Assembly: GCA_043814965.1 (NCBI GenBank) | Contig: JBDRJN010000017.1 | Span: forward strand, 6,038-70,037 | DNA length: 64,000 bases | Source of the DNA: Candidatus Omnitrophota bacterium | GTDB taxonomy: Bacteria; Omnitrophota; Gorgyraeia; Gorgyraeales; Gorgyraeaceae | Direction: 5' to 3' | Shown here: in pieces, positions 1 through 64,000 of the stretch | Position numbering within the stretch: position 1 is the first letter of the stretch | Layout: every line of letters begins with the position of its first letter | Program-made: the position numbers and the translations under genes | The notes under the pieces: model-generated | Told to the model about the DNA's origin: nothing | Databases searched by the model: none | Seen by the model: the letters and a program-made list of their open reading frames with translations, nothing else

Positions 1-10
1 CCAGGCAGTT

Positions 11-256
11 TTGAGGTTATTTGGATACGAAGGAAAAATAGAGATAGTAAGGCAGCGCTACTTAAGCCACGCTATATGCGTATTTGAAAAGGACGGAGAG
101 ATAATGTGGTTTGACAATAAGGCCCTTAAAAAGGCCAACCTTACATCCCAGAGAGATCTCAATCAGTATCTGGCCAGATCATACGGCTGGAAATACCTCT
201 ATGATATAGAATCCCATCCAAAGTATTCTAACATCCTATCAAGCAGTAATAATTGA
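11..256 (+). CDS. hypothetical small protein
   Basis: 81-aa ORF at the window edge with no recognisable motif. Confidence 0.3.
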   Translation: MRLFGYEGKIEIVRQRYLSHAICVFEKDGEIMWFDNKALKKANLTSQRDLNQYLARSYGWKYLYDIESHPKYSNILSSSNN

Positions 257-448
257 ATTAATAGTTATAATTACATTGTGGATAATCGCCTTGCTATGGT
301 TACCTCTCCTATCCTAAACATGCAAGCCCATAATTTGACTTGCTATAGCTTATAGATAGGATTAATATATTATATAGACTTTGCAATAAAGATATCCTGT
401 GGCATACTCTCTTGGCAGGATCTAGGAGTTAAACCAGATAAAGATGAT

Positions 449-1702
449 ATGACAGACAAACCAGCCTTTGATAACCAACAAATAATCTCAAAAATAATCG
501 ATCTATCAGGTTCTATAATAGTCCAGCTGGATAGTAAAGGCAGGGTCGTATTTATAAATAAAACAGGCCTTTTTATCCTTAGTTATGCTAAAGAAGAGGT
601 AATAGGAAAGGATTGGTTCAGTAATTTTCTGCCAAAAGGAGCCAGGAAAGACGTAGAAGATGTCTTTAAAAAGATGATAGAAGGAAAAGCAGAGGCAGTC
701 GAGTATTATGAAAACCCCATACTGACAAAAGAAGGAAAAGAGAAAGTAATATTATGGCACAACGCAGTACTTAACGATGAATTTGGCAATATCATAGGTA
801 CGCTAGGGTCAGGAAGTGATATTACAGAATATAAAAGTGCTATAGAAAAACTGGAAGAGACGCAGGACCTATTTGATACTATCACAGAGAACACGCTTGA
901 CTTAATAGCTGTAGTAAAGTTTGATATAAGGGCGCCATTTTTATTTGCAAGCAAATCCTATGAGACAGTGCTAGGCTATAAAAAAGAAGAACTTTTAGGG
1001 ACAAGTTCGCTTGATCGTATCCGGCCAGAGGACAGAAGAAGGCTTATCCCGCTATTAAAGAGTTATGTTATTAAAAGAGCCAAAGGCCTATTGACAGGGC
1101 ATAAGACCGAACGCATGTACGAGGTATTCGAATACTCTGCGATGAGTAAAGACGGCAGATTATATTATTTTGAATGTACTGCGAACATCAAAGAAGACAA
1201 ACTCATCTTTATATCAAAAGATATAACAGACCGTAAAAAGATAGAAAAAGAAATAGTAGAGATGTCAAAATTTCCCATGGAAAACCCTACCCCGGTATTA
1301 AGGTTAGATATCAATGGGAAGGTCCTTTATAAAAATCAAGCAGTAGCTTTACTATTGAAAGAAAGGGGAATATCCGAAGATGATACAGCTAGTATCCTGC
1401 CAGCAGGTATTATTGATCTTATCGAAAAGACGATTAAAGAAAATAAAACCATTCAGGATATAGAAGTGGTATTAAAAGAAAAGGTATTTTCCTATACAGT
1501 AGTTCCTGTAATTGATGGTCAGTATGTGAACCTATATGCCAGTGATATCACTGCTAGAAAGACTATAGAAGAAGACTTAAAGTCAAAGATGAGAGAACTG
1601 GAAAGATTTCACGATCTCGCAGTCGGTAGAGAGCTAAAGATGATAGAGCTTAAAAAGAAGATAGCCGCGCTCGAAGAAAGACTAGAAGAAACTGGGATAT
1701 AG
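449..1702 (+). CDS. PAS-domain sensor protein (multiple PAS/PAC folds, C-terminal coiled coil, no kinase domain)
   Basis: Repeated PAS-like blocks (..DITDRKK.., ..SDITARKT..) and a coiled-coil tail, lying immediately upstream of a histidine kinase. Confidence 0.6.
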   Translation: MTDKPAFDNQQIISKIIDLSGSIIVQLDSKGRVVFINKTGLFILSYAKEEVIGKDWFSNFLPKGARKDVEDVFKKMIEGKAEAVEYYENPILTKEGKEKVILWHNAVLNDEFGNIIGTLGSGSDITEYKSAIEKLEETQDLFDTITENTLDLIAVVKFDIRAPFLFASKSYETVLGYKKEELLGTSSLDRIRPEDRRRLIPLLKSYVIKRAKGLLTGHKTERMYEVFEYSAMSKDGRLYYFECTANIKEDKLIFISKDITDRKKIEKEIVEMSKFPMENPTPVLRLDINGKVLYKNQAVALLLKERGISEDDTASILPAGIIDLIEKTIKENKTIQDIEVVLKEKVFSYTVVPVIDGQYVNLYASDITARKTIEEDLKSKMRELERFHDLAVGRELKMIELKKKIAALEERLEETGI

Positions 1703-1719
1703 GACTCAAGGGGGCAAAG

Positions 1720-2697
1720 ATGAAGTTTAGGCCTAAGTTATCGAGTCTAATACCGTATCTCTTGGTAATTTTTATAGGTATAGGAAGCGTGGTCCTGGGA
1801 GGCTTTTTTAATATTGCAATATTTGATCCTTTATTAGTAGCTTTGATCTTAGGCATGACCTTAAGGTCTTTTATAGGATTTGATAAAGGGTATCTATCTA
1901 TATTTAAACGTACTCAATCTATTTTTATACCAATAGGTGTTATTTTTTATGGTGCTGTAAATTTGAATTTTTTGACTGTTACGAAGATCGACCTTAATTT
2001 TGTATTTATACTATTCATTGTTTTTTTAACATACATCATATCAATATTTATCCTGTCAAATATCTTTCGTGTTGGAGAAAAGACGATGTATTTGATAGGG
2101 GCAGGGTCTACTATATGCGGCGCGTCCGCGATAGCAATAACATCAAAAGCAGTAGATGCTGAACCAGACGAAATATCTATAAGCCTAGTAGCGGTATTTA
2201 TAGTGACACTAATAGGGATTTTTGTAGTATTTCCTATAGTAAAGAATCTTATGAGCCTGTCATCACTGGAATATTCTGTCCTGTCAGGGTCAGTACTTCA
2301 GTTTACGGGCGCAGTAAAGGCGGCTCTAAAAGATATGCCTTCAAAGATCATGGATATCGGTCTTTCAATAAAAGCTGTCAGGTATCTTGGGCTTTTATTG
2401 ATAGTGCCGTTATTTGCAAGTTTTGTAAAAGGTAGGTTATATATACCATGGTTTTTGTGGGTATTTTTTATATCAGGGCTTCTCTGTACTTTTTGTCCGG
2501 GCATGACCGGGAACTACAGGGTATTTTTAAAGACCAGCCTGAATATAACATGGAGTATCGCGATGGCATCTATCGGCCTGGCAGTAAATTTAAAGGACTT
2601 GATATCAAAAAATGGCATTAAGGCTTTATTGGTAAGCATGGCTTCATTTTTAATAGCAACAGGCGTATTTTTAACTAGCCTGGTATTTATGAGATAA
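1720..2697 (+). CDS. polytopic membrane protein, UPF0324/YeiH-like (putative sulfate exporter family)
   Basis: Ten or more hydrophobic segments; its start overlaps the PAS gene region. Confidence 0.4.
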   Translation: MKFRPKLSSLIPYLLVIFIGIGSVVLGGFFNIAIFDPLLVALILGMTLRSFIGFDKGYLSIFKRTQSIFIPIGVIFYGAVNLNFLTVTKIDLNFVFILFIVFLTYIISIFILSNIFRVGEKTMYLIGAGSTICGASAIAITSKAVDAEPDEISISLVAVFIVTLIGIFVVFPIVKNLMSLSSLEYSVLSGSVLQFTGAVKAALKDMPSKIMDIGLSIKAVRYLGLLLIVPLFASFVKGRLYIPWFLWVFFISGLLCTFCPGMTGNYRVFLKTSLNITWSIAMASIGLAVNLKDLISKNGIKALLVSMASFLIATGVFLTSLVFMR

Positions 2698-2699
2698 CA

Positions 2700-4826
2700 A
2701 TGAGAATAGTCGCAAAACTGACAATAGCTTTTTTAGGAGTAGCGTTCCTGGTATTTATAATAGGATATATCTCTACTGCTATGGTCCAAAAGGCCTTAAA
2801 AAGTAATATCGGAGAGACATCTATCATAATCTCATCAGAGGCCCTGGATAAGGTAGATCAAGCTATTTATAGAATGGCACAGCTTACAAAGCTCTATGCC
2901 CATAGCCTTACGCATTATCGTGTATTCAGTGGATCAAATAAAGAATTTGAAAGCATGGAGAATATTCAGGCTTATATAGAAAAAGTAGAAAAAGAATGGG
3001 CTAAACCTGGAAGTGATGGCAAGGCTAGTGTTATGGAAGAGATCTTAAGCAATAGATTGTCACAGCACTTAAGGCGTGATATATGGTTTGAAGGAGATAC
3101 GTATCATAATGAAGGAGAGTATACTTTTTTATCAGTAGAGGAGGCTTTTGTAACAAATAAATACGGGGTCAATATAGCGCAGACTAGCCCAACAAGCGAT
3201 TATTATCAGGGTGATGAAGAGTGGTGGAAGGTCAGTAAAGAAAAAGACATCTATATAGGAGATATAAAATACGATGAAAGTTCAGGCACTTATTCTATTG
3301 AGATGTGCTCCAGCATACATGATAGTGACGGAAGTTTTGCAGGAGTTATAAAAATAGTCATAAATATCAATGAGATAGCCAGCATGCTGGGTGAGATGAA
3401 AAAAAGAATAGAACACTACTCAAAAAAACTTAGTAATTTAATGGAATATGATTTTAAGTTAGTTAATAATGATGGCAAGGTGTTCTCCAGTACTGAGGAT
3501 GCGGGTTTTGTGATGTTTGAGGAACTGGACAAGGAGATCTGGCAGGCTATAAGATCAGAAAATCCCGGCTATTTAATATCAGAGGGAGATAAAGAAGGAG
3601 AGGGGGAAAGGCTGTATGCCTTTTCTAAACAAGATGGATATAGAGATTTTAAAGGATTTGGCTGGTATTTGATCGTAGAAATAGAAAAAGACCAGCTATT
3701 CTCATCAGTCAAAGACCTTATAATATCTCTATTGCTGCTTTCTCTTATTATATCTATAATAGCCATAGCTATAGGCTTTTATATTTCTAAGACCATAGTT
3801 GATCCTATAAATAGACTGAAAGATACAGCCAAAAAGATATCATCGGGTGATTTTGATGCAAACATAGATATTAAGTCTCAAGACGAGATAGGTGAACTAG
3901 GAGCGTCTTTTAAGGAAATGGCGAGTTCTTTAAAAGAAAAACAAGTCATACAGGATAAATGGTCCGAGGAATTGGAAGGTAAGATCGAAGACAGAACCAG
4001 TGAGTTAGTTAAATCCCAGGCTGCTACGCTTAATATGATGGAAGACCTTCAAGAGGCATATATCGAGCTTAAAAAAACCCAGAGTTACCTTGTGCAGGCT
4101 GAGAAGATGGAAGGCATAGGCAGGATGGCAAGCGGTGTGGCGCATGAAGTGAAAAATCCATTAGGTATAGTATTGCAAGGGGTCAATTTCCTTGAAAGAA
4201 AGATCCCAGAATCCCAGCAAGAGCTTTATAAGGTCTTGCTGCTCATAAAGGATAATATAAAGCGGGCGGATAATATAGTAAACAGCCTTGTCGATTTTTC
4301 AAAAGCTACAAAATTAGAGCTGGGAAAAGAAGATATCAATTCTTTGTTAGAAGAGATATTGTCTTTAGTAAAGCATAGGGTAGATATTTCCAGGACCGAG
4401 ATCATAAAAGAGTTTTCAAGGGACTTGCCAAAAGTTCTGGTAGATAAAGGAAAGATGGAACAGGTCTATATGAATCTCATCATAAATGCTATACAGGCAA
4501 TGCCGCATGGGGGAAGGCTGTCTCTTAGGACTTATATCAGCATATTAAATAAGATAGGCAATGGCGCGGGTAAGCGTTCGCAGGATAATTTCCAGATCAA
4601 TGAAAAAGTAGTCATAACAGAGATAGAAGATACAGGTTGCGGTATACCAGAGGAAAACATAAAGAAGGTCTTCGAACCATTTTTTACTACAAAAGACCCT
4701 CAATCTGGTACTGGCTTGGGCCTGGCTGTCACAAAAAATATAATAGACCTGCATAAGTCGTATATAAATATTGAAAGCGAGTTCGGTAAAGGTACAAAGT
4801 TCACCATATATCTAAAGATAGTTTAA
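2700..4826 (+). CDS. sensor histidine kinase (periplasmic sensor, TM, HAMP, HisKA, HATPase_c)
   Basis: H-box HEVKNPLGIV; G-boxes DTGCGIP and GTGLGLAV; N-terminal TM plus extracytoplasmic domain and a HAMP-like linker. Confidence 0.85.
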   Translation: MRIVAKLTIAFLGVAFLVFIIGYISTAMVQKALKSNIGETSIIISSEALDKVDQAIYRMAQLTKLYAHSLTHYRVFSGSNKEFESMENIQAYIEKVEKEWAKPGSDGKASVMEEILSNRLSQHLRRDIWFEGDTYHNEGEYTFLSVEEAFVTNKYGVNIAQTSPTSDYYQGDEEWWKVSKEKDIYIGDIKYDESSGTYSIEMCSSIHDSDGSFAGVIKIVININEIASMLGEMKKRIEHYSKKLSNLMEYDFKLVNNDGKVFSSTEDAGFVMFEELDKEIWQAIRSENPGYLISEGDKEGEGERLYAFSKQDGYRDFKGFGWYLIVEIEKDQLFSSVKDLIISLLLLSLIISIIAIAIGFYISKTIVDPINRLKDTAKKISSGDFDANIDIKSQDEIGELGASFKEMASSLKEKQVIQDKWSEELEGKIEDRTSELVKSQAATLNMMEDLQEAYIELKKTQSYLVQAEKMEGIGRMASGVAHEVKNPLGIVLQGVNFLERKIPESQQELYKVLLLIKDNIKRADNIVNSLVDFSKATKLELGKEDINSLLEEILSLVKHRVDISRTEIIKEFSRDLPKVLVDKGKMEQVYMNLIINAIQAMPHGGRLSLRTYISILNKIGNGAGKRSQDNFQINEKVVITEIEDTGCGIPEENIKKVFEPFFTTKDPQSGTGLGLAVTKNIIDLHKSYINIESEFGKGTKFTIYLKIV

Positions 4827-4833
4827 AAAAGGA

Positions 4834-5214
4834 GTGTTTATGAAAAAGAAGGTCCTGGTCATCGACGATGAAAAAGATTTTCTTACTATAGTAAAGATGA
4901 ACCTTGAAGATGTGGGTGAATTCGAGGTCTTGACCTCCTCCACGGCTAATAATATAATAGAGGACATGCATAATTTTAAACCAGATCTTATCTTATTGGA
5001 TCTTATGATGCCAGGTATCGGGGGATTATCAGCGTGCGAGATGCTCAATAAAGACACTATAGGCCAGAAAGTGCCTATCATCATACTCTCGGCATTATCC
5101 AAGGATAGGGACAGGCTGGAGGCATATAAACGAGGGGTAGTGGATTATCTGACAAAGCCTATAGACAAAGAGGAGCTTTTAAAAAAAATAAAAAAAGCTT
5201 TAGAATATAAATAA
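4834..5214 (+). CDS. single-domain response regulator (CheY-like receiver)
   Basis: VLVIDDE..., phospho-acceptor LLDLMMPG, and a conserved Lys near TKP. Confidence 0.85.
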   Translation: MFMKKKVLVIDDEKDFLTIVKMNLEDVGEFEVLTSSTANNIIEDMHNFKPDLILLDLMMPGIGGLSACEMLNKDTIGQKVPIIILSALSKDRDRLEAYKRGVVDYLTKPIDKEELLKKIKKALEYK

Positions 5215-5253
5215 AGTATTTGTATTTACTATAGTGACATTATCGAGGAGTTT

Positions 5254-5700
5254 ATGAAAAAAGCCTATATTGTTTTATGTTGTTTATTGATTGTACAGTT
5301 TTTTAAAGTAAGCGTATCTTTCTCTGACCAGCTTGCTATGACCAGAGATGGAAAAGAGGTCATATTAAAGGACAACAAGACCTGGGAATACCTTGAGGGC
5401 GGCAGAGAACAATTGAGCGTTACAAAAGTAGATATGGATGTAAAGAGATCCATGAAGCCTTATATAGAAAGAAAGGATGATATATTCACCAGGTTATTCA
5501 ATATTGATATTGATTGGGATACTGAGAATCTTGACATAAAATATAGAAGCGTTATGGAAGGCCTGTATTATACCGCGAAAAGATTTTCGAGGGATGATTT
5601 TTTCAGTAGATTAGTAAAGGCCTTTGGCGCTAAAGATAGCGAGAAGATCATGTGGCTGATGGAACGTTGGGATATATGGAGAAGAGTTGTAAGCAAATAA
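5254..5700 (+). CDS. hypothetical secreted protein
   Basis: N-terminal signal-peptide-like hydrophobic segment; no other motif. Confidence 0.35.
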   Translation: MKKAYIVLCCLLIVQFFKVSVSFSDQLAMTRDGKEVILKDNKTWEYLEGGREQLSVTKVDMDVKRSMKPYIERKDDIFTRLFNIDIDWDTENLDIKYRSVMEGLYYTAKRFSRDDFFSRLVKAFGAKDSEKIMWLMERWDIWRRVVSK

Positions 5701-5762
5701 ACCTGGCCAGGGCATTATTGTTTAACCCGCCTTACTTTAGTAAACCTAGAAAGATCTTTTAG

Positions 5763-6776
5763 ATGCGTCGAAAGTTAAAGGTACTTTTACTATTTGATAG
5801 CCCGTATGAGACTCCGAGGGGATATGATTTCAAGGAAGAGTTCAAGCATCCTGATTGGAAGACAGAGATGGATGTCTATAAAGCGCTTTTGGATAATGGA
5901 TACGATGTCGTGCTTTTAGGCATATCGGGAAATATACTTTTATTGTTGGAGGAGACAAAAGAATCGAAGCCCGATATAGTCTTTAACATGGCAGAGGTCT
6001 TTAAAGATAAAAGCCGCCTTGAAAAGAACATCGCATGGTTTTTGGAGATGCTGGAAGTGCCTTACACAGGGGCATCCCCTAGTAATTTTTTAGTATGCAG
6101 TAATAAGGCATTGAGCAAAAAGATCCTTAGCTACCACAAGATAAAGATACCTCATTTTTATACATTTTACAGGGAGCATAAGGTCTGGCTTCCCAAGAAG
6201 CTCAAGACGCCGCTTATAGTAAAGCCGCTTGATGAAGAGGCTTCTCGCGGGATATCACAGGCATCGATAGTCGATACTGAAGATGCCCTGGTCGAAAGAG
6301 TAAGGTTTATCCATGAGAAGATGTCATCGGATGCTATAGTAGAAGAATATATCGACGGAAGAGAGCTCTATGTAAGTTTGATCGGAAGAAAGAGGATAAG
6401 TGTATTCCCGCCTATTGAGATGAAATTCGGGGATATGCCGGATGATGAACCGAAGATAGCTACTTACAGGGCAAAATGGGACAAGGAATATAGGAGAAAA
6501 TGGGGCATAAGAAATGAATTTACTGGAAGGCTGAGTGATAGTATGATAGATGAGGTCAGTGATGTATGTAAAAGGGCTTACAAGGCATTGGATATAGAGT
6601 GCTATGCGCGTTTTGATGTAAGGGTCGACCCATCAAATCAGGTCTATGTGCTTGAAGCAAATGCTAATCCGTGCATTGCAAAAGATGAGGATTTTGGGCA
6701 ATCCGCTGAAAAGGGAGGGCTGTCCTATCCCAGGCTTATAAACAAGATAATCAGACTCGGGTTCGGGAGAAAGTAA
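5763..6776 (+). CDS. ATP-grasp family protein (D-Ala-D-Ala ligase-like)
   Basis: Ddl-like N-terminal and ATP-grasp central/C-terminal pattern (..ELYVSLIG.., ..VLEANANPC..). Confidence 0.55.
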   Translation: MRRKLKVLLLFDSPYETPRGYDFKEEFKHPDWKTEMDVYKALLDNGYDVVLLGISGNILLLLEETKESKPDIVFNMAEVFKDKSRLEKNIAWFLEMLEVPYTGASPSNFLVCSNKALSKKILSYHKIKIPHFYTFYREHKVWLPKKLKTPLIVKPLDEEASRGISQASIVDTEDALVERVRFIHEKMSSDAIVEEYIDGRELYVSLIGRKRISVFPPIEMKFGDMPDDEPKIATYRAKWDKEYRRKWGIRNEFTGRLSDSMIDEVSDVCKRAYKALDIECYARFDVRVDPSNQVYVLEANANPCIAKDEDFGQSAEKGGLSYPRLINKIIRLGFGRK

Positions 6777-6792
6777 TCAAAAAGGAGAGCTT

Positions 6793-7518
6793 ATGAATCT
6801 ATTATTATTTCTTACAATAATCATAGTCTCATTCATAGTGGTCAGGATAGGGGCAATAGCGTTTGAATTGACAGGCCTTGAATGGTCTTTGGCCAAGTTT
6901 CAGGCTCTATCGTGTTTTACAGGGACAGGTTTTACTACAAAAGAATCAGAGCTGGTAACTGGCAACCCTCAGCGCAGGCGTATTGCATCAGTCTTGATAG
7001 TCTTAGGACACGCGGGATTAGTAACGCTTATAGCTACTTTTGCTAATTCCTTAAGGCCGGATGCTATTCTTCCACGGGTAAGGATAAGCTTTTTAGATGG
7101 GTTTCTTCCAAATTTTCTTGCGCCTCTTGCGAATCTATTGATATTTCTAAGCGTTTTGTTTCTAGTATATAGATTATTTTCAAATACTAAAGCCGCGGCT
7201 AAGCTAACCGATATCTTAAGAAGAAGGATCGTAAAAAAGGGTATAATAAAACGTGTTACTTTTGAGGAACTGGTAGTGGCAACAGGCGGGTATGGAGTGT
7301 CTAAAGTAGAGATAAGCGAGGCCAGCCCTGTATTAAATAAGACCCTTATTGATTCAGGATTAAGGCAGCACGATGTATCAGTACTTGTCGTAGATAGAGG
7401 AGGGATCACTATGTCCAATCCGCCAGCAGATACAAAGATACTCCTTGGGGATAAATTGATCTGTTTTGGAAAACTAGGAGAGATGAGAGAGAAATTATGG
7501 ACAGAGGCAGAGCAATAG
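6793..7518 (+). CDS. ion-channel-like membrane protein with C-terminal TrkA-C (RCK_C) domain
   Basis: Two TM helices around a pore-loop-like FTGTGFTT; C-terminal RCK_C-like beta-rich domain. Confidence 0.45.
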   Translation: MNLLLFLTIIIVSFIVVRIGAIAFELTGLEWSLAKFQALSCFTGTGFTTKESELVTGNPQRRRIASVLIVLGHAGLVTLIATFANSLRPDAILPRVRISFLDGFLPNFLAPLANLLIFLSVLFLVYRLFSNTKAAAKLTDILRRRIVKKGIIKRVTFEELVVATGGYGVSKVEISEASPVLNKTLIDSGLRQHDVSVLVVDRGGITMSNPPADTKILLGDKLICFGKLGEMREKLWTEAEQ

Positions 7519-7706
7519 AGGAAATAACCTGCCCAAATTGTAAAAATAAGACAGCTGACAAAGAGGCTATCAGGTGTTTATTCTGCGGAGAGAGCCTGGG
7601 TAGAAGCATTGGCTTTATGGGGAAGATCAGATACTTCAGGCCAAAGATAATACTAGCAATAACAGCGCTATTCGTGATATTATGTTTTTTCTTATTGATG
7701 AAGTGA
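7497..7706 (+). CDS. zinc-ribbon plus single-TM small protein
   Basis: CPNC..CLFC zinc ribbon followed by a hydrophobic C-terminus. Confidence 0.35.
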   Translation: MDRGRAIEEITCPNCKNKTADKEAIRCLFCGESLGRSIGFMGKIRYFRPKIILAITALFVILCFFLLMK

Positions 7707-7719
7707 ATGGAGGAGAGCT

Positions 7720-8454
7720 TTGAAGGATTCAATGTATTTGTATGGCAAGAACTCGGTTTTTGAGAGATTAAAAGCAAATCCGAAGAGCATAAAAAAGGCC
7801 TATCTACAGGAAAACTTCAATAACCAGGATATAATAAGAGTTATATATAAGAGAAAAGTCCCTGTAGAGCGGCTGAACGAAAGAGGGCTTTTAAAGATAA
7901 AAAATGTTGACAGGCTCCAGGGGATAGTAGCAGAAGTCGATAGATTCGAATATGCTGATTTTGACAGCGTCTTAGATAATGCTTTGGATAAAAGATCTAG
8001 TTTGATATTCCTGGACAATATCAATGACCCTCATAATCTAGGCTCTATTATAAGGATAGCAGCTTGTTTTGGTAACTTCGCGATAATCATACCAACGCAT
8101 AGGTCCTGCGAGGTAACAGATGCTGTTATGCATGTTGCGTCAGGGGGAGAGAATTTCTTGCCTATAGCGATGGTCACAAATATCTCCAGCTCTTTAATAA
8201 AGGCCAAGAAAAAAGGATTCTGGATAGCCGGGGCAATGGCTGAAGGCGGAAGAGATATCACAGATATAGAATTGCCTCTTCCAGTATGCCTTGTCCTAGG
8301 TTCCGAGGGAAAAGGCATAAGGCATGGCATAGATAAACAGCTTGATATAAAACTCACTATCCCGATGAGAGGAGAAAAGCTTTCTTTTAATGTTTCCATG
8401 GCGTGCGCTATACTGTGCCATGAAATATCAAATAGAACCCTTAAAAATAGATAA
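7720..8454 (+). CDS. rlmB: 23S rRNA (guanosine-2'-O)-methyltransferase RlmB (SpoU/TrmH family)
   Basis: TrmH-family substrate-binding N-terminal domain and SPOUT knot motifs (LVLGSEGKGI). Confidence 0.75.
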   Translation: MKDSMYLYGKNSVFERLKANPKSIKKAYLQENFNNQDIIRVIYKRKVPVERLNERGLLKIKNVDRLQGIVAEVDRFEYADFDSVLDNALDKRSSLIFLDNINDPHNLGSIIRIAACFGNFAIIIPTHRSCEVTDAVMHVASGGENFLPIAMVTNISSSLIKAKKKGFWIAGAMAEGGRDITDIELPLPVCLVLGSEGKGIRHGIDKQLDIKLTIPMRGEKLSFNVSMACAILCHEISNRTLKNR

Positions 8455-9032
8455 TGGATAAAGGCCTTAGATTATTAGATCTTATAAGCGAAGCAGGGAT
8501 GCTCAAATATGTTAAAAGGTCCGGCTGGAGCGTATTAGGCATCAAGGATGGCGAGAGCGTGGCAGAGCATAGTTTTAGATGCAGTGTATTGGGTTATGTG
8601 ATAGCGGGCATGGAAGGGGTCTTTCCTTACAAAATAATGGTCATGACACTTTTTAATGATATACACGAAGCCCGCATAGGGGATCTGCATAAGATGTCAC
8701 AGCGCTATATTGATCCTGAGAGGATAGAAGACAAAGCCTTTTATGAACAGATACAAGGGCTTCCTAAAGCTATAAAGAGTGAATTGAAGGATATGCGCGA
8801 AGAATATAGGCAGCAGAAGTCAAGGGAGTCCATAATAGCAAGAGACGCTGATATCCTGGAATGTTTGATACAGGCAAGGGAATATTATATACATGGATTC
8901 AAAGAGGCAGTTAAATTTACTAAAAAGGCCCCTAGCTTTCTCAAGACAAAAAGCGCTAAGAAGCTTTGGTCTTTGGCAAAGAACAGCGACATAAATAGCT
9001 GGTGGGAAAAACTAAGTACTTTTAAAAGGTAG
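8454..9032 (+). CDS. HD-domain phosphohydrolase (YfbR-like 5'-deoxynucleotidase)
   Basis: H...HD...D motif (HSFR, NDIHEARIGDLHK). Confidence 0.65.
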   Translation: MDKGLRLLDLISEAGMLKYVKRSGWSVLGIKDGESVAEHSFRCSVLGYVIAGMEGVFPYKIMVMTLFNDIHEARIGDLHKMSQRYIDPERIEDKAFYEQIQGLPKAIKSELKDMREEYRQQKSRESIIARDADILECLIQAREYYIHGFKEAVKFTKKAPSFLKTKSAKKLWSLAKNSDINSWWEKLSTFKR

Positions 9033-9044
9033 CATGGAGGGACT

Positions 9045-9995
9045 ATGTACAGGGAAAAGATAAAGGTATTTGATTGCACAGTGAGGGATGGAGGGCTTAT
9101 CAATAAACATGATTTTGACCTGCGATTTGTAAGAGAGGTCTACAAGGCCCTCTCAGAAGCAAATGTAGATTACGTAGAGCTGGGTTACAAAAATTCCAAG
9201 GAACTTTTTTCGCCAAAAGAGTACGGGGCATGGAAATTCTGCGATGATGATGAAATAAAACGCGTTACCGAAGGCATAGGATCAAACACAAAGATATCGG
9301 TCATGGTAGATATAGGCAGGGTCAATGTCGACGATGTAAAACCAAAAAAAGAAAGCCCGGTTGATATGATAAGGGTCGCCTCATATGTCAAGGAGATAGA
9401 TAAGGCCATAGCAATGGTGAACCATTTTAATGAGAAAGGATACGAGACTACAATAAACATCATGGCGATCTCCAGGGACCAGGGTCCTGAGCTTGAAGAA
9501 GCGCTTCATCAGATAGAGGAAGAAAGCAAGGCTGGCGCCATCTATATAGTAGATAGTTTTGGCGCGCTATACCAGGAGTCAGTAGAGTATCTCGTGAAAC
9601 TCTTTAAAGGAATTTTAAAGACAAAAGAGATAGGTTTTCATGGGCATAACCATCAGCAGCTTGCGTTTAGCAATACTATCGAAGCTATCATACATGATGC
9701 AAATTACCTGGATGCTACAGTGTATGGCATAGGCAGGGCTGCGGGGAATTGTCCGCTGGAACTTCTCATAGGATTTTTGAAGAATCCCAAGTTCGATATC
9801 AGGCCCGTGCTTGACCTTATCTCCACAGAATTTATCCCGTTAAGGAACAAGATAGAGTGGGGCTATATTATCCCGTATGCTATCTCAGGCATGATGAACG
9901 AACATCCAAAAGCTGCAATGGCATTTCGTAATAGCGATAAAAGAGAAAACTATAGAGAATTCTATGAAAGCATAGTCAATGTAGGCCTGGACTGA
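9045..9995 (+). CDS. HMGL-like (DRE-TIM metallolyase) aldolase family protein
   Basis: N-terminal FDCTVRDGG motif typical of the pyruvate carboxyltransferase/HMGL-like family. Confidence 0.5.
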   Translation: MYREKIKVFDCTVRDGGLINKHDFDLRFVREVYKALSEANVDYVELGYKNSKELFSPKEYGAWKFCDDDEIKRVTEGIGSNTKISVMVDIGRVNVDDVKPKKESPVDMIRVASYVKEIDKAIAMVNHFNEKGYETTINIMAISRDQGPELEEALHQIEEESKAGAIYIVDSFGALYQESVEYLVKLFKGILKTKEIGFHGHNHQQLAFSNTIEAIIHDANYLDATVYGIGRAAGNCPLELLIGFLKNPKFDIRPVLDLISTEFIPLRNKIEWGYIIPYAISGMMNEHPKAAMAFRNSDKRENYREFYESIVNVGLD

Positions 9996-9996
9996 T

Positions 9997-10629
9997 ATGG
10001 ATGTAGCGAGTTTTAAAAAGCTCCCTATGATGGGGATACTAAGAGGTATAAAAGAGGATATTTTAGAGCCTCTTACAAGGGCAATAATCTCTTCAGGGTT
10101 AAGGACTATCGAAATAGCCATGAATACCGAAGACGCCCCTAAGCTCATAAAAAATATGAAGGGCCTTGCAAAAGGTTCTCTTATAGTAGGGGCTGGGACT
10201 GTCTTAACAAAGAAAGACCTAGAAGCTGCCTTAAAGAGCGGGGCAAGTTTTATAGTACTTCCGACACTAATAAAAGAAGTGGTAGAGGAATGTGTAAGAG
10301 AAAATATACCTGTATTTCCTGGCGCGCTCACTCCAAAAGAGATAAAGGATGCCTGGGACTCTGGCGCTGCCATGGTAAAGGTCTTTCCAGCCAAGTTCTT
10401 CGGGCCGGGATATTTTAAGGAGATCAAAGGGCCTTTTAATGATATCGAGCTTTTAGCATGCGGAGGTGTAACCCCGGAAAATATAAAAGAATTTTTTAAG
10501 AACGGCGCTTCTGCAATAGCATTTGGAGGAAGTATATTCAAAAAAGAGTTTTTAAATAAAGATAATATTCATATTATAGAGGAGAATATAAGAATGTTTA
10601 TCGCTAACTATGGAAGACTGAATACATGA
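9997..10629 (+). CDS. eda: KDPG/KHG aldolase
   Basis: Eda-family pattern with Schiff-base Lys in VKVFPA and a GAGTV loop. Confidence 0.75.
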   Translation: MDVASFKKLPMMGILRGIKEDILEPLTRAIISSGLRTIEIAMNTEDAPKLIKNMKGLAKGSLIVGAGTVLTKKDLEAALKSGASFIVLPTLIKEVVEECVRENIPVFPGALTPKEIKDAWDSGAAMVKVFPAKFFGPGYFKEIKGPFNDIELLACGGVTPENIKEFFKNGASAIAFGGSIFKKEFLNKDNIHIIEENIRMFIANYGRLNT

Positions 10630-11408
10630 AAAGATTTTTGTTGTTGGCGGTATTGGTAGCTGCGATAGTATTTTTATTTGTCGTAAAGTCCAAAAAAATA
10701 GAAAAGACGCCCCCGTTGGCCAAAAGGCCAGAAGCTGTTGTAGCATTTGTAATAGATGATTGGGGTTATAATAAAAAATATATATCTATACTTTCAGAGA
10801 TAAACAGGCCCATCACCATCTCTATCCTGCCAAACCTGAATTATTCGAGATTTATTCTGGATAATGTAAAGAAACTAGGGCCGCATGATGTGATACTGCA
10901 TCTACCGCTAGAATCTATCAGTAATTACGCTCCCGAAAAAGACACAATAAGGGTAGATATGCCAGACGAAGAGATCAGGAAGATATTGACAGATGACATA
11001 GAGAGCCTTCCTGGTATAGCAGGGGTCTCTAACCACCAAGGCTCGAAGGCTACAAAAGATAAGAGAGTGATGAAGATAGTATTTAATGAGCTTAAAGAAA
11101 GAGGGTTATTTTTTTTAGACAGTGTGACTACACCTGAATCCATATCTTCAAAAGTAGCAAAAGAGACAAAAGTAAAGTTTATAGAAAGAGATGTGTTTTT
11201 AGATATAACTGACCAGACTGATGCGCTGGATCTTAAGGGATATGTAAAAAAGCAGCTTCAGGAATTAGTAGATACAGCAAAAAAGAACAAAAAAGCTGTA
11301 GGTGTAGGCCATAATCTGGAAATAACCTTGAATGCCATAAAAGAATATATCCCTGAGATGGAAGCGCAAGGCATAAAGATAGTGCCTTTAAAAGAGATCG
11401 TGAGGTGA
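10626..11408 (+). CDS. divergent polysaccharide deacetylase (YibQ-like)
   Basis: Signal anchor plus the VIDDWGYN motif of the divergent polysaccharide deacetylase family. Confidence 0.6.
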   Translation: MKRFLLLAVLVAAIVFLFVVKSKKIEKTPPLAKRPEAVVAFVIDDWGYNKKYISILSEINRPITISILPNLNYSRFILDNVKKLGPHDVILHLPLESISNYAPEKDTIRVDMPDEEIRKILTDDIESLPGIAGVSNHQGSKATKDKRVMKIVFNELKERGLFFLDSVTTPESISSKVAKETKVKFIERDVFLDITDQTDALDLKGYVKKQLQELVDTAKKNKKAVGVGHNLEITLNAIKEYIPEMEAQGIKIVPLKEIVR

Positions 11409-11409
11409 G

Positions 11410-12189
11410 ATGAAAAAGCAAGCCATATTCTTAAACCTGTTATTGATATTTATCCTTGCTTCATGCGCAAGAGCTCCGATAAGCCATACAATAGATATGA
11501 AACACGTAGAGTCATATCCTGCGCTAACAGAACACATGGGCATTGATATGCCAATGATAAGGACGGATGTTTATCACGAAGTAGCGCCTGGAGAGACTGT
11601 ATGGCGAATAGGCCAGATGTACGATGTAAATACAGATGACATCAAAAAGGCCAACAGGTTATGGGATATAAATAAGCTTGAAAAAGGGCAGAAGCTCCTT
11701 ATCCCTAATGCAGCGCCTTTAAGATCAGTGATATCTTTTTACCCCTCCAATAAATGGAAATATATAATAATACATCATTCAGCCACGGATGTAGGAAAAG
11801 CCCTTAGTTTTGATTATATACACTCTAATAAGAAAAAGTGGAAAGGCCTGGGGTATCATTTTGTAATAGACAATGGTACGTCCGGCAAAAAAGACGGGCA
11901 TATAGAAGTGTCTCCCAGATGGCTTCACCAGGAGGATGGAGCTCATTGTAAGGCAGGTAATATGAACTCCAGGGGTATCGGGGTATGTCTTGTAGGGAAT
12001 TTCAGCAAGGACGCTGTTAGCTCTAGGCAGATGGAGTCTTTGGTCAGCTTGGTGAAAGAGCTTAAAAAACGCTACAATATACCTGATTCAAATATATTGG
12101 GGCATAGCGATGTAAAAGGGGCTTCTACGGAATGCCCAGGCCTTAAATTTCCCTGGAGGGATTTTAGATATAAATTAAAGAGCTATTGA
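11410..12189 (+). CDS. LysM-domain N-acetylmuramoyl-L-alanine amidase (amidase_2/PGRP)
   Basis: Lipoprotein-like N-terminus, LysM block (TVWRIGQMYDV...LLIP), and amidase_2 zinc-ligand pattern (IIHHSAT...GYHFVI...C). Confidence 0.7.
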   Translation: MKKQAIFLNLLLIFILASCARAPISHTIDMKHVESYPALTEHMGIDMPMIRTDVYHEVAPGETVWRIGQMYDVNTDDIKKANRLWDINKLEKGQKLLIPNAAPLRSVISFYPSNKWKYIIIHHSATDVGKALSFDYIHSNKKKWKGLGYHFVIDNGTSGKKDGHIEVSPRWLHQEDGAHCKAGNMNSRGIGVCLVGNFSKDAVSSRQMESLVSLVKELKKRYNIPDSNILGHSDVKGASTECPGLKFPWRDFRYKLKSY

Positions 12190-12204
12190 AAAAATAAGAA
12201 ATGT

Positions 12205-12564
12205 ATGGTAGAATCTTTATTAATCATGAGCAATCTAAACATTGATTTTGATACATTAAAAGAGACATTCATCACGCATTTTGACGGGTTAAGGGCATTT
12301 AATTTTTCCTACGAAAACCCTCTTTTCTGGATCTTCTATGTCCTGGCTTTTTTGACACTTCTTATGTTCTGGAATGCCAGGAAGTCTTTTTCTTTCTGCA
12401 CTATTTTAGCAGTGATATTGTTGGCTACTACTAAGCTCGAACATACTATTGTGGCTAAGTTTACGAGCATTGGCGAGACATTCGATGTCTTATTTATCAG
12501 GATAGCCAGCGCGATCGTAGTAGTGATAATAGCCCTTTATTATACTTTCATGAGAGATTATTAA
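12205..12564 (+). CDS. hypothetical membrane protein
   Basis: Three hydrophobic segments; no motif. Confidence 0.3.
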   Translation: MVESLLIMSNLNIDFDTLKETFITHFDGLRAFNFSYENPLFWIFYVLAFLTLLMFWNARKSFSFCTILAVILLATTKLEHTIVAKFTSIGETFDVLFIRIASAIVVVIIALYYTFMRDY

Positions 12565-12660
12565 TATCCTAGGTATTTATTTTGAATTTCTTTAGATTTC
12601 CCTATTCCCTGCACCCACCAAAAACTTAAAAAAATTTATCTTCATTGAAAGGGGCTGACT

Positions 12661-13473
12661 ATGGATAGATTGTTTTTGAACCCAATCGAGATATCCAAGG
12701 CTATAAGCGATATAGGCAAGAGCAAGGCGACTGAGACGATTTTTGAACTTTTTATCTTCGGGATCCTGGCCGGTATCTATATATCTTTTGGAGCGAACGC
12801 AGCTACATCTGTACTTAGCGGCGGGACTCTTGATCTGGGCCTTGCAAGATTCTTGGCAGGGAGTATCTTTAGCGTGGGACTAATGCTTGTGCTTATCCCG
12901 GGATCAGAACTTTTTACAGGGAATATATTGATGACAATAGGATTCATATATAAAGAATATTCTTTGGCAAAACTCCTTCGCAATTGGTTCATTGTTTACT
13001 TCGGGAATCTATTGGGGGCTGTCTTGATAGCATGGTTAGTATTTAGTTCCGGGTTAATGGGAAAGGCCGGGGCGTTGAACCAGGTAGGAGAGGTAGCCAA
13101 AAGTATCAGCGATTCAAAAATGGCTATGAGTTTCAGTGAAGCTGTGTGCAGGGGGGTCTTGTGTAATATGCTGGTGTGCCTTGCGGTGATCATGTCTATC
13201 GCGGCAAGGACTGTTACAGGCAAGATATTCGGGATATATTTTCCTATCATGACCTTTGTAGTATCAGGCTATGAACACTGCGTCGCTAATATGTATTTTT
13301 TACCAGCTGGCTTGATGGCAAAGGGAGAGTTTCTGTCAAAGTTTTTCATGATCTTCGATAACCTGGTACCAGTGACAATAGGGAATATCATAGGAGGGCT
13401 TTTGATAGTATTTTTGCACCCCAAGGTAGAAGAGAGGATAGCGCGCCTTATAATGAAGAAAAAAGAAAGTTGA
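12661..13473 (+). CDS. focA: formate/nitrite transporter family protein
   Basis: FNT-family signature regions (FGILAGIYISFGA, GSELFTGN, YEHCVANM). Confidence 0.8.
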   Translation: MDRLFLNPIEISKAISDIGKSKATETIFELFIFGILAGIYISFGANAATSVLSGGTLDLGLARFLAGSIFSVGLMLVLIPGSELFTGNILMTIGFIYKEYSLAKLLRNWFIVYFGNLLGAVLIAWLVFSSGLMGKAGALNQVGEVAKSISDSKMAMSFSEAVCRGVLCNMLVCLAVIMSIAARTVTGKIFGIYFPIMTFVVSGYEHCVANMYFLPAGLMAKGEFLSKFFMIFDNLVPVTIGNIIGGLLIVFLHPKVEERIARLIMKKKES

Positions 13474-13484
13474 ATTATTTTAAG

Positions 13485-13514
13485 TTCCAATAATATATTT
13501 ATGTGGTATAATTT
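13485..13514 (+). promoter_or_regulatory. candidate promoter with extended -10 (TGGTATAAT)
   Basis: TGnTATAAT at 13505-13513 with a TTCCAA -35-like element 16-17 nt upstream. Confidence 0.4.
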
Positions 13515-13539
13515 AGAAAAAGAAATAAAGAGGTGGGGG

Positions 13540-15186
13540 ATGTCCCGTAAACTATATGATTTTACAAAAGTCCTGATATTGTCTTTTATGGTCATTAGCA
13601 TTATGCCTTTTTCTGGCTATGCCCAGAGAGATAGATTGGCCGCGTTTCTTGCCAAGCAGGATAAGGCTATAGAACGCCTTAATAAAGAGATAGATAATAA
13701 TCCAAATAATTTCAAGCCATACTATAATCTAGGTATTATATATGCCCTAAAGGGTAAATTGGACGAAGCCATAAGCCAATATACTAAGGCCTTGAATTTT
13801 AACCCCAGTTTTTCCAACGCATTTTATAATAGAGGCCTTGTGTATGTTGAGAAAGAGGAATATGAAAAAGCCGTATCTGATTTCACCAAGGCCTTGAAGT
13901 TATCCCCGGATGATGAAGAAAGTTATATAAACAGAGGAAACTGTTATGCGGAGCTGGGTGATTTTAAGATGGCTATAAAGGATCTTAATAAAGCAGAGTC
14001 TATCTCTCCTGACAAAGCAGATGTCTATTACAATAGAGGGGTTGTCTATGCTGACAGCAAGATGTACAACAAGGCCATGGCTGATCTTAATAAAGCCATT
14101 GAACTCAGCCCAAAAAAGAGCAAGGCATATTACAATAGGGGCATTATATATCTTGATGAAGGAAGGATAGATGAGGCTATATCTGATTTTAACAGGGCAT
14201 TACAGATAGACCCTGAAAACTATAATATATATTGCGATAGAGGGGTCACGTATTCCATAAAGGGGGACTACAAACAAGCTATATTTGATTTTGACAAGGC
14301 GATCAATATAAGCCCTGGCAGGCCGGATGCTTTTTATAATAGGGGCAATGCCTATGCAATGGATAGAAACGCAGATAAGGCAATAGCTGATCTCTCAACA
14401 GCTATATATATAGATTCAAAAGACCCGAGATCCTATTATAATAGAGGGCTTAGCTATGCGATGAAGGGAAGCTTTAATGAAGCTATAGCAGATTACAATA
14501 AAGCCATAAGGCTTGAGCCGAATAATGATGAGTTTTATGTGAATAGAGGTAATATATATCTGATAAAAGGAAGGCTCGATAGGGCTTTAAGGGATTTTAA
14601 TAAAGCTATTAAAATAAACCCGAAAAACCAGATCGCTTATTACAATAGGGGCACTGCTTACTCTGAGAGCGGTAAGCTGAAAAAGGCTATTGTAGATTAT
14701 AACAAGGCTCTAAAACTTGGGCCTGATAAAGCTGATATTTATTATGATAGGGGCAACGCCTATGCAATGGAAGGCAATATATCAAAAGCCACCTCAGATT
14801 ATGCGAAGGCTATTAAGTTAGACCCTGGCTATGATGATGCATATTTTAATAGAGGCAATCTATATGCCATCAATGAAGACCTAAAGAAAGCAATAGAGGA
14901 TTTTACAAAAGCCATAGAGATCAACCCAAACAAGGCTTATGCGTATTACAACAGGGCCAATGCATATAGCGTATTAGGAAAACTTGACGATGCTATCAGC
15001 GACTATACAAACGCCTTATATATAAATCCAGAAGACCCTGACAGCTATTATAACAGGGCAAATGCCTATAAAGAAATGGGCCGCGATAAAGAAGCGCTGC
15101 TGGACTACAAGAAGGCGCTGGGATTGAACCCTGATTATGCAAAGGTCTACAAGAGAGACGGCATAGACTGCGCTCCTGAAAAATAG
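13540..15186 (+). CDS. TPR-repeat protein (about 14 tandem TPRs)
   Basis: Repeated A..Y.NRG..Y 34-residue TPR pattern; start moved to the Met at 13540, which has an AGAGGTGGGGG RBS (the track ORF starts at 13501 inside the promoter). Confidence 0.8.
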   Translation: MSRKLYDFTKVLILSFMVISIMPFSGYAQRDRLAAFLAKQDKAIERLNKEIDNNPNNFKPYYNLGIIYALKGKLDEAISQYTKALNFNPSFSNAFYNRGLVYVEKEEYEKAVSDFTKALKLSPDDEESYINRGNCYAELGDFKMAIKDLNKAESISPDKADVYYNRGVVYADSKMYNKAMADLNKAIELSPKKSKAYYNRGIIYLDEGRIDEAISDFNRALQIDPENYNIYCDRGVTYSIKGDYKQAIFDFDKAINISPGRPDAFYNRGNAYAMDRNADKAIADLSTAIYIDSKDPRSYYNRGLSYAMKGSFNEAIADYNKAIRLEPNNDEFYVNRGNIYLIKGRLDRALRDFNKAIKINPKNQIAYYNRGTAYSESGKLKKAIVDYNKALKLGPDKADIYYDRGNAYAMEGNISKATSDYAKAIKLDPGYDDAYFNRGNLYAINEDLKKAIEDFTKAIEINPNKAYAYYNRANAYSVLGKLDDAISDYTNALYINPEDPDSYYNRANAYKEMGRDKEALLDYKKALGLNPDYAKVYKRDGIDCAPEK

Positions 15187-15218
15187 TTATATTTTTTGAT
15201 GCTAATAAGGAGAGTTTT

Positions 15219-16223
15219 ATGAAAAAGTTTTGTTTTTTTATAGTTTTAATTATAATCATATCGGGCTTATCGTCATATTGTATTGCGGTAGATGGAGAAT
15301 ACGAGGATGATGCATTGAGCGAAGAAGAGATGGAATATGTAGATGAACTGGATGAGGCTGAGGCGCTTTCGGAAGAGTACAACCAGGAAGGCCTGGAACT
15401 CGCAAAAAAAGGCGAGAACGAAAAAGCAATAGAATCATTCAAAAAGGCTATAGAGACCGATGAATTAAATCTTGAGGCGTATCAGAACCTAGGATATGTG
15501 TATGCATGGGGCAAAGACTATGATAAGGCCATAGAGATCTTCGAAAGATTAAGCGGTTTAGTCCCGGAATCTTCCACGCCATACAGGCAGCTTATATCAA
15601 TATATAGCTTGCAGGGTTTAAATGATAAGGTCATCTCTTGTGGAGAAAAGGCGCTGGAGATCAATTCAAATGATTATACTGTTATGGCAAACCTCGTTAA
15701 TCCATATATAGTTGTCGGAAGATATACCGATGCGATAGATTTTATTGATAAGCTGATAGAGAGAAATCCGAATCGTCCAAGGTTATATCGTTTATTAGCT
15801 ATGGCATATATAGGCATGGGGGATGAGAAAAGGGCAAAAAAAGAATTTACGAAGAGTTACAACATGATAAAAGATATGACTCTTTATGAAGACGCTCCTG
15901 AAAAGACAAAAAGTATAGATGAGCTCTTTAACGGGATGAAGGGGGATTTTTATTTTGAAAAAGGAAATAGATTGCTGGATGAGGCTAAAAATGACGAGGC
16001 CATAGAGTATTATAAAAAATCCATAAAACTTAATGCAGATAACCATAAGCCGTATTATATACTTGCCAAGATCTATAATTATAGAGGTGAAAAAGAGGAG
16101 AGCTTGAATTATCTTAAAAAGGCAGTAGGATTGAATCCTTTACTCTTGGAAGAATTGAAGGATTCAAGTGATTTTGAAACGCTGAAGGACATGGAAGGGT
16201 ATAACGCTCTTTTTGCTGATTAA
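15219..16223 (+). CDS. secreted TPR-repeat protein
   Basis: Signal peptide, acidic linker, then TPR repeats. Confidence 0.75.
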   Translation: MKKFCFFIVLIIIISGLSSYCIAVDGEYEDDALSEEEMEYVDELDEAEALSEEYNQEGLELAKKGENEKAIESFKKAIETDELNLEAYQNLGYVYAWGKDYDKAIEIFERLSGLVPESSTPYRQLISIYSLQGLNDKVISCGEKALEINSNDYTVMANLVNPYIVVGRYTDAIDFIDKLIERNPNRPRLYRLLAMAYIGMGDEKRAKKEFTKSYNMIKDMTLYEDAPEKTKSIDELFNGMKGDFYFEKGNRLLDEAKNDEAIEYYKKSIKLNADNHKPYYILAKIYNYRGEKEESLNYLKKAVGLNPLLLEELKDSSDFETLKDMEGYNALFAD

Positions 16224-16226
16224 TCT

Positions 16227-16303
16227 GCGCCCATAGCTCAATTGGATAGAGTGCCGCCCTACGAAGGCGTAGGTTCCCTGTTCGAATCAGGGTGGGCGCG
16301 CCA
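16227..16303 (+). tRNA. tRNA-Arg (anticodon ACG)
   Basis: Cloverleaf folded by hand: acceptor GCGCCCA/TGGGCGC, T-arm CCCTG/CAGGG, anticodon loop CTACGAA, encoded CCA. Confidence 0.85.
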
Positions 16304-16395
16304 AATTTTGCTAAGGGCAAAATTTTTGATTCCGAGCAACATTAGAACGAGGGAGACTCGGGACGAATTTTCCTAATGTAATATACGGAAAATTC

Positions 16396-16485
16396 GGAGG
16401 AGTGCCAGAGTGGTTGAATGGGGCGGTCTCGAAAACCGTTAGACTCTTTCGGGTCTCGAGGGTTCGAATCCTTCCTCCTCCGCCA
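16396..16485 (+). tRNA. tRNA-Ser (anticodon CGA)
   Basis: Acceptor GGAGGAG/CTCCTCC, anticodon loop CTCGAAA, long variable arm, encoded CCA. Confidence 0.85.
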
Positions 16486-16767
16486 AATTTTGCTATGCAA
16501 AATTTGGCGAGATCTCGCCAGTCAACAAAGTTTAAAGGGCGGATCCGCCAATATTGGATTCGAAACGAATGAGCGCCGAGCGAATAGCGAGGAAGAGGCC
16601 GTAAGTCCGAAAGGACCGGCCGTAAGCGAATGAGGTGGGCCTCCGCAGCGAGTCACCGTACGAGCGTAGGAGGCGAATCCTTCCTCCTCCGCCAAATTTT
16701 GCTATGCAAAATTTGGCGAGATCTCGCCAGTCAACAAAGTTTAAAGGGCGGATCCGCCAATATTGGA
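16466..16767 (+). repeat. two identical 93-nt direct repeats (16466-16558 and 16675-16767), each made of the last 20 nt of tRNA-Ser plus a palindromic unit, separated by a 116-nt GC-rich insert
   Basis: Visual comparison shows the two copies identical. Each unit is a hairpin AAATTTTGC-TATG-GCAAAATTT, then GGCGAGATCTCGCC, a spacer, and GGCGGATCCGCC. Confidence 0.8.
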
Positions 16768-16798
16768 CAGGTTTAGTAAATAACGAAAGGAGATAAAG

Positions 16799-17464
16799 AT
16801 GTTAAAACAAAAATTTTCAAAAGGTGAGGCGATCAGATTTGGATGGAAGACAATGAAAGCCAATCTTTGGTTCTTTGTAGGATTGATAGCGCTTGTTATC
16901 GCTATCAACATCATAATAAACCTGGTTGGCCTGCCTTTACAGATACAAAAAACACCCGAACAGATCACAGCAGGGCTTGTATTTTTTGCTTTATTTATCT
17001 TAATCGTCCGTTTGATAACTCAGGCATTTATAGAGCTGGGCATAACCAGGGTGACGCTTAAGCTATCTGATGGTAAAAAGGCATTTTTCTCTGACATCCT
17101 TTCAAGGGTATCTTCTGTGTTCAATTTTTTATTAGCTACTTTAGCTTACACTCTGGCTATAGCTATAGGTATAGCGCTTTTAATAATCCCCGGGATCATT
17201 GTTGCGGTAAGATGTCAATTTTTTGGGTTTTTTATAGTAGAAGAAAACGCAGGCCCTATAGAGTCCCTTAAAAAGAGCTGGGGGCTTACAAAAGGTTCCA
17301 CCTGGAATATTATCCTTTTTAACCTGCTTTGCGCTCTTATAGATATAGCAGGGATACTGTGCTTACTTATAGGCGCATTTGCTGCGATTCCTACCACAAG
17401 GATCGCAAGGGCATTTGTTTTTAGAAGGCTGGAGTCACACAAAGAGATCAGCCAAGGCTCTTAA
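16799..17464 (+). CDS. integral membrane protein (DUF975-like)
   Basis: Four to five TM segments with glycine-zipper-like patterns; no catalytic motif. Confidence 0.4.
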   Translation: MLKQKFSKGEAIRFGWKTMKANLWFFVGLIALVIAINIIINLVGLPLQIQKTPEQITAGLVFFALFILIVRLITQAFIELGITRVTLKLSDGKKAFFSDILSRVSSVFNFLLATLAYTLAIAIGIALLIIPGIIVAVRCQFFGFFIVEENAGPIESLKKSWGLTKGSTWNIILFNLLCALIDIAGILCLLIGAFAAIPTTRIARAFVFRRLESHKEISQGS

Positions 17465-17473
17465 GTTGTTTTA

Positions 17474-19270
17474 ATGCTTAGACTTCCCAATAACAACTTT
17501 GTTCTCCTCGAGACCAATAGATTTGACGAGAAGAACTCAAAGACTTTTTTATTTACCTCCCCTATAAAGATCATTTCTTGTAAGGAGTTGAAGCATATAA
17601 GGCCTTCCTTGGAGGCAATAGAGCAAAATATTCATAGAGGTTATTATGCAAGCGGCTTTATCTCTTATGAGGCTGGATTTTCTACTGAGGAGAGCCTTAT
17701 ACCGCTTTTCAAAAAGGATACGGATTTTCCTCTATTATGGTTCGGTATATACAAAGACCCTCTTATATTGAACCATAGACAAAAGCTCGATATATCTTAC
17801 CCATCCAGTCATGGCTATAGCATAAAGAATATACGAAAGAATATACGAAAGGCTTCTTACGTAAAGAATGTAAATAATATTAAAGAATATATAAGAAAGG
17901 GCGAGACATACCAGGTAAACTACACATTTAAGTATAAGTTTGATTTTTCTGGTTCTTTGTTTCGATTATACGAAGGCCTGAAGGCGAAACAGAGCGTATC
18001 TTATTCATCCCTCATAAAGACATCTGATTTTTCTGTAGCCTCTTTTTCGCCCGAGTTATTCTTTAGAAAAAGCCGCAATAAGATAGAAGTAAGGCCTATG
18101 AAAGGTACTTTTGACAGGGGCATGGACCTAAAAGAAGACAGGTTGAATGAATTTAAGTTGCAAAACAGCCCAAAGAATAGAAGCGAAAATATCATGATAG
18201 TCGATCTATTAAGGAGTGACCTTGGGCGCATATCCAGGCCCGGGACAGTCAGGACAAAAAACATTTTTGAAGTCGAAAAATACGAGACACTGTTCCAGAT
18301 GGTCTCCACGATAAACAGTACCTTAAAAAAAGACATATCTATATTTGACCTATTCAGGGCGGTATTTCCCTCAGGTTCAGTGACAGGAGCGCCAAAGATC
18401 TCCACCATGAAGATAATAAAAAAGCTGGAAAAAGAACCCAGGAGGATATATACGGGGAGCATAGGGTTTTTTGCTCCAGGGGGAGATAGCGTATTCAATG
18501 TAGCTATAAGGACTATATTGATAAATAATAAGAACAATCGTGCAGAGCTTGGCATAGGCAGTGGTATTGTGTATGACTCTGATCCGCATAAAGAATTCGA
18601 AGAGTGCGACCTTAAGAAAAGATTTATAGAGCCTGAAAATAAAAAGGGTTTTGAGTTGATAGAGACTATGCTTTGGGAAAAGGATAAAGGATATTATCTC
18701 TTAAAATTTCACCTTGAAAGGATCGCTTCGTCAGCGGAATATTTTGGTTTTGACTTTAAGAAAGAATATATATTAAAAAAGCTGGGTAATATAAAAAAAA
18801 GATTCAACCCCAAATGTTCTTATAGGATAAGGCTGGCCTTATCTAAGAACGGAGACGCGGGATATTCGGTCAATAAGATCGATCTATCGTGCTCTGATGA
18901 AAGAGCGAGATTTTCCAGTAAAAAGGTCTTCTCGGGAGATATATTTTTATATCACAAGACGACAAATAGGCTGCTTTATGATTCTGAATATAAAAAGGCC
19001 CTGAAGGAAGGTTATTTTGATCATATTTTTACCAATGAAAAAAAAGAGGTCACAGAAGGCTGCATATCCAACATAATAATAAAGAAAGGAAAATATTTTT
19101 ATACACCGCCTACTGCCTCCGGGCTTTTAAACGGTGTCTTTAGGAGATTTTTGTTAGAGAACAAAAAAATAAATGTAATCGAGAAGATATTATACAAAAA
19201 GGATATCTTAAAAGCAGATAAGGTATATATGATAAATTCAGTGCGGGGCATGGTGAGGGTGGCCTTGTGA
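17474..19270 (+). CDS. pabBC: aminodeoxychorismate synthase component I fused to aminodeoxychorismate lyase (PabB-PabC fusion)
   Basis: Chorismate-binding core (SPELFF, RSDLGRIS, GSVTGAPK, RRIYTGSIG) followed by a class-IV aminotransferase-like C-terminal domain. Confidence 0.7.
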   Translation: MLRLPNNNFVLLETNRFDEKNSKTFLFTSPIKIISCKELKHIRPSLEAIEQNIHRGYYASGFISYEAGFSTEESLIPLFKKDTDFPLLWFGIYKDPLILNHRQKLDISYPSSHGYSIKNIRKNIRKASYVKNVNNIKEYIRKGETYQVNYTFKYKFDFSGSLFRLYEGLKAKQSVSYSSLIKTSDFSVASFSPELFFRKSRNKIEVRPMKGTFDRGMDLKEDRLNEFKLQNSPKNRSENIMIVDLLRSDLGRISRPGTVRTKNIFEVEKYETLFQMVSTINSTLKKDISIFDLFRAVFPSGSVTGAPKISTMKIIKKLEKEPRRIYTGSIGFFAPGGDSVFNVAIRTILINNKNNRAELGIGSGIVYDSDPHKEFEECDLKKRFIEPENKKGFELIETMLWEKDKGYYLLKFHLERIASSAEYFGFDFKKEYILKKLGNIKKRFNPKCSYRIRLALSKNGDAGYSVNKIDLSCSDERARFSSKKVFSGDIFLYHKTTNRLLYDSEYKKALKEGYFDHIFTNEKKEVTEGCISNIIIKKGKYFYTPPTASGLLNGVFRRFLLENKKINVIEKILYKKDILKADKVYMINSVRGMVRVAL

Positions 19271-19728
19271 ATAAAGATGAGTTTTATATGTCAATGGCAT
19301 TGAAAGAGGCATCCGTAGCGTATGAAAAGGATGAAGTTCCGGTAGGGGCTGTAATAGTGTACAAGGGAAATGTTATAGCAAGGGCGCATAATCAGGTAAA
19401 ATTACTTAAAGACCCTACTGCGCATGCTGAGATCATTGCTATCACGCAGGCCTCAAATTACCTTCAAAATGAAAGGTTGATAGGGTGTTCAATGTATGTT
19501 ACAATTGAACCCTGCAGCATGTGTGCGGGAGCTATGGTGCTTGCCAGGATCAAGGAACTTGTGTATGCAGCCAAAGACCCAAAGACAGGCGCGTGCGGAT
19601 CAGTAATAAATATAGTCGACAATAAAACTTTGAACCATAAGATGATCGTAAGAGAAGGTGTCTTACATAAGGAATCCAGCCTTCTTATAAAAGAATTCTT
19701 TAGGGAAAAGAGAAGTAAGAAAACATAA
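19267..19728 (+). CDS. tadA: tRNA-specific adenosine deaminase
   Basis: CDA zinc motifs HAE...PCxxC (HAEIIAI, PCSMCAGA). Confidence 0.85.
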   Translation: MNKDEFYMSMALKEASVAYEKDEVPVGAVIVYKGNVIARAHNQVKLLKDPTAHAEIIAITQASNYLQNERLIGCSMYVTIEPCSMCAGAMVLARIKELVYAAKDPKTGACGSVINIVDNKTLNHKMIVREGVLHKESSLLIKEFFREKRSKKT

Positions 19729-19808
19729 ATTTGGAGAGTCCGCCTCGTCCGCCAAGCAAAGCTTGGCTAGACGGGCGAGACTTCTCCAAAATTTTAAAAT
19801 ATAATTTT

Positions 19809-19902
19809 GGAGAGGTCGCACAGTGGCCTAGCGCGGCGGTTTGCTAAACCGCTATACGGTTGAAAAGCTGTATCCAGGGTTCGAATCCCTGCCTCTCCGC
19901 CA
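19809..19902 (+). tRNA. tRNA-Ser (anticodon GCT)
   Basis: Acceptor GGAGAGG/CCTCTCC, anticodon stem GCGGT/ACCGC with loop TTGCTAA, long variable arm, encoded CCA. Confidence 0.85.
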
Positions 19903-20064
19903 TTTTTTGGCAAAGCCAAAAAATGGCGAGATCTCGCCTCACCAAAATTGCCGCGCAATTTTGGTGAGGCGGATCCGCTCATGTGTATTTTAGAAGGCAA
20001 AGCCAAAAAATGGCGAGATCTCGCCTACCAAAATTGCGCTGCAATTTTGGTAGGCGGATCCGCC
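19899..20064 (+). repeat. two tandem palindromic repeat units of the same family as at 16486 (hairpin, GGCGAGATCTCGCC, hairpin, GGCGGATCCGCC)
   Basis: Unit 1 starts inside the tRNA-Ser(GCT) CCA end (GCCATTTTTTGGC-AAA-GCCAAAAAATGGC). Unit 2 (19996-20064) repeats GGCAAAGCCAAAAAATGGCGAGATCTCGCC plus a hairpin plus GGCGGATCCGCC. Confidence 0.75.
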
Positions 20065-20072
20065 ACATAGAA

Positions 20073-20318
20073 ATGTATATGTACTATGTCTATGTTTTAA
20101 TTAATAGGGCGAAGACTCGTACTTATACTGGCGTTACAAAGGACATCAATAAGCGTTTGGCAGTACATAATGCTGGTAGAGTTAAAGCCTCAAGACCTTA
20201 TCGGCCATATAATGTAATTCATACTGAATTGTTTAAAACACTTAAAGAAGCTAGGCAGAAAGAGAAATTTTATAAATCTACAACAGGACGTAGACAGCTT
20301 TACAGCTTGATATCATGA
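20073..20318 (+). CDS. GIY-YIG nuclease-domain small protein (UPF0213/YhbQ-like)
   Basis: YVYVL...YTGVT..R...H..G GIY-YIG motif. Start set at the Met at 20073; the track ORF at 19983 extends upstream across the repeat units. Confidence 0.7.
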   Translation: MYMYYVYVLINRAKTRTYTGVTKDINKRLAVHNAGRVKASRPYRPYNVIHTELFKTLKEARQKEKFYKSTTGRRQLYSLIS

Positions 20319-21997
20319 CATATTTACCATTTGCGCGTAAACACCGCCCGCAGGATTTTGATGAAGTAGTAGGACAGGAGCATATCACTACTATCCTCAA
20401 GAACGCCATCTCCATGGACAGGCTTCATCATGCCTATCTATTTGCAGGGCCTCGCGGTATAGGAAAGACCTCTACCGCGCGTATATTAAGCAAAGCCTTA
20501 AATTGTGAAAAAGGCACATCCATAACTCCTTGTAATAAATGTATTTCTTGCAAGGAGATCTCCGAGGGGATAAGTATGGATGTCATAGAGATAGACGGCG
20601 CGTCAAATAGAGGCATAGACGAGATAAGGGACCTCCGGCAGACCGTAAAGTTTGCCCCATCCAAGGGAAAATTCAAGATCTATATCATAGATGAAGTGCA
20701 TATGCTGACCTCGGAGGCATTCAATGCGCTCTTAAAGACGCTTGAAGAGCCGCCTATGCATGTAAAGTTCATATTTGCGACAACCGAGCCTCACAAGCTT
20801 CCCGCAACTATACTTTCAAGATGCCAGAGGTTCGATTTTAGGAGGATACCGCTGAAAGAAATAACCTCAAAACTTAAAGATGTTGCCAGGCAAGAAAATC
20901 TCAACGTTGAAGAAGATGTGTTTTTGTATATTGCAAAGTCTTCTGATGGCAGTATGAGGGATGCTGAAAGCATATTGGACCAGATGTCCTCTTTTTCTAA
21001 AGGAACAATATCCTTAAAAGATGTTATTGAATCCTTAGGCATGATAGATGAAGAGGTATTTTTTAAGGGCACTGATTTTATTATCAATAAAGACACTAAG
21101 AACGCTATATATCTCGTAACAGATATATTTGATTCAGGAAAAGACCCGAAGGTCTTTCTTTTGGGTATGTTGGAACATTTCAGGAACATAATGATCGTTA
21201 AAACAGGCCTTACAAAAGAGGACATGATATGTCTGTCAAAGGATTCTATAGCCAGGGTTGAAGAACAGTCCAGGGCATTTTCTCAAGGGGATATATTCTA
21301 TATAATGAATGTATTGTCTAATAGCCTTGATATGATAAAGCGCCTTCTGCCAGAGAGGATAGTCCTTGAGATGTGCATGATAAAGCTTACCTCAAGGGAT
21401 TCTATTTCTTCCATACAGGAGATACTTGAAAGATTACCAGAAGCTGGTGACGTATCAGACAGTTTTATATCTAATGCGCAGGCTGTTGATCCAAAGCCCC
21501 AGGACTCTTCTAAAGAAACCCTGGCTAAAAAGATCCAGCATAGCGTAAAACAGATGATGACAGCTGATAATAAAGTCATAGAAAGGCCTCATACAAAAGA
21601 TCTGGCATTTGATATAGATAGAGTAAAAAACGCCTGGCCTATCCTGGTAAAGGCTATGGCTGTAAAAAAGATGTCAATATCAAGCTATCTTTCGGAAGGA
21701 CAGCCTGATTCCATAAAAGGGGATACTATAAATATAGCATTTCCCAGAGAGCTTAATTTTCATAGAGAGGTGCTCGAGGAAAAGCAAAATAAAGATGCCA
21801 TAGAAAGCACTCTTTCCCAGATACTTGATTCAGATGTAAAACTTTCTTTTATAGCTACTGACAAGAAGATAGAACCCATCAGAGAAGAAAAACCACCCTC
21901 CTCCATTACAAAGGACGAGCTTAAACAAAAAGAACCTATCATAGACAGCGCGCTGAATATCTTTGGCGGCAAGATACTCAGGATGAGGAACACTTGA
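20315..21997 (+). CDS. dnaX: DNA polymerase III subunit gamma/tau
   Basis: AAA+ clamp-loader motifs (GPRGIGKTS Walker A, IIDEVHML Walker B, zinc module CNKCISC, SRC-like SRCQRF). Confidence 0.9.
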   Translation: MTYLPFARKHRPQDFDEVVGQEHITTILKNAISMDRLHHAYLFAGPRGIGKTSTARILSKALNCEKGTSITPCNKCISCKEISEGISMDVIEIDGASNRGIDEIRDLRQTVKFAPSKGKFKIYIIDEVHMLTSEAFNALLKTLEEPPMHVKFIFATTEPHKLPATILSRCQRFDFRRIPLKEITSKLKDVARQENLNVEEDVFLYIAKSSDGSMRDAESILDQMSSFSKGTISLKDVIESLGMIDEEVFFKGTDFIINKDTKNAIYLVTDIFDSGKDPKVFLLGMLEHFRNIMIVKTGLTKEDMICLSKDSIARVEEQSRAFSQGDIFYIMNVLSNSLDMIKRLLPERIVLEMCMIKLTSRDSISSIQEILERLPEAGDVSDSFISNAQAVDPKPQDSSKETLAKKIQHSVKQMMTADNKVIERPHTKDLAFDIDRVKNAWPILVKAMAVKKMSISSYLSEGQPDSIKGDTINIAFPRELNFHREVLEEKQNKDAIESTLSQILDSDVKLSFIATDKKIEPIREEKPPSSITKDELKQKEPIIDSALNIFGGKILRMRNT

Positions 21998-22596
21998 TGA
22001 GCGCCTATCCCAGGTCAATGCAGGAACTCATAGCTTTTTTTAAGAGGCTTCCCGGTGTTGGCGCAAAAAGCGCAGAACGCTATGCCTTTTATGTGCTTCA
22101 GTCTTCCTCGGAAGATATGCATAAATTCTCGCAAGCTATAGAGAAGGTAAAGGCGCATGTAAAGTTTTGCAAAAAATGCGGGAACCTGAGCGAGAACGAC
22201 CTTTGTTATATATGCAGTGACCCCCGCAGAGACAAAGAAATAGTCTGTGTAGTAGAAAAACCAAAAGACCTTGTCTTGTTAGAAAGACCAGGACATTATA
22301 AGGGCACTTATCACGTGTTATTTGGAGTGATCGCTCCCTTGGATGGCATAGGTCCCGAAGACCTGCGTATAAATGAGCTTATAGAGAGGGTAAAAGAAGA
22401 CAAGGTAAAGGAAGTCATACTTGCTACAAACTCAAATGCTGAAGGTGAGACCACTGTTTTATATATCTCAAAAGAGCTTAAACCATTTAAGACCAAAGTG
22501 ACCAGGATCGCCTATGGGATACCTGTAGGCGAAAATTTTGATTATATAGACCAGGCTACTCTTATAAAAGCTCTTGAGGGCCGCAGGCCGATATAA
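21994..22596 (+). CDS. recR: recombination protein RecR
   Basis: HhH (LPGVGAKSAER), C4 zinc finger (CKKCGN...CYIC) and Toprim domain. Confidence 0.9.
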   Translation: MMSAYPRSMQELIAFFKRLPGVGAKSAERYAFYVLQSSSEDMHKFSQAIEKVKAHVKFCKKCGNLSENDLCYICSDPRRDKEIVCVVEKPKDLVLLERPGHYKGTYHVLFGVIAPLDGIGPEDLRINELIERVKEDKVKEVILATNSNAEGETTVLYISKELKPFKTKVTRIAYGIPVGENFDYIDQATLIKALEGRRPI

Positions 22597-22625
22597 AGAC
22601 AGTATATAGTGGAGGCTGTAATAAC

Positions 22626-22654
22626 TTGACAACCCAGAATTGCTTTTATATAAT
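22626..22654 (+). promoter_or_regulatory. consensus sigma70-type promoter for the por operon (TTGACA-17-TATAAT)
   Basis: TTGACA at 22626-22631, an exact 17-nt spacer, TATAAT at 22649-22654; AGGA RBS precedes porG. Confidence 0.6.
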
Positions 22655-22687
22655 AATAAAGCTTATTGTTTAGAAAGGATCTATGTT

Positions 22688-23257
22688 ATGGCGATGGTAG
22701 AAGTCAGGTGGCATGGTAGAGGCGGACAAGGAGCAAAGACCGCATCCCAGTTTTTAGGGGAAGCAGCGCTTGACACTGGTAAATATATACAGGCTTTTCC
22801 TGAATACGGGCCTGAAAGAGCAGGCGCTCCGATGAAAGCTTTTACCCGCATAAGCGAAGAACCTATATATTTACATAGTTCTGTTACTAACCCTGATATT
22901 GTAGTAGTCATAGATCCTACTCTTTTGGGAGCTATTGATGCGACAGAAGGCCTGGGCGATAAAGGGATCCTTTTGGTAAATACAGAAAAATCCCCGCAAG
23001 ATATAAGGAAAGAGCTAAATTTTACCAAAGGAAAGGTCGGCACAGTAGATGCTACGAAAATATCGCTTGAGACACTGGGCCAACCTATGCCCAATATGCC
23101 TATGCTCGGGACATTGCTTAAAATAAATTCTATTGTATCCATAGATGAACTTACGGAGAGAGTAAAAGCAAAATTCTTAAAGAAAATAGGCGAAGAAAAG
23201 ACAAATGCCAATATTGCCGGGATAAAAAGAGCGTATAGCGAAGTAAAGATAGGATAA
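22688..23257 (+). CDS. porG: pyruvate:ferredoxin oxidoreductase gamma subunit
   Basis: RGGQGAKTAS motif; start set at the Met at 22688 downstream of the promoter and RBS. Confidence 0.85.
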   Translation: MAMVEVRWHGRGGQGAKTASQFLGEAALDTGKYIQAFPEYGPERAGAPMKAFTRISEEPIYLHSSVTNPDIVVVIDPTLLGAIDATEGLGDKGILLVNTEKSPQDIRKELNFTKGKVGTVDATKISLETLGQPMPNMPMLGTLLKINSIVSIDELTERVKAKFLKKIGEEKTNANIAGIKRAYSEVKIG

Positions 23258-23259
23258 AT

Positions 23260-23547
23260 ATGGTAGAAAAAAATAAAACCTGGAAAGAAATACCGATCGG
23301 CGGAAAGATCATAGAAGCAGGCAATGCTGCTACCTATAATACAGGCAGCTGGAGGACATTTAGGCCAGAAAAAAATGATAAAAAATGTATAAATTGCCTT
23401 CAATGCTGGATGTTTTGCCCTGATTCTTCCATAAAAGTAGAAGACGGGAAACAAGTCGGTTTTGATTATGACCACTGCAAGGGCTGCGGCATATGCGCTG
23501 CAGTTTGCCCTGTTAAATGTATTGATATGAAAAAGGAAGTTAAATAA
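23260..23547 (+). CDS. porD: pyruvate:ferredoxin oxidoreductase delta subunit (2x[4Fe-4S] ferredoxin)
   Basis: Two CxxCxxCxxxCP clusters. Confidence 0.85.
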   Translation: MVEKNKTWKEIPIGGKIIEAGNAATYNTGSWRTFRPEKNDKKCINCLQCWMFCPDSSIKVEDGKQVGFDYDHCKGCGICAAVCPVKCIDMKKEVK

Positions 23548-23560
23548 AGGTTGTAAAAAT

Positions 23561-24742
23561 ATGGGTAAAAAAGTACCATTCAATGGAAATCAGGCTATTG
23601 CTTATGCAATGAAGCAGATAGATCCTGATGTAGTAGCAGCTTATCCTATTACGCCTCAGACTGAGATCGTAATGGAATTCTCAAATTATGTTGCAAATGG
23701 GCAAGTTTCTACGGAATTGATCCCTGTTGAGTCAGAACATAGCGCAATGAGCGCATGTGTCGGAGCAGCTGCAGCGGGCGCTCGCACCATGACAGCGACT
23801 TCTGCGAATGGTCTTGCGCTTATGTGGGAGATAGTCTATATTGCTGCGTCAACCAGGCTTCCTATAGTGATGCCTGTTGCAAATAGAGCGCTTTCAGGGC
23901 CTATAAATATACATTGTGACCATTCTGATACTATGGGCGCTAGAGATTCAGGCTGGATACAGATCTATTGTGAGAATGGCCAGGAAGCTTACGAGACTAC
24001 TATGCTTGCAGTAAGGATAGCAGAGCATAAAAAAATACTTCTTCCTGTTATGGTCTGCCAGGATGGTTTTATTACTTCTCACGCAGTAGAGGGGATTGAG
24101 CTCTTTGATGATAAATTGGTAAAAAGTTTTGTGGGAGAATACAAACCTGAAAATCCATTACTGGATGTGGATAATCCTGTAACATATGGGCCATTGGACC
24201 TGCAGGATTATTATTTTGAGCATAAAAGGCAGCAGTCAGAAGCAATGAGAGGCTCTTTTGAATATATCCAGGAAATATATAGAGAATTCGAGAAAACTTT
24301 TGGAAAAAAACATGATTTTCTTGAAAGTTACAAATTGGATGATGCGGAAATCGCTATAGTAGCTTTATCGTCCACTGCAGGGACTACGAAATTTGTAGTG
24401 GATGAATTAAGAAAGAACGGCTTGAAGGTAGGGCTTTTAAGGCCCAGGGTCTTTAGGCCTTTTCCGAGAAAACGCATTATAGATGCTTTAAAAAACGTGA
24501 AAGCTGTAGCTATTCTTGACAGGAGCGAATCTTTTTCTGCAGAAGGCGGGCCTTTATATACTGAGGTGAAAGCCGCTCTTTACGATTCAAATACAAAACC
24601 TTTTGTAACGAACTATATATATGGCCTTGGCGGAAGAGATATATTTCCAGCTGATATAAAGAAGGTATACACTAATCTACAAAATATAGTAAAGAAAAAT
24701 AAAATAGAGAACCAGATAAATTACCTGGGTTCAAGGGAATAA
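23561..24742 (+). CDS. porA: pyruvate:ferredoxin oxidoreductase alpha subunit
   Basis: POR_N / transketolase-C-like pattern; gene order gamma-delta-alpha-beta. Confidence 0.9.
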
Positions 24743-24743
24743 T

Positions 24744-26783
24744 ATGGCAAATATAAAAGAACTTGCAAAAATACCAGAACGTTTGTCAGGCGGCCACAGG
24801 CTCTGCGCAGGATGTGGCGCTTCTATAGTAGTGAGACAAGTTTTGATGGGTACAAAAGACTACGTAGTGGCTGGTTCAGCCACAGGCTGCCTGGAAGTAG
24901 CAACAACTATATATCCATATACAGCATGGAAGATACCTTTTATACATAATGCTTTTGAAAATTCCGCAGCTACTATGAGCGGAGTAGAGACAGCTTATAG
25001 GGCGTTAAAGAAAAAAGGCAAGATCACAAAAGAGATAAAGTTTGTTGCATTTGGCGGCGATGGCGGGACCTATGATATAGGGCTTCAGTCGCTTTCAGGC
25101 GCGCTCGAAAGAGGCCATAAGTTCGTATATGTATGCTACAACAACGAAGCTTATATGAATTGCTTAAGCCTTTCTTCTATGATTATGACAGAGTCAGGGC
25201 TTAAAAAGATAACAGAAGTAAAGACAGGAGATATGGTCTATGCTTTTGATCAAAAGACGCACAAATTAGCCTTAAAAAAATGCTCGGGTGTTTTTGATAA
25301 TGGAGTAAAAGATGTATATGAACTTTCTACCCTTCACCATTCCATAAAGGCCACTTCTAACCATCCGTTTTTGGTTTTAAAAAGAAATGGTATAGGCAAA
25401 ACCAGCCAGCTTGTGTGGAAGAAACTGGAAGAAATGAAAGCTGGAGATGAAATAGTGGCATTGAAGGGCATGAACGGTTATTCTAAGTCTATGATGTTTG
25501 ATTTTTCAAAAGTAAAAAAAGGCGACTACAAGGTAAATAGGCTGAATGATATCAATATTCCCAAATCCTCCAGTAAGGAGCTTATGAAGTACTTGGGGCT
25601 CTATATAGGCGATGGGTGGATAAGAGAGAAAAGGGGCGAGGTTGGTTTTGCTCTTCCTGAAAAGACAGTTGGCAGAAGAGAACTTATAAAAATCCATGCA
25701 GAGGTGTTCGGAAGTAAGTTAAATGCTTCAGACAAGGTCTATATATATGCTAATTCCGTAAATCTGGGGAATTTTATAAAGAGCTTGGGAGTCGGTATAG
25801 GCGCCAAAAATAAGACTATTCCCGGATGGGCGTTTACTTTACCCTTAGAAGAGAAGCAAGCTCTTGTAGAAGGCCTGATGCTTTCAGACGGGTATAAATG
25901 CGGGAATAGCTGGAGATATGTATCGGTGAGCGAAGATTTACTTAAAAGTTTAAGGCTCTTTTTGCAGACAATGGGAAAAAGAGTAGGCAAAATCCATTGG
26001 CAGACGAAGAAAAAAGGCATGGTCTGCGTAAGCAGGAAACTCTTAAAAGATTCAAAATATGGCTATATTTGTTTTAGCGATAGAGAAAAATGGAATACAA
26101 AGAAATATCCTGACCAGTATAAATATCAGAATTTTTTGATGGGCAATGAATATTTTGAGATGGAAAAGGTAAGAAGCATAAAGTTGATAGGCAAAGAACC
26201 AACACTGGATCTAAGGGTAGAAGGAGAGCATAATTTTATAGCTGATGGAATAGTGGTGCACAATACAGGCATTCAGCGTTCAGGAGCTACTCCTAAAGGT
26301 GCTTCTACGACTACAGCTCCTGCTGGTAAAGTAAGCATAGGCAAGGTTCAATTTAGAAAAGACCTTACTTCAATAGTTGCTGCACATAGAATTCCTTATA
26401 TAGCACAGGCTTCAGCATCTCACTGGAATGACCTGGTGACAAAAGCTGAAAAAGCGTTTAAAGCAGACGGCCCAGCATTCTTAAACATAATATCAATGTG
26501 CCATAGGGGCTGGAGATTCCCGCAGGAAGATACTATAGCTGTATCAAAGCTTGCAGTAGAGACAGGCTATTGGCCATTAATAGAAGTCGAGAACGGGATC
26601 TGGAAATTCACCTATAAACCTAAAGAAAGGAAGCCTGTCATTGAATTCCTAAAAATTCAAGGCAGATTTAAACATCTATTTAAAGAAGAAAATAAGCATA
26701 TCCTGGACGAAATCCAAAAAGAAGTTGATGATAATTATGCTCGCTTGGAAAGAATGTGCGAAGCGAGTTGTAAAGTTGCGTAA
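24744..26783 (+). CDS. porB: pyruvate:ferredoxin oxidoreductase beta subunit (TPP-binding) interrupted in frame by a 368-aa intein
   Basis: CxxC...C cluster and GDG...NN TPP motif. The extein sequence YNNEAYMN|TGIQRSG is split by a Cys-start/His-Asn-end insert; without the insert the protein is 311 aa. Confidence 0.85.
25161..26264 (+). mobile_element. intein with LAGLIDADG homing-endonuclease domain inside PorB
   Basis: Begins CLSLSS (block A), contains TSNHPF (block B TxxH) and two LAGLIDADG motifs ([22 protein letters not shown]), ends [16 protein letters not shown] with +1 Thr. Confidence 0.8.
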
Positions 26784-26787
26784 TATA

Positions 26788-26824
26788 GTTTAAAAGTTTA
26801 AAGGTCTAAAAGCCTAAAAGTTTT
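26788..26824. repeat. left imperfect inverted repeat flanking the four-helix-bundle gene
   Basis: GTTTAAAAGTTTAAAGGTCTAAAAGCCTAAAAGTTTT; its partner at 27208-27245 is the reverse complement with few changes. Confidence 0.6.
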
Positions 26825-27193
26825 ATGACCGATGACAAAGATTTTAGTTTTGAAAGATTAGAAGTATATAAAAAAGCGATCAGTTTTATAAATTCAGTTT
26901 TTAGCCTTTGTAATAAAATTCCTTATAAATTACAGAGCTCTCTTGGTGACCAGATGAGAAGAGCTTCTTTATCTATAGCAAATAATATTGCCGAAGGCAG
27001 TGACAAAAGGTTTCCTAAGGATAAAAAAAGATTTTACGATCATTCGCTTGATTCAGCCAGAGAATGCATTCCTATGTTTACAGTTTGTCTGAATCAGGGT
27101 ATAATTACAAGTAATATACATGATAAATTGAGAGACGAATGTATCGTGATCTGTAAGATGTTAAGACGTTTGATACAATCAGTCCCAGAATAA
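26825..27193 (+). CDS. four-helix-bundle protein (family encoded in 23S rRNA intervening sequences, TIGR02436/PF05635-like)
   Basis: Characteristic ..YKKAISF...LGDQMRRASLSIANNIAEG....DHSLDSARECI.. pattern. Confidence 0.7.
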   Translation: MTDDKDFSFERLEVYKKAISFINSVFSLCNKIPYKLQSSLGDQMRRASLSIANNIAEGSDKRFPKDKKRFYDHSLDSARECIPMFTVCLNQGIITSNIHDKLRDECIVICKMLRRLIQSVPE

Positions 27194-27207
27194 TTTTTGT
27201 TCTTTAT

Positions 27208-27245
27208 AACTTTTAAACTTTAAACTTTTAGACTTTTAAACTAAA
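27208..27245. repeat. right imperfect inverted repeat flanking the four-helix-bundle gene
   Basis: AACTTTTAAACTTTAAACTTTTAGACTTTTAAACTAAA. Confidence 0.6.
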
Positions 27246-27250
27246 TACAC

Positions 27251-27552
27251 TCCCCTGTAGCTCAGCTGGTAGAGCGCGTGGCTGTTGAGCGGCGAAGCGA
27301 GCGCAAAACGTTTCGCACAAAGTTAGCAGCCTCTAATGGAAACATTAGAGTGGGAAAGCGGGTAAATTCAGGGAAAGCCTATAGAGTAGGTCAATCCTGA
27401 GCCAAGTCCGCCTAGGCGGAAAGGTGCAGAGACTAGACACTCGCTGCCTAAAGCTGGAAACAGCTATGGCAAAGGTATAGTCCGACTCTCCGAGTAATCG
27501 GAGTCAGATCGTAACCACGTTGTCCGAGGTTCGAGTCCTCGCGGGGGAGCCA
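27251..27552 (+). tRNA. tRNA-Asn (anticodon GTT) interrupted by a group I intron in the anticodon loop
   Basis: Exon 1 is 27251-27285 (acceptor TCCCCTG, D-arm GCTCAGCTGGTAGAGC, anticodon stem CGTGG, loop CTGT) and exon 2 is 27512-27552 (TAA, CCACG, T-arm CGAGG/CCTCG, acceptor CGGGGGA, G, CCA). The spliced anticodon loop CTGTTAA equals the E. coli tRNA-Asn loop. Confidence 0.75.
27286..27511 (+). ncRNA. group I self-splicing intron (226 nt) in tRNA-Asn
   Basis: Matches to all four conserved core elements: P AAATTCAGGGAAAGCC, Q AATCCTGAGCC, R GTGCAGAGACTAGACA, S AAGGTATAGTCC. The 5' exon ends in U and the intron ends in G. Confidence 0.75.
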
Positions 27553-27681
27553 ATCGAATGAAAGCCCTTTTTCGGAGATAATGGAAAAGGGCTTTCTTGT
27601 TGCTAGACATAGGGTTCAGTCTTTTAAAATAAAGTTCGAGCCGAGAATTTTCAAAATTTCTCTTTTAAGAGAGAGGTTTCC
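27553..27681. repeat. X element, copy 1, immediately 3' of the tRNA-Asn CCA; it contains the last ~22 codons of the recombinase gene
   Basis: Its reverse complement recurs at 29120-29248 with about 95% identity, and a same-strand variant recurs at 40614-40680. Confidence 0.8.
27561..27595. terminator. bidirectional hairpin terminator between tRNA-Asn and the convergent recombinase gene
   Basis: AAAGCCCTTTTTC-loop-GAAAAGGGCTTT stem. Confidence 0.5.
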
Positions 27682-27848
27682 TTGCCAAGCAATAGAACCT
27701 GCTTGATTACAAGTAGTTATGAAGTTTTTGGAGGGTTCGAGCCATCCGCCGCTTGTTTGATCTATCTCGCCAAGCCGCTCTTGTAATTCCTTCTTATCGT
27801 TAAGTAGCTTAGCTTTCTTTTTCTGATATTCTTCCTGCGAGATTTCTT
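27610..27848. repeat. ~240-bp direct repeat, copy A (X element plus 3' coding end of the recombinase gene)
   Basis: About 90% identical to 40614-40850, in the same orientation. Confidence 0.8.
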
Positions 27849-28986
27849 TAGAGATATAAAGATCAATAAGGCGTTCAATCTTAATGTCAAATTCCTTTAA
27901 CTTGTCATGGGCTTGGCGAGATAGAGAAGAGGAGGCTTTGCTTTCTCCGTTGGATAACTCGCCCAATCTATTCATCATTTTATCTTTAGTTTCATTATCT
28001 ATAAAAATTTTAAGGATAGCTTTATTTATCTGCGAAAGCAAAGCCTCTTCTCTAAGAAACTTTTGCGAGCATTTGACTATCTTCTTAGTGCATCGGTAAT
28101 AGGTATGGCCTTTATGAATCTCTGCTGTGATATACGCTCCACACTCGCCGCACTTAATAAGGCCTGTAAAAGCAAACTTAATCGCGCCTTTTTTGATAGG
28201 CTTAGCCTTTCGCTTCAAAACTTCCTGGACAGTATCAAAAAGTTTCTTAGAGACAAGCGGCGGGTGATTTGCTTCAAAAAGTTCGCCCTTAAATCTCATA
28301 ACTCCATAATAAAAAGGATTTCGTAAGATTGATGCGAGCGAACTTTTTCGGACAGGCTTGCCTGCCTTGCCTAAAATGCCCCATCTATGAATTTCTCTAA
28401 GTAGCTCCTCAAGCGAATAGTTGCCTCCTGCATATAACTCAAACATCTTTCGGACGAATGGCGCTTTCTCTGGGTCAGGCAAGATAGAGTGATCCTTAAA
28501 GTCATTGATATACCCAAGCGGAGCCCATCCAGGCCATTCGCCTCGGCGTAGTTTCTCACGTAATCCACGCTTCACATTTTCAGAAAGATTATCTATGTAG
28601 TATTTACTCTGCCCGAATGCGATAGAGAGCATAAACTTACCTTGAGCAGAGTTATCAAAGCGATATGTAGGGAATCTTAAGTCTATGATCTTACCAGTAT
28701 CTACGAGATAGATAATCTTTCCGCCGTCTATACTATTGCGGGCAAGCCTGTCCGGGTGCCATGCCAAAATTCCCTCGGCAATATTAGCTTCTATTTGCTT
28801 AAGCATGAAAGAGAAGATAGGCCGTCCCGGCTCTTTAGCTGTCTTAGCTTCAGTAAACTCATCAACTATCTCTAAAGACTCTTTTTTTGCGAATTCCCGC
28901 AACTCATTTATTTGCGATTCAATAGATAAGACTTGCCTATCTTCTTCATCCGTAGATTTCCTGGCGTATAAGTAGAATTTTGGCAT
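27616..28986 (-). CDS. large serine recombinase (resolvase/invertase catalytic domain, recombinase domain, zinc ribbon, coiled coil)
   Basis: N-terminal YARKSTDEED...SIESQ catalytic serine motif, central recombinase domain, CGECG...YYRC zinc ribbon, coiled-coil C-terminus. Confidence 0.85.
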   Translation of the reverse strand: MPKFYLYARKSTDEEDRQVLSIESQINELREFAKKESLEIVDEFTEAKTAKEPGRPIFSFMLKQIEANIAEGILAWHPDRLARNSIDGGKIIYLVDTGKIIDLRFPTYRFDNSAQGKFMLSIAFGQSKYYIDNLSENVKRGLREKLRRGEWPGWAPLGYINDFKDHSILPDPEKAPFVRKMFELYAGGNYSLEELLREIHRWGILGKAGKPVRKSSLASILRNPFYYGVMRFKGELFEANHPPLVSKKLFDTVQEVLKRKAKPIKKGAIKFAFTGLIKCGECGAYITAEIHKGHTYYRCTKKIVKCSQKFLREEALLSQINKAILKIFIDNETKDKMMNRLGELSNGESKASSSLSRQAHDKLKEFDIKIERLIDLYISKEISQEEYQKKKAKLLNDKKELQERLGEIDQTSGGWLEPSKNFITTCNQAGSIAWQGNLSLKREILKILGSNFILKD

Positions 28987-29119
28987 GGCATTAACCCTCC
29001 AAAAACTTTCTGTTGTCCCTCGGCTACGCTCGGGACTCCTTTCAGTCGCTTGGCAAAGTAAATTTTTTTGAGATCCATATAAATCTCAAAAATATTTCCT
29101 TATTCGCCGTAGGCGAAAA

Positions 29120-29248
29120 GGAAACCTCTCTCTTAAAAGAGATTTTTTAAAAATTCTCGGCTCGAACTTTATTTTAAAAGACCGAACCCTATGTCTAGCA
29201 ACAAGAAAGCCCTTTTCCATTATCTCCGAAAAAGGGCTTTCATTCGAT
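29120..29248. repeat. X element, copy 2, inverted, upstream of the recombinase start
   Basis: Reverse complement of 27553-27681. Confidence 0.8.
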
Positions 29249-29557
29249 TGGCTCTCTCTTTCGAACGATATACGAAACTATTTCAAGGGTTCCCTTGAAA
29301 TAGCGCCTTAAAGTTTTCAACGAATGGCTCGGCTGTGTGCTGAGGCGCCGCCCACCGCCTCAGCACACAGTGCCTTACTCGCTTGATAAAAGATGAGGTA
29401 GGTAAGGCGCTATCCTGCCTAACTCATACCTAATACGCCGTGGGGCAGGATGCCGAGCCAGCTCAAGCTCCCCGCACAAAAAGCAAATTTTGCCCCCACC
29501 CAAAATTTGCTTTTTGTGATGAAAAGAACATATATTGATTTATTTGGCTTGGGATAT
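29249..29557. repeat. left arm of a long imperfect inverted repeat bracketing the XRE and giant gene cargo; its outer end is a tRNA-3'-end-like sequence (minus strand ...TTCGAAAGAGAGAGCCA)
   Basis: The right arm at 40389-40546 is its reverse complement, apart from a ~150-nt internal insert that is itself a hairpin (GTGTGCTGAGG...CCTCAGCACAC). The arm also contains the perfect palindrome CACAAAAAGCAAATTTTG-CCCCCAC-CCAAAATTTGCTTTTTGTG. Confidence 0.75.
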
Positions 29558-29680
29558 TAGTTTGATTATCAAATAGACTATAGTTATGATTATCCCTGCT
29601 ATAATCCGTTCCAAATAAAACTTAAAATATCTATCCATGCTATAATGATACTTATAGTCATCATAAATGTCAAGATAAAA

Positions 29681-29713
29681 TGCTACTTATAGTATCGTAG
29701 ACAATAAGTAGCA
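29681..29713 (+). promoter_or_regulatory. candidate operator: perfect inverted repeat TGCTACTTAT-N13-ATAAGTAGCA upstream of the XRE gene
   Basis: 10-bp perfect inverted repeat arms; TATAAT-like hexamers lie at about 29620 and 29640. Confidence 0.45.
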
Positions 29714-29733
29714 AAAATGAGATAATTCATAGT

Positions 29734-29943
29734 ATGAAAAGCAATATTCTTAGACAATTTGGGGCTAAAGTTAAAAAACTTAGGAAAGCTAAGGGTTGGT
29801 CTCAAGAAGAACTTGCTGATAGATGCGGTCTTCATAGGACTTATATAGGCAGCATAGAAAGAAGTGAACGAAATGTTAGTTTAATTAACATCGAAAAAAT
29901 TGCAAAAGCGCTAGGTGCACCAGTTGGAAATTTGGTAGCGTAA
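29734..29943 (+). CDS. XRE-family helix-turn-helix transcriptional regulator
   Basis: Cro/C1-type HTH (QEELADRCGLHRTYIGSIERSERNVSLINIEKIAKAL). Confidence 0.8.
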   Translation: MKSNILRQFGAKVKKLRKAKGWSQEELADRCGLHRTYIGSIERSERNVSLINIEKIAKALGAPVGNLVA

Positions 29944-29954
29944 AAAAATTTTCC

Positions 29955-29983
29955 TTGCAAATCCTAACTTTTTTTGGTATAAT
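29955..29983 (+). promoter_or_regulatory. near-consensus promoter directly upstream of the giant gene (TTGCAA-17-TGgTATAAT)
   Basis: TTGCAA at 29955-29960, a 17-nt spacer, and an extended -10 TGGTATAAT at 29975-29983, about 10 nt before the ATG at 29994. Confidence 0.55.
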
Positions 29984-29993
29984 ACGTTAACGA

Positions 29994-32900
29994 TTGAATA
30001 AGAAGTATTTTAACGCAGATGGTGTCATGGGCTATCCAAGACGCCATTTTTTTGTCTACATTATGTCAAAGTTTAAAAAACCATTAATTAGTTTACTAAT
30101 ATCCGCTATATTTATTATTAATAATACAGCATATGCTATAGATCTGCCTGCAAAATCCTGCCTAAGAATCAATCACATGACAGACAAGGAGAATAAGGAT
30201 GAGGAAATAGGGAGGATCAAAGATGTGTATAAAGCGTTAGAGAACAACACAATTGAATCAGAAAAAAATATTCCAAGAGATAATAAAGGTAGATTCTCTG
30301 AAGAGGAAGGTAAAAATGCTATAGATATGGCCATGTTGCTTAGTGAAAGTAAATATGTAAATATACCATTTACAGTTAAAGAATATCATGAGATTTGGAA
30401 AGTAAAATATCCTGATAAGACAATCTCAACCAGTACAATATATAATGATTTAAACAAGGCTATAGAAAAAGGCTTGGTTGTAAAATCAAACAAAAGTTCT
30501 TATTATGAGTTAACCCAAAGAGCTAAGTCCCTTTTTTCTGAAGGATCTGATAATAAAGAGGAAAGATCACAAAGAAATATTCTATACAACGTTTCCGAAG
30601 CCAAGCTTTATACCAAGGCTGAAGATGGAACGCTTCGGAAAAATAAAAAATTTTATTTACCAGGAGAAGATAAAATATTTTTATCTTTAGTAAATAAACC
30701 TTTGAATAAAAAAGAAGACATTCTTGACAGGCAATTTGCCGTTACGTCTTTAATAGATGCGGGCAGTGAAAAAATAGAAGAATTAAAAGACAGCTCTTCT
30801 AGTGTATATCAATGGATAAATACCTATAAATATTTATGGGAAATAGATGAAAATGAAAGATATGGGGCTTTTGGATCAGGCAAATCTGCAAAGAGAAGGA
30901 TAGAGCAGTTTATAGATGAAGGCATAATTAATAAAGATACTTTGTCAGGCGATATTAAAAAAGCAGGAAAATCTGCGATAAAAGACGAAATGTCAAAGAA
31001 AGATGAGGCATTGCTAAAAATTAGGACAATAGATTACTATAAAGAAGAAGCGCAGGAGTTGGTAGATAACATAAGAAAGATTGCTGGCCAGGATGGAAAA
31101 GTCTTAAATGCTTTAGCGGATAATTTGCAGCGTAACATAGACAAGACAAATGCCCCAAGCCTCCTAGGTTTTATTGAATTGGTCGAAAAAAATAAGTGGG
31201 ATGCAATAAGTGATTTAATGCATAATTTAGAAAGCTTGGAATATTCAGTAGAAGAGATCAATGCGTTTTTGACATTTTCTGCCCTAGTTATTAATGATGA
31301 ATATGCAAAAGTAACTTATGATGATACAAAACCAGCTAGCTATAAAAATGGATGGCTATTTATAGAAAAGAAAAAAGCCGAAGAGCATTATTGGAGCGAT
31401 GAAGAAAAAGAGAAAGATCAGGTATTAAACGATAGCCCAGAAGATATACCAGTTGTTGTTTTAACAGGAAGCAATATGTCCGGTAAATCCCATTATCTAA
31501 AGCAGAATTATTTTATACAGCTTTTAGGCCAGTCTTTCGGATATGTCCCGGCTAAAGAGGCAAATTTACGTATATATGACCATATTGCCTATTTGGACAG
31601 GCCCTCTACTGACAGCTATAATGACTTAAGCGCATTTGGCAAAGAAATAGAAAACTGGAAACCTGTCATAAAAGATATATCAAGCAATTCCTTAGTATTT
31701 GTAGATGAAGGGTATTCTACGACTTCTCCTGAGGATCAGGCTAAGTTCTCAAAAGCAACCGCCGAATTTATTAAAGATAATAATGCACATATCATGATGG
31801 CTTCGCATAACGAAGAATTTATTAATACATTAAATGGGGCCGAAGGAACTAAATTTTATCATTTCGAGATAAATGTTGACGGCAATACGGTTGATTTTAC
31901 TAATAGATTGCGTGATGGCCCCGGAGATTCAAGTGCTTTAGATGTAGCAAAAGCACTTGGGCTGCCGCAAAGCATCTTAGACCGTTCCCAGAATTTTCTT
32001 GATGGAAAGATAGAGCCGGTAGAACCAAATCCAAATCACCTACCTAAAAATATTACCAGATACACAGAAGAAGAAAGAGAAGGATTAAAAAAGGAAACAG
32101 GAAATTTCCTTGCATTTTTCCCTTATGAAAATGTATTAGATATTAAGCCTGGTTACGATGGAAAAAATAAGCTGGAATTAAAATATAAGTCTCCTAATAA
32201 GATAGACCATTATGGTTATGGTTTTGGCAGTAATGATAAGCTAAAAGAAATTTATAACTTTGAGCCTATATTCAAACTTTTTAGCCAGGATAGGGATTTC
32301 AGCAATTTTTCCCCGATACTTAGTACAGATCTTGGGAAAATAAAAAACCCTAATTATATAACAAAGATTCAAAGCATATTAAAGCTCGGTTCTTCGAATG
32401 ATTCAAAGGAAATATTAGAGCGTCAAAAGATGTTTTCTGAATTAATATCAAAACCAGAACTTAGAGAATCCATGAGAGAAGATCTTTTGGGTATAGGTAA
32501 TCTAATGTATTCACTTGTGTTTGCAAGACAGTATATAAGTTTCGAAAGCTTTAATTTACAGTTTTTGGAGAGTGCTATACCTGATTTTAGGAATAGGATA
32601 GTTAAAGATGAAAATAAAGATGTATCTATGGATCTATTCCTGGGCATATTGGATATGAACTTAAAATTAACAGGCCTCGCGTATGAAGATATAGGAGTTT
32701 CGGAAGAAATCAAAAAATTGCAAAATTTACTTTCTATAGAATCTGAACTTGCGCAATTGTATGAAGAGGACCACAGGTATTGGATAGAAAATAAAGACAA
32801 TATGTCATCAGAGGGCTATAAGTCACAAGAAAAAGAATTCAAGAATAAAGTCACAGCTCTTGCAAAGAAATTTACTGAAATTACAGGTGAAAAACTCGTA

Positions 32901-35900
32901 AAGGAAGACAAATTTTATGTAACAGATATTAGGGAATCCCTAAAAAAGATATGCAAAGATATAAACGAAAAGGCTCAAGAAAAAATACCACCTGTCTCTC
33001 TTTTTGATGAAAATATCTGGCCTATATTAAGAGAAGAGACAGACAGGCTTTATCCTTTTGTTGATAATGAATTATCGCGCACTGTATTCTCCGCACCGCC
33101 TCATGTCATAGGTTTTTATTATATAAAAGCTTTATTGACAGATGAGAATTTGGTTGAAAAGCTTGTAGGGCAGCTAAAAAGTACGGATTCAGTCCATCTT
33201 CATCAATTTGCTAATTATTTTGATAAGATTTTTAATGTCTGGTTCGGAGAATTTAAGACAGGCATTGATTATTTAAAACATAAGAATGATTTACCAGGGA
33301 AAATAGCTGAAGTTGAAAAAAATATAAAAGAAGAAAAGGCATACCAAAAAAGCCTCATAAAAGGCAGTGAAGAAATAACCAGAATATTACAGGATAATCC
33401 GGATTTCCTGCAAAAAAGAATAGATGATTGCGAGGCGCAAATAAAAAATAAAGAAAAAGATATCGTGAATTATTCGGAGATTGTTGAGAGAAATCCGGGT
33501 GATGGCTATTGGGTTAATTTATTAAAAGAATCTAAGGATGCAAAGTTAAATTTAGAAAAAGAACTCAAAGATCTTCCTTTAGTTCAAAAGGCTGTAAATG
33601 GAGAAATATCTTTTGGCGATAATATAGACCAGGATTATCTTTTTAAACTGGTTCATGATGATTTTGTGGGTAGTAAGATCAGAAACTTATCCAGTAAATT
33701 AAGCATGTTGAAAGGCGAGCTAGATAGTAATCCTTTTGAAAGAAGAAGCGGTTTTGATGAAATACTAAATGAAAGTTTTAAGATGCATGTTTTATTGACT
33801 ATGGCATATTTAATGGATTATCAGGGATGGAAACCCGTTGAATTTACAAACGATCTTACTATAGATATGCAAGATGCCTGGAATCTTGTGAAGACAAAGG
33901 ATGAACAGGTGCCTTTAGATTTTACAATGAACGACAATGAAAAGGTAAAGATCTTTTCAGGGTCTAATATGTCAGGTAAGACCTTTGCTGAAAAGACCCT
34001 TATATGGAATGCTTTGTCAGGGCTAACTACAGGTTATGCTCCTAATGGGGGAATGAAAATGCCAATATTCGACCATGTAGTTTATATTGATAGAGTAACT
34101 GCGCAAATAGATAGAAAACTAAGCAGCTTTGGCCATGAAATAGAATACTGGAAAACATTCCTTAATGCTATAGATGATGATGACCTGGCTTTAGTTATTA
34201 TAGATGAGATGGGTTCAACTACGTCTCCAAAATATCAATCAGCATTATCTTATGCTATGTCAGAAGAGATGCTTGAAAAGGGGCATTTTCTTGTAGTTGC
34301 TTCGCATAATCATGCCTATATTGATGCATTTGAGAATACAAACGATAAATATAGTAATACCTATAATCTACTTACCAGGATAGATGAAGAAGGAAAAGCA
34401 GTGTTTGATTATAAGCTGGTTCCAGGGCATGAACCAAGTAATAGCATTGCGGTAGCAAAGACTATGGGATTTGATAAGATGGTTGGTTATATAGAAGAAG
34501 ATAATAAGGCCGATGAGTTGCTTATCCCAATATTGGCTGAACCGTATATTAATCATGACAAAGCAGTTAAGGATATGGTTAATCCTGGTAATAAGGATTT
34601 TGTAGGCCTATATGGAGGCGCAGGAGCAGACGTATCAAATGTTCTATATTCAACAAATGCTACTAAGGTTTATTTTGTTGATACAAGAAGTGTTTTCCTG
34701 GATAAACTTAAATACTATTGGCAGAATACCAAGCTTTCGCAAGAAGAAGAAAATCTATACAAGGAATATTCTAAGGAAAAATATTTTGCAGGATTCGGAG
34801 ATGTTGGGAAACTTATTGGAGATTTGGAGCTATATTTAACAGGTGAGTTAAAATCAATAGGTGTTACATCTAAAGACATAATAGATATTAATAATGACGA
34901 ATCAGGTAATCTTCGTATTAAATTTAACTGGGCATATGATAAAGATTCTCCTAAGAAAGAACGTGAAATTATCTTTATGCAGGATGATATTACTAAACCT
35001 TCTGACAAATTAATTGAATCAATAAATGGTAAGATAGATTTTTATTACCAAAGGGCAGCGTTGGACATCCCAATGAAATATAATGTTTTTATAAAGAAGA
35101 TAGGGGATTGCATGAAACCAAATGGTTTTATGATAACGGATAATAATTCCCCAAGAGGCGATTTTGGTTTTTACTATATAACACCTAAGCTAACAGATTT
35201 CAAGTTATTAGAAGACTCTAAAGATATGAAGACTAGCGCAAAAGAAATAGAGAACTTAAGGCGTGGGTATATGGGTCCTTATGGCTGGGCAGTTTCTATT
35301 ATGCAGAAGAAAGCAGAAAGCTTGGTTTCCAGCGAACCCACAGAAACTTCCCCTGGTCGCGGAACGGGAACAAATAACCCCACCCAGCCTACGAAAAACA
35401 TCCCTCTTGACAAGAAAGATATAGGCGCAAAGCTTGATGGTATAAAGCCAAAAAATATAAGTTCAATTAATCGAGACGCCAAGTCCGCTGAAGTACTAAA
35501 ATTCCTGGGAGACATAGATTCAGCTCCGAGTGATAAAAAAGCGCAGCTTGTGGTTGATTATATTTTAAACTTAAGCGGAATGGCTTTTAAAACAAAAAGT
35601 TTCCCTGTTTCAAAAGAAAGGCTTGATCAAATAGAAGATAGGCAATCTAAATTTTTAGAACGCTATTCAAAAAAACATGGCCTTTCACCGTCACTCAAAA
35701 AATATATCAACATTCAATATAGATCACTTACAAAGATATCAGAGGATAAATATGCAACGATAGCAAGTATTAATAGGATAGACTATTTTCTAGTGCTCTC
35801 AAAAGATGAATCAGGCATAGAGGATTTTAAACTTATATCCATGGATTCTAAAGATGAAATAAAGAAATATCAAAAAATTGCCAATAACTTTGTGCGAAAA

Positions 35901-38900
35901 ATTCTGCCAGGCGATAAAAATAAGAAGAAAAGAGAAAAAGTCGAGGACGACATTTCGAGTTTCTTTAATGAGATTAAAAGAAAAGCTAATAGAGATGAAG
36001 AATTTGATAGATTCTTCAAAGATACAGACCATCCTGACTTACCATTTAGTTATGCATTAGGCAGCCCTGCATTAAAAGTGCCGGAACTTGAATCAGCCAA
36101 AGAGCCTATCCAGTTGGAGGCTAAAACCGAAGAAAGAAAGTATAAGACTATCGCTGAAATAACTGATGAAGTTTTATTAAAACCAATTGAATCATTGATT
36201 AAAATAGATAAAGATGGCAACCCAAGGGCTTTAACGCAGGATGAGATCCTTTTAGAATATAAAAAAGGAGCGCTTGAAGCACTTAGGACAAAGGAAGGCT
36301 ATGAAGATGAATCTGAATTAAAGCAGTGGATTTCGCTTATATTGAAAGCAATAGAATATAATGATATGGAATTTAATCATATAGAAAAGAAAGAAGGATG
36401 GTTTCTCCTGGATGAAATATCTTTTCCTAAATTAAGAGAAAGCGCCAGAAAAAATATATTAACTGCTGCTACGATCCCAAGAGATGGAAAAACCTGGGTA
36501 TTTATAAAAGAAAATATGAACCTTTATCAGGCTGCATATGCTTTAACAAAACTCTCAGGAGTTGAACAAAAAATGACAATAGTTGGTTTAGGAGAAAAAT
36601 GTACCGAAACATTAAGATCCTCAATAAGAACTGTGATCCAAGAGGCGTATAAAGAAACCAAACCTATTGAGTCCAGCGAAATAAAAGATGAAGAAAAAAA
36701 CCTTGATTTTCATAATAGATTTTTACAAAAGCTCCATTATTCTTATAAAGTAGATCCAGAGTTCAGGAAAGCAATAGATGAACTACGCGAAAAAGTTTTA
36801 AGCCAGATACATCCACAAGAAAGTGAAGCTTTTAGATTTATTACAGATAATGAAATAACCAGCTTTGCTTTGGAATTTGCCGCGCGAATAGGAGAAACCC
36901 CTCTTATAGCTGACCCATATACCAGTTGGGGTATTATAGATAATGAGAAAGACGAGCCCCATTATTTTATAAACTATTCTGAACTTTATGCAAAACATAA
37001 AAAAGCTATTGATAAATACACGCATTATTCACATTACGAATTTATTATTGATGATGGCTCGTGGAGTGGGCTTAAGGTGAAAGGCGGGATGAATTATCTA
37101 TATAATACTCTTCGCAATATTTTTACATACAATGAAATAGTAGATTTTCTTAAAAGTGAAACAAATAAAGGGCTTATCAACCCAATAGTAAAACCCTATG
37201 AAACAGAACAGTTTTTCCTTCCTAATATTGATTTTACAAGGCCAAGCGATGAGGATGCCTTTGATAATATGAATATTGATCAGCTTTTCCAGGCAGTAGA
37301 AAATATGCCTAAAGAAGAATGGGAGAAATATAAAGTCAATATATTAAACCGATATTCCTATCTTGCCCGTAAAGGAGAAATAGAGCCAGTTTTTTTTATG
37401 AAACATATCAGCGCATTAGCAAAAAAAGATGTTGATATTTTACGGGATAAACACGCAAGCTGGGCTAGCGGCCATAAATATTATTTTGATAGGGCTGAAA
37501 TAACAAGGGCAATCATTGAGACTGTTTTAAGGTCTTCTAAATCAAGTTTTTTAAATGATGATTTCCTTTTAGAATATTATTCCCAGGCTGATGAAGTAAA
37601 AGATGACGGTACATTTGTTTACTATGAAACAAAGGATTACAAAAAAACTGACGAACAAATTTCACAAGTAAATGCTATCAATCGTCTTGCCAATGGTTAT
37701 ATGGGTGAAGGCCCTATATCCAGATATCCATTATATGCATTGTCTATGATCATGAATATTTCTCCTGAACGCATAGGCCCAAAAACTATGAATTTATTTG
37801 TTGCTATGGCAGAAGCAGGCAGGGATAGATATAAGCTATATATAGGAGACGATCGTGGCTGGCTAGAAGATAGCTATGGCGTAACCCCTGTTTTTGATAT
37901 ACCAATCAGAGCTTTTGACTATCACCCTGAATATTATTCTAAACTTTTGGTTGAATCTAAAATAACCCCGGATATTTTAACTTTTCTCATCAGGCCGGAG
38001 ACTGCCCCAGGGGATAATATAGGTCTGTTTTCTTCTCTGCGAGAACCAGGAGCAGAAGAAAGGGAATACAAAAGCTTTCTTTCAGGTGAAATAATAAAAG
38101 GTTTGGTTACAGGGAATTCAGTAGAGGGCAATCAACTCAAATTATTAAAAGCTATTATCAATGATTTTTCAGCAGTTGCCAACAATACTATTCTTGAACA
38201 CTGGAGAAAGTTTAGTAAAGATGACTTAAATTCACTTTTAGGGCTTAAAACAAAAGTAGATAGTTCCATACTTGAAAAAATGGAAACCATTTTTAGCAAA
38301 GAAGGATTAGGCAATAGGGTAGTTGCTTTGTTTTTAGCAATGTATCCTGATTTTAATATAGAAACTGCCAAGGATTTGGACAAGCTTTTAAAAGATGACT
38401 CAGTTCAAACTACATTTGGCATATTAAAAGCTATTAAAGATAAATTATGGACAATAGAAGAAATCAGGGCTCTTTATAGGGCTAATCTATGGAGTTTTAC
38501 CTCAGCTAATGTAAGGCATACTAATTTAAAACAAGTGCTTAATTTATCAGAAGAAGATAAGTCAAAGCTTTTCATAGTATTATCGGGTAAAAAATTATTG
38601 CCTCAGAATATTTTCGATATTTATCCTTTAAATATTCCAAAGGATCATGCGCTTTACGATAAATATAGCCATGAATTAAAAACTTACTCAATGAGTTATT
38701 CAAGTTTTACCGGAGCGATGGAAATGGTTGCAGATTCTAAGGAACTAGAAGAAAGCGTTAAAGGTAGAGTTACGCATAGGTCAAGGCTCTTATTTAATGA
38801 CCTTGGAGCTATCTTGAAATTGCCCAGGAAAGACCTGTTGAGAAAAGTTGAACTATTGGAAAAATTCGAGACGAACAAAGTTGAATTAGACAATACTGCT

Positions 38901-40355
38901 TACAGGCTCCTATTAGTAGTCCCAGAAGAACATTTTGATGAATTATTCGGTATTTTGGAAGAGAATTTTGATAGCCTTAAAAATCTGAAACAAACAAAGA
39001 AAGAAATAACTGCCAAATTTCAGGATATAGTTAAATTAAACCCTGAATTAAAGGATCTTTCGCAGAAAACCATTGTCCGATGGGCTAGTGAGCAAATGGG
39101 CATAACTTCGCGTAAAAGGCTTACAGAACCAGGCGCAAAAGACAATATTGCCAGCGCTTTTCGAGATAAGCTGAAAGCTGATGATCTAGGTAGAAAGGTA
39201 AATAGCGGGGAAGCGAGCGAGGAAGAAAATAAAAAATATATGAACCTGATAGCTGTAAATAAGTTATTATCAGCGATCGTTGATAATGTGAAACTATACA
39301 AATCCTGGCTTTCAGAGATACCAGATGCAGAGACTGACCCCAGCAAAATGTTGCCAGGCAAAGTCTTAATCGAACCCAATCAAACTACAGAAACCTCCCC
39401 TGGTCCGCGATCGGGATTGGTAGAAAACACCATAGAAAATTCTGAATCAGAAGAATCAAAGATCCAGACTCAGATTAGTGAATTTTTAAATATTACACGT
39501 GAAATCAATAGAAGCGATTCTAAACAAAAAGTTAATTATGTATTTGATAAGGTAGGCCCAAATATCGACACTATTTTAAGAGGCCATCTTTTAGATGAAG
39601 GTATTTCAGCTATTAGAAGAGAAATAACATATGACTCTAAAGATCTAGAACTCTTTGAAACATCAAAATATTTCTTAGAGCTTCTTATAGAAAATTCTAC
39701 AGTGTTTTCATCAGAAGATGCCTTAGCCGGCAGAATACAATTATTATCGAAGCAGTATAGTATGGTAGAAAGAGTTGTAAAAGAATGCGATGATCTTTTA
39801 AATAATCCTGCACTTATAAGTGAGTTTGCAGATGCAGTAAAAGGTTTTAAGTTGGATCTAGAGAAACAAAAAAATAAGATGACAAATATTATAGATTACT
39901 TAAAGGCTAAAGACTTTTTTGAAGAAGGAGAAAATCCATCCGAAGTCTTAGCTGATATTGAGATAGATCATGTAGTTTTAGATGTAATGGATGGCATAGG
40001 GCGTCCTAATAGTTTTGTAGGCATATTAGACGCTCTTTTGATAAAAGGAAACATTAAATCAATAACTGTATTTAGCCGTTCTCAAGATAGTTTAAATATT
40101 TTTATAGATAGAATAGGGCTTGAGAAATTTAATGAACTTAAAGAAAAAGGCATTAATTTTGTCGTAGAAAAAAAACTATGGGAAGAAGGCAATAATTCTG
40201 AAGCTAATCTTTGGGCGAAAGTAGGAAATGAATTGTTCAATATAGATAGGCATATGTTTGGCGATAAAATAGGAATAAATAGGGTAACGATATTAAATGT
40301 TAAAGATAAACTATCAGAAGGAAAAATGCTAATAGAACATCTAAATAATATGTAA
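29994..40355 (+). CDS. giant 3453-aa multidomain protein with two MutS-family (domain V) ABC-ATPase modules and an N-terminal signal/anchor segment
   Basis: Uninterrupted 10.4-kb ORF. The first module at aa ~485-655 has Walker A GSNMSGKS, Walker B LVFVDEGYSTTSP, and the MutS C-terminal motif GPGDSSALDVAKALGLPQSIL. The second at aa ~1320-1490 has GSNMSGKT, LVIIDEMGSTTSP and SNSIAVAKTMGF. MutS-core-like helices precede module 2. A possible Rossmann GxGxG (LYGGAGADVS) lies at aa ~1540, with ETSPG(R/P) linkers. An alternative start at the Met at 30063 (MSKFKKPLISLLISAIFII) would give a signal peptide. Confidence 0.8.
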   Translation: MNKKYFNADGVMGYPRRHFFVYIMSKFKKPLISLLISAIFIINNTAYAIDLPAKSCLRINHMTDKENKDEEIGRIKDVYKALENNTIESEKNIPRDNKGRFSEEEGKNAIDMAMLLSESKYVNIPFTVKEYHEIWKVKYPDKTISTSTIYNDLNKAIEKGLVVKSNKSSYYELTQRAKSLFSEGSDNKEERSQRNILYNVSEAKLYTKAEDGTLRKNKKFYLPGEDKIFLSLVNKPLNKKEDILDRQFAVTSLIDAGSEKIEELKDSSSSVYQWINTYKYLWEIDENERYGAFGSGKSAKRRIEQFIDEGIINKDTLSGDIKKAGKSAIKDEMSKKDEALLKIRTIDYYKEEAQELVDNIRKIAGQDGKVLNALADNLQRNIDKTNAPSLLGFIELVEKNKWDAISDLMHNLESLEYSVEEINAFLTFSALVINDEYAKVTYDDTKPASYKNGWLFIEKKKAEEHYWSDEEKEKDQVLNDSPEDIPVVVLTGSNMSGKSHYLKQNYFIQLLGQSFGYVPAKEANLRIYDHIAYLDRPSTDSYNDLSAFGKEIENWKPVIKDISSNSLVFVDEGYSTTSPEDQAKFSKATAEFIKDNNAHIMMASHNEEFINTLNGAEGTKFYHFEINVDGNTVDFTNRLRDGPGDSSALDVAKALGLPQSILDRSQNFLDGKIEPVEPNPNHLPKNITRYTEEEREGLKKETGNFLAFFPYENVLDIKPGYDGKNKLELKYKSPNKIDHYGYGFGSNDKLKEIYNFEPIFKLFSQDRDFSNFSPILSTDLGKIKNPNYITKIQSILKLGSSNDSKEILERQKMFSELISKPELRESMREDLLGIGNLMYSLVFARQYISFESFNLQFLESAIPDFRNRIVKDENKDVSMDLFLGILDMNLKLTGLAYEDIGVSEEIKKLQNLLSIESELAQLYEEDHRYWIENKDNMSSEGYKSQEKEFKNKVTALAKKFTEITGEKLVKEDKFYVTDIRESLKKICKDINEKAQEKIPPVSLFDENIWPILREETDRLYPFVDNELSRTVFSAPPHVIGFYYIKALLTDENLVEKLVGQLKSTDSVHLHQFANYFDKIFNVWFGEFKTGIDYLKHKNDLPGKIAEVEKNIKEEKAYQKSLIKGSEEITRILQDNPDFLQKRIDDCEAQIKNKEKDIVNYSEIVERNPGDGYWVNLLKESKDAKLNLEKELKDLPLVQKAVNGEISFGDNIDQDYLFKLVHDDFVGSKIRNLSSKLSMLKGELDSNPFERRSGFDEILNESFKMHVLLTMAYLMDYQGWKPVEFTNDLTIDMQDAWNLVKTKDEQVPLDFTMNDNEKVKIFSGSNMSGKTFAEKTLIWNALSGLTTGYAPNGGMKMPIFDHVVYIDRVTAQIDRKLSSFGHEIEYWKTFLNAIDDDDLALVIIDEMGSTTSPKYQSALSYAMSEEMLEKGHFLVVASHNHAYIDAFENTNDKYSNTYNLLTRIDEEGKAVFDYKLVPGHEPSNSIAVAKTMGFDKMVGYIEEDNKADELLIPILAEPYINHDKAVKDMVNPGNKDFVGLYGGAGADVSNVLYSTNATKVYFVDTRSVFLDKLKYYWQNTKLSQEEENLYKEYSKEKYFAGFGDVGKLIGDLELYLTGELKSIGVTSKDIIDINNDESGNLRIKFNWAYDKDSPKKEREIIFMQDDITKPSDKLIESINGKIDFYYQRAALDIPMKYNVFIKKIGDCMKPNGFMITDNNSPRGDFGFYYITPKLTDFKLLEDSKDMKTSAKEIENLRRGYMGPYGWAVSIMQKKAESLVSSEPTETSPGRGTGTNNPTQPTKNIPLDKKDIGAKLDGIKPKNISSINRDAKSAEVLKFLGDIDSAPSDKKAQLVVDYILNLSGMAFKTKSFPVSKERLDQIEDRQSKFLERYSKKHGLSPSLKKYINIQYRSLTKISEDKYATIASINRIDYFLVLSKDESGIEDFKLISMDSKDEIKKYQKIANNFVRKILPGDKNKKKREKVEDDISSFFNEIKRKANRDEEFDRFFKDTDHPDLPFSYALGSPALKVPELESAKEPIQLEAKTEERKYKTIAEITDEVLLKPIESLIKIDKDGNPRALTQDEILLEYKKGALEALRTKEGYEDESELKQWISLILKAIEYNDMEFNHIEKKEGWFLLDEISFPKLRESARKNILTAATIPRDGKTWVFIKENMNLYQAAYALTKLSGVEQKMTIVGLGEKCTETLRSSIRTVIQEAYKETKPIESSEIKDEEKNLDFHNRFLQKLHYSYKVDPEFRKAIDELREKVLSQIHPQESEAFRFITDNEITSFALEFAARIGETPLIADPYTSWGIIDNEKDEPHYFINYSELYAKHKKAIDKYTHYSHYEFIIDDGSWSGLKVKGGMNYLYNTLRNIFTYNEIVDFLKSETNKGLINPIVKPYETEQFFLPNIDFTRPSDEDAFDNMNIDQLFQAVENMPKEEWEKYKVNILNRYSYLARKGEIEPVFFMKHISALAKKDVDILRDKHASWASGHKYYFDRAEITRAIIETVLRSSKSSFLNDDFLLEYYSQADEVKDDGTFVYYETKDYKKTDEQISQVNAINRLANGYMGEGPISRYPLYALSMIMNISPERIGPKTMNLFVAMAEAGRDRYKLYIGDDRGWLEDSYGVTPVFDIPIRAFDYHPEYYSKLLVESKITPDILTFLIRPETAPGDNIGLFSSLREPGAEEREYKSFLSGEIIKGLVTGNSVEGNQLKLLKAIINDFSAVANNTILEHWRKFSKDDLNSLLGLKTKVDSSILEKMETIFSKEGLGNRVVALFLAMYPDFNIETAKDLDKLLKDDSVQTTFGILKAIKDKLWTIEEIRALYRANLWSFTSANVRHTNLKQVLNLSEEDKSKLFIVLSGKKLLPQNIFDIYPLNIPKDHALYDKYSHELKTYSMSYSSFTGAMEMVADSKELEESVKGRVTHRSRLLFNDLGAILKLPRKDLLRKVELLEKFETNKVELDNTAYRLLLVVPEEHFDELFGILEENFDSLKNLKQTKKEITAKFQDIVKLNPELKDLSQKTIVRWASEQMGITSRKRLTEPGAKDNIASAFRDKLKADDLGRKVNSGEASEEENKKYMNLIAVNKLLSAIVDNVKLYKSWLSEIPDAETDPSKMLPGKVLIEPNQTTETSPGPRSGLVENTIENSESEESKIQTQISEFLNITREINRSDSKQKVNYVFDKVGPNIDTILRGHLLDEGISAIRREITYDSKDLELFETSKYFLELLIENSTVFSSEDALAGRIQLLSKQYSMVERVVKECDDLLNNPALISEFADAVKGFKLDLEKQKNKMTNIIDYLKAKDFFEEGENPSEVLADIEIDHVVLDVMDGIGRPNSFVGILDALLIKGNIKSITVFSRSQDSLNIFIDRIGLEKFNELKEKGINFVVEKKLWEEGNNSEANLWAKVGNELFNIDRHMFGDKIGINRVTILNVKDKLSEGKMLIEHLNNM

Positions 40356-40388
40356 CTTTTCACTTTTTTATCTCTTTATTATAATCTC

Positions 40389-40546
40389 GTATCCCAAGCC
40401 AAATAAATCAATATATGTTCTTTTCATCACAAAAAGCAAATTTTGGGTGGGGGCAGCCGCCACAGATGTCTGCCGAGCCATTCGTTGAAAATTTCATGGC
40501 TTTATTTCAAGGGAACCCTTGAAATACTTTCGTATCTCGTCCGAAA
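40389..40546. repeat. right arm of the long inverted repeat, ending in the tRNA-3'-like ...GAAAGAGAGAGCCA
   Basis: Reverse complement of parts of 29249-29557. Confidence 0.75.
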
Positions 40547-40613
40547 GAGAGAGCCAGTCAACACAGGGGCTTATTTTTACGACGAGTTCGTAAGGGTAAG
40601 CCCTTTTTATTAT

Positions 40614-40850
40614 TAGGGTTCGGTCTTTTAAAATAAAGTTCGAGCCGAGAATTTTCAAAATTTCTCTTTTAAGAGAGAGGTTTCCTTGCCAAGCAATAGA
40701 ACCTGCTTCGTTACAAGTAGTTATGAAGTTTTTGGAGGGTTCGAGCCATCCGCCGCTTGATTTAGCGAGCTCGCCAAGTCGCTCCTGTAAGTCTTTCTTA
40801 TCATTGAGTAATTTAGCCTTCTTTTTCTGATATTCTTCCTGTGAAATCTC
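40614..40850. repeat. direct repeat copy B: X-element variant plus a truncated 3' fragment of a recombinase gene (pseudogene remnant, minus strand)
   Basis: About 90% identity to 27610-27848; no intact ORF. Confidence 0.75.
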
Positions 40851-41086
40851 CTATAGCCGTAGCTGCGGGATCCATATCAATTAATGCTGAACAACCAACT
40901 TCTTAGTGGTACAATAGATGGAGGGGGGGGGAAGGTCATTTACGGCAAGAGAGAAGAAGATCGAATCCCGTCCCATCCTAAAATTTCCCTGATAAATAGT
41001 ATTGCGTACACCAAAGCAGTTTGTTATAATATATAAACTTTGATATAAAATGTTTTTAAACTTTAATATCAAGAAAGAGGTCATTA

Positions 41087-42565
41087 ATGATACAAACTGA
41101 GAAGAAATCGACTCACCGTAATATAGCTCCAGAAGACCGTATTCCGTTTTTTCAAAAAGTTATATATGGCATGGGATCATTAGCCAATGACAGCCAAGCT
41201 GCTTTTATTGGACAGATGATTATTGTTTTAAATCTTGGATTAGGCGTGAGTCCATTTTTGGTCGGGATTATTGGGTGTATCCCGCGTATTTTTGATGCTG
41301 TCTTGGACCCTATCGTTGGATACAGCTCAGATAATACTCGTACTAAATACGGAAGGCGCAGGCCTTTTATATTTTTTGGAGCGATTACTGCGGGGATTTT
41401 TTATTTTTTTATGTTCCAAGTTTATCCTGGCCGTAGCGAAATGTATTATTTCTGGCATATTCTGATCTTTCAGGTCCTATTTTTCGCTGGATTTACCTGT
41501 TATTCTATTCCCTGGATCGCGCTTGGATATGAAATGACCCCGGATTATCATGAACGCACGACCCTCCAAAGTACAAGCAGGATATTCGCTCAGGTGCCGT
41601 GGTTGATCGCTCCATGGTGCTGGGCTATTATGCATAGTAAACGTTGGTTCTCTAATCCTGAGACAGGAGCCTCAGATGTTGTTCTTGGCGCGAGGACCCT
41701 AGCTATTATTATCGGAGCTGTAATTATTTTCTTTGGTATTTTGCCGGCGATCTTTAATAAGGAACATTTTGGTAATTTACCTAAACCTATAAAAGGGAAG
41801 ACCCCATTAGATGTTTTAAAAAATATGCTCAATGGCATTGCTATTACATTTAAGAACAAGTTATTTGCCAAGATCTGCGCTGTAACGTTCCTGATCTTTA
41901 ACGGATTTATGCTTAGTTCCACTTTTATTGCTTATGTGATATTCTTTTATGTTTTTCAACATGCTGATTCAATGGATGCCGCTTATGGGGCCGGAGGAAG
42001 ACTCTTGGGTTTTTATGGAACGTTTAGCGCTATTTGCACTGTAGGTGTAGTCTCTATAATCCCGTGGATGTCAAGGAAGCTAGGAAAACGAAATGCCTTC
42101 TTTATCACGATCCCTATTTCAATCATAGGTTATGCTATGAAATGGATAGGCTATAACCAAATACATCCTTACCTTCTTTTGGTCTGCGCGCCATTTATTG
42201 TATTCGGCTTAGGATCGCTTTTTACGCTGATCCTGTCCATGGTGGCTGACGTGTGTGATATTGATGAGCTCCAGACAGGTGAACGCCGCGAGGGTGTGTT
42301 CAGCGCAGTTTACTGGTGGATGGTCAAATTGGGGTTAGCCATTGCCTCACTTATAGGAGGAATTCTTCTGACTGGAACTGGTTTTAAGCAGGAATTAGGC
42401 CTTGGTCAAGCAAATGAGACATTGCTCTGGATGAGGATTTTTGATGTCTTTATCCCGATCGTGACATCTATTATTGCCCTTTTCGTTATCTCGAAAATTG
42501 ATATCTCTGAAGAAAAGGCATATAATATTCGTAAACAGCTAGAGGCAAGAAGAGGGAAGGCGTAA
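41087..42565 (+). CDS. MFS transporter, glycoside-pentoside-hexuronide (GPH):cation symporter-like
   Basis: 12 TM helices with GPH-like N-terminal motifs (DAVLDPIVGYSSDNTRTKYGRRRPF). Confidence 0.7.
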   Translation: MIQTEKKSTHRNIAPEDRIPFFQKVIYGMGSLANDSQAAFIGQMIIVLNLGLGVSPFLVGIIGCIPRIFDAVLDPIVGYSSDNTRTKYGRRRPFIFFGAITAGIFYFFMFQVYPGRSEMYYFWHILIFQVLFFAGFTCYSIPWIALGYEMTPDYHERTTLQSTSRIFAQVPWLIAPWCWAIMHSKRWFSNPETGASDVVLGARTLAIIIGAVIIFFGILPAIFNKEHFGNLPKPIKGKTPLDVLKNMLNGIAITFKNKLFAKICAVTFLIFNGFMLSSTFIAYVIFFYVFQHADSMDAAYGAGGRLLGFYGTFSAICTVGVVSIIPWMSRKLGKRNAFFITIPISIIGYAMKWIGYNQIHPYLLLVCAPFIVFGLGSLFTLILSMVADVCDIDELQTGERREGVFSAVYWWMVKLGLAIASLIGGILLTGTGFKQELGLGQANETLLWMRIFDVFIPIVTSIIALFVISKIDISEEKAYNIRKQLEARRGKA

Positions 42566-42598
42566 GTATAACCATAGGCCCTTTTTATAACTGAAGTT

Positions 42599-43549
42599 TT
42601 GAGAAAAGACGTGAAAAAACAACCTAATAAAAGCATAAATTCAAAACCAATTATTATTTTTCCATACCATGGGTATGAGAATAATAAAAAGTGTGAATGG
42701 TATTTTTGGTGGACGATCGATAGGTGCAAGGAGATCGATCCCAAGCCGATCGTTGTGTTACCCAGAGATACGGTCATAAGAGGAGATGCTGAAACTTTCA
42801 TAAAAGATAAAAGATATGAGACCCTGGAGGTTGTACAGACCTGGTCAGTTGATACATGCCAGACATGGCTTGCTGGCTGGGGGCATGTGCTTGATAATTA
42901 TCCTGAAGCAGAGCGGATCATACAAATACCAGGTGATATTGATTATGTTGATGAGGATGTCAAATTCTATGATAAACTCAGAAGTTTTATAGAAATAACA
43001 AGCTCAGATATTGCTATAGGAGATTTTGGAACAGGGGACAAGTACAGCGCAAAAAGCCTGGTAGATACTTATGGCACATATTCACTTCTGGCAAACTGGT
43101 TTCCTGAGGTCTCGCGAGCCATAAGGAGCTTGCCTCTTAATAGGCCGAGATCCGAGTTCCTTAATATCAAAACATCCGCTTTACGCGATCTTTTAATAAA
43201 TAATAGAAATTTTGCTTATGAACAGACTTTAAACTTTCTTATCAAATGCTGGAGTTACGAGGAAACAAAATGGAGATATAATATATCCGCGTTTCCTTTA
43301 GGGACCTTGTCCGATAGTAAGTCTTTCAGGGATTACAGGGGAGGTATTGACCAGATAGAGAGAATTGAAAGAATGCTTTCTTTATTATGGCGGGAGATCA
43401 AAGAGCCAAAAACTAAGAACAGCGTAAGCGATAAAGAGTTCGAAGGACAATATACCGCGTTCAGTAATGAATATGACAATCTCCGCTCTAAATCAAAGGG
43501 CATCATGGGAACTGCCAGAACTACTCTCCGAGCCCTCCTGGGCGTATAA
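42599..43549 (+). CDS. hypothetical protein
   Basis: No confident motif; possible nucleotide-sugar-enzyme neighbourhood. Confidence 0.3.
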   Translation: MRKDVKKQPNKSINSKPIIIFPYHGYENNKKCEWYFWWTIDRCKEIDPKPIVVLPRDTVIRGDAETFIKDKRYETLEVVQTWSVDTCQTWLAGWGHVLDNYPEAERIIQIPGDIDYVDEDVKFYDKLRSFIEITSSDIAIGDFGTGDKYSAKSLVDTYGTYSLLANWFPEVSRAIRSLPLNRPRSEFLNIKTSALRDLLINNRNFAYEQTLNFLIKCWSYEETKWRYNISAFPLGTLSDSKSFRDYRGGIDQIERIERMLSLLWREIKEPKTKNSVSDKEFEGQYTAFSNEYDNLRSKSKGIMGTARTTLRALLGV

Positions 43550-43621
43550 ATAAGAATTAGATCAAAATCACTTCTTTTATCCGAGCACACATTATTATAG
43601 CTGCTCAGAGATTTTTCCTAT

Positions 43622-44533
43622 TTAAAAATCATTATATTTTGAGTTTCGATCGGGTCTTAAGGCGTCAGAAGGCGTAAAGCCAGTAAAGTCATAGAACTTC
43701 TTGGAGTCTAATATTACCCTGCCTATACGCGGAGGGCCATTCACTTCGTCAAAACGTGAAGAACGTATAAGGTACTCTTTTTTATATCCGCGGGTCTTTA
43801 CAAGATGTGACCCTATATCGTACAGGCTGTATTCTTTTGGCCCGCCGTAATGGAATACGCCTTTTCCTTTTTTCTCAAAGAAATTTAGAACACCATGCGC
43901 AAGGTCCTCGGTCGTTATCAATGACCTTACCTCATCATGGAAGAGCGTCATCTTTCTTTTAGTGCTTAGTCTTTTTGCTATAAAATCTATAGGCCCTTTC
44001 GTCCCCGAGACAGAAGGTCCTATAGGCAGGCCTAGGCGTATTATTCCGCTTGTATCATGATCTAAGACAGCTTTTTCTGCTTTAACGAATGTCCTGCCTA
44101 TTACGCTAACAGGATCACATCGGGATGATTCAGAATACCTGTTATCTAAGGGGGTGTTTCCTGAAAAGACCAGATCAGTGCTGATGTATAATAGATATAT
44201 ATCCTTTGACAGGTTGACTATATTTTGTGCGCCAATGACATTCACTTCATGCGCGAAATCAGGTTCCCTCTCACACCTATCGAGGTCGCATACTCCCCCT
44301 GCATGCACGATAGCTTTAGGCTGGACTTTATTGAATATCTCTTCTACCGCTGAAAGTTTTTCCATGTTGTTGGAGAATACATTCTTGTCGCCTTTAAAAA
44401 AGCGTGACATAGATTCTGTAGATATCCCATATACGGCCTTGCCATATCTTTCTTTGAATTTCAAGTAGATCGGCCACCCATGTATGGATGTTATACCTGT
44501 TATGAGTATATTGTTTGTATTTTTTGTGATCAT
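43622..44533 (-). CDS. NAD(P)-dependent epimerase/reductase, RmlD substrate-binding-domain-like
   Basis: N-terminal Rossmann ILITGITSIHG and YxxxK-type SDR-extended pattern. Confidence 0.55.
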   Translation of the reverse strand: MITKNTNNILITGITSIHGWPIYLKFKERYGKAVYGISTESMSRFFKGDKNVFSNNMEKLSAVEEIFNKVQPKAIVHAGGVCDLDRCEREPDFAHEVNVIGAQNIVNLSKDIYLLYISTDLVFSGNTPLDNRYSESSRCDPVSVIGRTFVKAEKAVLDHDTSGIIRLGLPIGPSVSGTKGPIDFIAKRLSTKRKMTLFHDEVRSLITTEDLAHGVLNFFEKKGKGVFHYGGPKEYSLYDIGSHLVKTRGYKKEYLIRSSRFDEVNGPPRIGRVILDSKKFYDFTGFTPSDALRPDRNSKYNDF

Positions 44534-44759
44534 TTATTGTCCTTTTCCAGCTTCTTTTTTTGGTTAGTGGAGTATAGATTATACCGCTATAGACAAAAAA
44601 CCCCAAACGTAATTTGTATTTTATTTTTAGTTTAAATAGCAGTAAAATGATAAAATAGGCTTGCATTTTTTTGGTAAACATGTTAAATTGTATAACATTG
44701 TAAAGACGAGATCACTCCAAGATCAGTTGAATAACCTTAACATTGTAAAGGAAAAATAG

Positions 44760-46640
44760 ATGACAAAGGCCTATATTGAAATACTGCGGTCAAAGATGGA
44801 TAGACCTAATCATGATAAGCTATGCGCTATAGCTAATCCTAAAGTGCATGAATTTATAGCTAGATCCGCTGAACTCTGCGGCCCAAGAGATATATTTATA
44901 TGCAGTGATTCTTCGAAGGATATATCTTATGTGCGTAAGCAAGTGGTCTTAGCTGGAGAAGAAAAACCATTGAAGATCAAAGGCCATACGTATCATTTTG
45001 ACGGGATAGAAGACCAGGGAAGGGACCGTGAAGTCACAAAATATCTTGTCCCGCAAAAAGATACTTTTAATAAGGCCTTAAACCAGATAGAACGAGAAGA
45101 AGGACTGGGCGAGATAAGGGGATTACTCAAAGGCTCTATGAAGGGCCGTACTATGATAGTGAGATTTCTTTCGCTTGGGCCTACTGATTCTATATTCAGT
45201 GTTTTATGCGTGCAGTGTACTGATTCGTGGTATGTGGTTCACAGCGAAGACCTTCTCTATAGGCCAGCTTACAATACATTCACTAACAAAGACGATCAAG
45301 CAGAATTTTTCAGTATTTTGCATTCAGCAGGCAAGATGGATAAAGATATGATAAGCGTAGACACGGAAAATAAACGCATCTATATTGATCATACAAAAGA
45401 TACTATTTATAGCGTTAATACACAGTATGCGGGTAATACTGTGGGCTTAAAAAAACTGGCGCTTCGCCTTACTATCAGAAAAGCTGATAAGGAAGGATGG
45501 CTTGCTGAACATATGCTTCTTATGGGAATACAAGGCCCGAACTATCGAAAGACTTATTTGGCAGGAGCTTTTCCTAGCGCATGCGGCAAGACCTCTACAG
45601 CCATGCTTTCCGGAGAGACAATACTAGGCGATGATATTGCGTATTTCCGTAATGTCGATGGCAAGGCTATGGCAGTAAATGCTGAAGCAGGCATATTCGG
45701 CATCATACAGAATATCAATTCAAGTGATGATCCGGTCATACATAAGGTGCTTAATAATCCCGGGGAAGTCATATTCTCTAATATCCTTGTCAAGGATGGC
45801 AAGCCTTACTGGCTGGGCATGGAAGGGGAAGTTCCTAAAGATGGTGTTAACTTTTCAGGAGATTGGTATGAAGGAAAAGTAGATACAAAAGGCAATAAGA
45901 TCCCGTGCGCTCATAAAAATGCAAGATATGCTGTCAGCTTAAAGGCATTGGAGAACGTAGATCTTGAGCTGGATAATCCTAAAGGTGTAGAATTGTCTGG
46001 TGTAATGTATGGCGGGAGAGACGCTAAAAGCTATGTACCAGTACAGCAAAGTTTTGACTGGGAGCACGGTATTATAGCATATGGCGCGTCACTTGAGACA
46101 GAGACTACTTTTGCTACAGTAGGAAAAGAGGGTGTCCCTGAGATAAACTTGATGAGCATACAGGATTTTATATCCATACCTCTCGGTAAATATATAGAGA
46201 ATAATCTTGAGTTTGGGAAGAAGCTTAAAAATCCCCCACTTGTATTTGGAGTGAATTATTTCTTGAGGGATAAAGACGGAAAATTCTTGAATGGGGTAAG
46301 AGACAAACATGTATGGGTAAAATGGATAGAACTACGCATACATAATGATGTCAAGGCAATAGAAAGCCCTACAGGCCTTATCCCGGAGTACAATGACCTA
46401 AAAGCTCTTTTTAGCCAGGTGTTGAATAAAGGCTATTCAAAAGAAGATTATATAAAGCAGTTCACTATAAGGGTCCCTGAAAATTTAGCAAAACTTGATA
46501 GGATAGAAAAGTTCCATAAAGAAAATGTTGAAAAAGCTCCAGGCGTGCTTTTTAGTGTATTAAGCAAGCAAAGAGAACGCCTTCTTAAAGCGCAGAAACA
46601 ATTTGGAGATTATATATTACCAGAGGACTTAGGAAAATAG
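44760..46640 (+). CDS. pckG: phosphoenolpyruvate carboxykinase (GTP)
   Basis: GTP-PEPCK kinase-1a motif AFPSACGKTS plus conserved PEPCK blocks. Confidence 0.9.
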   Translation: MTKAYIEILRSKMDRPNHDKLCAIANPKVHEFIARSAELCGPRDIFICSDSSKDISYVRKQVVLAGEEKPLKIKGHTYHFDGIEDQGRDREVTKYLVPQKDTFNKALNQIEREEGLGEIRGLLKGSMKGRTMIVRFLSLGPTDSIFSVLCVQCTDSWYVVHSEDLLYRPAYNTFTNKDDQAEFFSILHSAGKMDKDMISVDTENKRIYIDHTKDTIYSVNTQYAGNTVGLKKLALRLTIRKADKEGWLAEHMLLMGIQGPNYRKTYLAGAFPSACGKTSTAMLSGETILGDDIAYFRNVDGKAMAVNAEAGIFGIIQNINSSDDPVIHKVLNNPGEVIFSNILVKDGKPYWLGMEGEVPKDGVNFSGDWYEGKVDTKGNKIPCAHKNARYAVSLKALENVDLELDNPKGVELSGVMYGGRDAKSYVPVQQSFDWEHGIIAYGASLETETTFATVGKEGVPEINLMSIQDFISIPLGKYIENNLEFGKKLKNPPLVFGVNYFLRDKDGKFLNGVRDKHVWVKWIELRIHNDVKAIESPTGLIPEYNDLKALFSQVLNKGYSKEDYIKQFTIRVPENLAKLDRIEKFHKENVEKAPGVLFSVLSKQRERLLKAQKQFGDYILPEDLGK

Positions 46641-46672
46641 CTATCAGGAATGCCTGTATTCATAAATTGTCT

Positions 46673-46718
46673 AACATGTAGCGTAGGGGAGCCTTAAGGC
46701 TCCCCTACATGTTTTATG
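46673..46718 (+). terminator. rho-independent terminator after pckG; it contains the REP-like palindrome GCGTAGGGGAGCC-TTAA-GGCTCCCCTAC
   Basis: Long GC-rich stem followed by a TTTTAT run. Confidence 0.6.
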
Positions 46719-46797
46719 GGGTGTTTTGCGATTAATTTAGATTGCAAGTGGTTTTTTCTTAGTATAAAATATAATGCATAGGAGATAAGAAGATATT

Positions 46798-47418
46798 ATG
46801 AATAAGATCGTCCACGAGTTAAGGCACCACATGCCTTTTACTGCTATTGGCGCAGTGAGCGGTATAGCCTTGATGCTGATTTTTAAAAACATGTCCCATG
46901 AAACCGCGCATAGCATGTTTTATGTATTTCATCCACTGCATGTCTTATTGAGCGCGCTTGTGACAGCCTCTCTTTTTAAACTTCATACCTGCCCTAAAGG
47001 AGAAGGAAAAAAATGCAACCTCCCCATTTTATTTTTAATAGGATTCATAGGTTCTATAGGCGTAGCGACCCTGAGTGATTCGACATTGCCTTATTTAGGA
47101 GAGATACTGCTTGATATGCCTAACCGCCATCACCATATCGGATTCATAGAAGAGTGGCCCCTTATATCAGGTATGGCTATAATCGGCATAATAATCGCGT
47201 ATTTTAATCCTTCTACAAAGTTCCCTCACGCGGGCCATGTCCTGGTAAGCACCTGGGCATCGCTTTTTCATATTATCATGGCTAAAGGCGGCAATATGAA
47301 TGTATTTATTTATATCGGAATATTTTTGTTTTTATTCCTTGCAGTGTGGCTTCCGTGCTGTATAAGCGATATAGTCTTTCCGCTTTTATTTATAAAGGAT
47401 AGTAAAAAATCTAAATAG
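46798..47418 (+). CDS. hypothetical membrane protein
   Basis: Five to six hydrophobic helices, His-rich. Confidence 0.35.
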   Translation: MNKIVHELRHHMPFTAIGAVSGIALMLIFKNMSHETAHSMFYVFHPLHVLLSALVTASLFKLHTCPKGEGKKCNLPILFLIGFIGSIGVATLSDSTLPYLGEILLDMPNRHHHIGFIEEWPLISGMAIIGIIIAYFNPSTKFPHAGHVLVSTWASLFHIIMAKGGNMNVFIYIGIFLFLFLAVWLPCCISDIVFPLLFIKDSKKSK

Positions 47419-47449
47419 TTATATATTACAACGATAGGAGAGAGGGCAC

Positions 47450-47866
47450 ATGATAAAGAAGATAACGCTGGGAAAAGAGATCTATGTAGGAGTAGTAAAT
47501 GAACCTGGGGTGCTTTCCAGGATAACGTCTTTTTTAGTTAACCATAGCATCAACATAGAAGCGATCCTGGGGTATACTACAGAAGTCGGACAGGATGCGG
47601 GCCTTCTTTTCATAACAGATAATAACAAAGCTGCGATCGACGCTTTTTTAGATTCGGGAGTCACTGATATCAGGGAAAACGATGTCTTGATAGTAGAATT
47701 GGAAAATAGCCCAGGCGCGTTGAAGAACATATCAGAGGTATTGGCTCAAAGCGGCATCAATATCACATATATCTATGCTACTACTTGCGGGACAAGGGGA
47801 TGCCCTGTAAAAGTGATACTTTCAACAACTAGCAATCTAGAAGCAGCTCAGTTATTGAAAGGCTGA
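47450..47866 (+). CDS. tandem ACT-domain protein
   Basis: Two beta-alpha-beta-beta-alpha-beta-like ACT repeats (VVNEPGVLSRITSFL, LENSPGALKNISEVL). Confidence 0.55.
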   Translation: MIKKITLGKEIYVGVVNEPGVLSRITSFLVNHSINIEAILGYTTEVGQDAGLLFITDNNKAAIDAFLDSGVTDIRENDVLIVELENSPGALKNISEVLAQSGINITYIYATTCGTRGCPVKVILSTTSNLEAAQLLKG

Positions 47867-48657
47867 TGAAAAAGTTTAAGGATATAGCCATACGAACTGC
47901 TAAAAAAGCAGGGGAAATACATAAGAAGTATTTTCGTAAGGATATCAGGGTCAGAAGAAAAACCAAGTCTTATGACCTTGTGACCATAGTAGACGTGGAG
48001 TCTGAAAAAGCCATCGTTTCCTTAATAAAAAAATATTTTCCGGACCATAATATCTTAGCCGAAGAGAATATTTATAAAAAGACTTCCTCAGAATACACCT
48101 GGGTTATAGACCCGCTTGATGGTACAAATAATTTTTCTCATGGCCTTCCGATATTCTGTGTATCCATCGCTCTGGCTAAAAATAATGATGTTATCCTGGG
48201 AGTTGTATACGACCCTATCAAAGATGAACTCTTTTATGCTGAAAAGAATAAAGGCGCGTATCTAAATGGGATTCCTATCAAAGTAAGTAGCGTTGATAAG
48301 CTTAACAGAGCGCTTTTAGTGACTGGATTTTATTATGATAGGGGTAAGGAAATGATAGAGGCTTTAGAGGCTATAAAAAGATTTTTTTATCAGAAGATCA
48401 TAGGTCTACGTAGATTTGGCGCAGCTGCTTTAGACTTATGTTATGTAGCATGCGGGAGGGTGACTGGTTTTTGGGAGTTCAAGCTCAGCCCGTGGGATTT
48501 TGCAGCAGGAAAATTGATAGTAGAAGAAGCAGGCGGCAAGGTAACGAATAAATATGGCAAGAAGCTAGAGCTAAAAAATTCCTTCATTGTAGCAAGTAAC
48601 TCCAGGATACATAGAAAGATGTTAAAGATTATTACCGCTGTTAACTTGCGCGGTTGA
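47866..48657 (+). CDS. suhB: inositol monophosphatase family protein
   Basis: IMPase motifs (EEN..., WVIDPLDGTNNF, a WDxAAG-like WDFAAG). Confidence 0.8.
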   Translation: MKKFKDIAIRTAKKAGEIHKKYFRKDIRVRRKTKSYDLVTIVDVESEKAIVSLIKKYFPDHNILAEENIYKKTSSEYTWVIDPLDGTNNFSHGLPIFCVSIALAKNNDVILGVVYDPIKDELFYAEKNKGAYLNGIPIKVSSVDKLNRALLVTGFYYDRGKEMIEALEAIKRFFYQKIIGLRRFGAAALDLCYVACGRVTGFWEFKLSPWDFAAGKLIVEEAGGKVTNKYGKKLELKNSFIVASNSRIHRKMLKIITAVNLRG

Positions 48658-48849
48658 CGGTACCCTTGTTTTAAGGTATATAATAGGTATAATATAATGT
48701 AATAACTAATTGTACTAGCGGTGGCTGAGGGCTTAATAAATTTTTTATTAAGATAAAAAATTTAAGCAATCTCTTGACAAATTCAAAATTTTTAGTAAAA
48801 TTTCTTTAGTAGGATGTGATTTTAGGTACTATAGTGCGGAGGCTTTGAC

Positions 48850-49812
48850 GTGATAGAAGTAAAATCAGTCAGCATGGATTATGGCAAGACCAAGGCGCTC
48901 AATAAAGTGTCTTTTGTAGCAGAAAAGACAAAGATATTAGGCCTCTTAGGCCCGAATGGCGCAGGCAAGACCACTCTCATGCGCATCCTCACAAGCTACA
49001 TCTCTCCTTCGGAAGGAACAGCCATAATAGGCGGTTTCGATGTCACGCAAAACCCCCTTGAAGTAAGAAAACTCATTGGATACATGCCTGAAAGCGTACC
49101 TTTATATGATGATATGATGGTAGATGAGTATCTTATTTTTATTGGTAAGGCAAGGGGGCTTAGAGGAGATAAATTAAGAGAAAGGCTTCGCTGGGTAAAG
49201 GAAAAATGCGACATAGGAAGCATCTGGAAACATACTATCTCTGAGATATCCAAGGGTTATCGTCAGAGAGTAGGACTCGCGCAGGCGCTTATACATGACC
49301 CGCAAGTTCTAATACTTGATGAACCTACTGCGGGATTAGACCCTCTCCAGATAATAAGCATCCGAAGGCTGGTCCAGGAATTAGCCCAGAATAAGACGAT
49401 CATATTTTCAACTCATATACTCCAGGAAGTCGAGGCATTAGCTGACAGGATAGTGATGCTCAATAGAGGCCACTTGATAGCCAATGGCACTCGCAGAGAG
49501 ATCGCCCAGCTTGCAACAAAAGGAGAGCATATCACATTAATAGTCGAGGCCCCAGAGGATGATGTAAAAAATGTTTTACAGGCAGAAGAGACCATAGATG
49601 AACTGCAGTTTTTAGGCGTAGAGTCCAATAAATATTCCAGGTTCTCGATCAGCGCAAAGACAGGTAAGCCGGTCCTCCAGAGGCTTAATGAGATAATAGA
49701 GGAAAAGAAATGGAACATAAGAGAGTTAAAGCGCGAGCAGGCAAGCCTAGAAGAGGCTTTTATATGGCTTTTGAGTAAAGATAAAGGAAAGGACCAGATC
49801 AGTCAGCCATGA
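48850..49812 (+). CDS. ABC transporter ATP-binding protein (GldA-like)
   Basis: Walker A GPNGAGKTT, signature ISKGYRQR, Walker B LILDEP. Confidence 0.75.
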   Translation: MIEVKSVSMDYGKTKALNKVSFVAEKTKILGLLGPNGAGKTTLMRILTSYISPSEGTAIIGGFDVTQNPLEVRKLIGYMPESVPLYDDMMVDEYLIFIGKARGLRGDKLRERLRWVKEKCDIGSIWKHTISEISKGYRQRVGLAQALIHDPQVLILDEPTAGLDPLQIISIRRLVQELAQNKTIIFSTHILQEVEALADRIVMLNRGHLIANGTRREIAQLATKGEHITLIVEAPEDDVKNVLQAEETIDELQFLGVESNKYSRFSISAKTGKPVLQRLNEIIEEKKWNIRELKREQASLEEAFIWLLSKDKGKDQISQP

Positions 49813-52271
49813 GAAACATATTTACTATCTTTAGCAGGGAAATAAAGGCATTTTTCAGTTCACCGATAGCTTATATATTTATAGTGGTATTTCTCTTTAT
49901 ATCTGTAGGGATGTTCATGACGCAGTTCTTTATAGTCTCTGATGCGAGTATGAGGGGATTTTTTTATAGCTTTCCTATGATATTATGCATCTTTCTTCCA
50001 GCTATCACGATGAGGCTCTGGTCAGAGGACAGAAAAGGCAATACCATGGAGCTATTGCTCACTTTTCCTATAAAGACACATGAGCTTGTTATAGGAAAGT
50101 TCTTGGCAAGCTTTGTATTTTATATAATCGCTCTTATCTCAACCCTTACTGTACCTATAATGATCATGATATTAGGCAAGCCTGATACTGGTGTGATCTT
50201 ATGCCAGTATCTCGGCGCAATACTCCTCGGAGGGTTCTTTTTGTCTTTGGGGGTATTTGTATCAGGTTTTTGCAAGGATCAGATAGTCTCGTTTATCTTA
50301 TCAATGATGGCATGTTTTATGTTCTTTATGCTGGGAACAGATTTTGCTATTACTCCTATAGACGGATGGATACCCGGGTTAGGGACATTTTTCAAGAATT
50401 CTCTTGGCATGGTACAGCATTTTGCATCGTTCCAGAAAGGCGTTATAGACGCTAGAGACCTCTTGTACTTTATTATAGGTACTGTTATCTTTCTCACGCT
50501 CAATGGGTTCTGGCTTGAGACAAGGCTCAAGGTAAAAGCAAAATCAATGTTTACAGCAGCAGGCCTTATAAGTCTTGCTATATTTATTGTAGTAAACCTG
50601 ATCCTTATTGATATGCCTATAGGCAGGTCTGATTTTACAGAAGGCAGGATCTATACAATATCCAAGGCAACGGGCGGTATATTAGAGGACCTCAAGGCCC
50701 CTATCACAGTAAAGCTGTATATCTCTCCCTCAGACAAGATGCCCTCAGGCCTAAAGACCCTGGAAAGAGACGTGAGGGATAAACTTGATGAGTTCAAGAT
50801 CGCTTCAAAGGGAAATTTTAACTATAAGGTATTTCACCTGGAAGCAGCTAATGTGATGAAGGAAGAAGAGGATTCTCTTGAAAAGTCTATACAAAAAAAA
50901 GGCGTCAAGCCATTCCAGGTAAGGAGCGTCGAGGCAGATGAAGTCGGGGTAAAGCTCATATATTCAGCTTTATCTATAGCCTATAAGGAAAAATCAGAAG
51001 AGATCATTCCCAGGGTCATGCCAGGCAATCTTCTTGAGCTCGAGTATCTTTTGATATCAAAGATATACAAGATGACCCTTGAGGATGAATCCAGGGTCGC
51101 TTTAGTCGCGCCTTTTAAGGAAAAGATAAAGGAAGATAAGTTAAAGGATGTGATGGAGGAGCTGGGAGATACTGAAAAAGAGGTCCTTAGAGAAGATGAC
51201 TATGAATATATAGTGAAATTACTTGAGTATGAGGGGTATGCAGTCTCAAGAATAGATCTTTCAAGAAAAGAACCAATACCTGACGGGACAGATACACTTA
51301 TTGTCATAGAGCCAAAAGAGCTCAATGACAGGCAGCGCTATGAGATCAATAAATTCCTGGTAAATGGCGGATCCGTATTTTTAGGTATACAGAATAATGA
51401 ATTCGAATACACTACTGCTGGCCCGGGCACACTTACAATAAGCGCTGTTGACAAAAAGCCGGAAATAAATACCTTGCTTGAAAAATGGGGCCTTGGCGTC
51501 AATAAGGATATACTGATGGATACCAATATCGATATAGTGCAGCTTACGGGAAGTAAACTCTTTGGCATAATCCCTGTCTCAGCTCCAGTAAAACTCCCGA
51601 TGCAGATAAAGATAATCGCGGAACAGATGAATAGAGACCTCTCTATAACCTCAAGGCTTGACATGCTTTTTTATCTATGGGGGAGCGCGCTTAACATAGA
51701 TTCTAAAAAGATAGAGGAGTTGAAGCTCAAAAAAGACATACTTTTTACATCAAGCAAAGAGGCATGGGAGGTAAAGTTCCATGAGGGAGAGCTTACGAAT
51801 GAGGATCTCAGCGCCCCTTCTCCTATGAAACAAAAGACATTTCCTTTGGCAGTGTTGGTACAGGGCCAGTTCCCTGATGCTTATGATGGGAAAGATGCCC
51901 CCAGATGGCCTCAAGGTCCTGAAGGCGAGGAAAGCTATGATGTAGAAGAGAAGAAGATAGGCTCTTCTCCTAAGCCCGGCAAATTGATCCTTACAGGGTG
52001 TTCCAAGATGCTTACTAAAGAACTCTTTGATAAGGGCGGGCACATGTCTTTCTTGCTTAATTCTATAGATACTATCACTCTCGGTGAAAAGCTTATTGGT
52101 GTAAGAAGCAAACAAAGCATAGATCGTACCTTAAAAAGACTTAGCTCTGCCAGCAAAGCCTGGTGGAGGGTATTCAGTACATTTTTAGTTCCAATAGGAT
52201 TGTGTGTGCTCGGGGCGTTCAGGATAATAGCAAGAAAACGCTCCAAGTGGGCATACCTAAAAAGCGTTTGA
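49809..52271 (+). CDS. ABC-2 permease fused to a GldG-like periplasmic domain
   Basis: N-terminal 6-TM ABC-2 permease (GldF-like), large extracytoplasmic domain, C-terminal TM anchor; translationally coupled to the ATPase gene. Confidence 0.6.
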   Translation: MRNIFTIFSREIKAFFSSPIAYIFIVVFLFISVGMFMTQFFIVSDASMRGFFYSFPMILCIFLPAITMRLWSEDRKGNTMELLLTFPIKTHELVIGKFLASFVFYIIALISTLTVPIMIMILGKPDTGVILCQYLGAILLGGFFLSLGVFVSGFCKDQIVSFILSMMACFMFFMLGTDFAITPIDGWIPGLGTFFKNSLGMVQHFASFQKGVIDARDLLYFIIGTVIFLTLNGFWLETRLKVKAKSMFTAAGLISLAIFIVVNLILIDMPIGRSDFTEGRIYTISKATGGILEDLKAPITVKLYISPSDKMPSGLKTLERDVRDKLDEFKIASKGNFNYKVFHLEAANVMKEEEDSLEKSIQKKGVKPFQVRSVEADEVGVKLIYSALSIAYKEKSEEIIPRVMPGNLLELEYLLISKIYKMTLEDESRVALVAPFKEKIKEDKLKDVMEELGDTEKEVLREDDYEYIVKLLEYEGYAVSRIDLSRKEPIPDGTDTLIVIEPKELNDRQRYEINKFLVNGGSVFLGIQNNEFEYTTAGPGTLTISAVDKKPEINTLLEKWGLGVNKDILMDTNIDIVQLTGSKLFGIIPVSAPVKLPMQIKIIAEQMNRDLSITSRLDMLFYLWGSALNIDSKKIEELKLKKDILFTSSKEAWEVKFHEGELTNEDLSAPSPMKQKTFPLAVLVQGQFPDAYDGKDAPRWPQGPEGEESYDVEEKKIGSSPKPGKLILTGCSKMLTKELFDKGGHMSFLLNSIDTITLGEKLIGVRSKQSIDRTLKRLSSASKAWWRVFSTFLVPIGLCVLGAFRIIARKRSKWAYLKSV

Positions 52272-52278
52272 TCAGCTT

Positions 52279-53640
52279 ATGAAAAAAAAAGACATTATAA
52301 TACTTGGTGTGATCCTGGCGGCTTTATTGGGTATATTTTTTGCCAAAAATATATTTATGAAACCAGAGGTAGAGACAGCGGAATATACTGCCTTGGAGCT
52401 TTCTATTGACACTCCTGACATTACTTCCATAGAGATCAAAAGAAACGATCAAGAACTCTTAAAACTAGAGAAAAAAGGAGAAGGCTGGTCCATGCCTTCA
52501 AAGTGGGATATGAGGGCCAAGGCCAGTAAAGCCGAGGAATTCTTAAATAGCTTTTCAGGGCTTAAAGGAGAGCTCCGCTCGAAGACAGATAAACTCTTTT
52601 CTGATTATGGTATTTCGGACGAAGATGGTATATCTATAACAATGCTTAATAAGGATAATGAGATAAAAAACCAGCTTATAATAGGCATTGAAAAGCCTCA
52701 ACAGGAAGGGAATTTTCTTAGAGAACGCGATTCAAAGAAGGTGTATCTTGTGGATAAAGACATATTAGGCATAGTTGGCATGAGCGACCCAAAAGAAGGC
52801 GCTCTCGATATCGACAGCTGGTATGACCTTTCAATAGTAGATTTTAACGCTGATGATATAGAAGGCCTGGAGGTCTTTAGGTATGATGGCGAAAAAGAAT
52901 CAATGCAGCTTGATATCAAAAAGGAGCTCGATGAAGAAAGAGACCTTAAGAAATGGATCGTAAAAAGCGGTGAAGCGCTCTTTGATATTGATGCTAAAAA
53001 GATAAAAGACCATATAAATAAGATAAAGGATATTGAGGCTGCAAAGGTAGTCGATCCTGAAGAAGACTATGGATTTAGCAGTCCGTTTATAAGAGTGAGC
53101 CTTTTAAAAGAAGGAGAACCTATAGAGCTTTTTGTAGGCAATGAAAAGGATGACGCTGGAGATAGATATGTCAAAAACCAGGAAGGCCATGTATTTTTAG
53201 TACGTAGATATAATATAAACAATCTTAATATAGATATAAGCAAGTTCTTTATAGATAATCCGCTAAGAATGGATAAGGATAAGATCGAATCCATAGATAT
53301 CAAGGCAAAAGACAGGGCTATTAGTATCAAGAAAGAACTGCTGGATAAAAATACATCATATATAAATAAATTAAAGAGATTCGAGATAGAAAATATAGTA
53401 TTCGATGATAAATATGCCAAGTCTTTTAAATCAAAGCCGGATCATTACATTACTATCAAAAGAGATGACTCAGCTATCACATTGGAAGCTGTAAAGCTTG
53501 AAGATGAAGATATCATCCTTGGCAAGATAAGCGGCAAAGATACTATATTCAAGATGACTAAGAGCGTCTTCGAGAGGGTATTTGACGGACTTGACAGTAT
53601 AAAGCTAGAAGAAGAGGAAGTAAAAGAAAAGAAAGACTGA
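52279..53640 (+). CDS. DUF4340-like protein (GldG partner), N-terminal TM anchor
   Basis: Position and architecture are typical of DUF4340 genes that follow GldG; acidic repeats. Confidence 0.45.
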   Translation: MKKKDIIILGVILAALLGIFFAKNIFMKPEVETAEYTALELSIDTPDITSIEIKRNDQELLKLEKKGEGWSMPSKWDMRAKASKAEEFLNSFSGLKGELRSKTDKLFSDYGISDEDGISITMLNKDNEIKNQLIIGIEKPQQEGNFLRERDSKKVYLVDKDILGIVGMSDPKEGALDIDSWYDLSIVDFNADDIEGLEVFRYDGEKESMQLDIKKELDEERDLKKWIVKSGEALFDIDAKKIKDHINKIKDIEAAKVVDPEEDYGFSSPFIRVSLLKEGEPIELFVGNEKDDAGDRYVKNQEGHVFLVRRYNINNLNIDISKFFIDNPLRMDKDKIESIDIKAKDRAISIKKELLDKNTSYINKLKRFEIENIVFDDKYAKSFKSKPDHYITIKRDDSAITLEAVKLEDEDIILGKISGKDTIFKMTKSVFERVFDGLDSIKLEEEEVKEKKD

Positions 53641-53727
53641 CAATTGATAGTAGACATATAGATATCATTGATAGGCCTCGAGCAAATTCCAGCTTGAGGT
53701 TTTTTATTTATAAATAGGGCTATATAC

Positions 53728-54066
53728 ATGACGGCATATAAGAAATATTTTATTTTTGGACTAATATTAGGCATTTTGTGTGTTTTTTATGGCCCAGACT
53801 TAGCCTATGGCCGCGATAAGGACGAATGGCTGGGAGGGGACAAGGCGCTTCATTGCGGGGTTTCTTTCGCGCTAGAGACCGTAGGATATAATATATATAA
53901 GAAAAATACAAGCCTGGATGATAGTGAGGCAAGGATAGCTTCTTTTACTTCGACATTATTTATAGGATTCGTAAAGGAATTTCTTGATAGAAGATTCAGC
54001 TGGAAAGATATCGGGGCTGATGCAATAGGCGCTGGCGCTGGAGCAGCGCTGTCATTGGAATTTTGA
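53728..54066 (+). CDS. small secreted or membrane protein
   Basis: Signal peptide; Gly/Ala-rich C-terminus. Confidence 0.35.
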   Translation: MTAYKKYFIFGLILGILCVFYGPDLAYGRDKDEWLGGDKALHCGVSFALETVGYNIYKKNTSLDDSEARIASFTSTLFIGFVKEFLDRRFSWKDIGADAIGAGAGAALSLEF

Positions 54067-54075
54067 TGAGTAAAA

Positions 54076-54174
54076 GCGTAGGGCAGGTTTAAACCTGCCC
54101 TACGACTAAATGACAAATCAAATTAAAATTTTTGTCATTAACTTAATTGTAGGGGGGCCTTAAGGCTCCCCTAC
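54076..54174. repeat. cluster of three intergenic hairpins including two REP-like GCGTAGGG...CCCTAC palindromes
   Basis: 54076-54104 GCGTAGGGCAGG-TTTAAA-CCTGCCCTACG; 54109-54139 AATGACAAA...TTTGTCATT; 54149-54174 GTAGGGGGGCC-TTAA-GGCTCCCCTAC, nearly identical to 46684-46709. Confidence 0.6.
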
Positions 54175-54876
54175 TTGAATAACGAGGAGGTGGAGATGAA
54201 AAAGATCTTAAGTATCGCGTTAGTTTTTTTAGTGGCAATGTTCTTTATTGTTCCCAGTGGGTTTACGCAGGATGGCATGGAACAGCTTAAAGCAGAGAAT
54301 CAGAAGTTAAAGCAGGTTATAAGGGATCTAGAGAGAAAGCTGCAATCTATGGATCAAAGCGGATATGGCCAAGGTGGTTCTGAAGAGGCTTCTTATAGCA
54401 CAGGAAATGAGGGGAGTTATAGTGAAGGCTATACAGGTGAAGCAGGAGAGGTTTCTCAAGATATGCCGCCCAAGAGTATAGTAGATAGGCCATGGGAGAA
54501 GAAAGCAGATATTAATCAAGATGGCGTAGTAGATCAGACTGAGATGGGCCAATGGAAAGATAGGTCTCAAGGTAGAGGCAATCCTCCTGGACCTCAGGGA
54601 GGACCAGGAGCTGGCCCTAGATTTGAAGGACAGGGTAATCCTCCAGGTCCAGCTGGCGGCCCTGGTAAAGGCCCTAGGCCAGAAGGTATAAACCCTCCGG
54701 GCCCAAAAGGCGGACCAGGCGCTGGACAGAAATTTGAAGGCCGAAGCAATCCACCTGGACCAAAAGGCGGCCCTGGTAAAGGACCTAGATTCGAAGGTAA
54801 AGGCAACCCTCCAGAGCCTAAGGGCGGGCCAGGCCGAGGTAATCCTCCAGGTCTAAAAGGCGGCAAGAAACGCTAG
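54175..54876 (+). CDS. secreted protein with EF-hand/dockerin-like Ca-binding motif and five or six collagen-like GNPPGPxGGPGxGPRFEG repeats
   Basis: Signal peptide, coiled-coil segment, DINQDGVVDQTE motif, then ~19-aa Gly/Pro repeats. Confidence 0.6.
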   Translation: MNNEEVEMKKILSIALVFLVAMFFIVPSGFTQDGMEQLKAENQKLKQVIRDLERKLQSMDQSGYGQGGSEEASYSTGNEGSYSEGYTGEAGEVSQDMPPKSIVDRPWEKKADINQDGVVDQTEMGQWKDRSQGRGNPPGPQGGPGAGPRFEGQGNPPGPAGGPGKGPRPEGINPPGPKGGPGAGQKFEGRSNPPGPKGGPGKGPRFEGKGNPPEPKGGPGRGNPPGLKGGKKR

Positions 54877-54977
54877 ATAATAAATATTTTTGATAAAAAG
54901 GCTTCTCTATTTTAATATGATAGAGAGGCCTTTTTGTTGTATTGCAATATGTATATATAATTGTTATAATATAAAAA

Positions 54978-55550
54978 ATGCCTAAAGAAATAGAGACCAA
55001 ATTTAAGATAACTTCCCCGCGCGAGATAAGAACTTTACTTAAAAAGATAAAAGCTAGATTTACCATCAAACAACTGGAAAAAGATATCTATTATAAAGTT
55101 CCAGGCGCCCTTTCCAGAATAAATTCCATTAGATTAAGAAAGATAAGTAAAAAAGACGGCTTATTTACTATAAAGTCTTTGACAAAAGATAACCCCGGGG
55201 GGATATTCAAGGTGCTTGATGAAAAAGAGATGCCTATATCTGAAGTTGAAAGATTCAAAAATATACTTAAGGCTCTTGGTTTTGAAATAGCTTTTAGAAA
55301 AGAGAAAAGAAGGGAGATATATTCATATAGCTCGACAAAGATCACTTTAGATAAACTGCCTTTTATAGGGTGGTATCTGGAGATAGAAGGTTCAAAAAAT
55401 AATATAAAAAAGTTAGCAAAACTCTTATGTCTTGATATGAATAGCGCTATCCCAGGGACATATATGAGCATATTTAACGAGTATAGAAAACACCATAAAA
55501 GAAAAGACTTGGAGCTTACATTTGAAAATGAAAGACACAACTTACCTTGA
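54978..55550 (+). CDS. CYTH-domain protein (triphosphate tunnel metalloenzyme / class IV adenylate cyclase-like)
   Basis: N-terminal EIETKF motif and alternating charged beta-strands of the CYTH barrel. Confidence 0.6.
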   Translation: MPKEIETKFKITSPREIRTLLKKIKARFTIKQLEKDIYYKVPGALSRINSIRLRKISKKDGLFTIKSLTKDNPGGIFKVLDEKEMPISEVERFKNILKALGFEIAFRKEKRREIYSYSSTKITLDKLPFIGWYLEIEGSKNNIKKLAKLLCLDMNSAIPGTYMSIFNEYRKHHKRKDLELTFENERHNLP

Positions 55551-56088
55551 GCTAGTAGAACTAGCCCTAAAACATAATAAAAAGACCTTGTGTGATTTTA
55601 AGGGTAAAAGCATGGCCCCTGCATTGAAAGACGGCATGAAGGCCATGGTAGGGAATATAGCCCCTGAAGAGATAAGAAATGGGGATATAATACTTTATAG
55701 ACAAAATGCAGCATTGATCATCCATAGAGTCATAAAGATATTAAAGGAGGGCGGGGGTAAAAGGACATTTATTACCAAAGGAGATAATCACGCTTATATG
55801 GACGCAGCGTATATTCCCGAAGAAGATTTGCTAGGAAAGATCACGGGTGCTTTTTTTGAAGACAACATGGATGTAAATTTATTAATCGAAAGTAGATTTA
55901 TAGAGATTTTATATGTTATAATGGGAAACATAGCGTTACTCTTAAGAAACAATAGAAGATCCGTACCCAGCTTTATAAGAGCTATCTTTAAAAAGATAGT
56001 AGGAGGATTTTTTATAATACTTAAAAGTCTTATTCATTTTATATATATAAGGATACAAAATGGACAGATGTTATCTAGAAGACCCTAG
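55522..56088 (+). CDS. S26/S24-family peptidase (SipW/signal-peptidase-I-like)
   Basis: Nucleophile motif KGKSMAPAL (GxSMxP) and box-D-like KGDNHAY; overlaps the neighbouring genes by 29 nt on each side. Confidence 0.6.
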   Translation: MKMKDTTYLELVELALKHNKKTLCDFKGKSMAPALKDGMKAMVGNIAPEEIRNGDIILYRQNAALIIHRVIKILKEGGGKRTFITKGDNHAYMDAAYIPEEDLLGKITGAFFEDNMDVNLLIESRFIEILYVIMGNIALLLRNNRRSVPSFIRAIFKKIVGGFFIILKSLIHFIYIRIQNGQMLSRRP

Positions 56089-57208
56089 CTTATATAGAGG
56101 AAATAGTAGATATGCGTTAGGAACAGTATATCTATATTCTAAATACTGCAACCTAAAATGCAGGCACTGCTGGATAAATCCGCCTTATTCAAGCGAGAGG
56201 ACACTGAAAAAAGGTGAGATAACCCTTGATGAGATGATCCTGGTTTTGGAAGAATGTAGAGAGATAGGTATGAGGAGCGTTAAGCTCTCAGGCGGAGAGC
56301 CTTTTACAAGGCCTGATATATTTCAATTGCTAGAATACCTAAAAGAAAAAAAACTTGGTATAACTATAGAGACCAATGGCATTGCTATAAGAGAAAAAGA
56401 GGCTAAGGCATTGAAAGATGCTGGGGCAGGACACGTAGCTATATCACTGGATGGCCCTACTGCCGAGATGCATGAAAATATAAGAGGGGTTGAGGGTTCT
56501 TTCGAAGATACATTAGAAGGGATCAGGTATATCAAAAAGGAAGGCCTTAACTTACAGATCATAATCTCTCTCTGGAAGGGCAACAAGGATCACATAAAGT
56601 CCACTATTAATCTCGCAAAAGCGCTTGGAGCGAATTCAGTAAAGATAAATCCTATCAATAGCATTGCCCGGGCAGACATAATGCATGAAAGAGAAGAGGC
56701 ATTGAGCGTGAGGGAGACTATAGAGTTTTACAGGTCTCTCAGGGAAGGCCTCAAGAAAGAGCCAAAAATAAATGTGATATTTGATATCCCCCCTGTCTTT
56801 AGGCCATTTATAAATATGAGATTAGAAAGTCTTTGCGTGTGCGGCATCTTTAATATACTCGGCATATTAGGTGACGGGAGGGTCTCTATATGCGGCATAG
56901 GCTCTAGCTCCGAGACGCTCATTTTAGGAAAAGTTGGTAAAGACAGCATTAAAGACATCTGGGAAAACCACCCTGTATTAAAAGAGATCAGAGTTAATAT
57001 ACCTGGCAAACTGGAAGGGATCTGCGGGAGATGTATATTTAAGACATATTGCCTTGGTAAATGCAGGGCTGAGGCGTATTATACGAGCGGTTCACTCCTA
57101 GCGCCGTTAACGTTTTGTGAAGTCGCGTATAAAGAAGGGATGTTTCCTGAGTCGAGGATAATTAATAATATCAAAGATCAAAATGTAAAAAGCAAAATTA
57201 CAAATTAA
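56060..57208 (+). CDS. radical SAM / SPASM-domain peptide-modifying enzyme 1
   Basis: CNLKCRHC (Cx3Cx2C), GGEPF, and a C-terminal Cys-rich SPASM region (CVCG...CGIG...CGRC...CLGKC). Confidence 0.8.
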   Translation: MDRCYLEDPSLYRGNSRYALGTVYLYSKYCNLKCRHCWINPPYSSERTLKKGEITLDEMILVLEECREIGMRSVKLSGGEPFTRPDIFQLLEYLKEKKLGITIETNGIAIREKEAKALKDAGAGHVAISLDGPTAEMHENIRGVEGSFEDTLEGIRYIKKEGLNLQIIISLWKGNKDHIKSTINLAKALGANSVKINPINSIARADIMHEREEALSVRETIEFYRSLREGLKKEPKINVIFDIPPVFRPFINMRLESLCVCGIFNILGILGDGRVSICGIGSSSETLILGKVGKDSIKDIWENHPVLKEIRVNIPGKLEGICGRCIFKTYCLGKCRAEAYYTSGSLLAPLTFCEVAYKEGMFPESRIINNIKDQNVKSKITN

Positions 57209-57300
57209 AATTCAAAAATAAATTTTCTAAAAAAAGGGATTTATAATTTTAAATTTTTATATGTAATTTTGATATTTAATCTTTAATATTTGATTTTATT

Positions 57301-57567
57301 ATGAGAATAAGGCAATCTAAAAATGTGTTAGTAGCTGATTTCGACGATAAAAAAGTAGTACTTAATACTGATAGTTATAAGCCATATCTATTAAATCCTA
57401 CTGCATCCGAGGCCTGGGATCTTTGTAAGACTTTGAAAAAGAAAAGTGATATAGTGGATTTTTTATCAAAAGAATACAAAGTAGATATTAAAAAAGTAAG
57501 GATAGATGTAAAAAGTTTGATAAATGACCTTAAAAAAGCAGGACTTATAAAAACTATTAAGAGGTAG
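57301..57567 (+). CDS. PqqD-family protein (RiPP recognition element-like peptide chaperone)
   Basis: PqqD pattern ..VVLNTDSYKPYLLNPTASEAWDL..SDIVDFLSKEY.VD..KVRIDV..LINDLKKAGLI. Confidence 0.65.
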   Translation: MRIRQSKNVLVADFDDKKVVLNTDSYKPYLLNPTASEAWDLCKTLKKKSDIVDFLSKEYKVDIKKVRIDVKSLINDLKKAGLIKTIKR

Positions 57568-57569
57568 AT

Positions 57570-58910
57570 ATGAAAAATGCTCTATTAAAGCGAAACCAAA
57601 AGATCATATTCAATGAAGAAGACGATATAGGCCTGCTTTTTAATCCTGACTCTGGACGCGTAAATACGCTTAACGAGACAGGTAAATTCATCTGGTCCAG
57701 GCTTGATGGTAAGACTACAAAAGAAAGAATAGTAGATGAAGTCTCGGAAGAGTTTGATATAGAAGACAAGGAAATAGTAAAAAACGACCTCGATAAGTTT
57801 ATAAATGAATTAGGAATGTCAAATTTCATAGAAGATTATATATATATCCCTCCCTTGCAGGGGATGTGTTTTGGGATCACCTCGCTCTGTAACCTGAGCT
57901 GCAAGCATTGCTTAAATAGAAATCTAGGGGAGCAGGAACTTGATATGACAACTGAAAAGCTCCTTAGTGTTATAGATGAGATGTATGAAATAGGCATAAG
58001 GAGTTTGAGCTTATTTGGGGGAGAGCCATTGGCTCATCCTGATTTTAAAAAAATAGTCGAGTATCTAAATGGAAAAAATATGAATATTTCTTTAAATACA
58101 AATGCATCTTTAATAGATCTTGATATGGCGAAGTGGCTAAAAGAGCATAAAGTTAATGGCACAGTAGTTAGTTTTGACGGCTCAAATGCTTTTATAATGG
58201 ATGAGATGAGAGGAAAAGGCGCGTTTCAGGCTGCTATAAAAGGCATAAAGGCTTTAAGGAGTGAAGGTATAAATGTAATGCTCTCAGCGACATTAAATAA
58301 GATCAATTTTAGGGATATTAGAGAGATGGCCCTTTTAGGAAAAGAGATAGGAGGCAACTCCATACGTTTTAATCATGTTTTTTTCGCAGGTAATTCAGCT
58401 TGTTTTGTAAAAGATATATATCTTAACCCCCAAGAAGAGAAAGAGGCAGTTGAAAGCGTATTTAAAATGAAAGAAGAGTTCGGAGATTTTATAAATCAGT
58501 CAAGCTCTTACTTGTGCCAGAAGCAAAAGCTTGATAAAGTCAAAGACTATAAGCCGTCTATCGATAAGATAACTATACCTTCGTGCGGGGCTGCGATGTC
58601 AAAGTGCGCTATAAGGCCTGACGGATGGGTAGTGCCATGTGAGATAATATGGCATGTAAAGGCAGGGAATCTTAAAGAAAGATCCTTAAAAGAGATCTGG
58701 GAAGGATCAAGCGTTATGAACTCTTTTAGAAAGCCGCTCGAGATAGACCTAAATGAGATACCAGAATGCAAAGGATGTAAATATCAGTATCTATGTTTTA
58801 TAGGCCACCGCTGTTACCCGTATCATTACCCTGGCGGGATAAAGAATAAGGCCCTATATTGCTGGAAAAATGACAAAAAGGGGACAGACACCTTTTTTCT
58901 AAATATATAA
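57570..58910 (+). CDS. radical SAM / SPASM enzyme 2 with an N-terminal fused PqqD-like (RRE) domain
   Basis: N-terminal ~90 aa are PqqD-like (LLFNPDSGRVNTLNETGKFIWSRLDG), followed by CNLSCKHC, GGEPL, and SPASM cysteines (CGAAMSKC...PC...CKGCKYQYLC). Confidence 0.8.
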   Translation: MKNALLKRNQKIIFNEEDDIGLLFNPDSGRVNTLNETGKFIWSRLDGKTTKERIVDEVSEEFDIEDKEIVKNDLDKFINELGMSNFIEDYIYIPPLQGMCFGITSLCNLSCKHCLNRNLGEQELDMTTEKLLSVIDEMYEIGIRSLSLFGGEPLAHPDFKKIVEYLNGKNMNISLNTNASLIDLDMAKWLKEHKVNGTVVSFDGSNAFIMDEMRGKGAFQAAIKGIKALRSEGINVMLSATLNKINFRDIREMALLGKEIGGNSIRFNHVFFAGNSACFVKDIYLNPQEEKEAVESVFKMKEEFGDFINQSSSYLCQKQKLDKVKDYKPSIDKITIPSCGAAMSKCAIRPDGWVVPCEIIWHVKAGNLKERSLKEIWEGSSVMNSFRKPLEIDLNEIPECKGCKYQYLCFIGHRCYPYHYPGGIKNKALYCWKNDKKGTDTFFLNI

Positions 58911-58952
58911 AATATAAAAATAAAAAGGTGTCTGTCCCCTTTTTAAAAGCAT

Positions 58953-59408
58953 ATGACAAAACAAAAAAAATCCCAAAAAAAAGAATATAAAGCGCCTACT
59001 GTATCAGACTTATTCGGAGCTAATATAAGGCCAGCATTGGGAGGCACTCAGCCGTGTACGCTTGGCGGTGATGTTAATTGTAATCTAGGTGTTACGGCAT
59101 ATGGTTATTGTAATGATGGCCAAGATGCTAACGGAGACTTTTGTCAGGTAGGAACTGGTGCTACTGGCGGTGTTTGCTATGGCGGGAATTTTGTTTCAGG
59201 ATATTGCCAAGTAGGAACTTCTGCTACGGATAAATGTGTCTCAGGCCAGGATCCGACTACTTTATGCGGCGCAGGTATTGGTGTTTATGCTGGGGATTGC
59301 TATACAGGTACTGTTGCGTCACAAGGACTGTGCGGACCAGGAGATCTTGCTGCCACTTGTGCTGGCGGCACCAGTGTCAGCGGTTGCTTGGTAGGATCAC
59401 CTATTTAG
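58953..59408 (+). CDS. candidate RiPP precursor: 151-aa Gly-rich protein with ~11 tandem decapeptide repeats, each ending in Cys, and no signal peptide
   Basis: Lys-rich N-terminal ~35 aa (leader-like), then repeats such as NLGVTAYGYC / QVGTGATGGVC / YGGNFVSGYC / QVGTSATDKC / VSGQDPTTLC, giving 14 Cys. An RBS-like AAAAAGG lies upstream. Confidence 0.55.
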   Translation: MTKQKKSQKKEYKAPTVSDLFGANIRPALGGTQPCTLGGDVNCNLGVTAYGYCNDGQDANGDFCQVGTGATGGVCYGGNFVSGYCQVGTSATDKCVSGQDPTTLCGAGIGVYAGDCYTGTVASQGLCGPGDLAATCAGGTSVSGCLVGSPI

Positions 59409-59419
59409 AAAAGGGGATC

Positions 59420-60250
59420 ATGCCTAAAGATAATGCAAAAATAATAAAGATCTCTGGATTATCATTGGTTCTAAGAGAAAAAGATAAGATAATACCTTCA
59501 ACTTTTAATAGATTTTTCTATAAAAAACAAAATATACCAGATAATAGCTGGCATCTAGAATCTATAGATCAAGGCATTAAAAGGCCAAAAGATATTATCT
59601 TGCCAGAGACATTGGATGTGCGTAAACTTCTAAAGCCGCAGTCGTATTTTAATAAGAATACATTTATAAATATCAAGGCAAAAAGAATAAAGCATCTTTA
59701 TTCAGATAAATATGAAAAAAATAATAAATATTATGATACAAAGCTGTTTTCTTTTTGTTATTCTCAAATGCTGGCTTCAGAAAATGGCCTGCTCCTGCAT
59801 GGTTCAGCTGTCATCAAAGGTAATTCAGCGTATTTATTTTTTGCGCCTTCCGGGGGAGGCAAGACCACAGCTGCAAAGCTCTCTAGAAGATCCAAGGTAT
59901 TAGGGGATGATGTAGTAGCGCTTAAAAAATGTGGAAGATCCTATTATGTATATTCAACACCATGGAACCATAAAGATTTTACGCGTAATAGCAGTATTAG
60001 CGCAAAGGTAGACAAGGTATTTTTTCTAAAAAAGTCTAAAAATATATCCTTTAAGCCAATAAAAAAAGAAGACGCGTTCATAAAATTACTTACCCAGCAG
60101 ATACATTTTTTTATATATACCAAAAGGCCTATACTGGATAAACTTTTTTTTACAGCGTCTGGTTTTATCAAAAACACTGAAACTTACGAGATGAAGTTTA
60201 GGAAAGATAAATCATTTTGGAATAAATTAAATAAAGAGGTGCTGCGATGA
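59420..60250 (+). CDS. HprK-related kinase (HPr kinase C-terminal-domain-like P-loop protein)
   Basis: LLLHGSAVIKGNSAYLFFAPSGGGKTTAA matches the HprK C-domain P-loop. Start set at the Met at 59420 with an AAGGGGAT RBS; the track ORF's upstream extension overlaps the precursor gene out of frame. Confidence 0.55.
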   Translation: MPKDNAKIIKISGLSLVLREKDKIIPSTFNRFFYKKQNIPDNSWHLESIDQGIKRPKDIILPETLDVRKLLKPQSYFNKNTFINIKAKRIKHLYSDKYEKNNKYYDTKLFSFCYSQMLASENGLLLHGSAVIKGNSAYLFFAPSGGGKTTAAKLSRRSKVLGDDVVALKKCGRSYYVYSTPWNHKDFTRNSSISAKVDKVFFLKKSKNISFKPIKKEDAFIKLLTQQIHFFIYTKRPILDKLFFTASGFIKNTETYEMKFRKDKSFWNKLNKEVLR

Positions 60251-61851
60251 AGACCAATACGATTGTCATTATAGTGATAGCGATGATCCTGGTAATAGTA
60301 TATTTTTCTATACCGCCTTTAGGTATATACGCTAATGACGGGGGTACAAAGTATATACAGATGAAAAGTTTCTATCTCAATCACTGGAAAAGGCTTGATA
60401 TAGATTATCCAGGCCAGGAACTGGGGCTTAGCTATAGCTATCTAAATCCTGTCAGGTCTTTTAAAGTAATGGATAATAAGCTATTTATAACCTGTTCCCC
60501 TCTTTTTACGTATTTAACTAGTTTAGTTTATCCGTTTCTAGGTGATAGAGGGATACTCTTTTTCCCTCTATTATCTTTTTTTATAAGTATTATTTTATTT
60601 TTAAAGATACTGGATATGTTATTAGAAAAATGTATTTTTTACTATATCCTGGTAGCATCGTTTTTGATAGGATCGCCAGTTTATTTATATAGCATTATTT
60701 TCTGGGAACATCTCCCAGCAGTATGTTTAGTGATGTTAAGCCTTTATTATATAACCAGGTATTTTAAAAAAGAAAAAAGTTCATTAGATATATTCTTGAG
60801 CGCTTTTTTTCTGGGAAGTTCTCTTTTTTTCAGGACAGGTATGTGGGCGCTTATAACAGGATACCTGTCCTTTCTAAGCTATGTATTTATAAAAAAGAAT
60901 GAGTTTAAATATATCATAGCCATGTTATTAGGATTTACTGTGCCTATAGCCGCATATTTTTTATCAAACTTGGTATTTTATGGGCATCTCCTGGGGCTTC
61001 ATGCAACAAGCCATCTACCGTATAATTTTTCCTTGAAGAAGGCCTTGGTATCTAGCGCGATTTTATTTACAGGCTATATAGTAGTAGGTTTATTGAATAA
61101 AAGTAATGATAAAAGATCTCTTATAAAATTTTATTATCTACTAAATTTTATATTGATATCTGTATTATTAGGTTTATTTATAAATTCTCCGATCAGAAGT
61201 CTTGTTACTACATTTCCGCTTATCATCATGATCTTTTATGGTATAGGCGAGAATATAGAAGAGTTATTCAGCAGCAAGCCTGAGTTAAGGCATTTTCTAT
61301 TAAGCACAGTTATTATTTATATTTCTTTGGTTACAATATTTCTTTTCAATAATCCTGATACTAGCATAAGGTATCTTCTCCCAGCTGTACCTATTGCGCT
61401 GATTTTTATTGGAGTCATCTCAAAAGAAGCCATGGTATTTAAGCCTTTTTACATACTCACGGCGTTATTAGTAATATTCTCTTTTACTGTAAATCTTTCT
61501 GAGCTTAGAAAAACAGTATTGGGATGTAAGTACTATAACTATAAAAGGGTCGAGTTTCTTAAAGAGAATACAAAAGATAAAGACGTAGTGATATTCCAGG
61601 CCAATCCTCTCATGGAACATGCTGGGCCTTTATACTTTGAACGTGTCTATATAGTAAGCAAAAACAATGGACGCGATACAAAAGATATATTGGATACTCT
61701 TAAAGAAAAAGGCATTCAATATTGTTATTATTGGACGATGTATAAGGAATTTAAAGAAATTTTTTTAAAAGATACGGAATATAAAATAGATAAGTACGAA
61801 TTTAAAGTAGAAAATTCCCCTACTCATTATTTATTAAGGATAAAATTATAA
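60247..61851 (+). CDS. large polytopic membrane protein (12 or more TM helices; possible GT-C-like or peptide-processing membrane enzyme)
   Basis: Hydrophobicity pattern only. Confidence 0.4.
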   Translation: MKTNTIVIIVIAMILVIVYFSIPPLGIYANDGGTKYIQMKSFYLNHWKRLDIDYPGQELGLSYSYLNPVRSFKVMDNKLFITCSPLFTYLTSLVYPFLGDRGILFFPLLSFFISIILFLKILDMLLEKCIFYYILVASFLIGSPVYLYSIIFWEHLPAVCLVMLSLYYITRYFKKEKSSLDIFLSAFFLGSSLFFRTGMWALITGYLSFLSYVFIKKNEFKYIIAMLLGFTVPIAAYFLSNLVFYGHLLGLHATSHLPYNFSLKKALVSSAILFTGYIVVGLLNKSNDKRSLIKFYYLLNFILISVLLGLFINSPIRSLVTTFPLIIMIFYGIGENIEELFSSKPELRHFLLSTVIIYISLVTIFLFNNPDTSIRYLLPAVPIALIFIGVISKEAMVFKPFYILTALLVIFSFTVNLSELRKTVLGCKYYNYKRVEFLKENTKDKDVVIFQANPLMEHAGPLYFERVYIVSKNNGRDTKDILDTLKEKGIQYCYYWTMYKEFKEIFLKDTEYKIDKYEFKVENSPTHYLLRIKL

Positions 61852-61853
61852 AT

Positions 61854-63668
61854 ATGGAAGATCGGATCATAAAAAAGGATTTTGAGAAAGTGACTCTAGA
61901 GACCATTAAAGAGTCTTTTAGGCTTTTCTCCAGGTTTAATAAGTTTATCTTACGTTATTGGAAGATAGAGCTGATACTGCTTATGGTAGGAAATATCTCT
62001 ATGATCTTTGGCTTGATAAATCCTTATATAGGAAAGATCGTCCTTGATAGGGGTATCCTCGGGAGAGACATGGAGGTATTCATAAGATATACGATATTCG
62101 CAGGTATTATATATCTTATGAATATGGGTATAGGGACCGGAGCTGGCTATTTAAGTGCTTATGTCTCAAGAAAGATCAGGATCGACCTTACAAAGGTTGT
62201 ATTTAGAAAGATAAGAAAACTTTCTTTAAAGTTTTTTCAAGAACGCTCTACCGGGGAATATATCTTTAGGATGAATAGCGATATATCCAGCGCAGCTGGT
62301 ATAATAATAAATACGCTTCCGAACGTAATACTGACTTTTTTAAAGTTGATCTTTGTAACAATAGTTATTTGTTTTATTAATTGGAAAATACTGCTCTTGG
62401 TCTTAGTCTACCATGTCATGACGATAATAAGGATGAGATTTTTTATAGACAAGATGCAGGAATTGAAAAAAGAAGGGTTAGAGAAAGCGCAGTATATATT
62501 TAAAGTGCTGGGTGAATTTTTTTCGCATATTTATTTTGTAAAGTCTTCAGGCACTATGGGCCGCATGGTAAAAAAATATTTTCACGCGCTTAGCGACAAT
62601 ATAAGGATAGAGATAAAGAATTATAGATTTGGGATTCTTTCTGGATTTGCAAGCAGTATCCCTAATAAGCTATTCTATGGGACTATTAGTATTGTAGGCA
62701 CTATCATGGTGATAAAGGGCCGCATTACCCTGGGAACTCTAGGCGCGATCATGGCATATTTATCTCAAGGTATAGGGGCGTATGGGGCGGTATTAGGCCT
62801 TGGGAACAACATGATCATGAATCGCATATCACTAAAACGGCTGACAGAGCTGCTAGACGCCAAAGTTGATGTAGAAGAAAGCCCAGATGCTAAATTTATT
62901 GATTTTAAAAATGCGAGTATTGAATTTAAGAATGTATCTTTTGGTTATGAAGAAGGTAAGGATGTTTTAGAGAATATCAGTTTTTCGGTTCCTCCAAGAT
63001 CTAAAATTGCGCTTATAGGGCATTCAGGGTGCGGCAAGACCACTATCTTAAACTTGATATTGAGGTTATATGATGTAAAAAGCGGTGAAGTATGTTTAGG
63101 GGGCTACAATATAAAAGACTTGAAGTTTAAGTCTATACATAGCCAGGTAAGCATGGCTCTTCAGAGCCAATTTTTGTGGAATGAAAGCATAAGGGATAAC
63201 ATCAGTTATCTAAACCCAAGCATAAGTGAAGATGAATTAAGGCATATTGCAAAGATGGTTGAACTCGATACTTTTATAGAGGAGTTTCCGGATAAATACG
63301 ATACTATATTAGGCGAAGAAGCTTGCAAGATCTCCCAAGGCCAGAGGCAGCGCCTTGCAATAGCAAGAACTCTGGCTAAAAGACCAAGGATCTTGATGCT
63401 GGATGAGGCGTTTTCATCAATTGATTCAGAGACAGAGGATAAGATAGTCAATAATATAAAAAATTATTTTAAAGATTCAACGATTATCTTGGTGTCTCAC
63501 AGGCTTTCAGCTGTAAAGAATATGGATATAGTATATTTTCTAGAAGGCCAGGGTAAGATGTCCATAGGTAAGCACCATGAACTTGTAAAAGACAATCTTA
63601 ACTATAGAAAATTATTTGCCAGTCAGATCGAAAAAGAATTAGAAGAGATCTTAACGTCAAAAGAGTGA
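61854..63668 (+). CDS. ABC exporter, fused TMD-NBD
   Basis: 6-TM domain, Walker A GHSGCGKTT, signature LSQGQRQR, Walker B LMLDEAFSSID. Confidence 0.8.
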   Translation: MEDRIIKKDFEKVTLETIKESFRLFSRFNKFILRYWKIELILLMVGNISMIFGLINPYIGKIVLDRGILGRDMEVFIRYTIFAGIIYLMNMGIGTGAGYLSAYVSRKIRIDLTKVVFRKIRKLSLKFFQERSTGEYIFRMNSDISSAAGIIINTLPNVILTFLKLIFVTIVICFINWKILLLVLVYHVMTIIRMRFFIDKMQELKKEGLEKAQYIFKVLGEFFSHIYFVKSSGTMGRMVKKYFHALSDNIRIEIKNYRFGILSGFASSIPNKLFYGTISIVGTIMVIKGRITLGTLGAIMAYLSQGIGAYGAVLGLGNNMIMNRISLKRLTELLDAKVDVEESPDAKFIDFKNASIEFKNVSFGYEEGKDVLENISFSVPPRSKIALIGHSGCGKTTILNLILRLYDVKSGEVCLGGYNIKDLKFKSIHSQVSMALQSQFLWNESIRDNISYLNPSISEDELRHIAKMVELDTFIEEFPDKYDTILGEEACKISQGQRQRLAIARTLAKRPRILMLDEAFSSIDSETEDKIVNNIKNYFKDSTIILVSHRLSAVKNMDIVYFLEGQGKMSIGKHHELVKDNLNYRKLFASQIEKELEEILTSKE

Positions 63669-64000
63669 TACCTCAAAATCATAAGAATAAAATCCTCGCT
63701 TCCACAGAAGAACTTATAGCTATTTGTATGAGGCATGAAGCTAGTAGCTATAAGGAAGAAATATTAGATCTGATACAGGGTGGCATTGACTGGGGTCTTT
63801 TAAGTAAGCTAGCTTGTGAAAAAGGCATAGCCTCACTTACGTACAAGGCTTTAAAGTTTTATGCGCCAGCTGGCCTCACACAAAAAGAGAACCTGGATAT
63901 ATTAAAGACATCCTACCTTATCTCATCCACAAAAAATAATTTTTATAAAAAAGAATTAAAGAATATACTAAGTATTCTCTACGAAAAGAATATTCCTATT
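63665..64000 (+). CDS. partial (3'-truncated by the window) protein, possibly a PF14907-type nucleotidyltransferase
   Basis: The open frame continues to the window end; the N-terminal pattern resembles the uncharacterised nucleotidyltransferase family that often pairs with HprK-like kinases in RiPP clusters. The start is uncertain (GTG at 63665 or ATG at ~63728). Confidence 0.35.
   Translation, partial: MIPQNHKNKILASTEELIAICMRHEASSYKEEILDLIQGGIDWGLLSKLACEKGIASLTYKALKFYAPAGLTQKENLDILKTSYLISSTKNNFYKKELKNILSILYEKNIPI

What the first reader, a model, noticed from the sequence alone, without database searches (positions are those of the whole stretch)
29994..40355. Giant 3453-aa protein with tandem MutS-family ATPase modules as cargo of a recombinase-associated island
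A single 10.4-kb ORF sits directly behind a near-consensus extended -10 promoter and an XRE regulator gene. It has two clear MutS domain-V ABC ATPase modules: Walker A GSNMSGKS/T, Walker B (F/I)(V/I)DE-GSTTSP, and the MutS C-terminal G.G.S.A(L/I).VAK..G(L/F)P motif. There is no mismatch-binding domain, a possible N-terminal signal/anchor if translation starts at the Met at 30063, a Rossmann-like GxGxG segment, and repeated ETSPG(R/P) linkers. A doubled MutS2-like engine inside a giant secreted or anchored protein on a mobile island is not a described architecture. It could be a defence or DNA-transaction system, or a giant surface protein of the type seen in Omnitrophota-like genomes.
Basis: partly seen in the sequence, partly recalled or inferred. 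Interest (0 to 1): 0.7.

Follow-up and report, generated by a model that had tools for sequence, protein, structure and literature searches.

The report
Giant protein with fused double MutS engine
A real 10-kb gene in an uncultured Omnitrophota bacterium encodes a 3,430-residue protein whose core is two MutS-type ATPase units fused into one chain; that core belongs to a widespread unnamed protein family, the gene sits behind a restriction-system-type controller protein on a small mobile island, and more than half of the protein has no detectable relative.

Summary
ORF 29994-40355 is open for 3,453 codons and contains two MutS domain V modules with intact ATPase motifs. It has no mismatch-binding domain. 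A Sec-type leader follows the Met at 30063.

New findings:
- **Organism:** a Candidatus Omnitrophota MAG.
- **Double MutS is a family trait:** residues ~200-1480 match, in the same order, a family of unnamed 1,150-1,600-aa "hypothetical" proteins. Each has two distinct, conserved MutS-like halves. They occur in Omnitrophota, Peribacteraceae (CPR) and Margulisiibacteriota, and inside a few other mosaic giants. An AF2 model (pLDDT 85) matches MutS/MutSbeta/MutS2 core-to-ATPase structures, so I read the cassette as a single-chain MutS2-like pseudo-heterodimer.
- **The "XRE" is an R-M controller (C) protein:** its best PDB hits are C.BclI and C.AhdI, and three canonical C-boxes lie upstream.
- **Mobile unit:** the serine recombinase, C gene and giant gene form a 13.0-kb unit next to an intron-split tRNA-Asn. 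It is bounded by 237-bp direct repeats, and the C+giant cassette has low GC3.
- **The rest of the protein:** residues 1490-1765 form a conserved unnamed domain with two relatives. Residues ~1790-3430 have no relative in anything searched.

Function is unresolved. My preferred reading is a C-controlled, island-borne, nucleic-acid-directed module protein. Verdict: new variant of known kinds, moderately interesting.

The parts
27251..27552 (+). tRNA-Asn(GTT) gene interrupted in the anticodon loop by a 226-nt group I intron (27286-27511). It forms the left flank of the island.
   Evidence: Rfam RF00028 scores 73 bits at 27276-27504. After removing 27286-27511, ARAGORN calls an intact tRNA-Asn(gtt).
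27610..27846 (.). Left copy of the 237-bp direct repeat. It covers the 3' end of the recombinase gene.
   Evidence: the repeat finder family D1: 27610-27846 and 40614-40850, 92% identical, spacing 13,004 nt; alignment A1.
27616..28986 (-). Large serine recombinase gene, 456 aa.
   Evidence: Pfam Resolvase + Recombinase + Zn_ribbon_recom. PHROG 95 integrase, E 2e-85. GC3 is 0.40, like the host genes.
29118..29563 (.). Left inverted-repeat block. It holds an inverted copy of the recombinase 3' end plus terminator (29118-29254), then repeats C and D (29246-29563). The region is strongly structured.
   Evidence: Inverted repeats I1 (137 nt, 97%), I2, I3 and I4; alignment A1; RNA fold z = -8.1.
29649..29709 (.). 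Three C-box palindromes: tACTTATAGTc at 29649-29659, then tACTTATAGTa-TCGT-AGACAATAAGT at 29684-29709.
   Evidence: These are the only exact ACTTATAGT copies in the 64-kb window, and a 1-mismatch copy lies 16 nt further on. The form GACTtatAGTC with a central GT is the one described in PMC3115060. The boxes overlap promoter hexamers.
29734..29943 (+). Controller (C) protein gene, 69 aa, HTH_3.
   Evidence: PADLOC Control_protein E 8e-27. Best PDB hits are C.BclI 3.7e-19, C.AhdI 2.7e-14 and C.Esp1396I 1.5e-9.
29955..29983 (+). Extended -10 promoter-like site directly upstream of the giant gene.
   Evidence: TTGCAA-17-TATAAT with TG, 10 of 12 matches. This is a consensus match only.
30063..40355 (+). 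Giant gene, 3,430 aa counted from ATG 30063. The ORF is open from 29994. NCBI calls the start at Met39 (30177).
   Evidence: The N-terminal leader is conserved in relatives from residue 1-4 onward, which supports 30063 as the start.
30063..30137 (+). Sec-type leader or anchor: MSKFKKPLISLLISAIFIINNTAYA|ID.
   Evidence: It is the only hydrophobic segment in the protein. Matching leaders occur in P0006, P0148, P0160 and P0013. Reading it as a signal peptide follows the n/h/c-region rule; it was not run through a predictor.
30660..34502 (+). Tandem MutS cassette, aa ~200-1480: helical core, ATPase 1, ~600-aa helical lever/clamp region, ATPase 2.
   Evidence: Matches in the same order 1.15-1.6-kaa family members. 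AF2 with a 21-sequence alignment gives pLDDT 85 and pTM 0.75. Foldseek PDB top hits are MutSbeta, MutS and MutS2 with 420-600 aligned columns, E about 1e-11.
31458..32000 (+). MutS domain V module 1, aa 466-646.
   Evidence: Pfam PF00488, profile positions 2-184 of 188. Taq MutS E 1.6e-18.
33888..34478 (+). MutS domain V module 2, aa ~1276-1472.
   Evidence: Second Pfam stretch. T. maritima MutS2 9kce, E 1.3e-10, aa 1276-1472. NCBIfam KamC and MutS2 hits.
34530..35357 (+). Conserved unnamed domain, aa 1490-1765. Its motifs are LYGGAGAD, DxYYQRA and GGFxITDD, and it ends in the first TETSPG linker.
   Evidence: Two relatives: P0167 (32% identity over 329 aa, E 4e-36) and P0168 from Elusimicrobiota. 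No Pfam or PDB hit.
35358..40352 (+). Orphan C-terminal region, aa 1766-3430. The second TETSPG is at 39387-39404.
   Evidence: No relative in any search. Only its first ~435 aa (to aa 2200) were modelled, within the single-sequence AF2 run of aa 1490-2200, which failed (pLDDT 40); aa 2201-3430 were never modelled.
40383..40559 (.). Right inverted-repeat block (D', C'), the partner of 29246-29563.
   Evidence: I2 (82%) and I4 (96%); alignment A1.
40614..40850 (.). Right copy of the 237-bp direct repeat: a truncated remnant of a recombinase 3' end. It marks the right edge of the island.
   Evidence: D1; alignment A1.

Best explanation
This is a genuine gene of a Candidatus Omnitrophota genome. 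It encodes a modular 'long protein' built around a single-chain MutS-like ATPase pair.

Modules, in order:
1. A Sec-type leader.
2. A winged-helix-like segment.
3. A ~1,280-aa cassette in which two different MutS-like halves are fused into one polypeptide. Each half has a helical core/lever plus an ABC ATPase with intact Walker A, Walker B, signature and His-switch motifs.
4. A conserved but unnamed Rossmann-like domain.
5. About 1,650 aa with no detectable relatives.

The cassette lacks the mismatch-binding and connector domains of MutS1 and the Smr nuclease of MutS2. It is a member of a widespread unnamed family. Its two halves are separate, conserved lineages, so it behaves like a covalently linked heterodimer. 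Shown: the domain content, the family membership and the fold.

Inferred mechanism:
- The two ATPase heads close on each other when ATP binds, and the helical arms act as a clamp on a nucleic-acid substrate (branched DNA or an RNA/ribosome complex, as MutS2 does). The attached modules act on whatever is clamped.
- The gene sits in the position that the restriction-enzyme gene holds in C-R operons. It lies directly downstream of a true R-M-type controller protein whose C-boxes overlap that protein's own promoter. Expression is therefore probably delayed and capped by the C-protein switch after the element enters a cell, which suggests the product is costly or harmful when uncontrolled.
- The recombinase, C gene and giant gene form a 13.0-kb unit beside tRNA-Asn, bounded by direct repeats of the recombinase 3' end. 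It is most likely an integrative element or its remnant.
For: - ORF reality.
- Organism.
- Two MutS_V modules with intact motifs.
- Family: 7,879 hits, of which 111 at E<1e-30. Residues 200-1480 align in the same order to standalone proteins that each have two MutS_V domains.
- Two conserved lineages: same-module pairs average 156 bits against 89 bits for cross-module pairs.
- Fold: pLDDT 85, pTM 0.75, and MutS, MutSbeta and MutS2 as best structural matches over 420-600 columns.
- C-protein. C-boxes. Promoter overlaps.
- Island.
- Related giants carrying the same cassette among other enzyme modules.
- Published descriptions of Omnitrophota mosaic long proteins.
Against: - No nuclease, helicase or recognisable methyltransferase was detected.
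- 57% of the protein has no Pfam, NCBIfam or PDB match (aa 1490-1765 has two unnamed relatives; aa ~1790-3430 has none).
- The conserved Sec-type leader predicts export, which conflicts with ATP-dependent, nucleic-acid-directed modules.
- Standalone family members sit among housekeeping genes without a C-protein or recombinase. The island and C-protein context may therefore say little about what the cassette does.
- No empty integration site was found in 53 related loci.
- Whether the two ATPase heads touch in the model could not be inspected.
Confidence: 0.55

Rival explanations
1. It is a defence or restriction-like system in one polypeptide. The C-protein controls a toxic DNA-targeting enzyme, as in C-R operons. 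The MutS-like clamp senses or translocates on foreign DNA. The LYGGAGAD domain would be a diverged methyltransferase, and the orphan C-terminus would hide the effector, for example a nuclease.
For: - The regulator is a close relative of C.BclI and C.AhdI, with canonical C-boxes, and the giant gene occupies the position downstream of C.
- The cassette has low GC3 and lies on a recombinase island.
- PADLOC candidate PDC-M38A gives a weak domain-level hit, E 3e-9.
- Motifs in aa 1490-1700 follow the order of class I methyltransferase motifs, and they line up with the Methyltransf_11 region of P0160, though not significantly (E 1.3).
- Restriction enzymes are often undetectable by sequence (general knowledge).
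Against: - No defence-system model, nuclease or methyltransferase passes any threshold.
- A Sec leader is not expected on a cytoplasmic defence enzyme.
- Relatives with the same cassette lie in housekeeping contexts, or are fused to HAD, NUDIX, radical-SAM and phosphatase modules.
Confidence: 0.2
2. It is an exported or surface-tethered effector of the Omnitrophota 'long protein' class. It would be used on or in a host or prey cell, where ATP and nucleic acids are available.
For: - A typical signal peptide (positively charged n-region, 15-residue hydrophobic core, AYA|ID) is conserved in the closest relatives and in P0148, a different giant that shares only aa 1-155.
- 94% of catalogued Omnitrophota long proteins carry a signal peptide or TM helices, and many carry cytosolic-type enzyme modules.
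- Related giants are mosaics of the same kinds of modules: PPDK_N, NUDIX, HAD and methyltransferase.
Against: - No adhesion, cell-wall-degrading or secretion-system domain was found.
- Only 14 of 150 family representatives have such a leader.
- The published papers themselves call such localisation predictions doubtful.
- A winged-helix-like segment and two ABC ATPases make no sense outside a cell.
Confidence: 0.17
3. It is a housekeeping-type MutS2-like factor (recombination control or ribosome rescue) that merely happens to have been extended and moved onto an island.
For: - Standalone tandem-MutS homologues lie beside EF-P, RecJ, pyrimidine-synthesis and central-metabolism genes.
- The best matches among solved structures include MutS2 of B. 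subtilis and T. maritima.
Against: - The KOW and Smr domains that recruit MutS2 to ribosomes are absent.
- Scores are far below the NCBIfam MutS2 cut-off: 123 bits against 400.
- This copy has foreign GC3, a C-protein and recombinase repeats.
Confidence: 0.06
4. It is an assembly chimera or a decaying pseudogene.
For: - Repeats of 74-237 nt surround the cassette and could mislead a short-read assembler.
- No Shine-Dalgarno sequence precedes any candidate start, although neighbouring genes have one.
- The C-terminal half has no relatives.
Against: - The frame stays open for 3,453 codons where about 8% of random codons would be stops.
- GC3 is uniform across the two halves, 0.278 and 0.269.
- The repeats lie outside the ORF.
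- The same ORF is in NCBI as a single protein.
Confidence: 0.02

Closest known systems
MutS2 (B. subtilis and T. maritima; PDB 7qv3, 8qpp, 9kce)
   Same: It lacks the mismatch-binding and connector domains. It keeps the helical core/lever plus the ABC ATPase with the C-terminal helix-turn-helix. It is among the best sequence and structure matches for both modules.
   Different: MutS2 is a homodimer of ~780-aa chains with KOW and Smr domains. Here two diverged halves are fused in one chain, there is no KOW or Smr, and the family hallmark DE..STTSP follows Walker B.
Paired MutS paralogues MutS3A/B and MutS4A/B (Lin, Nei and Ma 2007, PMC2190696)
   Same: These are MutS proteins reduced to the ATPase (plus or minus the core) that occur as two conserved paralogues. 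The MutS4A and MutS4B genes are adjacent, with overlapping stop and start codons. That is the arrangement a fusion like this one would come from.
   Different: They are separate genes, not one polypeptide. I could not test whether the present modules are orthologous to MutS3 or MutS4, because no reference sequences were available. Their functions are also unknown.
Unnamed tandem-MutS family (e.g. MBU1006422.1 Omnitrophica, MDD5041279.1 Peribacteraceae, MFA4905074.1 Margulisiibacteriota)
   Same: Same order of parts, module 1 - long helical linker - module 2, aligning to residues 200-1480 at 25-54% identity. Both ATPase sites are conserved.
   Different: Most members are standalone proteins of 1,150-1,600 aa without a leader, in housekeeping neighbourhoods. 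The present protein adds a leader plus winged-helix-like N-terminus and 1,950 further residues, and it is island-borne behind a C-protein.
Omnitrophota long or giant mosaic proteins (West-Roberts et al. 2023 preprint; 2026 complete-genome preprint)
   Same: Same phylum, an N-terminal signal peptide or anchor, a concatenation of unrelated enzyme modules with large unannotated stretches, and occasional mobile-element contexts. Relatives P0009 and P0160 combine the MutS cassette with HAD, NUDIX, methyltransferase, radical-SAM and phosphatase modules.
   Different: At 3.4 kaa this protein is far below the 10-kaa or larger class studied there. It has one hydrophobic segment rather than many. MutS modules are not mentioned in either paper (0 occurrences).
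C-protein-controlled restriction-modification operons (C.BclI, C.AhdI, C.Esp1396I, C.PvuII)
   Same: The regulator is a close homologue. The operators have the GACTtatAGTC-nGTn-GACTtatAGTC form and overlap the -35 element. A third, single box lies upstream, like the three operators of Esp1396I. The controlled gene lies directly downstream.
   Different: The downstream gene is not a recognisable restriction enzyme, and no methyltransferase gene is present. The giant gene also has its own near-consensus promoter.

Membership tests
MutS superfamily (ABC ATPase, Pfam MutS_V) | MutS domain V above the Pfam gathering score, with Walker A, Walker B, signature and His-switch motifs | tested here: met
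   PF00488 scores 139 bits against a cut-off of 30.2, in two stretches. The motifs are listed. The PDB hits are MutS proteins.
MutS1 (mismatch-repair MutS) | N-terminal mismatch-binding domain I and connector domain II; NCBIfam equivalog score | tested here: not met
   No MutS_I or MutS_II hit. TIGR01070 scores 128 bits against 642, and PRK05399 scores 130 against 480.
MutS2 | Core, clamp and ATPase followed by KOW and Smr domains; NCBIfam TIGR01069 cut-off | tested here: not met
   TIGR01069 scores 123 bits against 400. No Smr or KOW hit in Pfam. The fold of each half does resemble MutS2.
KamC (lysine 5,6-aminomutase reactivase ATPase) | NCBIfam NF052383 equivalog cut-off | tested here: not met
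   147 bits against 300, and only the ATPase core aligns.
Unnamed tandem-MutS family | Two non-identical MutS_V modules in one chain, in conserved order, separated by a ~500-600-aa helical region; each module closer to its counterpart in other members than to its partner | tested here: met
   Alignments in the same order to more than 60 representatives. Two MutS_V stretches in each member tested. Same-module pairs average 156 bits against 89 bits for cross-module pairs.
Unnamed tandem-MutS family | Intramolecular pairing of the two ATPase heads (pseudo-dimer) | not testable with these tools
R-M controller (C) proteins | ~70-80-aa HTH protein homologous to known C-proteins | tested here: met
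   PADLOC Control_protein E 8e-27, full length. C.BclI E 3.7e-19 and C.AhdI E 2.7e-14 are the top PDB hits.
R-M controller (C) proteins | C-box operators (GACTtatAGTC pairs with a central GT) upstream of its own gene | tested here: met
   Boxes at 29649-29659 and 29684-29709. These are the only exact ACTTATAGT copies in 64 kb. The form matches the description in PMC3115060.
R-M controller (C) proteins | Association with a restriction endonuclease and methyltransferase gene pair | tested here: not met
   No REase or MTase model hits the giant or its neighbours. There is no ORF of 60 aa or more on the minus strand between 29000 and 29730.
Class I SAM-dependent methyltransferases (for aa 1490-1765) | Significant match to a methyltransferase profile or structure | tested here: inconclusive
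   No Pfam hit even at E<=10, and no PDB hit with the sequence or a 3-sequence profile. The only alignment to the Methyltransf_11 region of P0160 that keeps the motif order is non-significant, E 1.3. The AF2 single-sequence model is unusable.
Integrative island mobilised by a large serine recombinase | Intact recombinase with catalytic serine, flanking repeats, tRNA-adjacent position, deviating composition | tested here: met
   Resolvase + Recombinase + Zn ribbon domains, and the N-terminal YARKST motif. 237-bp direct repeats 13,004 nt apart. tRNA-Asn flank. GC3 0.21-0.27 against 0.39.
Integrative island mobilised by a large serine recombinase | Empty site in a related genome, or evidence of excision | tested here: not met
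   53 related Omnitrophota loci share the MFS-orf316 side but none shares the upstream side, so no empty site could be defined. Read-level data are not available.
Omnitrophota giant proteins as defined in the literature (>=10,000 aa) | Length of at least 10 kaa with many TM helices and, commonly, a SecA-DEAD module | tested here: not met
   The protein is 3,430 aa with one hydrophobic segment and no SecA hit. It shares only the mosaic style and the leader.

The most novel reading that the evidence does not exclude
A restriction-type controller protein and a serine-recombinase element have been recruited to carry and time the expression of a new kind of single-polypeptide nucleic-acid machine. 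That machine would consist of a covalently fused MutS heterodimer clamp coupled to an unnamed Rossmann-like domain and about 1,650 aa of entirely novel sequence, possibly including a third, decayed MutS-like ATPase at aa ~2800-3000. It would act either as a new class of anti-mobile-element defence or, given the conserved Sec leader, as an exported effector that manipulates the DNA or ribosomes of the host or prey cell of an Omnitrophota episymbiont.
Probability: 0.2. Interest if true: 0.85.

Novelty: new variant of a known kind. Interest (0 to 1): 0.55.

Why it matters
MutS proteins work as dimers, and eukaryotes use fixed heterodimers. Here bacteria have fixed such a heterodimer by fusing its two halves into one chain. 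The resulting family spans several uncultured phyla and has no name, no Pfam architecture description that I could find, and no studied member. This window gives the family a tractable handle: one copy sits in a compact 13-kb unit with a well-understood genetic switch (C-protein and C-boxes) that could be moved into a model host.

It also links the poorly understood 'long mosaic proteins' of Omnitrophota to mobile elements and to restriction-style regulation. And it exposes a sharp localisation paradox, an export leader on ATP- and nucleic-acid-dependent modules, whose resolution would tell us whether these ultra-small bacteria export such machines.

Tried and rejected
Searches and runs that led nowhere:
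- The whole-protein homologue search timed out.
- No relatives of the C-terminal part were found in the 5.8-billion protein index, GTDB genomes, JGI metagenomes, phages and plasmids, or the fetched loci and representatives. That index never returned the window's own protein, so its negatives are weaker than they look.
- Pfam on seven sub-segments at E<=10 gave nothing beyond noise. PDB sequence searches of the segments also gave nothing.
- The single-sequence AF2 model of aa 1490-2200 was unusable, pLDDT 40.

Ideas tested and set aside:
- A third MutS module in the C-terminus: hhalign probability 0.7%, and an HMM domain score of -0.8 bits over 35 aa. I rejected this as unsupported and kept it only as a note.
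- The methyltransferase reading of aa 1490-1765: not supported by any profile.
- An empty-site comparison across 53 syntenic loci: the upstream synteny is not conserved.
- Promoter-inversion phase variation: the C+giant cassette carries its own promoters inside the inverted repeats, so flipping it would not switch expression.
- TETSPG as a meaningful repeated linker: it is no more than chance gives.
- A literature search for a MutS-like reactivase link (KamC) found nothing.
Full report
**1. The observation**

The ORF at 29994-40355 (+) is real. It is 3,453 codons long with one terminal stop. The other five frames of the same stretch have 117-449 stops and no open run above 130 codons. With the local base composition, about 8% of random codons would be stops, giving ln P of about -298 for an accidental ORF of this length.

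A 69-aa helix-turn-helix gene lies at 29734-29943. A TTGCAA-17-TATAAT site with a TG extension lies at 29955-29983.

Pfam finds MutS domain V twice (E 1.8e-40) and nothing else above noise. NCBIfam finds only sub-threshold matches to KamC, MutS and MutS2.

The only hydrophobic segment is at the N-terminus, counted from ATG 30063.

Two details are weaker than stated:
- The duplicated TETSPG is not beyond chance. 37% of shuffles contain some exact repeated 6-mer.
- The 'GxGxG' segment reads LYGGAGAD.

**2. Organism and annotation**

Neighbouring proteins are exact matches to NCBI entries MFH1479129-MFH1479135 of a Candidatus Omnitrophota MAG, on a 72-kb contig. The giant protein is in the 50%-representative library as P0005, called from Met39 (3,392 aa).

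I prefer ATG 30063 as the start. The leader it adds, MSKFKKPLISLLISAIFIINNTAYA|IDLPAKSCLRI, is conserved at protein level in relatives: P0006, P0160, P0013, and P0148, which shares only aa 1-155 at 38% identity. No candidate start has a Shine-Dalgarno sequence, although the MFS and recombinase genes do.

**3. The double MutS is a family, not a one-off**

An exhaustive phmmer search with aa 1-1133 against 1.84 billion representatives gave 7,879 hits, 111 of them below 1e-30.

Local BLAST shows that residues ~200-1480 align in the same order (module 1, a ~600-aa helical stretch, module 2) to proteins of 1,150-1,600 aa. Every member tested has two MutS_V stretches.

Named members are 'hypothetical proteins' of Omnitrophota, Peribacteraceae (CPR) and Margulisiibacteriota.

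Across 21 aligned members, the Walker A lysine, the Walker B Asp-Glu, the STTSP hallmark and the switch histidine are invariant or nearly so in both modules. Module 1 domains resemble other module 1 domains much more than they resemble module 2 domains (156 against 89 bits on average). The two halves are therefore old, distinct lineages kept together, like a heterodimer that has been fused.

AlphaFold2 on aa 281-1480 with this alignment gave pLDDT 85 and pTM 0.75. Foldseek against the PDB returned MutSbeta, MutS and MutS2 chains as the best hits. The aligned lengths of 420-600 columns cover the core/lever and ATPase domains, at E about 1e-11.

There is no mismatch-binding domain, connector, KOW or Smr.

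The nearest described concept is the paired paralogues MutS3A/B and MutS4A/B. The MutS4A and MutS4B genes are adjacent with overlapping stop and start codons (PMC2190696). I could not test orthology to them.

**4. What the family's surroundings say**

Standalone members sit among ordinary genes: EF-P, RecJ and purine genes in a Margulisiibacteriota genome, sugar metabolism in a Peribacteraceae genome, and pyrimidine synthesis next to the 2,996-aa P0007. None has a C-protein or recombinase nearby.

The cassette also occurs inside other mosaics:
- P0009 (5,808 aa) carries HAD, Methyltransf_11, NUDIX and histidine-phosphatase modules.
- P0160/P0162 (3,410 aa) carries a leader, B12-binding, radical-SAM and Methyltransf_11 modules.

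This matches the published picture of Omnitrophota long proteins as multi-enzyme mosaics, of which 94% carry a signal peptide or TM helices. MutS is not mentioned in either paper.

Only 14 of the 150 best representatives have an N-terminal hydrophobic leader, and these are the closest relatives.

**5. The rest of the protein**

- **aa ~85-165** look like a winged helix, supported only by weak hits (Csa3 0.003, FUR 0.14).
- **aa 1490-1765** form a conserved domain with two relatives: P0167 (984 aa, 32% identity over 329 aa) and an Elusimicrobiota fragment. Invariant motifs are LYGGAG.D, D.YYQRA and G(G)F.ITDD. The order of motifs is that of class I methyltransferases, but no profile or structure search supports this.
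- **aa ~1790-3430** found nothing in any collection or library. Single-sequence AlphaFold, run on aa 1490-2200 only, failed.
- **aa 2807-2960** carry a faint MutS_V-like pattern in the expected motif order, but it is statistically unsupported.

**6. The regulator is a restriction-system controller protein**

The 69-aa protein matches PADLOC Control_protein over its full length (E 8e-27). Its best solved relatives are C.BclI (3.7e-19), C.AhdI and C.Esp1396I.

Upstream lie three palindromes of the canonical C-box form. The only two exact ACTTATAGT copies in the 64-kb window are at 29650 and 29685. A one-mismatch copy at 29701 is separated from the second by TCGT. This is the GACTtatAGTC-nGTn-GACTtatAGTC layout described for C-proteins (PMC3115060).

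The paired boxes overlap the -35 of a plus-strand promoter (29698-29726). The single box overlaps the -10 of a strong minus-strand promoter, TTGACA-17-TATCAT at 29673-29645.

No restriction enzyme or methyltransferase gene is recognisable. The giant gene occupies the position that the restriction gene holds in C-R operons.

**7. The island**

Immediately left lies a tRNA-Asn(GTT) gene split by a group I intron. Next comes a large serine recombinase gene on the minus strand.

The last 237 nt of that gene recur at 92% identity at 40614-40850, 13,004 nt away in direct orientation. A further 74-nt piece plus the adjacent terminator recurs inverted at 29118-29254, at 97% identity.

The C+giant cassette is itself bracketed by inverted repeats, 29246-29563 against 40383-40559.

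GC3 is 0.21 for the C gene and 0.27 for the giant (equal in both halves). It is 0.40 for the recombinase and 0.39+-0.04 for 27 other genes in the window.

I read this as a 13-kb integrative unit, or its remnant, whose cargo cassette has a different origin from its recombinase. No empty site could be found: 53 related loci keep the MFS-orf316 side but not the upstream side. Excision and inversion are untested.

**8. Mechanism, with what is shown and what is inferred**

Shown:
- The gene, its modules, the family membership and the fold of the cassette.
- The identity of the regulator and its operators.
- The repeat architecture and the composition.

Inferred:
- ATP-driven closure of the two fused heads, with clamp-like action on a nucleic-acid substrate, by analogy with MutS and MutS2.
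- C-protein-timed expression.
- Mobility through the recombinase.

Unresolved: the substrate, the activity of the 1,950 C-terminal residues, and above all the localisation. A conserved Sec-type leader sits on a protein whose recognisable parts need ATP and nucleic acids.

I give 0.55 to the architectural and regulatory account. Among functional readings I weight them as follows:
- a defence or restriction-like enzyme, 0.20;
- an exported effector, 0.17;
- a housekeeping MutS2-like factor, 0.06;
- an artefact, 0.02.

**9. Novelty and score**

The parts are of known kinds: a MutS-family ATPase, a C-protein switch, a serine-recombinase island and an Omnitrophota mosaic protein. The fused tandem-MutS family appears undescribed in the literature I could search, and its pairing with a C-protein is unusual.

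I rate it a new variant of a known kind, with interest 0.55. It is surprising to a MutS or mobile-element specialist and it is experimentally approachable. However, the mosaic-giant phenomenon is already reported, and no function is established here.

Noticed in passing
window 27251-27552: The tRNA-Asn(GTT) gene is interrupted within the anticodon by a 226-nt group I intron (27286-27511). ARAGORN misses the gene until the intron is removed.
   Followed up: yes
window 24744-26783: The pyruvate:ferredoxin oxidoreductase beta (TPP-binding) subunit carries an intein with a LAGLIDADG-type region (Intein_splicing E 1.5e-15). A gyrase A gene with an intein lies next to the related giant in L063.
   Followed up: no
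window 26825-27193: A gene for a 23S rRNA intervening-sequence protein (PF05635) lies between the PFOR genes and the tRNA, with no rRNA nearby.
   Followed up: no
window 29200-29640 (minus strand): A non-coding stretch downstream of a strong minus-strand promoter (29673-29645, overlapped by C-box 1) folds into a chain of long perfect hairpins (z = -8.1). Rfam finds no match. The right-hand inverted copy lacks 140 nt of it. It could be a structured RNA, or recombination or terminator sites.
   Followed up: partly
window 27640-27670, 29135-29165, 40645-40675: All three copies of the recombinase 3' end contain the small palindrome TCTCTT-TT-AAGAGA. This is a candidate crossover core for the serine recombinase, and it lies inside the recombinase's own coding sequence.
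   Followed up: no
P0009 (locus L008 3373-20799): In this related 5,808-aa giant, the motif D[AS]AM[VIL] recurs 17 times at roughly 200-300-aa intervals. It brackets the tandem-MutS cassette exactly (aa 4003 and 5290), like linker or cleavage sites of a polyprotein. The motif is absent from the window protein.
   Followed up: partly
P0009, P0015, P0019, P0082, P0090, P0167 N-termini; P0009 and P0167 C-termini: A second shared frame occurs among related long proteins. After the leader comes an N-terminal domain beginning (L/I)KG(I/L).V.P..P(F/L)(K/R)FDF. The C-terminus ends with GGIDL...F(L/V)P(V/I)IINI.P. Neither part has a Pfam match.
   Followed up: no
window aa 2807-2960 of the giant (38481-38942): This stretch has degenerate MutS_V-like motifs in the expected order (W.F, FIVLSG in place of Walker A, SSFTGAMEM, LLFNDLG, LLLVVPEEHF), with overall spacing like the two true modules. 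It is not statistically supported (hhalign probability 0.7%).
   Followed up: partly
locus L009 8983-16944: The giant P0148 shares only the leader and winged-helix-like N-terminus with the window protein. It is followed directly by a second giant gene (more than 3,212 aa, running off the contig) with no Pfam hit.
   Followed up: no
tool behaviour: The word-indexed homologue search never returned the window's own giant protein, although its neighbours are in the collection. Negative results from that tool for this protein are therefore weaker than they look.
   Followed up: partly

What the first reader, a model, noticed from the sequence alone, without database searches (positions are those of the whole stretch)
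54978..64000. Candidate novel RiPP-type peptide-modification operon: two rSAM/SPASM enzymes, PqqD, a Cys-repeat substrate, HprK-like kinase, S26 peptidase, CYTH, membrane enzyme and ABC exporter
Ten co-directional genes are packed with 4-29-nt overlaps. They are CYTH, an S26-like peptidase, rSAM-SPASM 1, free PqqD, PqqD-rSAM-SPASM 2, a 151-aa Cys-terminated repeat protein, an HprK-like P-loop kinase, a 534-aa polytopic membrane protein, an ABC exporter and a probable PF14907 nucleotidyltransferase. SPASM maturases plus a PqqD/RRE are the hallmark of sactipeptide, ranthipeptide, mycofactocin and PQQ-type pathways. HprK-like kinase and nucleotidyltransferase pairs occur as tailoring enzymes in lasso and other RiPP clusters. 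The combination with a multi-repeat Gly/Cys substrate, a CYTH domain and an S26 peptidase does not match any described RiPP class I know. It could make a multiply thioether-crosslinked, phosphorylated or nucleotidylated, exported peptide.
Basis: partly seen in the sequence, partly recalled or inferred. Interest (0 to 1): 0.8.

Follow-up and report, generated by a model that had tools for sequence, protein, structure and literature searches.

The report
Radical-SAM peptide-modification operon, Scm-like
This is a real operon for making a heavily modified, exported peptide from a 151-residue precursor with twelve Cys-x-x-Gly repeats; it is a large, decorated relative of the computationally defined but chemically uncharacterised "SynChlorMet" cassette rather than something wholly new.

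Summary
The ten co-directional genes exist as described. Profile searches confirm CYTH, an S26B/SipW-type signal peptidase, two radical-SAM/SPASM enzymes (one with a fused PqqD), a free PqqD, an HprK-like P-loop protein, an ABC exporter without a peptidase domain, and a truncated PF14907 gene. The 534-aa membrane protein is a GT-C-fold glycosyltransferase.

The 151-aa ORF is a genuine precursor. It has a K-Y-x-x-P leader and 12 Cys spaced 8-11 residues apart, each followed by Gly at +3 (0 of 200,000 shuffles reach this).

The system is not unprecedented. The best NCBIfam hits are ScmF, ScmE, ScmD and ScmC of the SynChlorMet cassette, all below the curated cut-offs. About 178 precursor cluster representatives share the leader and the 10-11-residue unit C-x2-3-G-x2-A. 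Reached by three independent routes, these relatives sit next to PqqD, rSAM/SPASM, ScmC and S24 genes.

CYTH is not conserved in any related locus. The ABC exporter, PF14907 and GT-C genes are accessory.

I found no experimental study of this family. The likely product is an exported peptide with one cross-link per repeat, probably a thioether, plus phospho- or glyco-tailoring. That chemistry is inferred, not shown.

Verdict: a new variant of a known kind, of moderate to high interest.

The parts
54900..54939 (+). Terminator-like hairpin that ends the upstream 233-aa gene: an 11-bp stem with one G-U pair, a 9-nt loop, then TTTTTGTTG. It marks the 5' boundary of the transcription unit.
   Evidence: Read directly from the sequence. 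The scanner missed it because it allows loops of at most 8 nt.
54942..54970 (+). Best sigma-70-like promoter match in the region: TTGCAA, 17-nt spacer, TATAAT with an extended TG. It lies 8 nt before the CYTH start codon.
   Evidence: 10 of 12 matches, the top + strand site. It is a consensus match only, in AT-rich DNA.
54978..55550 (+). CYTH / class IV adenylate-cyclase-like protein of 190 aa. It is the first gene of the operon here but is not conserved in related clusters.
   Evidence: PF01928 at E 6e-17; TIGR00318 at 63.8 bits, above the 57.95 cut-off. There is no homologue in 20 related loci. It overlaps the next gene by 29 nt.
55522..56088 (+). S26B (archaeal/SipW-type) signal peptidase I homologue of 188 aa, the probable leader peptidase. 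It has Ser30 (SMAP), His68 (HRV) and GDN87. There is no N-terminal membrane anchor; the hydrophobic segment is at the C-terminus.
   Evidence: TIGR02228 at 73.1 bits, above the 51.85 cut-off; PF00717 at E 1e-6. It is conserved in 16 of 20 related loci.
56060..57208 (+). Radical SAM/SPASM enzyme 1 (ScmF-like, 382 aa): CX3CX2C at residue 30 and a full seven-Cys SPASM motif.
   Evidence: PF04055 at E 2e-29 and PF13186. TIGR04251 ScmF at 339 bits (cut-off 400), against a next-best hit of 173 bits. The closest solved structure is PqqE, 6c8v, at E 4e-17.
57301..57567 (+). Stand-alone PqqD/RRE protein of 88 aa, an extra paralogue found with this order only in the Omnitrophota clusters.
   Evidence: PF05402 at E 4e-14. 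The best NCBIfam hit is the lasso-type PqqD NF033536, at 50 bits and below its cut-off. Orthologues occur in L001, L003 and L004.
57570..58910 (+). PqqD-fused radical SAM/SPASM enzyme 2 (ScmE-like, 446 aa). The N-terminal PqqD domain corresponds to the separate ScmD of canonical cassettes.
   Evidence: PF05402 at E 3e-16, PF04055 at E 1e-24 and PF13186 at E 8e-11. TIGR04250 ScmE at 166 bits (cut-off 400). ScmD-type proteins from distant loci match this N-terminus better than the free PqqD. The closest solved structure is SkfB, 6efn.
58953..59054 (+). Leader region of the precursor (residues 1-34): Lys-rich N-terminus and the motif KEYKAPTVSDLFG, which is the family motif K-[YW]-x-x-P-x-[LIV]-x-D-[LF].
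   Evidence: Alignment A2. [YWF]xxP is present in 147 of 147 short family members.
59055..59408 (+). Core region of the precursor (residues 35-151) plus the stop codon. It has 12 Cys at spacings of 8-11 residues. Each Cys is followed by Gly at +3 and by Ala, Val, Pro or Ile at +6. The C-terminus is CLVGSPI.
   Evidence: 12 of 12 Cys have Gly at +3, and 0 of 200,000 shuffles reach 12. Syntenic Cys-repeat ORFs occur in L001, L003 and L004. AF2 gives pLDDT below 50 across the core.
59420..60250 (+). HprK-like P-loop protein (ScmC-like, 276 aa). The Walker A motif is PSGGGKTT, and the upstream His and downstream DD motif are conserved.
   Evidence: Alignment A1: invariant G147, K148, T150 and D164, with H127 nearly invariant. 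The profile against PDB hits HPr kinase 2qmh and 1jb1 best, at E 6e-7 over 56 residues. Weak hits: TIGR04249 ScmC at E 2.5e-5 and PEPCK_ATP at E 6e-4.
60247..61851 (+). GT-C-fold integral-membrane glycosyltransferase of 534 aa, with at least 9 hydrophobic segments and a C-terminal soluble domain. It is an accessory gene.
   Evidence: NF047440 at E 4e-48, 164 bits (cut-off 200). The AF2 model has pLDDT 80 and pTM 0.82. The top 22 Foldseek PDB hits are all GT-C enzymes: STT3, AglB, PglB, ArnT, ALG9/12, DPY19 and PMT. Homologues lie in Scm-like clusters L003 and L020 and beside a PqqD and an rSAM-S24 fusion in L018.
61854..63668 (+). ABC exporter of 604 aa, a fused transmembrane domain and nucleotide-binding domain, with no N-terminal C39 peptidase domain.
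   Evidence: PF00664 and PF00005. The alignments to the HlyB and NHLM models start at model positions 121 and 157, so the peptidase domain is missing.
63665..64000 (+). 5' part of a PF14907 (NTP_transf_5) nucleotidyltransferase-like gene, cut off by the end of the window. Its GTG start overlaps the ABC stop codon (GTGA).
   Evidence: PF14907 at E 5e-4 on the 111-aa fragment. The full-length orthologues in L001 and L004 score E 3e-49 and 5e-48.

Best explanation
This is an operon for a ribosomally synthesised, radical-SAM-modified, exported peptide (RiPP). It belongs to the same superfamily as the SynChlorMet (Scm) cassette.

Shown:
- The gene set and the family relationships.
- The precursor family and its architecture.

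Inferred pathway:
1. The 151-aa protein is the substrate. Its leader (K-Y-K-A-P-T-V-S-D-L-F) is bound by the PqqD/RRE domains, one free and one fused to rSAM2.
2. The ScmF-like and ScmE-like rSAM/SPASM enzymes act repeatedly on the 117-residue core, one event per roughly 10-residue unit C-x-x-G-x-x-[A/V/P/I]-x-x-x. The most likely reaction joins each Cys sulfur to a carbon of a residue a few positions downstream, within the same unit. That would be a sactionine- or ranthionine-type thioether and would give a string of about 12 small rings.
3. The HprK-like ScmC homologue, a core gene of the family, phosphorylates a Ser or Thr of the peptide.
4. The PF14907 enzyme may add a sugar to that phosphate, as reported for phosphoglycosylated lasso peptides.
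5. The anchor-less S26B peptidase removes the leader somewhere between the K-Y-x-x-P motif and the first Cys.
6. The ABC transporter exports the product.
7. The GT-C enzyme may glycosylate it, or an envelope partner, from a lipid-linked sugar on the outer face of the membrane.

CYTH is a lineage-specific passenger of unknown role.

The confidence of 0.8 is for 'an rSAM-dependent RiPP operon of the Scm superfamily with this ORF as the precursor'. For thioethers specifically it is about 0.45.
For: Domains.

Homology to Scm:
- The best NCBIfam hits for four genes are ScmF, ScmE, ScmD and ScmC.
- L009 passes all four Scm cut-offs and has the same order: PqqD, rSAM, rSAM, Cys-repeat ORF, ScmC, S24.
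- The precursors in L010 and L012 weakly hit the ScmA model.

Precursor:
- Syntenic Cys-repeat ORFs with the same leader lie between rSAM2 and the HprK-like gene in L001, L003 and L004.
- A six-frame regex scan of 20 loci plus the whole window finds such ORFs almost only beside the rSAM genes.
- Searches starting from the precursor lead back to PqqD, rSAM/SPASM, ScmC, PF14907 and ABC genes.
- There are 178 family representatives. Of the 147 short ones among the 150 listed, 147 have the [YWF]xxP leader, 498 of 622 Cys-Cys gaps are 10 or 11 residues, and 748 of 769 Cys have Gly at +3 or +4.
- The tail after the last Cys is usually 6-9 residues. This suggests each Cys works with the residues downstream of it.

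Other points:
- The rSAM enzymes' closest solved relatives are the peptide-modifying SPASM enzymes PqqE, SkfB and CteB.
- Thioether formation is the commonest chemistry of rSAM/SPASM enzymes on Cys-containing RiPP precursors (PMC10114670).
- HprK homologues phosphorylate lasso precursors, and a nucleotidyltransferase then glycosylates the phosphate (PMC8498205).
- The core of the precursor has no confident predicted fold, as expected for a RiPP substrate.
Against: - No product chemistry is known for any member of this family. I found no paper on it.
- All Scm model scores are below the curated cut-offs.
- SPASM enzymes also catalyse C-C and C-O cross-links, epimerisation and Cys-to-formylglycine oxidation, so thioethers are only the leading guess.
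- A 117-residue core with 12 sites is far larger than any characterised sacti- or ranthipeptide.
- The role of a second rSAM is unexplained, and several relatives have only the ScmF-type enzyme.
- The kinase's target site is unknown. Ser or Thr after the Gly is frequent but not conserved.
- A signal-peptidase homologue acting on a leader with no hydrophobic signal region is unorthodox.
- Many clusters abut exopolysaccharide export genes, which may point to a non-antibiotic role.
Confidence: 0.8

Rival explanations
1. The operon and precursor are the same, but the chemistry is different. The rSAM enzymes would not make Cys thioethers. Alternatives are C-C or C-O cross-links, epimerisation, or oxidation of Cys as in the anaerobic sulfatase maturases. 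Another option is that the HprK-like kinase phosphorylates the Ser or Thr after each Gly, and elimination followed by Cys addition gives lanthionine-like links.
For: - SPASM enzymes catalyse many reactions (PMC10114670).
- The nearest annotated families after Scm are AhbD/NirJ, PqqE, MftC and WgkB, none of which forms thioethers.
- anSME appears among the solved relatives.
- The kinase-like ScmC is a core gene, present in 15 of 20 loci.
- In the four Omnitrophota precursors, Thr or Ser occupies +4 in 19 of 41 units.
Against: - Cys is the one invariant residue of every unit. SkfB, CteB and StsB-type thioether synthases are also among the relatives.
- No lyase or cyclase for a lanthionine route is present; every gene in the cluster is accounted for.
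- The Ser or Thr is not conserved across the family.
Confidence: 0.3
2. The Cys-repeat protein is not an rSAM substrate. It would be a secreted or surface structural repeat protein (disulfide-rich, or a matrix or exopolysaccharide-associated peptide). The rSAM, PqqD and kinase genes would then act on something else.
For: - Scm-like clusters adjoin PEP-CTERM/XrtA-type polysaccharide export genes in L001, L004, L011, L012 and L014, and a priming glycosyltransferase in L020.
- A GT-C glycosyltransferase lies inside the operon.
- The repeat is strikingly regular.
Against: - There is no Sec signal. The N-terminus is Lys-rich and carries a conserved K-Y-x-x-P motif typical of RRE-bound leaders.
- The ORF is always adjacent to PqqD and rSAM/SPASM genes, whichever gene the search starts from.
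- AF2 predicts no fold.
- PqqD domains are peptide-binding chaperones of RiPP pathways.
Confidence: 0.05
3. It is a tailored lasso-peptide cluster: a PqqD B1 protein, an HprK-type kinase, a PF14907 enzyme and an ABC exporter.
For: - The free PqqD's best NCBIfam hit is the lasso-type PqqD.
- HprK and nucleotidyltransferase pairs are known lasso tailoring enzymes (PMC8498205).
- The leader has a Y-x-x-P motif resembling lasso leaders; that resemblance is from memory.
Against: - No lasso cyclase (asparagine-synthetase-like) and no B2 transglutaminase-type protease is present in the cluster. None is found in the complete orthologous clusters L001, L003 and L004, which run on into unrelated genes.
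- The lasso PqqD score of 50 bits is below its cut-off of 80.
- A 117-residue core is incompatible with a lasso fold.
Confidence: 0.02
4. It makes a peptide-derived redox cofactor, like PQQ or mycofactocin, rather than an exported peptide.
For: PqqE is the closest solved relative of rSAM1. A PqqD protein is present. MftC and PqqE appear among the NCBIfam hits.
Against: - The PqqE and MftC scores are 94-123 bits, against cut-offs of 381 and 265.
- The precursor has 3-13 repeated sites in different relatives, unlike single-site cofactor precursors.
- The operon includes a dedicated exporter, a leader peptidase and a periplasmic-face glycosyltransferase.
Confidence: 0.03

Closest known systems
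SynChlorMet (Scm) cassette: NCBIfam/TIGRFAMs TIGR04248 ScmD, TIGR04249 ScmC, TIGR04250 ScmE, TIGR04251 ScmF, TIGR04252 ScmA. This is an in-silico system with no characterised product that I could find.
   Same: - The core parts list is the same: a PqqD protein, two PqqE-like rSAM/SPASM enzymes, an HprK-like ScmC and a short Cys-repeat precursor. In the loci examined there is also a SipW-type S24/S26 peptidase.
- The leader motif and the 10-11-residue C-x2-3-G-x2-A unit are the same.
   Different: - All window proteins score below the Scm cut-offs: 339 of 400, 166 of 400, 26 of 100 and 24 of 125 bits. The precursor does not hit ScmA.
- PqqD is fused to the ScmE-like enzyme, and a second free PqqD is present.
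- The precursor is 151 aa with 12 Cys, against the usual 60-90 aa with 4-6 Cys. That is the highest Cys count among the 147 relatives listed.
- The ABC exporter, PF14907, GT-C and CYTH genes are additions.
Ranthipeptides and sactipeptides made by rSAM/SPASM enzymes: PapB/freyrasin, CteB/SCIFF, SkfB, AlbA.
   Same: - An rSAM/SPASM maturase with an RRE/PqqD domain acts on a Cys-rich precursor.
- Freyrasin has several repeated short Cys motifs, each forming its own small thioether ring. That detail is from memory of Precord et al. 2019. The enzyme class is reviewed in PMC10114670.
- SkfB and CteB are among the closest solved relatives.
   Different: - Sequence similarity is low: PapB model 73 bits against a cut-off of 340, and AlbA 73-82 against 850.
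- The repeat unit is different, the core is much longer, and a kinase-like core gene is present.
- Thioethers have not been demonstrated here.
Phosphorylated and phosphoglycosylated lasso peptides: paeninodin (PadeK) and pseudomycoidin (PsmK and PsmN).
   Same: An HPr-kinase homologue and a PF14907-type nucleotidyltransferase sit in one RiPP cluster with a PqqD protein and an ABC exporter. In those systems the kinase phosphorylates the precursor's C-terminal Ser, and the nucleotidyltransferase adds hexose to the phosphate (PMC8498205).
   Different: - No lasso cyclase or B2 protease is present.
- The kinase-like gene here is a core family gene rather than an optional tailoring gene.
- Its similarity to HprK is limited to about 56 residues around the P-loop.
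SipW / archaeal-type (S26B) signal peptidase I.
   Same: It passes the TIGR02228 cut-off and keeps the Ser (SMxP), His (HRV) and GDN boxes.
   Different: It has no N-terminal membrane anchor, and its presumed substrate has no hydrophobic signal sequence. Its role as a RiPP leader peptidase is inferred.
GT-C glycosyltransferases: STT3/AglB/PglB oligosaccharyltransferases, ArnT, PMT and DPY19.
   Same: The predicted fold matches: Foldseek probability 1.0 and TM-score 0.40-0.54 against these enzymes only. An invariant Asp31 lies just after the first transmembrane helix, where GT-C enzymes carry their catalytic Asp; that placement is from memory.
   Different: There is no detectable sequence similarity to any Pfam family or PDB chain. 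Only the uncharacterised NF047440 family is hit, below its cut-off. The acceptor is unknown.

Membership tests
SynChlorMet (Scm) cassette, NCBIfam equivalogs | ScmF rSAM/SPASM: TIGR04251 score of at least 400 bits | tested here: not met
   339.2 bits at E 3e-101. It is the best hit by far, with the next at 173 bits. The control locus L009 scores 448.7.
SynChlorMet (Scm) cassette, NCBIfam equivalogs | ScmE rSAM/SPASM: TIGR04250 score of at least 400 bits | tested here: not met
   166.3 bits. It is the best hit, but only modestly above AhbD at 132. L009 scores 469.
SynChlorMet (Scm) cassette, NCBIfam equivalogs | ScmD PqqD-like protein: TIGR04248 score of at least 100 bits | tested here: not met
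   The free PqqD scores 26 bits. The fused N-terminal PqqD of rSAM2 is the closer counterpart by BLAST but was not scored separately against the model.
SynChlorMet (Scm) cassette, NCBIfam equivalogs | ScmC: TIGR04249 score of at least 125 bits | tested here: not met
   23.8 bits at E 2.5e-5. L009 scores 160.6. Homology is supported by alignment A1.
SynChlorMet (Scm) cassette, NCBIfam equivalogs | ScmA precursor: TIGR04252 score of at least 35 bits | tested here: not met
   The window protein gives no hit at E up to 10. The L012 and L010 precursors score about 16 bits. The shared leader and repeat unit are shown in other ways.
Scm-like superfamily (my operational definition) | A precursor with a K-[YW]-x-x-P leader and at least 3 Cys at 10-11-residue spacing with Gly at +3 or +4, encoded next to a PqqD protein and an ScmF-type rSAM/SPASM enzyme | tested here: met
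Sactipeptide / ranthipeptide RiPPs | An rSAM enzyme with CX3CX2C and a SPASM or twitch auxiliary-cluster domain | tested here: met
   Both enzymes qualify.
Sactipeptide / ranthipeptide RiPPs | An RRE/PqqD domain and a Cys-containing precursor in the cluster | tested here: met
Sactipeptide / ranthipeptide RiPPs | Cys sulfur to carbon thioether cross-links in the product | not testable with these tools
   This needs mass spectrometry and NMR of the modified peptide.
Lasso peptides | A lasso cyclase (asparagine-synthetase homologue) and a B2 transglutaminase-like leader protease | tested here: not met
   No such domain is present in any cluster gene here or in the complete orthologous clusters L001, L003 and L004. 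The roughly 8 kb of contig beyond the window was not seen.
PQQ / mycofactocin cofactor pathways | PqqE (at least 381 bits) or MftC (at least 265 bits) equivalog, plus a single-site precursor | tested here: not met
   PqqE scores 110 and 94 bits; MftC scores 110 and 123 bits. The precursor has 12 repeated sites.
HPr kinase/phosphorylase-like P-loop kinases | A Walker A P-loop preceded by a conserved His and followed by the DD motif, in the HprK/PEPCK arrangement | tested here: met
   The profile of 12 homologues against PDB hits HprK 2qmh and 1jb1 at E 6e-7 over 56 residues. PEPCK is also hit. Kinase activity was not tested.
GT-C glycosyltransferases | The GT-C membrane fold | tested here: met
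   AF2 gives pLDDT 80 and pTM 0.82. The top 22 PDB matches are all GT-C enzymes.

The most novel reading that the evidence does not exclude
The Scm-like family, with this operon as its most elaborate member, makes a RiPP class that has never been described chemically. The product would be a long 'beads-on-a-string' peptide in which every roughly 10-residue C-x-x-G-x-x-A unit is closed into its own small ring by radical SAM chemistry. Here that means 12 rings on a 117-residue core, which is then phosphorylated or glycosylated and exported. The recurrent adjacency to PEP-CTERM/XrtA-type polysaccharide export genes and the embedded GT-C enzyme suggest a role as a cell-envelope or matrix component rather than as an antibiotic.
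Probability: 0.3. Interest if true: 0.8.

Novelty: new variant of a known kind. Interest (0 to 1): 0.58.

Why it matters
- The SynChlorMet-type cassette has stood in protein-family databases for over a decade, with no product, chemistry or function that I could find.
- This analysis gives the family a clear precursor signature: the leader K-[YW]-x-x-P-x-L and a 10-11-residue unit C-x2-3-G-x2-A. About 178 cluster representatives share it, from Omnitrophota, Desulfobacterales, Kapabacteria and other anaerobes.
- It also defines a conserved core: PqqD, an ScmF-type rSAM/SPASM enzyme, an HprK-like ScmC and a SipW-type peptidase.
- The window's operon is the extreme case, with 12 repeats, two RRE domains, and PF14907, GT-C and ABC genes. 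That makes it a good candidate for heterologous reconstitution.
- If each repeat is a separate ring-forming unit, the system would be a modular, copy-number-tunable scaffold. It would also be a rare case of a kinase-like protein acting as a core RiPP enzyme.
- The link to exopolysaccharide loci, if real, would widen the known roles of RiPPs.

Tried and rejected
Literature:
- Searches for SynChlorMet, ScmF, the TIGR accessions, HprK with SPASM, ranthipeptide with HPr kinase, and ScmA/C/D/E found nothing relevant.
- Haft and Basu 2011 (PMC3133131) is not held in the library.

Recovering the rest of the contig:
- The source contig is 72 kb, and I tried to reach the part beyond base 64000.
- Exact-protein look-ups for three window proteins failed.
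- An exact 36-mer scan of the metagenome contigs found nothing.
- The 3' end of the cluster is therefore inferred from L001 and L004.

Searches that added nothing:
- A single-sequence search with the precursor found only the protein itself. The alignment-based searches were needed.
- Pfam and PDB sequence searches on the membrane protein gave nothing. Structure prediction resolved it.
- The local Pfam copy lacks PF27840 (ScmC), which the precomputed annotations do show.

Tests that came out negative or weak:
- AF2 on the precursor, run to test a folded beta-solenoid or disulfide-repeat alternative, gave pLDDT 44. The alignment was shallow, so this is only weak evidence.
- N-x-S/T sequons as the GT-C target: rejected. 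The window core has none, while L001, which lacks the GT-C gene, has three.

Readings rejected: a lasso-peptide cluster and a cofactor pathway; see the rival explanations.

CYTH as a system component: rejected on conservation, being absent from all 20 related loci.

Full report
OBSERVATION

The region 54978-64000 holds ten consecutive + strand ORFs as described.

- CYTH: PF01928 at E 6e-17. It also passes the class IV adenylate cyclase model TIGR00318.
- Peptidase: an S24/S26-clan enzyme that passes the archaeal/SipW-type signal peptidase I model TIGR02228 (73 bits, cut-off 51.85). It keeps the Ser (SMAP), His (HRV) and GDN boxes.
- Two radical SAM enzymes: both have CX3CX2C and complete SPASM Cys motifs.
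- PqqD: one free protein, and one domain fused to the N-terminus of the second rSAM.
- ABC exporter: it lacks a C39 peptidase domain.
- Final truncated ORF: a weak PF14907 hit at E 5e-4. Its full-length orthologues in related loci score E 3e-49 and 5e-48.

The 'HprK-like' call rests on a profile of 12 homologues. Its best PDB matches are HPr kinase structures at E 6e-7. The match spans 56 residues covering a conserved His, the P-loop and the DD motif, whereas generic P-loop matches cover only about 25 residues. The real start of this gene is the ATG at 59420, behind an AAGGGG ribosome-binding site, not the longer ORF from 59234.

Gene junctions are four overlaps (29, 29, 4 and 4 nt) and five short gaps (2-92 nt). 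Co-directionality means little here, because nearly the whole window is + strand. A hairpin with a T-run (54900-54939) and the best promoter-like site (54942-54970) lie just upstream of CYTH, so the unit probably starts there.

THE PRECURSOR

The 151-aa ORF has a Lys-rich N-terminus with KEYKAPTVSDLFG. It then has 12 Cys spaced 8-11 residues apart. Every Cys is followed by Gly at +3 and by Ala, Val, Pro or Ile at +6. In 200,000 shuffles of the core, none reached 12 of 12 for Gly at +3; the maximum was 10.

It is a real gene. In the three orthologous Omnitrophota clusters (L001, L003, L004), a Cys-repeat ORF with the same K-Y-x-P-P leader occupies the same slot between rSAM2 and the HprK-like gene. 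Across the four precursors, 40 of 41 Cys have Gly at +3.

WHAT IT IS RELATED TO

NCBIfam gives the SynChlorMet cassette families as best hits for four genes. The scores are ScmF 339 bits, ScmE 166, ScmD 26 and ScmC 24, all below the curated cut-offs of 400, 400, 100 and 125.

A scan of one genome per species with rSAM1 returned 12 loci. One of them, the Desulfobacterales MAG locus L009, passes all four Scm cut-offs. Its gene order is PqqD, ScmE, ScmF, a 65-aa Cys-repeat ORF, ScmC, then an S24 peptidase. The precursors in L010 and L012 weakly touch the ScmA precursor model.

The window's operon is therefore a distant, expanded relative of a system that curators defined computationally. I found no paper describing its product.

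THE FAMILY, TESTED FROM THREE DIRECTIONS

1. Starting from rSAM1: Cys-repeat ORFs with the leader K-[YW]-x-x-P-x-[LIV] lie next to the rSAM genes in L001, L003-L006 and L009-L012.
2. Their contigs carry PqqD, rSAM/SPASM, PF27840 ScmC, S24, PF14907 and ABC genes.
3. Starting from the 534-aa membrane protein: its homologues lie in another full Scm-like cluster, L020, which has a 96-aa precursor. They also lie beside a PqqD gene and an rSAM-S24 fusion in L018.

A profile search of 1.84 billion representatives found 178 proteins at E up to 0.001. Statistics on the 147 short ones among the 150 listed:

| Feature | Count |
|---|---|
| Members with the [YWF]xxP leader | 147 of 147 |
| Cys-Cys gaps of 10 or 11 residues | 498 of 622 |
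| Cys with Gly at +3 or +4 | 748 of 769 |
| Core Cys per protein | 3 to 12, mode 5 |

The window protein has the highest Cys count. The consensus units are C-x-x-G(92%)-x-x-A(65%)-x-x-x and its 11-residue variant. The tail after the last Cys is usually 6-9 residues.

A six-frame regex scan of all 20 loci plus the 64-kb window hits almost only these ORFs.

CORE AND ACCESSORY GENES

Presence across the 20 fetched loci, which represent about 16 distinct loci:

| Gene | Loci with it |
|---|---|
| ScmF-type rSAM/SPASM | essentially all (only a weak match, E 6e-08, in L018/L019) |
| PqqD | 18 of 20 |
| S24 peptidase | 16 of 20 |
| HprK/ScmC | 15 of 20 |
| ABC exporter | 11 of 20 |
| PF14907 | 7 of 20 |
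| GT-C membrane protein | 4 of 20 |
| CYTH | 0 of 20 |

CYTH is thus a lineage-specific addition, although it overlaps the peptidase gene by 29 nt here.

In the Omnitrophota clusters, the ScmD equivalent is fused to the ScmE-like enzyme. The free PqqD is an extra paralogue.

THE MEMBRANE PROTEIN

No Pfam or PDB sequence match exists. There is only a sub-threshold hit to the uncharacterised NF047440 'putative glycosyltransferase' family.

An AlphaFold2 model built from 10 homologues has pLDDT 80 and pTM 0.82. Its top 22 PDB matches are exclusively GT-C glycosyltransferases: STT3, AglB, PglB, ArnT, ALG9/12, DPY19, PMT and Aft. It is therefore a lipid-linked-sugar glycosyltransferase acting at the outer face of the membrane. 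Its acceptor is unknown.

MECHANISM

Shown:
- The parts list.
- The precursor architecture.
- The family relationships.

Inferred:
- RRE domains bind the leader.
- The rSAM/SPASM enzymes act once per repeat. The most likely product is a thioether between each Cys and a residue a few positions downstream in its own unit. Three observations support this:
  - Cys is the only invariant residue of the unit.
  - The last Cys always keeps a tail of 6-9 residues.
  - Thioether formation is the dominant chemistry of SPASM enzymes on Cys-rich precursors (PMC10114670), and the solved relatives include SkfB and CteB.
- The HprK-like protein phosphorylates the peptide and PF14907 elaborates the phosphate. 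This is by analogy with paeninodin and pseudomycoidin (PMC8498205).
- The S26B peptidase has no N-terminal anchor and acts on a leader without a signal-type hydrophobic region. It is taken to be the leader peptidase.
- The ABC protein exports the product.
- The GT-C enzyme may glycosylate it outside the cytoplasm.

AF2 finds no fold for the core (pLDDT 44). This is consistent with a disordered substrate, though the evidence is weak.

I put about 0.8 on 'an rSAM-dependent RiPP operon of the Scm superfamily with this ORF as the precursor'. I put about 0.45 on thioethers specifically.

RIVALS

- Different chemistry on the same precursor is the main rival (about 0.3).
- A lasso cluster is excluded because no cyclase or B2 protease is present here or in the complete orthologous clusters.
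- A cofactor pathway does not fit a multi-site precursor, an exporter and a periplasmic-face glycosyltransferase.
- A purely structural repeat protein does not fit the RRE-type leader or the invariable adjacency to PqqD and rSAM genes.

NOVELTY AND SCORE

The kind is known: rSAM/SPASM RiPP clusters in general, and the Scm cassette in silico in particular. This operon falls outside every Scm equivalog threshold. It has the largest precursor of the family, a fused plus a free RRE, and extra PF14907, GT-C, ABC and CYTH genes. The family's chemistry is uncharacterised.

I rate it a new variant of a known kind, with interest about 0.58. A RiPP specialist would find it worthwhile, and it is directly testable. 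It is not a categorical surprise.

LIMITS

- The window ends inside the PF14907 gene, and the remaining roughly 8 kb of the contig could not be retrieved.
- All chemistry is inference.

Noticed in passing
window 27251-27552 (+); intron about 27286-27511: A full-length group I intron (Rfam RF00028, 73 bits, gathering score 50) interrupts a tRNA gene in the anticodon loop. Removing 27286-27511 gives a clean 76-nt cloverleaf that ARAGORN calls tRNA-Asn(GTT). ARAGORN on the unspliced DNA misses it. I did not check how unusual an intron-containing tRNA-Asn is in bacteria.
   Followed up: partly
L001 16553-20187; L004 18915-21111; L011, L012 and L014 upstream genes (for example L014 608-7319); L020 1-955: Scm-like cassettes repeatedly sit next to polysaccharide export genes of the PEP-CTERM/XrtA type. 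These include Wza-like exporters, GNVR tyrosine autokinases, an XrtA-associated ATPase, an EpsL-like outer-membrane protein, Wzy_C, and a priming glycosyltransferase. This is seen in two Omnitrophota and several Desulfobacterales loci. The best hits are mostly below the model cut-offs, and no statistical test of the adjacency was made. It may hint at an envelope or matrix role.
   Followed up: partly
L004 7248-10001 and 13456-15828: This Omnitrophota single-cell genome carries an enlarged version of the cluster. It has a second S24 peptidase, a second HprK-like gene, a third PqqD, a third rSAM/SPASM gene, and a 790-aa fusion of an rSAM domain with an HprK-like domain. Its precursor is 166 aa with 13 Cys.
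   Followed up: partly
L005 12078-12938 and 13026-15604: The Kapabacteria cluster encodes four tandem precursor paralogues with the leader Y-C-x-P-E-V-V-D-F-K-W-M. It also has a 286-aa ORF whose N-terminus (SYPKSGNTW) looks like a sulfotransferase PAPS-binding motif. No family hit was obtained for that ORF.
   Followed up: no
window 54175-54876 (+): Directly upstream of the operon lies a 233-aa protein with a hydrophobic N-terminal segment that looks like a signal peptide or membrane anchor. It has about six repeats of the type GNPPGPKGGPGKGPRFEG and no family match. A terminator-like hairpin separates it from the operon, and it is absent from related loci.
   Followed up: partly
window 29994-40355 (+): A single ORF of 3453 aa. 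It was not analysed.
   Followed up: no
L018 9004-9954: A 316-aa protein annotated with both Radical_SAM and Peptidase_S24/S26 domains. It lies between a PqqD gene and a GT-C homologue of the window's membrane protein. No Cys-repeat ORF was detected nearby. It may be a reduced or different system that shares these parts.
   Followed up: no
L002 3534-5284: In this Omnitrophota locus only the S24 peptidase and the ScmF-like rSAM are present. PqqD, the precursor and the kinase were not detected, and unrelated large secreted proteins follow. It is possibly a decayed cluster.
   Followed up: no

What the first reader, a model, noticed from the sequence alone, without database searches (positions are those of the whole stretch)
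58953..59408. Multi-core-like precursor: 11 tandem about-10-residue Gly-rich repeats, each terminating in Cys
The protein has no signal peptide and a Lys-rich ~35-aa leader-like N-terminus (MTKQKKSQKKEYKAPTVSDLFGANIRPALGG). It then has ~11 repeats of x(8-10)-C with conserved Gly and Tyr positions (QVGTGATGGVC, YGGNFVSGYC, QVGTSATDKC ...), giving 14 Cys at a regular ~10-residue spacing. This is what is expected for iterative rSAM thioether (sacti/ranthi-type) or other Cys-directed crosslinking across multiple core units. The protein is unusually long for a RiPP substrate.
Basis: seen in the sequence. Interest (0 to 1): 0.75.

Follow-up and report, generated by a model that had tools for sequence, protein, structure and literature searches.

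The report
Twelve-unit Cys-Gly repeat RiPP precursor
This gene encodes a long precursor peptide with twelve evenly spaced Cys-x-x-Gly units, very probably modified by two neighbouring radical-SAM enzymes; it is an enlarged member of a gene-cluster family that was predicted from genomes years ago but whose product nobody has determined.

Summary
The ORF at 58953-59408 (+) is real. It encodes a 151-aa peptide with a Lys-rich leader, no signal peptide, and 12 Cys (not 14) spaced 8-11 residues apart.

The better register is C-x-x-G-x-x-[A/V/P]. All 12 Cys have Gly at +3 (0 of 200,000 shuffles).

It belongs to a widespread precursor family with a Y-x-x-P-x-[VIL] leader and 3 to 13 CxxG units. This family sits next to paired ScmE-like and ScmF-like radical-SAM/SPASM genes in 27 of 35 such loci, against 0 of 50 loci with an unpaired relative. 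NCBIfam's ScmA model (SynChlorMet cassette) weakly hits intermediate members but not this peptide. No Scm model reaches its cut-off here.

Most likely mechanism (inferred): the RREs bind the leader and the two rSAM enzymes install one Cys thioether per unit, possibly onto Gly+3 as in streptosactin. Phosphorylation, leader removal and export would follow.

Verdict: a new variant of a known kind. The chemistry is untested.

The parts
58953..59408 (+). Precursor peptide gene (151 aa), a ScmA-like, CxxG-repeat family member
   Evidence: ORF and translation. A family HMM built without it scores it at 56.5 bits, E 1.4e-19 for a single-sequence search space. It is the only ORF of this kind in the window. 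The same gene position (after the RRE-fused rSAM, before the ScmC-like gene) is occupied by homologous peptides in L001, L084-L087, L090 and L091.
58986..59003 (+). Leader RRE-binding motif Y12-K-A-P-T-V17, followed by S-D-L-F
   Evidence: Y and P are invariant in a 22-sequence family alignment. Across the family the motif is Y-x-x-P-x-[VILA..]-x-[DN]-[LFI], lying 16-26 residues before the first Cys. It matches the [Y/W]xxPx[L/V/I/A/F] motif bound by lasso and LPP RREs (PMC13381572).
59055..59405 (+). Core: 12 tandem units C-x-x-G-x-x-[A/V/P]-x(1-4), residues 35-151, ending in CLVGSPI
   Evidence: 12 of 12 Cys have Gly at +3, and 11 of 12 have A/V/P at +6. Family-wide, Gly at +3 is 97% and A/P/V at +6 is 73% over 134 units. 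The Cys-Cys spacing is 9-11 in 84% of 146 intervals.
55522..56088 (+). SipW/archaeal-type signal-peptidase-I-like protein, the putative leader peptidase
   Evidence: TIGR02228 scores 73.1 bits, above its cut-off of 51.85. The closest solved structures are SEC11A/C, with aligned SM-P, HRV and GDN boxes. The catalytic candidates are Ser30/His68/Asp88, compared with LppS S29/H68/D93 (PMC13381572). It has no N-terminal TM segment; its hydrophobic segments are C-terminal. It is syntenic in L001, L004, L005, L084-L087, L090 and L091.
56060..57208 (+). Radical-SAM/SPASM enzyme, ScmF-like (no RRE)
   Evidence: The best NCBIfam hit is TIGR04251 ScmF at 339 bits, below the cut-off of 400. Pfam finds Radical_SAM and SPASM. 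CNLKCRHC lies at residue 30, with a C-terminal Cys cluster.
57301..57567 (+). Discrete PqqD-type RiPP recognition element
   Evidence: Pfam PqqD, E 4e-14. The best NCBIfam hits are lasso PqqD chaperones, below cut-off. The closest solved structures are TbiB1 (5v1u, E 4e-5) and LppB (9x8z_B, E 9e-5).
57570..58910 (+). Radical-SAM/SPASM enzyme, ScmE-like, with an N-terminal fused PqqD/RRE domain
   Evidence: The best NCBIfam hit is TIGR04250 ScmE at 166 bits, below the cut-off of 400. Pfam finds PqqD (residues 23-86), Radical_SAM and SPASM. CNLSCKHC lies at residue 107. The fused RRE is 27% identical to the discrete one. About 100 homologues were found, mostly in Omnitrophota.
58875..58944 (.). 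23-bp perfect stem-loop between the rSAM stop and the precursor start, a REP-like element
   Evidence: Free energy -37.5 kcal/mol, z -9.1. The arm motif GGGGACAGAYAC occurs 11 times in related locus L086, which also encodes a Y1 transposase. Strong hairpins occupy the same intergenic position in L085 and L086. Its role (terminator, stabiliser or mobile element) was not determined.
59420..60250 (+). ScmC/HprK-like P-loop protein, the putative peptide kinase
   Evidence: TIGR04249 ScmC, E 2.5e-5 at 23.8 bits, below the cut-off of 125. There is a weak PEPCK_ATP P-loop hit. It gives a 187-bit match to the L001 protein annotated PF27840 ScmC, which also has a weak Hpr_kinase_C hit.
60247..61851 (+). 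Polytopic membrane protein, LA_3751/LA_3752-like putative glycosyltransferase
   Evidence: NF047440 scores 164 bits, below the cut-off of 200. It has no Pfam or PDB match. A 41%-identical copy lies at the same position in L091. It is absent from the other relatives.
61854..63668 (+). MsbA/HlyB-type ABC exporter without a peptidase domain
   Evidence: Pfam finds ABC_membrane and ABC_tran only. The NCBIfam hits are all below cut-off. It is syntenic in the relatives.
63665..64000 (+). N-terminal fragment of an NTP_transf_5-type nucleotidyltransferase, which runs off the window
   Evidence: PF14907, E 5e-4 on the 112-aa fragment. It is 42% identical over 60 aa to the syntenic PF14907 protein of L001, E 1e-11.

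Best explanation
The ORF encodes the substrate of a ribosomal-peptide (RiPP) maturation cluster. It is an expanded, divergent ScmA-type precursor.

Anatomy (shown):
- A basic leader of about 28-34 residues carrying Y-K-A-P-T-V.
- A core of about 117 residues made of 12 contiguous units, C-x-x-G-x-x-[A/V/P]-x(1-4).

Mechanism (inferred):
1. The YxxP motif is bound by the PqqD-type RREs. One is fused to the ScmE-like enzyme and one is discrete.
2. The ScmE-like and ScmF-like radical-SAM/SPASM enzymes act iteratively on every unit and use each Cys thiol to make one intramolecular thioether. The predicted mass change is -2 Da per unit, up to -24 Da.
3. The invariant Gly at +3 is my preferred acceptor. 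This would be an S-to-C-alpha link giving unnested 4-residue rings, as for Cys31-Gly34 in streptosactin.
4. By analogy with the LPP pathway, the HprK-like protein phosphorylates a Ser or Thr.
5. The discrete RRE presents the leader to the cytoplasmic SipW-like peptidase, which removes it.
6. The NTP-transferase and the glycosyltransferase-like protein may add further groups.
7. The MsbA-like pump exports a single long, multiply stapled peptide.

My confidence is about 0.8 that this is an rSAM-modified RiPP precursor, about 0.65 that each Cys forms a thioether, and about 0.4 that Gly+3 is the acceptor.
For: Motif statistics:
- 12 of 12 CxxG, with 0 of 200,000 shuffles matching either the spacing regularity or the motif count.

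Family:
- Peptides with the same leader and unit motif lie beside ScmE/ScmF-like pairs in Omnitrophota, Thermodesulfobacteriota, Syntrophobacter-type Deltaproteobacteria, Chloroflexota, Planctomycetota, Aegiribacteria and others.
- 27 of 35 pair loci carry one. Of 52 non-pair loci, 2 carry one, and both are IS-disrupted copies of a pair locus. Fisher p = 3e-13.
- An HMM built without the window peptide scores it at 56.5 bits.
- The curated ScmA precursor model hits intermediate members: L013 at 29.6 bits and L017 at 23.8 bits.

Enzymes and accessory genes:
- Both enzymes have CX3CX2C and SPASM Cys clusters.
- The RREs are lasso/LPP-like.
- The gene set SpI-like peptidase, RRE, HprK-like, MsbA-like and NTP_transf_5 equals the LPP core. 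In LPP, leader cleavage by the SipW-like peptidase with RRE help and Ser phosphorylation by the kinase were shown experimentally (PMC13381572).

Minimal unit:
- The last unit is always truncated after about +6. In L010 it is only C-V-H-G. The conserved unit therefore lies downstream of each Cys, and its minimal form is CxxG.

Precedents:
- Streptosactin's two unnested S-C-alpha rings, Cys25-Ser28 and Cys31-Gly34, made by an rSAM/SPASM enzyme (PMC8172795).
- Repeat-containing rSAM substrates (TvgA; PMC9062424).
- Pairs of rSAM enzymes acting together (thuricin CD, PMC12093266, listed).
Against: - No product has been observed for this or, as far as I could find, for any SCM-type cluster (searches found nothing).
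- The window proteins all score below the curated Scm cut-offs, and the peptide does not hit TIGR04252.
- Sequence cannot tell thioether formation from other rSAM chemistries, nor which residue is the acceptor. Invariant Gly could be a conformational requirement rather than the acceptor.
- The role of the second rSAM enzyme is unexplained.
- The family HMM and the co-occurrence count are partly circular, because the model was trained on peptides found in those same loci.
- AlphaFold2 gives no confident structure: mean pLDDT 38.6.
Confidence: 0.72

Rival explanations
1. An LPP-like product in which the Cys are not crosslinked. The peptide stays linear and is phosphorylated or glycosylated. The two rSAM enzymes would do something else, such as epimerisation of the +6 Ala/Val, C-methylation, conversion of Cys to formylglycine-like residues or dehydroalanine, or C-C links. 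The Cys would stay free or form disulfides or metal sites after export.
For: - The full LPP core gene set is present (PMC13381572).
- Position +6 is a conserved small hydrophobic residue.
- SPASM enzymes include epimerases and the anaerobic sulfatase maturase, both of which appear among the weak hits.
Against: - The only invariant core residues are Cys and Gly+3.
- Among the characterised rSAM/SPASM peptide maturases reviewed in the papers read here, those whose conserved core residue is Cys make thioethers (PMC8172795, PMC10288494).
- The LPP paper describes no rSAM genes at all, so the rSAM pair is the feature that tracks with the CxxG core.
Confidence: 0.15
2. A true multi-core precursor. 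The 12 units would be cut apart into about 10-residue modified peptides, as in cyanobactin-type or other multi-core RiPPs.
For: - There are twelve similar units behind a single leader.
- Unit number varies from 3 to 13 between relatives.
- Some relatives often have Lys just before the Cys, for example L025, L013 and L014.
Against: - There is no conserved recognition or cleavage sequence between units. Outside C, G+3 and +6 every position is variable.
- Only one peptidase gene is present. Its LPP homologue cuts once, at the leader-core junction.
- The window peptide has a single Lys in its core.
Confidence: 0.05
3. An ordinary exported Gly/Cys-rich structural or matrix protein. It would be processed by a SipW-type signal peptidase, as TasA is in Bacillus. 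The neighbouring rSAM genes would act on something else.
For: - A SipW-like peptidase is encoded in the cluster.
- Relatives are followed by Wza/Wzc-type polysaccharide export genes.
- LPP clusters sit in capsule loci (PMC13381572).
Against: - There is no hydrophobic signal sequence.
- The peptidase lacks an N-terminal TM segment and resembles LppS, which works with an RRE.
- The leader carries the RRE-binding motif.
- The peptide family tracks the rSAM pair even in clusters that have no such peptidase, L009-L012.
Confidence: 0.04
4. A metal-binding or Fe-S-carrying Cys-rich peptide (metallothionein-like). A spurious ORF is the other possibility in this group.
For: The core has 12 Cys and 27 Gly in about 117 residues, and AlphaFold2 predicts no confident fold for the peptide.
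Against: - The motif and the synteny are conserved across phyla while the DNA and the non-motif residues have diverged. This excludes a spurious ORF.
- Single Cys spaced 10 residues apart, without CxC or CxxC pairs, is unlike known metallothioneins (my knowledge).
- The RRE motif and the leader peptidase argue for a processed RiPP.
Confidence: 0.03

Closest known systems
SynChlorMet (SCM) cassette: ScmA precursor with ScmC/D/E/F (NCBIfam TIGR04248-TIGR04252). To my knowledge it was defined bioinformatically by Haft & Basu 2011; that paper was not readable here.
   Same: - There are two paralogous rSAM/SPASM enzymes whose best hits are ScmE and ScmF, a PqqD protein, an HprK-like ScmC-type protein, and a small Cys/Gly-rich peptide.
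- Syntrophobacter-type cassettes (L009-L012) carry peptides with the same CxxG unit, for example CASGSSASSCGTGSSPGGPCSDGSNHSW.
   Different: - Every window protein is below the curated cut-off (ScmF 339/400, ScmE 166/400, ScmD 26/100, ScmC 24/125), and the peptide does not hit ScmA.
- It has 12 units instead of 3.
- The leader is YxxPxV rather than DYFSPNI.
- The ScmE-like enzyme has a fused RRE.
- It has an added SipW-like peptidase, ABC exporter, NTP transferase and GT-like protein.
Linear polyphosphorylated peptides (LPP), Popov et al., Nat Commun 2026 (PMC13381572)
   Same: [quoted passage not shown]
- The leader has a YxxPxV motif.
- The precursors are long (35-200 aa in LPP).
- Both are associated with polysaccharide loci.
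   Different: - LPP clusters were described from searches seeded in Bacillota, and the paper calls LPPs restricted to Bacillota. They have no rSAM enzymes.
- Their leaders continue as ...VLxHQxIxFETxxS, and their cores are not Cys-periodic.
- Here two rSAM/SPASM enzymes and a CxxG-repeat core are added, in Omnitrophota.
Streptosactin / GggB (type II, unnested sactipeptide)
   Same: A rSAM/SPASM enzyme makes S-to-C-alpha links from Cys to the residue at +3, including a C-x-x-G ring (Cys31-Gly34), in tandem and unnested (PMC8172795).
   Different: - Streptosactin has two rings in a 14-mer, against 12 potential rings in a core of about 117 residues.
- It has a different leader and protease and a single enzyme.
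- No specific similarity of the window enzymes to GggB was shown.
Repeat-core rSAM RiPPs: freyrasin/PapB (six Cys-Asp thioethers, my knowledge) and TvgA/TvgB (repeated TVGG to cyclopropylglycine; PMC9062424)
   Same: One rSAM enzyme processes a tandemly repeated short motif many times within a single core.
   Different: - The motif here is CxxG, against CxxxD or TVGG.
- The unit length is about 10 residues.
- Two enzymes are present.
- PapB scores only 73 bits against a cut-off of 340.
Paeninodin-type phosphorylated lasso peptides
   Same: They share the [Y/W]xxPx[LVI] leader motif, the discrete B1-type RRE, the HprK-like kinase, the NTP transferase and the ABC exporter (PMC13381572; PMC10368454).
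   Different: The window cluster has no lasso cyclase and no B2 cysteine protease.

Membership tests
SCM (SynChlorMet) cassette | Precursor matches TIGR04252 ScmA at or above 35 bits | tested here: not met
   The window peptide gives no hit even at E <= 10. Related peptides reach 29.6 bits (L013), 23.8 (L017), 18.3 (L008) and 15-16 (Syntrophobacter-type), all below the cut-off.
SCM (SynChlorMet) cassette | Two rSAM/SPASM proteins matching ScmE (TIGR04250) and ScmF (TIGR04251) at or above 400 bits | tested here: not met
   ScmF scores 339.2 bits and ScmE 166.3 bits. Each is the best hit for its protein but is below the cut-off.
SCM (SynChlorMet) cassette | ScmD (PqqD-like, at or above 100 bits) and ScmC (at or above 125 bits) | tested here: not met
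   ScmD scores 26 bits and ScmC 23.8 bits. The homologous L001 protein carries Pfam PF27840 ScmC.
SCM (SynChlorMet) cassette | Gene-neighbourhood logic: a paired rSAM/SPASM set, PqqD, an HprK-like protein and a small Cys/Gly-rich peptide | tested here: met
   All are present and co-oriented at 55522-60250. The peptide family tracks the rSAM pair, 27 of 35 against 2 of 52 loci.
LPP (linear polyphosphorylated peptide) clusters | Archaeal/SipW-type signal peptidase I homologue with a Ser/His/Asp triad | tested here: met
   TIGR02228 scores 73.1, above 51.85. It aligns to SEC11. The triad candidates are S30/H68/D88, compared with LppS S29/H68/D93.
LPP (linear polyphosphorylated peptide) clusters | Discrete RRE, HprK-like kinase, NTP transferase and MsbA-like exporter | tested here: met
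   RRE: Pfam PqqD, and the PDB hits include LppB 9x8z_B. Kinase: weak ScmC and P-loop hits. NTP_transf_5: only a fragment lies in the window. ABC exporter.
LPP (linear polyphosphorylated peptide) clusters | Leader consensus YxxPxVLxHQxIxFETxxS | tested here: inconclusive
   YKAPTV matches the YxxPxV part. The rest (SDLFGANIRPAL) does not match.
LPP (linear polyphosphorylated peptide) clusters | No cyclising or crosslinking enzyme, so the product is linear | tested here: not met
   Two rSAM/SPASM genes lie inside the cluster. The LPP paper mentions none.
LPP (linear polyphosphorylated peptide) clusters | Multiple phosphorylation of a core Ser | not testable with these tools
   This needs mass spectrometry.
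Sactipeptides / ranthipeptides | RRE-associated rSAM enzyme with a SPASM/twitch domain and a Cys-bearing core | tested here: met
Sactipeptides / ranthipeptides | Curated maturase models (StsB 625, AlbA 850, PapB 340 bits) | tested here: not met
   StsB scores 104 and 89 bits, AlbA 82 and 73, and PapB 73.
Sactipeptides / ranthipeptides | S-to-C-alpha (or beta/gamma) thioether bonds in the product | not testable with these tools
   This needs MS/MS and NMR of the modified peptide.
Multi-core RiPP precursors | Conserved recognition or cleavage sequences flanking each core copy | tested here: not met
   Only C(0), G(+3) and a small residue at +6 are conserved per unit. The flanks are variable.
Sec-exported proteins | N-terminal signal peptide with a hydrophobic core | tested here: not met
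   The maximum KD(19) in residues 1-45 is 0.37. The leaders of all relatives are basic and polar.

The most novel reading that the evidence does not exclude
The cluster is a previously undescribed hybrid of two pathways, the twin-rSAM SCM system and the SipW-peptidase/HprK/NTP-transferase 'LPP' system. Its product would be a core of about 117 residues carrying up to twelve tandem, unnested Cys-to-Gly(+3) sactionine rings, plus phosphate or glycan groups. That would be by far the most heavily thioether-stapled ribosomal peptide known. It would be exported to the envelope or capsule of an Omnitrophota bacterium.
Probability: 0.3. Interest if true: 0.8.

Novelty: new variant of a known kind. Interest (0 to 1): 0.58.

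Why it matters
- The SCM-type twin-rSAM clusters have stood as a bioinformatic prediction without, as far as I could find, any known product. This work defines their substrate motif (CxxG with a small residue at +6, about 10-residue spacing, YxxP leader) across many phyla, which makes the chemistry directly testable.
- It links that system to the recently described SipW-like leader peptidase/HprK/NTP-transferase module. This extends that module beyond Bacillota and beyond linear peptides.
- A 12-unit substrate is a natural test bed for the processivity and ring-forming logic of rSAM enzymes. It could also yield a very large, protease-resistant stapled peptide scaffold.
- The phylum is uncultured, so sequence is the only access to this biology.

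Tried and rejected
- **Word-indexed protein search with the peptide** found only itself. The exhaustive phmmer search against 1.8 billion representatives gave one true relative (P0106), plus compositional matches to giant repeat proteins and a CGPGT-repeat lipoprotein. These were rejected as homologues because they have a signal peptide or a different repeat.
- **A profile search with 22 family members** gave only 5 more peptides, because E-values for short low-complexity peptides are harsh in a database of 5.8 billion sequences.
- **The first genome scan with the single rSAM protein** found nothing. The alignment-based scan worked.
- **Pfam and NCBIfam on the peptide** gave no family.
- **Tandem Repeats Finder** found no DNA repeat inside the ORF.
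- **Literature searches** for SynChlorMet, ScmE/ScmF and the TIGR numbers returned nothing relevant. Haft & Basu 2011 is not held. Two rSAM reviews and papers do not mention SCM.
- **AlphaFold2 on the precursor** gave mean pLDDT 38.6. The idea of a polyproline-II or solenoid fold, prompted by the C0/G3/A6 triplet pattern, could not be supported, and no fold search was run.
- **Double-glycine/C39 leader processing** was rejected. The exporter has no peptidase domain, and the GG is not conserved.
- **Lanthionine-like chemistry via Ser/Thr phosphorylation at +4** was considered and rejected, because +4 is not conserved as Ser/Thr in this peptide and I found no gene with a lyase annotation in the cluster.
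- **PDB sequence searches of the two rSAM enzymes** gave only distant hits (SkfB, PqqE, anSME, CteB) that do not decide the chemistry.
- **More distant RRE-fused homologues** (L088 Elusimicrobiota, L089) showed no CxxG peptide within the fetched DNA.
Full report
**1. The observation**

The ORF 58953..59408 (+) is the first ATG after an in-frame stop and encodes 151 aa. The quoted N-terminus is correct. It is Lys-rich and has no hydrophobic stretch: the maximum Kyte-Doolittle 19-residue mean in residues 1-45 is 0.37.

- The peptide has 12 Cys, not 14, at residues 35, 43, 53, 64, 75, 85, 95, 105, 116, 127, 136 and 145. The spacings are 8-11.
- The conserved register begins with Cys. All 12 Cys are followed by Gly at +3, and 11 of 12 by Ala, Val or Pro at +6. 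Tyr is not positionally conserved.
- None of 200,000 shuffles of the core reached the observed spacing regularity, 12 CxxG motifs (maximum 9), or 11 CxxGxx[APV] motifs.
- Tandem Repeats Finder finds no DNA-level repeat in the ORF. The periodicity is therefore kept by selection on the protein and is not a recent duplication.
- It is the only ORF of this type in the 64-kb window.

**2. Surroundings**

The source is a Candidatus Omnitrophota MAG. The gene sits in a co-oriented block:

| Coordinates | Gene |
|---|---|
| 55522-56088 | Archaeal/SipW-type signal-peptidase-I homologue (TIGR02228, 73 bits, above cut-off) |
| 56060-57208 | rSAM/SPASM enzyme; best hit ScmF, 339 bits, cut-off 400 |
| 57301-57567 | Discrete PqqD-type RRE |
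| 57570-58910 | rSAM/SPASM enzyme with an N-terminal fused PqqD domain; best hit ScmE, 166 bits, cut-off 400 |
| 58953-59408 | The peptide |
| 59420-60250 | ScmC/HprK-like P-loop protein (weak hits) |
| 60247-61851 | Polytopic LA_3751-like putative glycosyltransferase |
| 61854-63668 | MsbA/HlyB-like ABC exporter without a peptidase domain |
| 63665-64000 | Start of an NTP_transf_5 nucleotidyltransferase that runs off the window |

Both rSAM enzymes have CX3CX2C and C-terminal Cys clusters. Genes upstream of 54978 (GldA/F/G-like ABC and others) look unrelated.

**3. Relatives**

Searches with the peptide itself were nearly blind. The ScmE-like enzyme, however, has about 100 homologues, mostly in Omnitrophota.

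In the closest loci a 109-130-aa gene occupies the same position between the RRE-fused rSAM gene and the ScmC-like gene. It encodes the same kind of peptide with 7-13 CxxG units: L001, L084-L087, L090 and L091. One example is MKEKLSYEPPQIKDLFSQ...CAPGSPGGTSCGEGTSFSGNC....

An alignment-based scan of one genome per species returned 80 loci. A generic regex, and then an HMM, found peptides with the same leader and unit. They occur in Thermodesulfobacteriota, Syntrophobacter-type Deltaproteobacteria, Chloroflexota, Planctomycetota, Aegiribacteria and others, with 3-7 units.

- 27 of 35 loci that contain a ScmE-like plus ScmF-like pair carry such a peptide.
- Of 52 loci with only an unpaired relative, 2 carry one, and both are IS-disrupted versions of a pair locus. 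Fisher p = 3e-13.
- This count is partly circular, because the HMM was trained on peptides from those loci.
- An HMM built without the window peptide scores it at 56.5 bits over leader and core.

**4. Family anatomy**

Leaders have a basic N-terminus and then Y-x-x-P-x-[VILA]-x-[DN]-[LFI]. Y and P are invariant in 22 aligned sequences. The first Cys lies 16-26 residues after the Tyr.

Cores are contiguous units:

- Gly at +3 in 97% of 134 units.
- Ala, Pro or Val at +6 in 73%.
- Ser, Gly or Thr common at +4.
- Cys-Cys spacing of 9-11 in 84% of 146 intervals, with a mode of 10.

The last unit is always cut short a few residues after +6, and in L010 it is only C-V-H-G. The functional unit therefore lies downstream of each Cys, and its minimum is CxxG.

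Unit number is 3 in Syntrophobacter-type cassettes and 7-13 in the Omnitrophota clade with the RRE-fused enzyme. The window peptide (12) and L087 (12-13) are the largest seen.

**5. What is known**

*SynChlorMet cassette.* NCBIfam holds a curated precursor model, TIGR04252 'SynChlorMet cassette protein ScmA', with ScmC/D/E/F models beside it. Intermediate family members hit ScmA below threshold (29.6, 23.8 and 18.3 bits, cut-off 35). The window peptide does not hit it. The kind of system was therefore predicted long ago. To my knowledge this was by Haft & Basu 2011, a paper I could not read here. I found no paper reporting a product.

*LPP family.* The non-rSAM genes equal the core set of the 'linear polyphosphorylated peptide' (LPP) family (Popov et al. 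2026, PMC13381572). [quoted passage not shown] The paper showed three things experimentally:

- The kinase puts several phosphates on one core Ser.
- The SipW-like peptidase (S29/H68/D93) removes the leader.
- It does so only when the RRE presents the leader.

The window peptidase has Ser30/His68/Asp88 in the matching boxes. It has no N-terminal TM segment, and its hydrophobic segments are C-terminal. The discrete RRE's closest solved relatives are the lasso RRE TbiB1 and LppB itself (9x8z). The LPP paper does not mention rSAM enzymes.

In relatives, the NTP transferase is followed by Wza/Wzc-type polysaccharide export genes. The GT-like gene recurs at the same place in L091 at 41% identity.

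**6. Mechanism**

Shown: the leader motif, the repeat motif, the enzyme set and the co-occurrence.

Inferred:

1. The RREs bind YKAPTV.
2. The two rSAM/SPASM enzymes modify each unit. Because Cys and Gly+3 are the only invariant core residues, a Cys thioether is the most likely modification.
3. The precedent is streptosactin, in which an rSAM/SPASM enzyme makes unnested S-to-C-alpha rings Cys25-Ser28 and Cys31-Gly34 (PMC8172795). I therefore favour Cys(i) to Gly(i+3), with a predicted change of -2 Da per unit.
4. The second enzyme may be an obligate partner (thuricin CD is reported to need two rSAM enzymes acting together; PMC12093266, title and abstract). Alternatively it may modify another position, such as +6. 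This is unresolved.
5. Phosphorylation, RRE-guided leader removal (predicted between residues 27 and 34; in LPP the cut is 16 residues after the Tyr) and export follow by analogy with LPP.

A single long product is more likely than released mini-cores, because nothing between units is conserved.

AlphaFold2 gives no fold (mean pLDDT 38.6). This is uninformative but compatible with a disordered substrate.

**7. Rivals**

The rivals considered are:

- A linear LPP-like product with non-Cys rSAM chemistry.
- True multi-core processing.
- An ordinary SipW-processed matrix protein.
- A metal-binding peptide or spurious ORF.

The evidence for and against each is given in the rival-explanations section. 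None explains the invariant Cys/Gly pair tracking the rSAM pair as well as the main proposal does.

**8. Verdict**

The Cys count, the repeat register, the 'multi-core' label and the GG leader end need correction.

It is not a strict member of the curated SCM families, because all scores are below cut-off. It is not an LPP either, because it has rSAM enzymes. It is best described as a new, expanded variant that combines both. The chemistry remains to be determined.

Noticed in passing
window 58875-58944: A 23-bp perfect stem-loop (-37.5 kcal/mol, z -9.1) lies exactly between the rSAM stop and the precursor start. Its arm motif GGGGACAGAYAC occurs 11 times as inverted pairs in related locus L086, which encodes a Y1 (RAYT-like) transposase, so it looks like a REP-type element. 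Strong hairpins occupy the same intergenic spot in L085 and L086.
   Followed up: partly
window 54978-55550: A CYTH / class-IV adenylate-cyclase-like (triphosphate-tunnel) gene overlaps the start of the SipW-like peptidase gene by 29 nt. It is absent from all related loci. A triphosphatase next to a putative polyphosphorylating pathway is suggestive, but this was not tested.
   Followed up: partly
window 54175-54876: A 233-aa protein has an N-terminal hydrophobic segment followed by Pro/Gly-rich repeats (GNPPGPxGGPGxGPRFEG). It matches no Pfam or NCBIfam family.
   Followed up: no
window 29994-40355: A giant 3453-aa ORF has an internal MutS/KamC-type ATPase region, with NCBIfam hits below cut-off. 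Relatives of the cluster (L084, L086) also have giant ORFs upstream.
   Followed up: no
L001 1124-1255; L087 4395-4526; L090 3869-4003: In several relatives a second cassette (ScmC-like, PqqD, a 43-44-aa peptide, rSAM) lies directly upstream. Its peptides have a W-x-E-P-x-I-[KR]-K leader and a C..D[PT]..C core. W-type and Y-type leader motifs thus sit side by side, the situation studied for lasso and LPP in PMC13381572. This second cassette is not present in the window.
   Followed up: partly
L001 vs L002/L003 (about 4595-6979): These are variants of the same metagenomic locus. In L002 and L003 the ScmF-like side is replaced upstream of an IS (DDE_Tnp_1), a 23S_rRNA_IVP gene and an AbiEii-like gene, and the precursor differs at two non-motif residues (S to R, I to N).
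   Followed up: no
L084-L087, L090 (downstream of NTP_transf_5): Wza-like (Poly_export/SLBB) and Wzc-like (GNVR/AAA_31) polysaccharide export genes consistently follow the cluster in Omnitrophota relatives. This echoes the capsule-locus context reported for LPP clusters.
   Followed up: no
window 60247-61851; L091 9629-11257: The LA_3751-like polytopic membrane protein between the ScmC-like gene and the ABC gene has a 41%-identical syntenic copy in L091 but is missing from the other relatives. It is an optional tailoring or envelope component of unknown fold, with no Pfam or PDB match.
   Followed up: partly
L063 5284-5760: Two small peptides ending in GGGGCGCGCGCG lie next to a different rSAM/SPASM gene in a Poribacteria MAG. 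This is a distinct Cys-Gly dipeptide-repeat precursor family.
   Followed up: no
L028 3104-3506: A DNA tandem repeat reads as (S/F)GVRC(S/Q/P)V in all three frames near an SCM-type pair. It is probably a nucleotide repeat rather than a gene.
   Followed up: no
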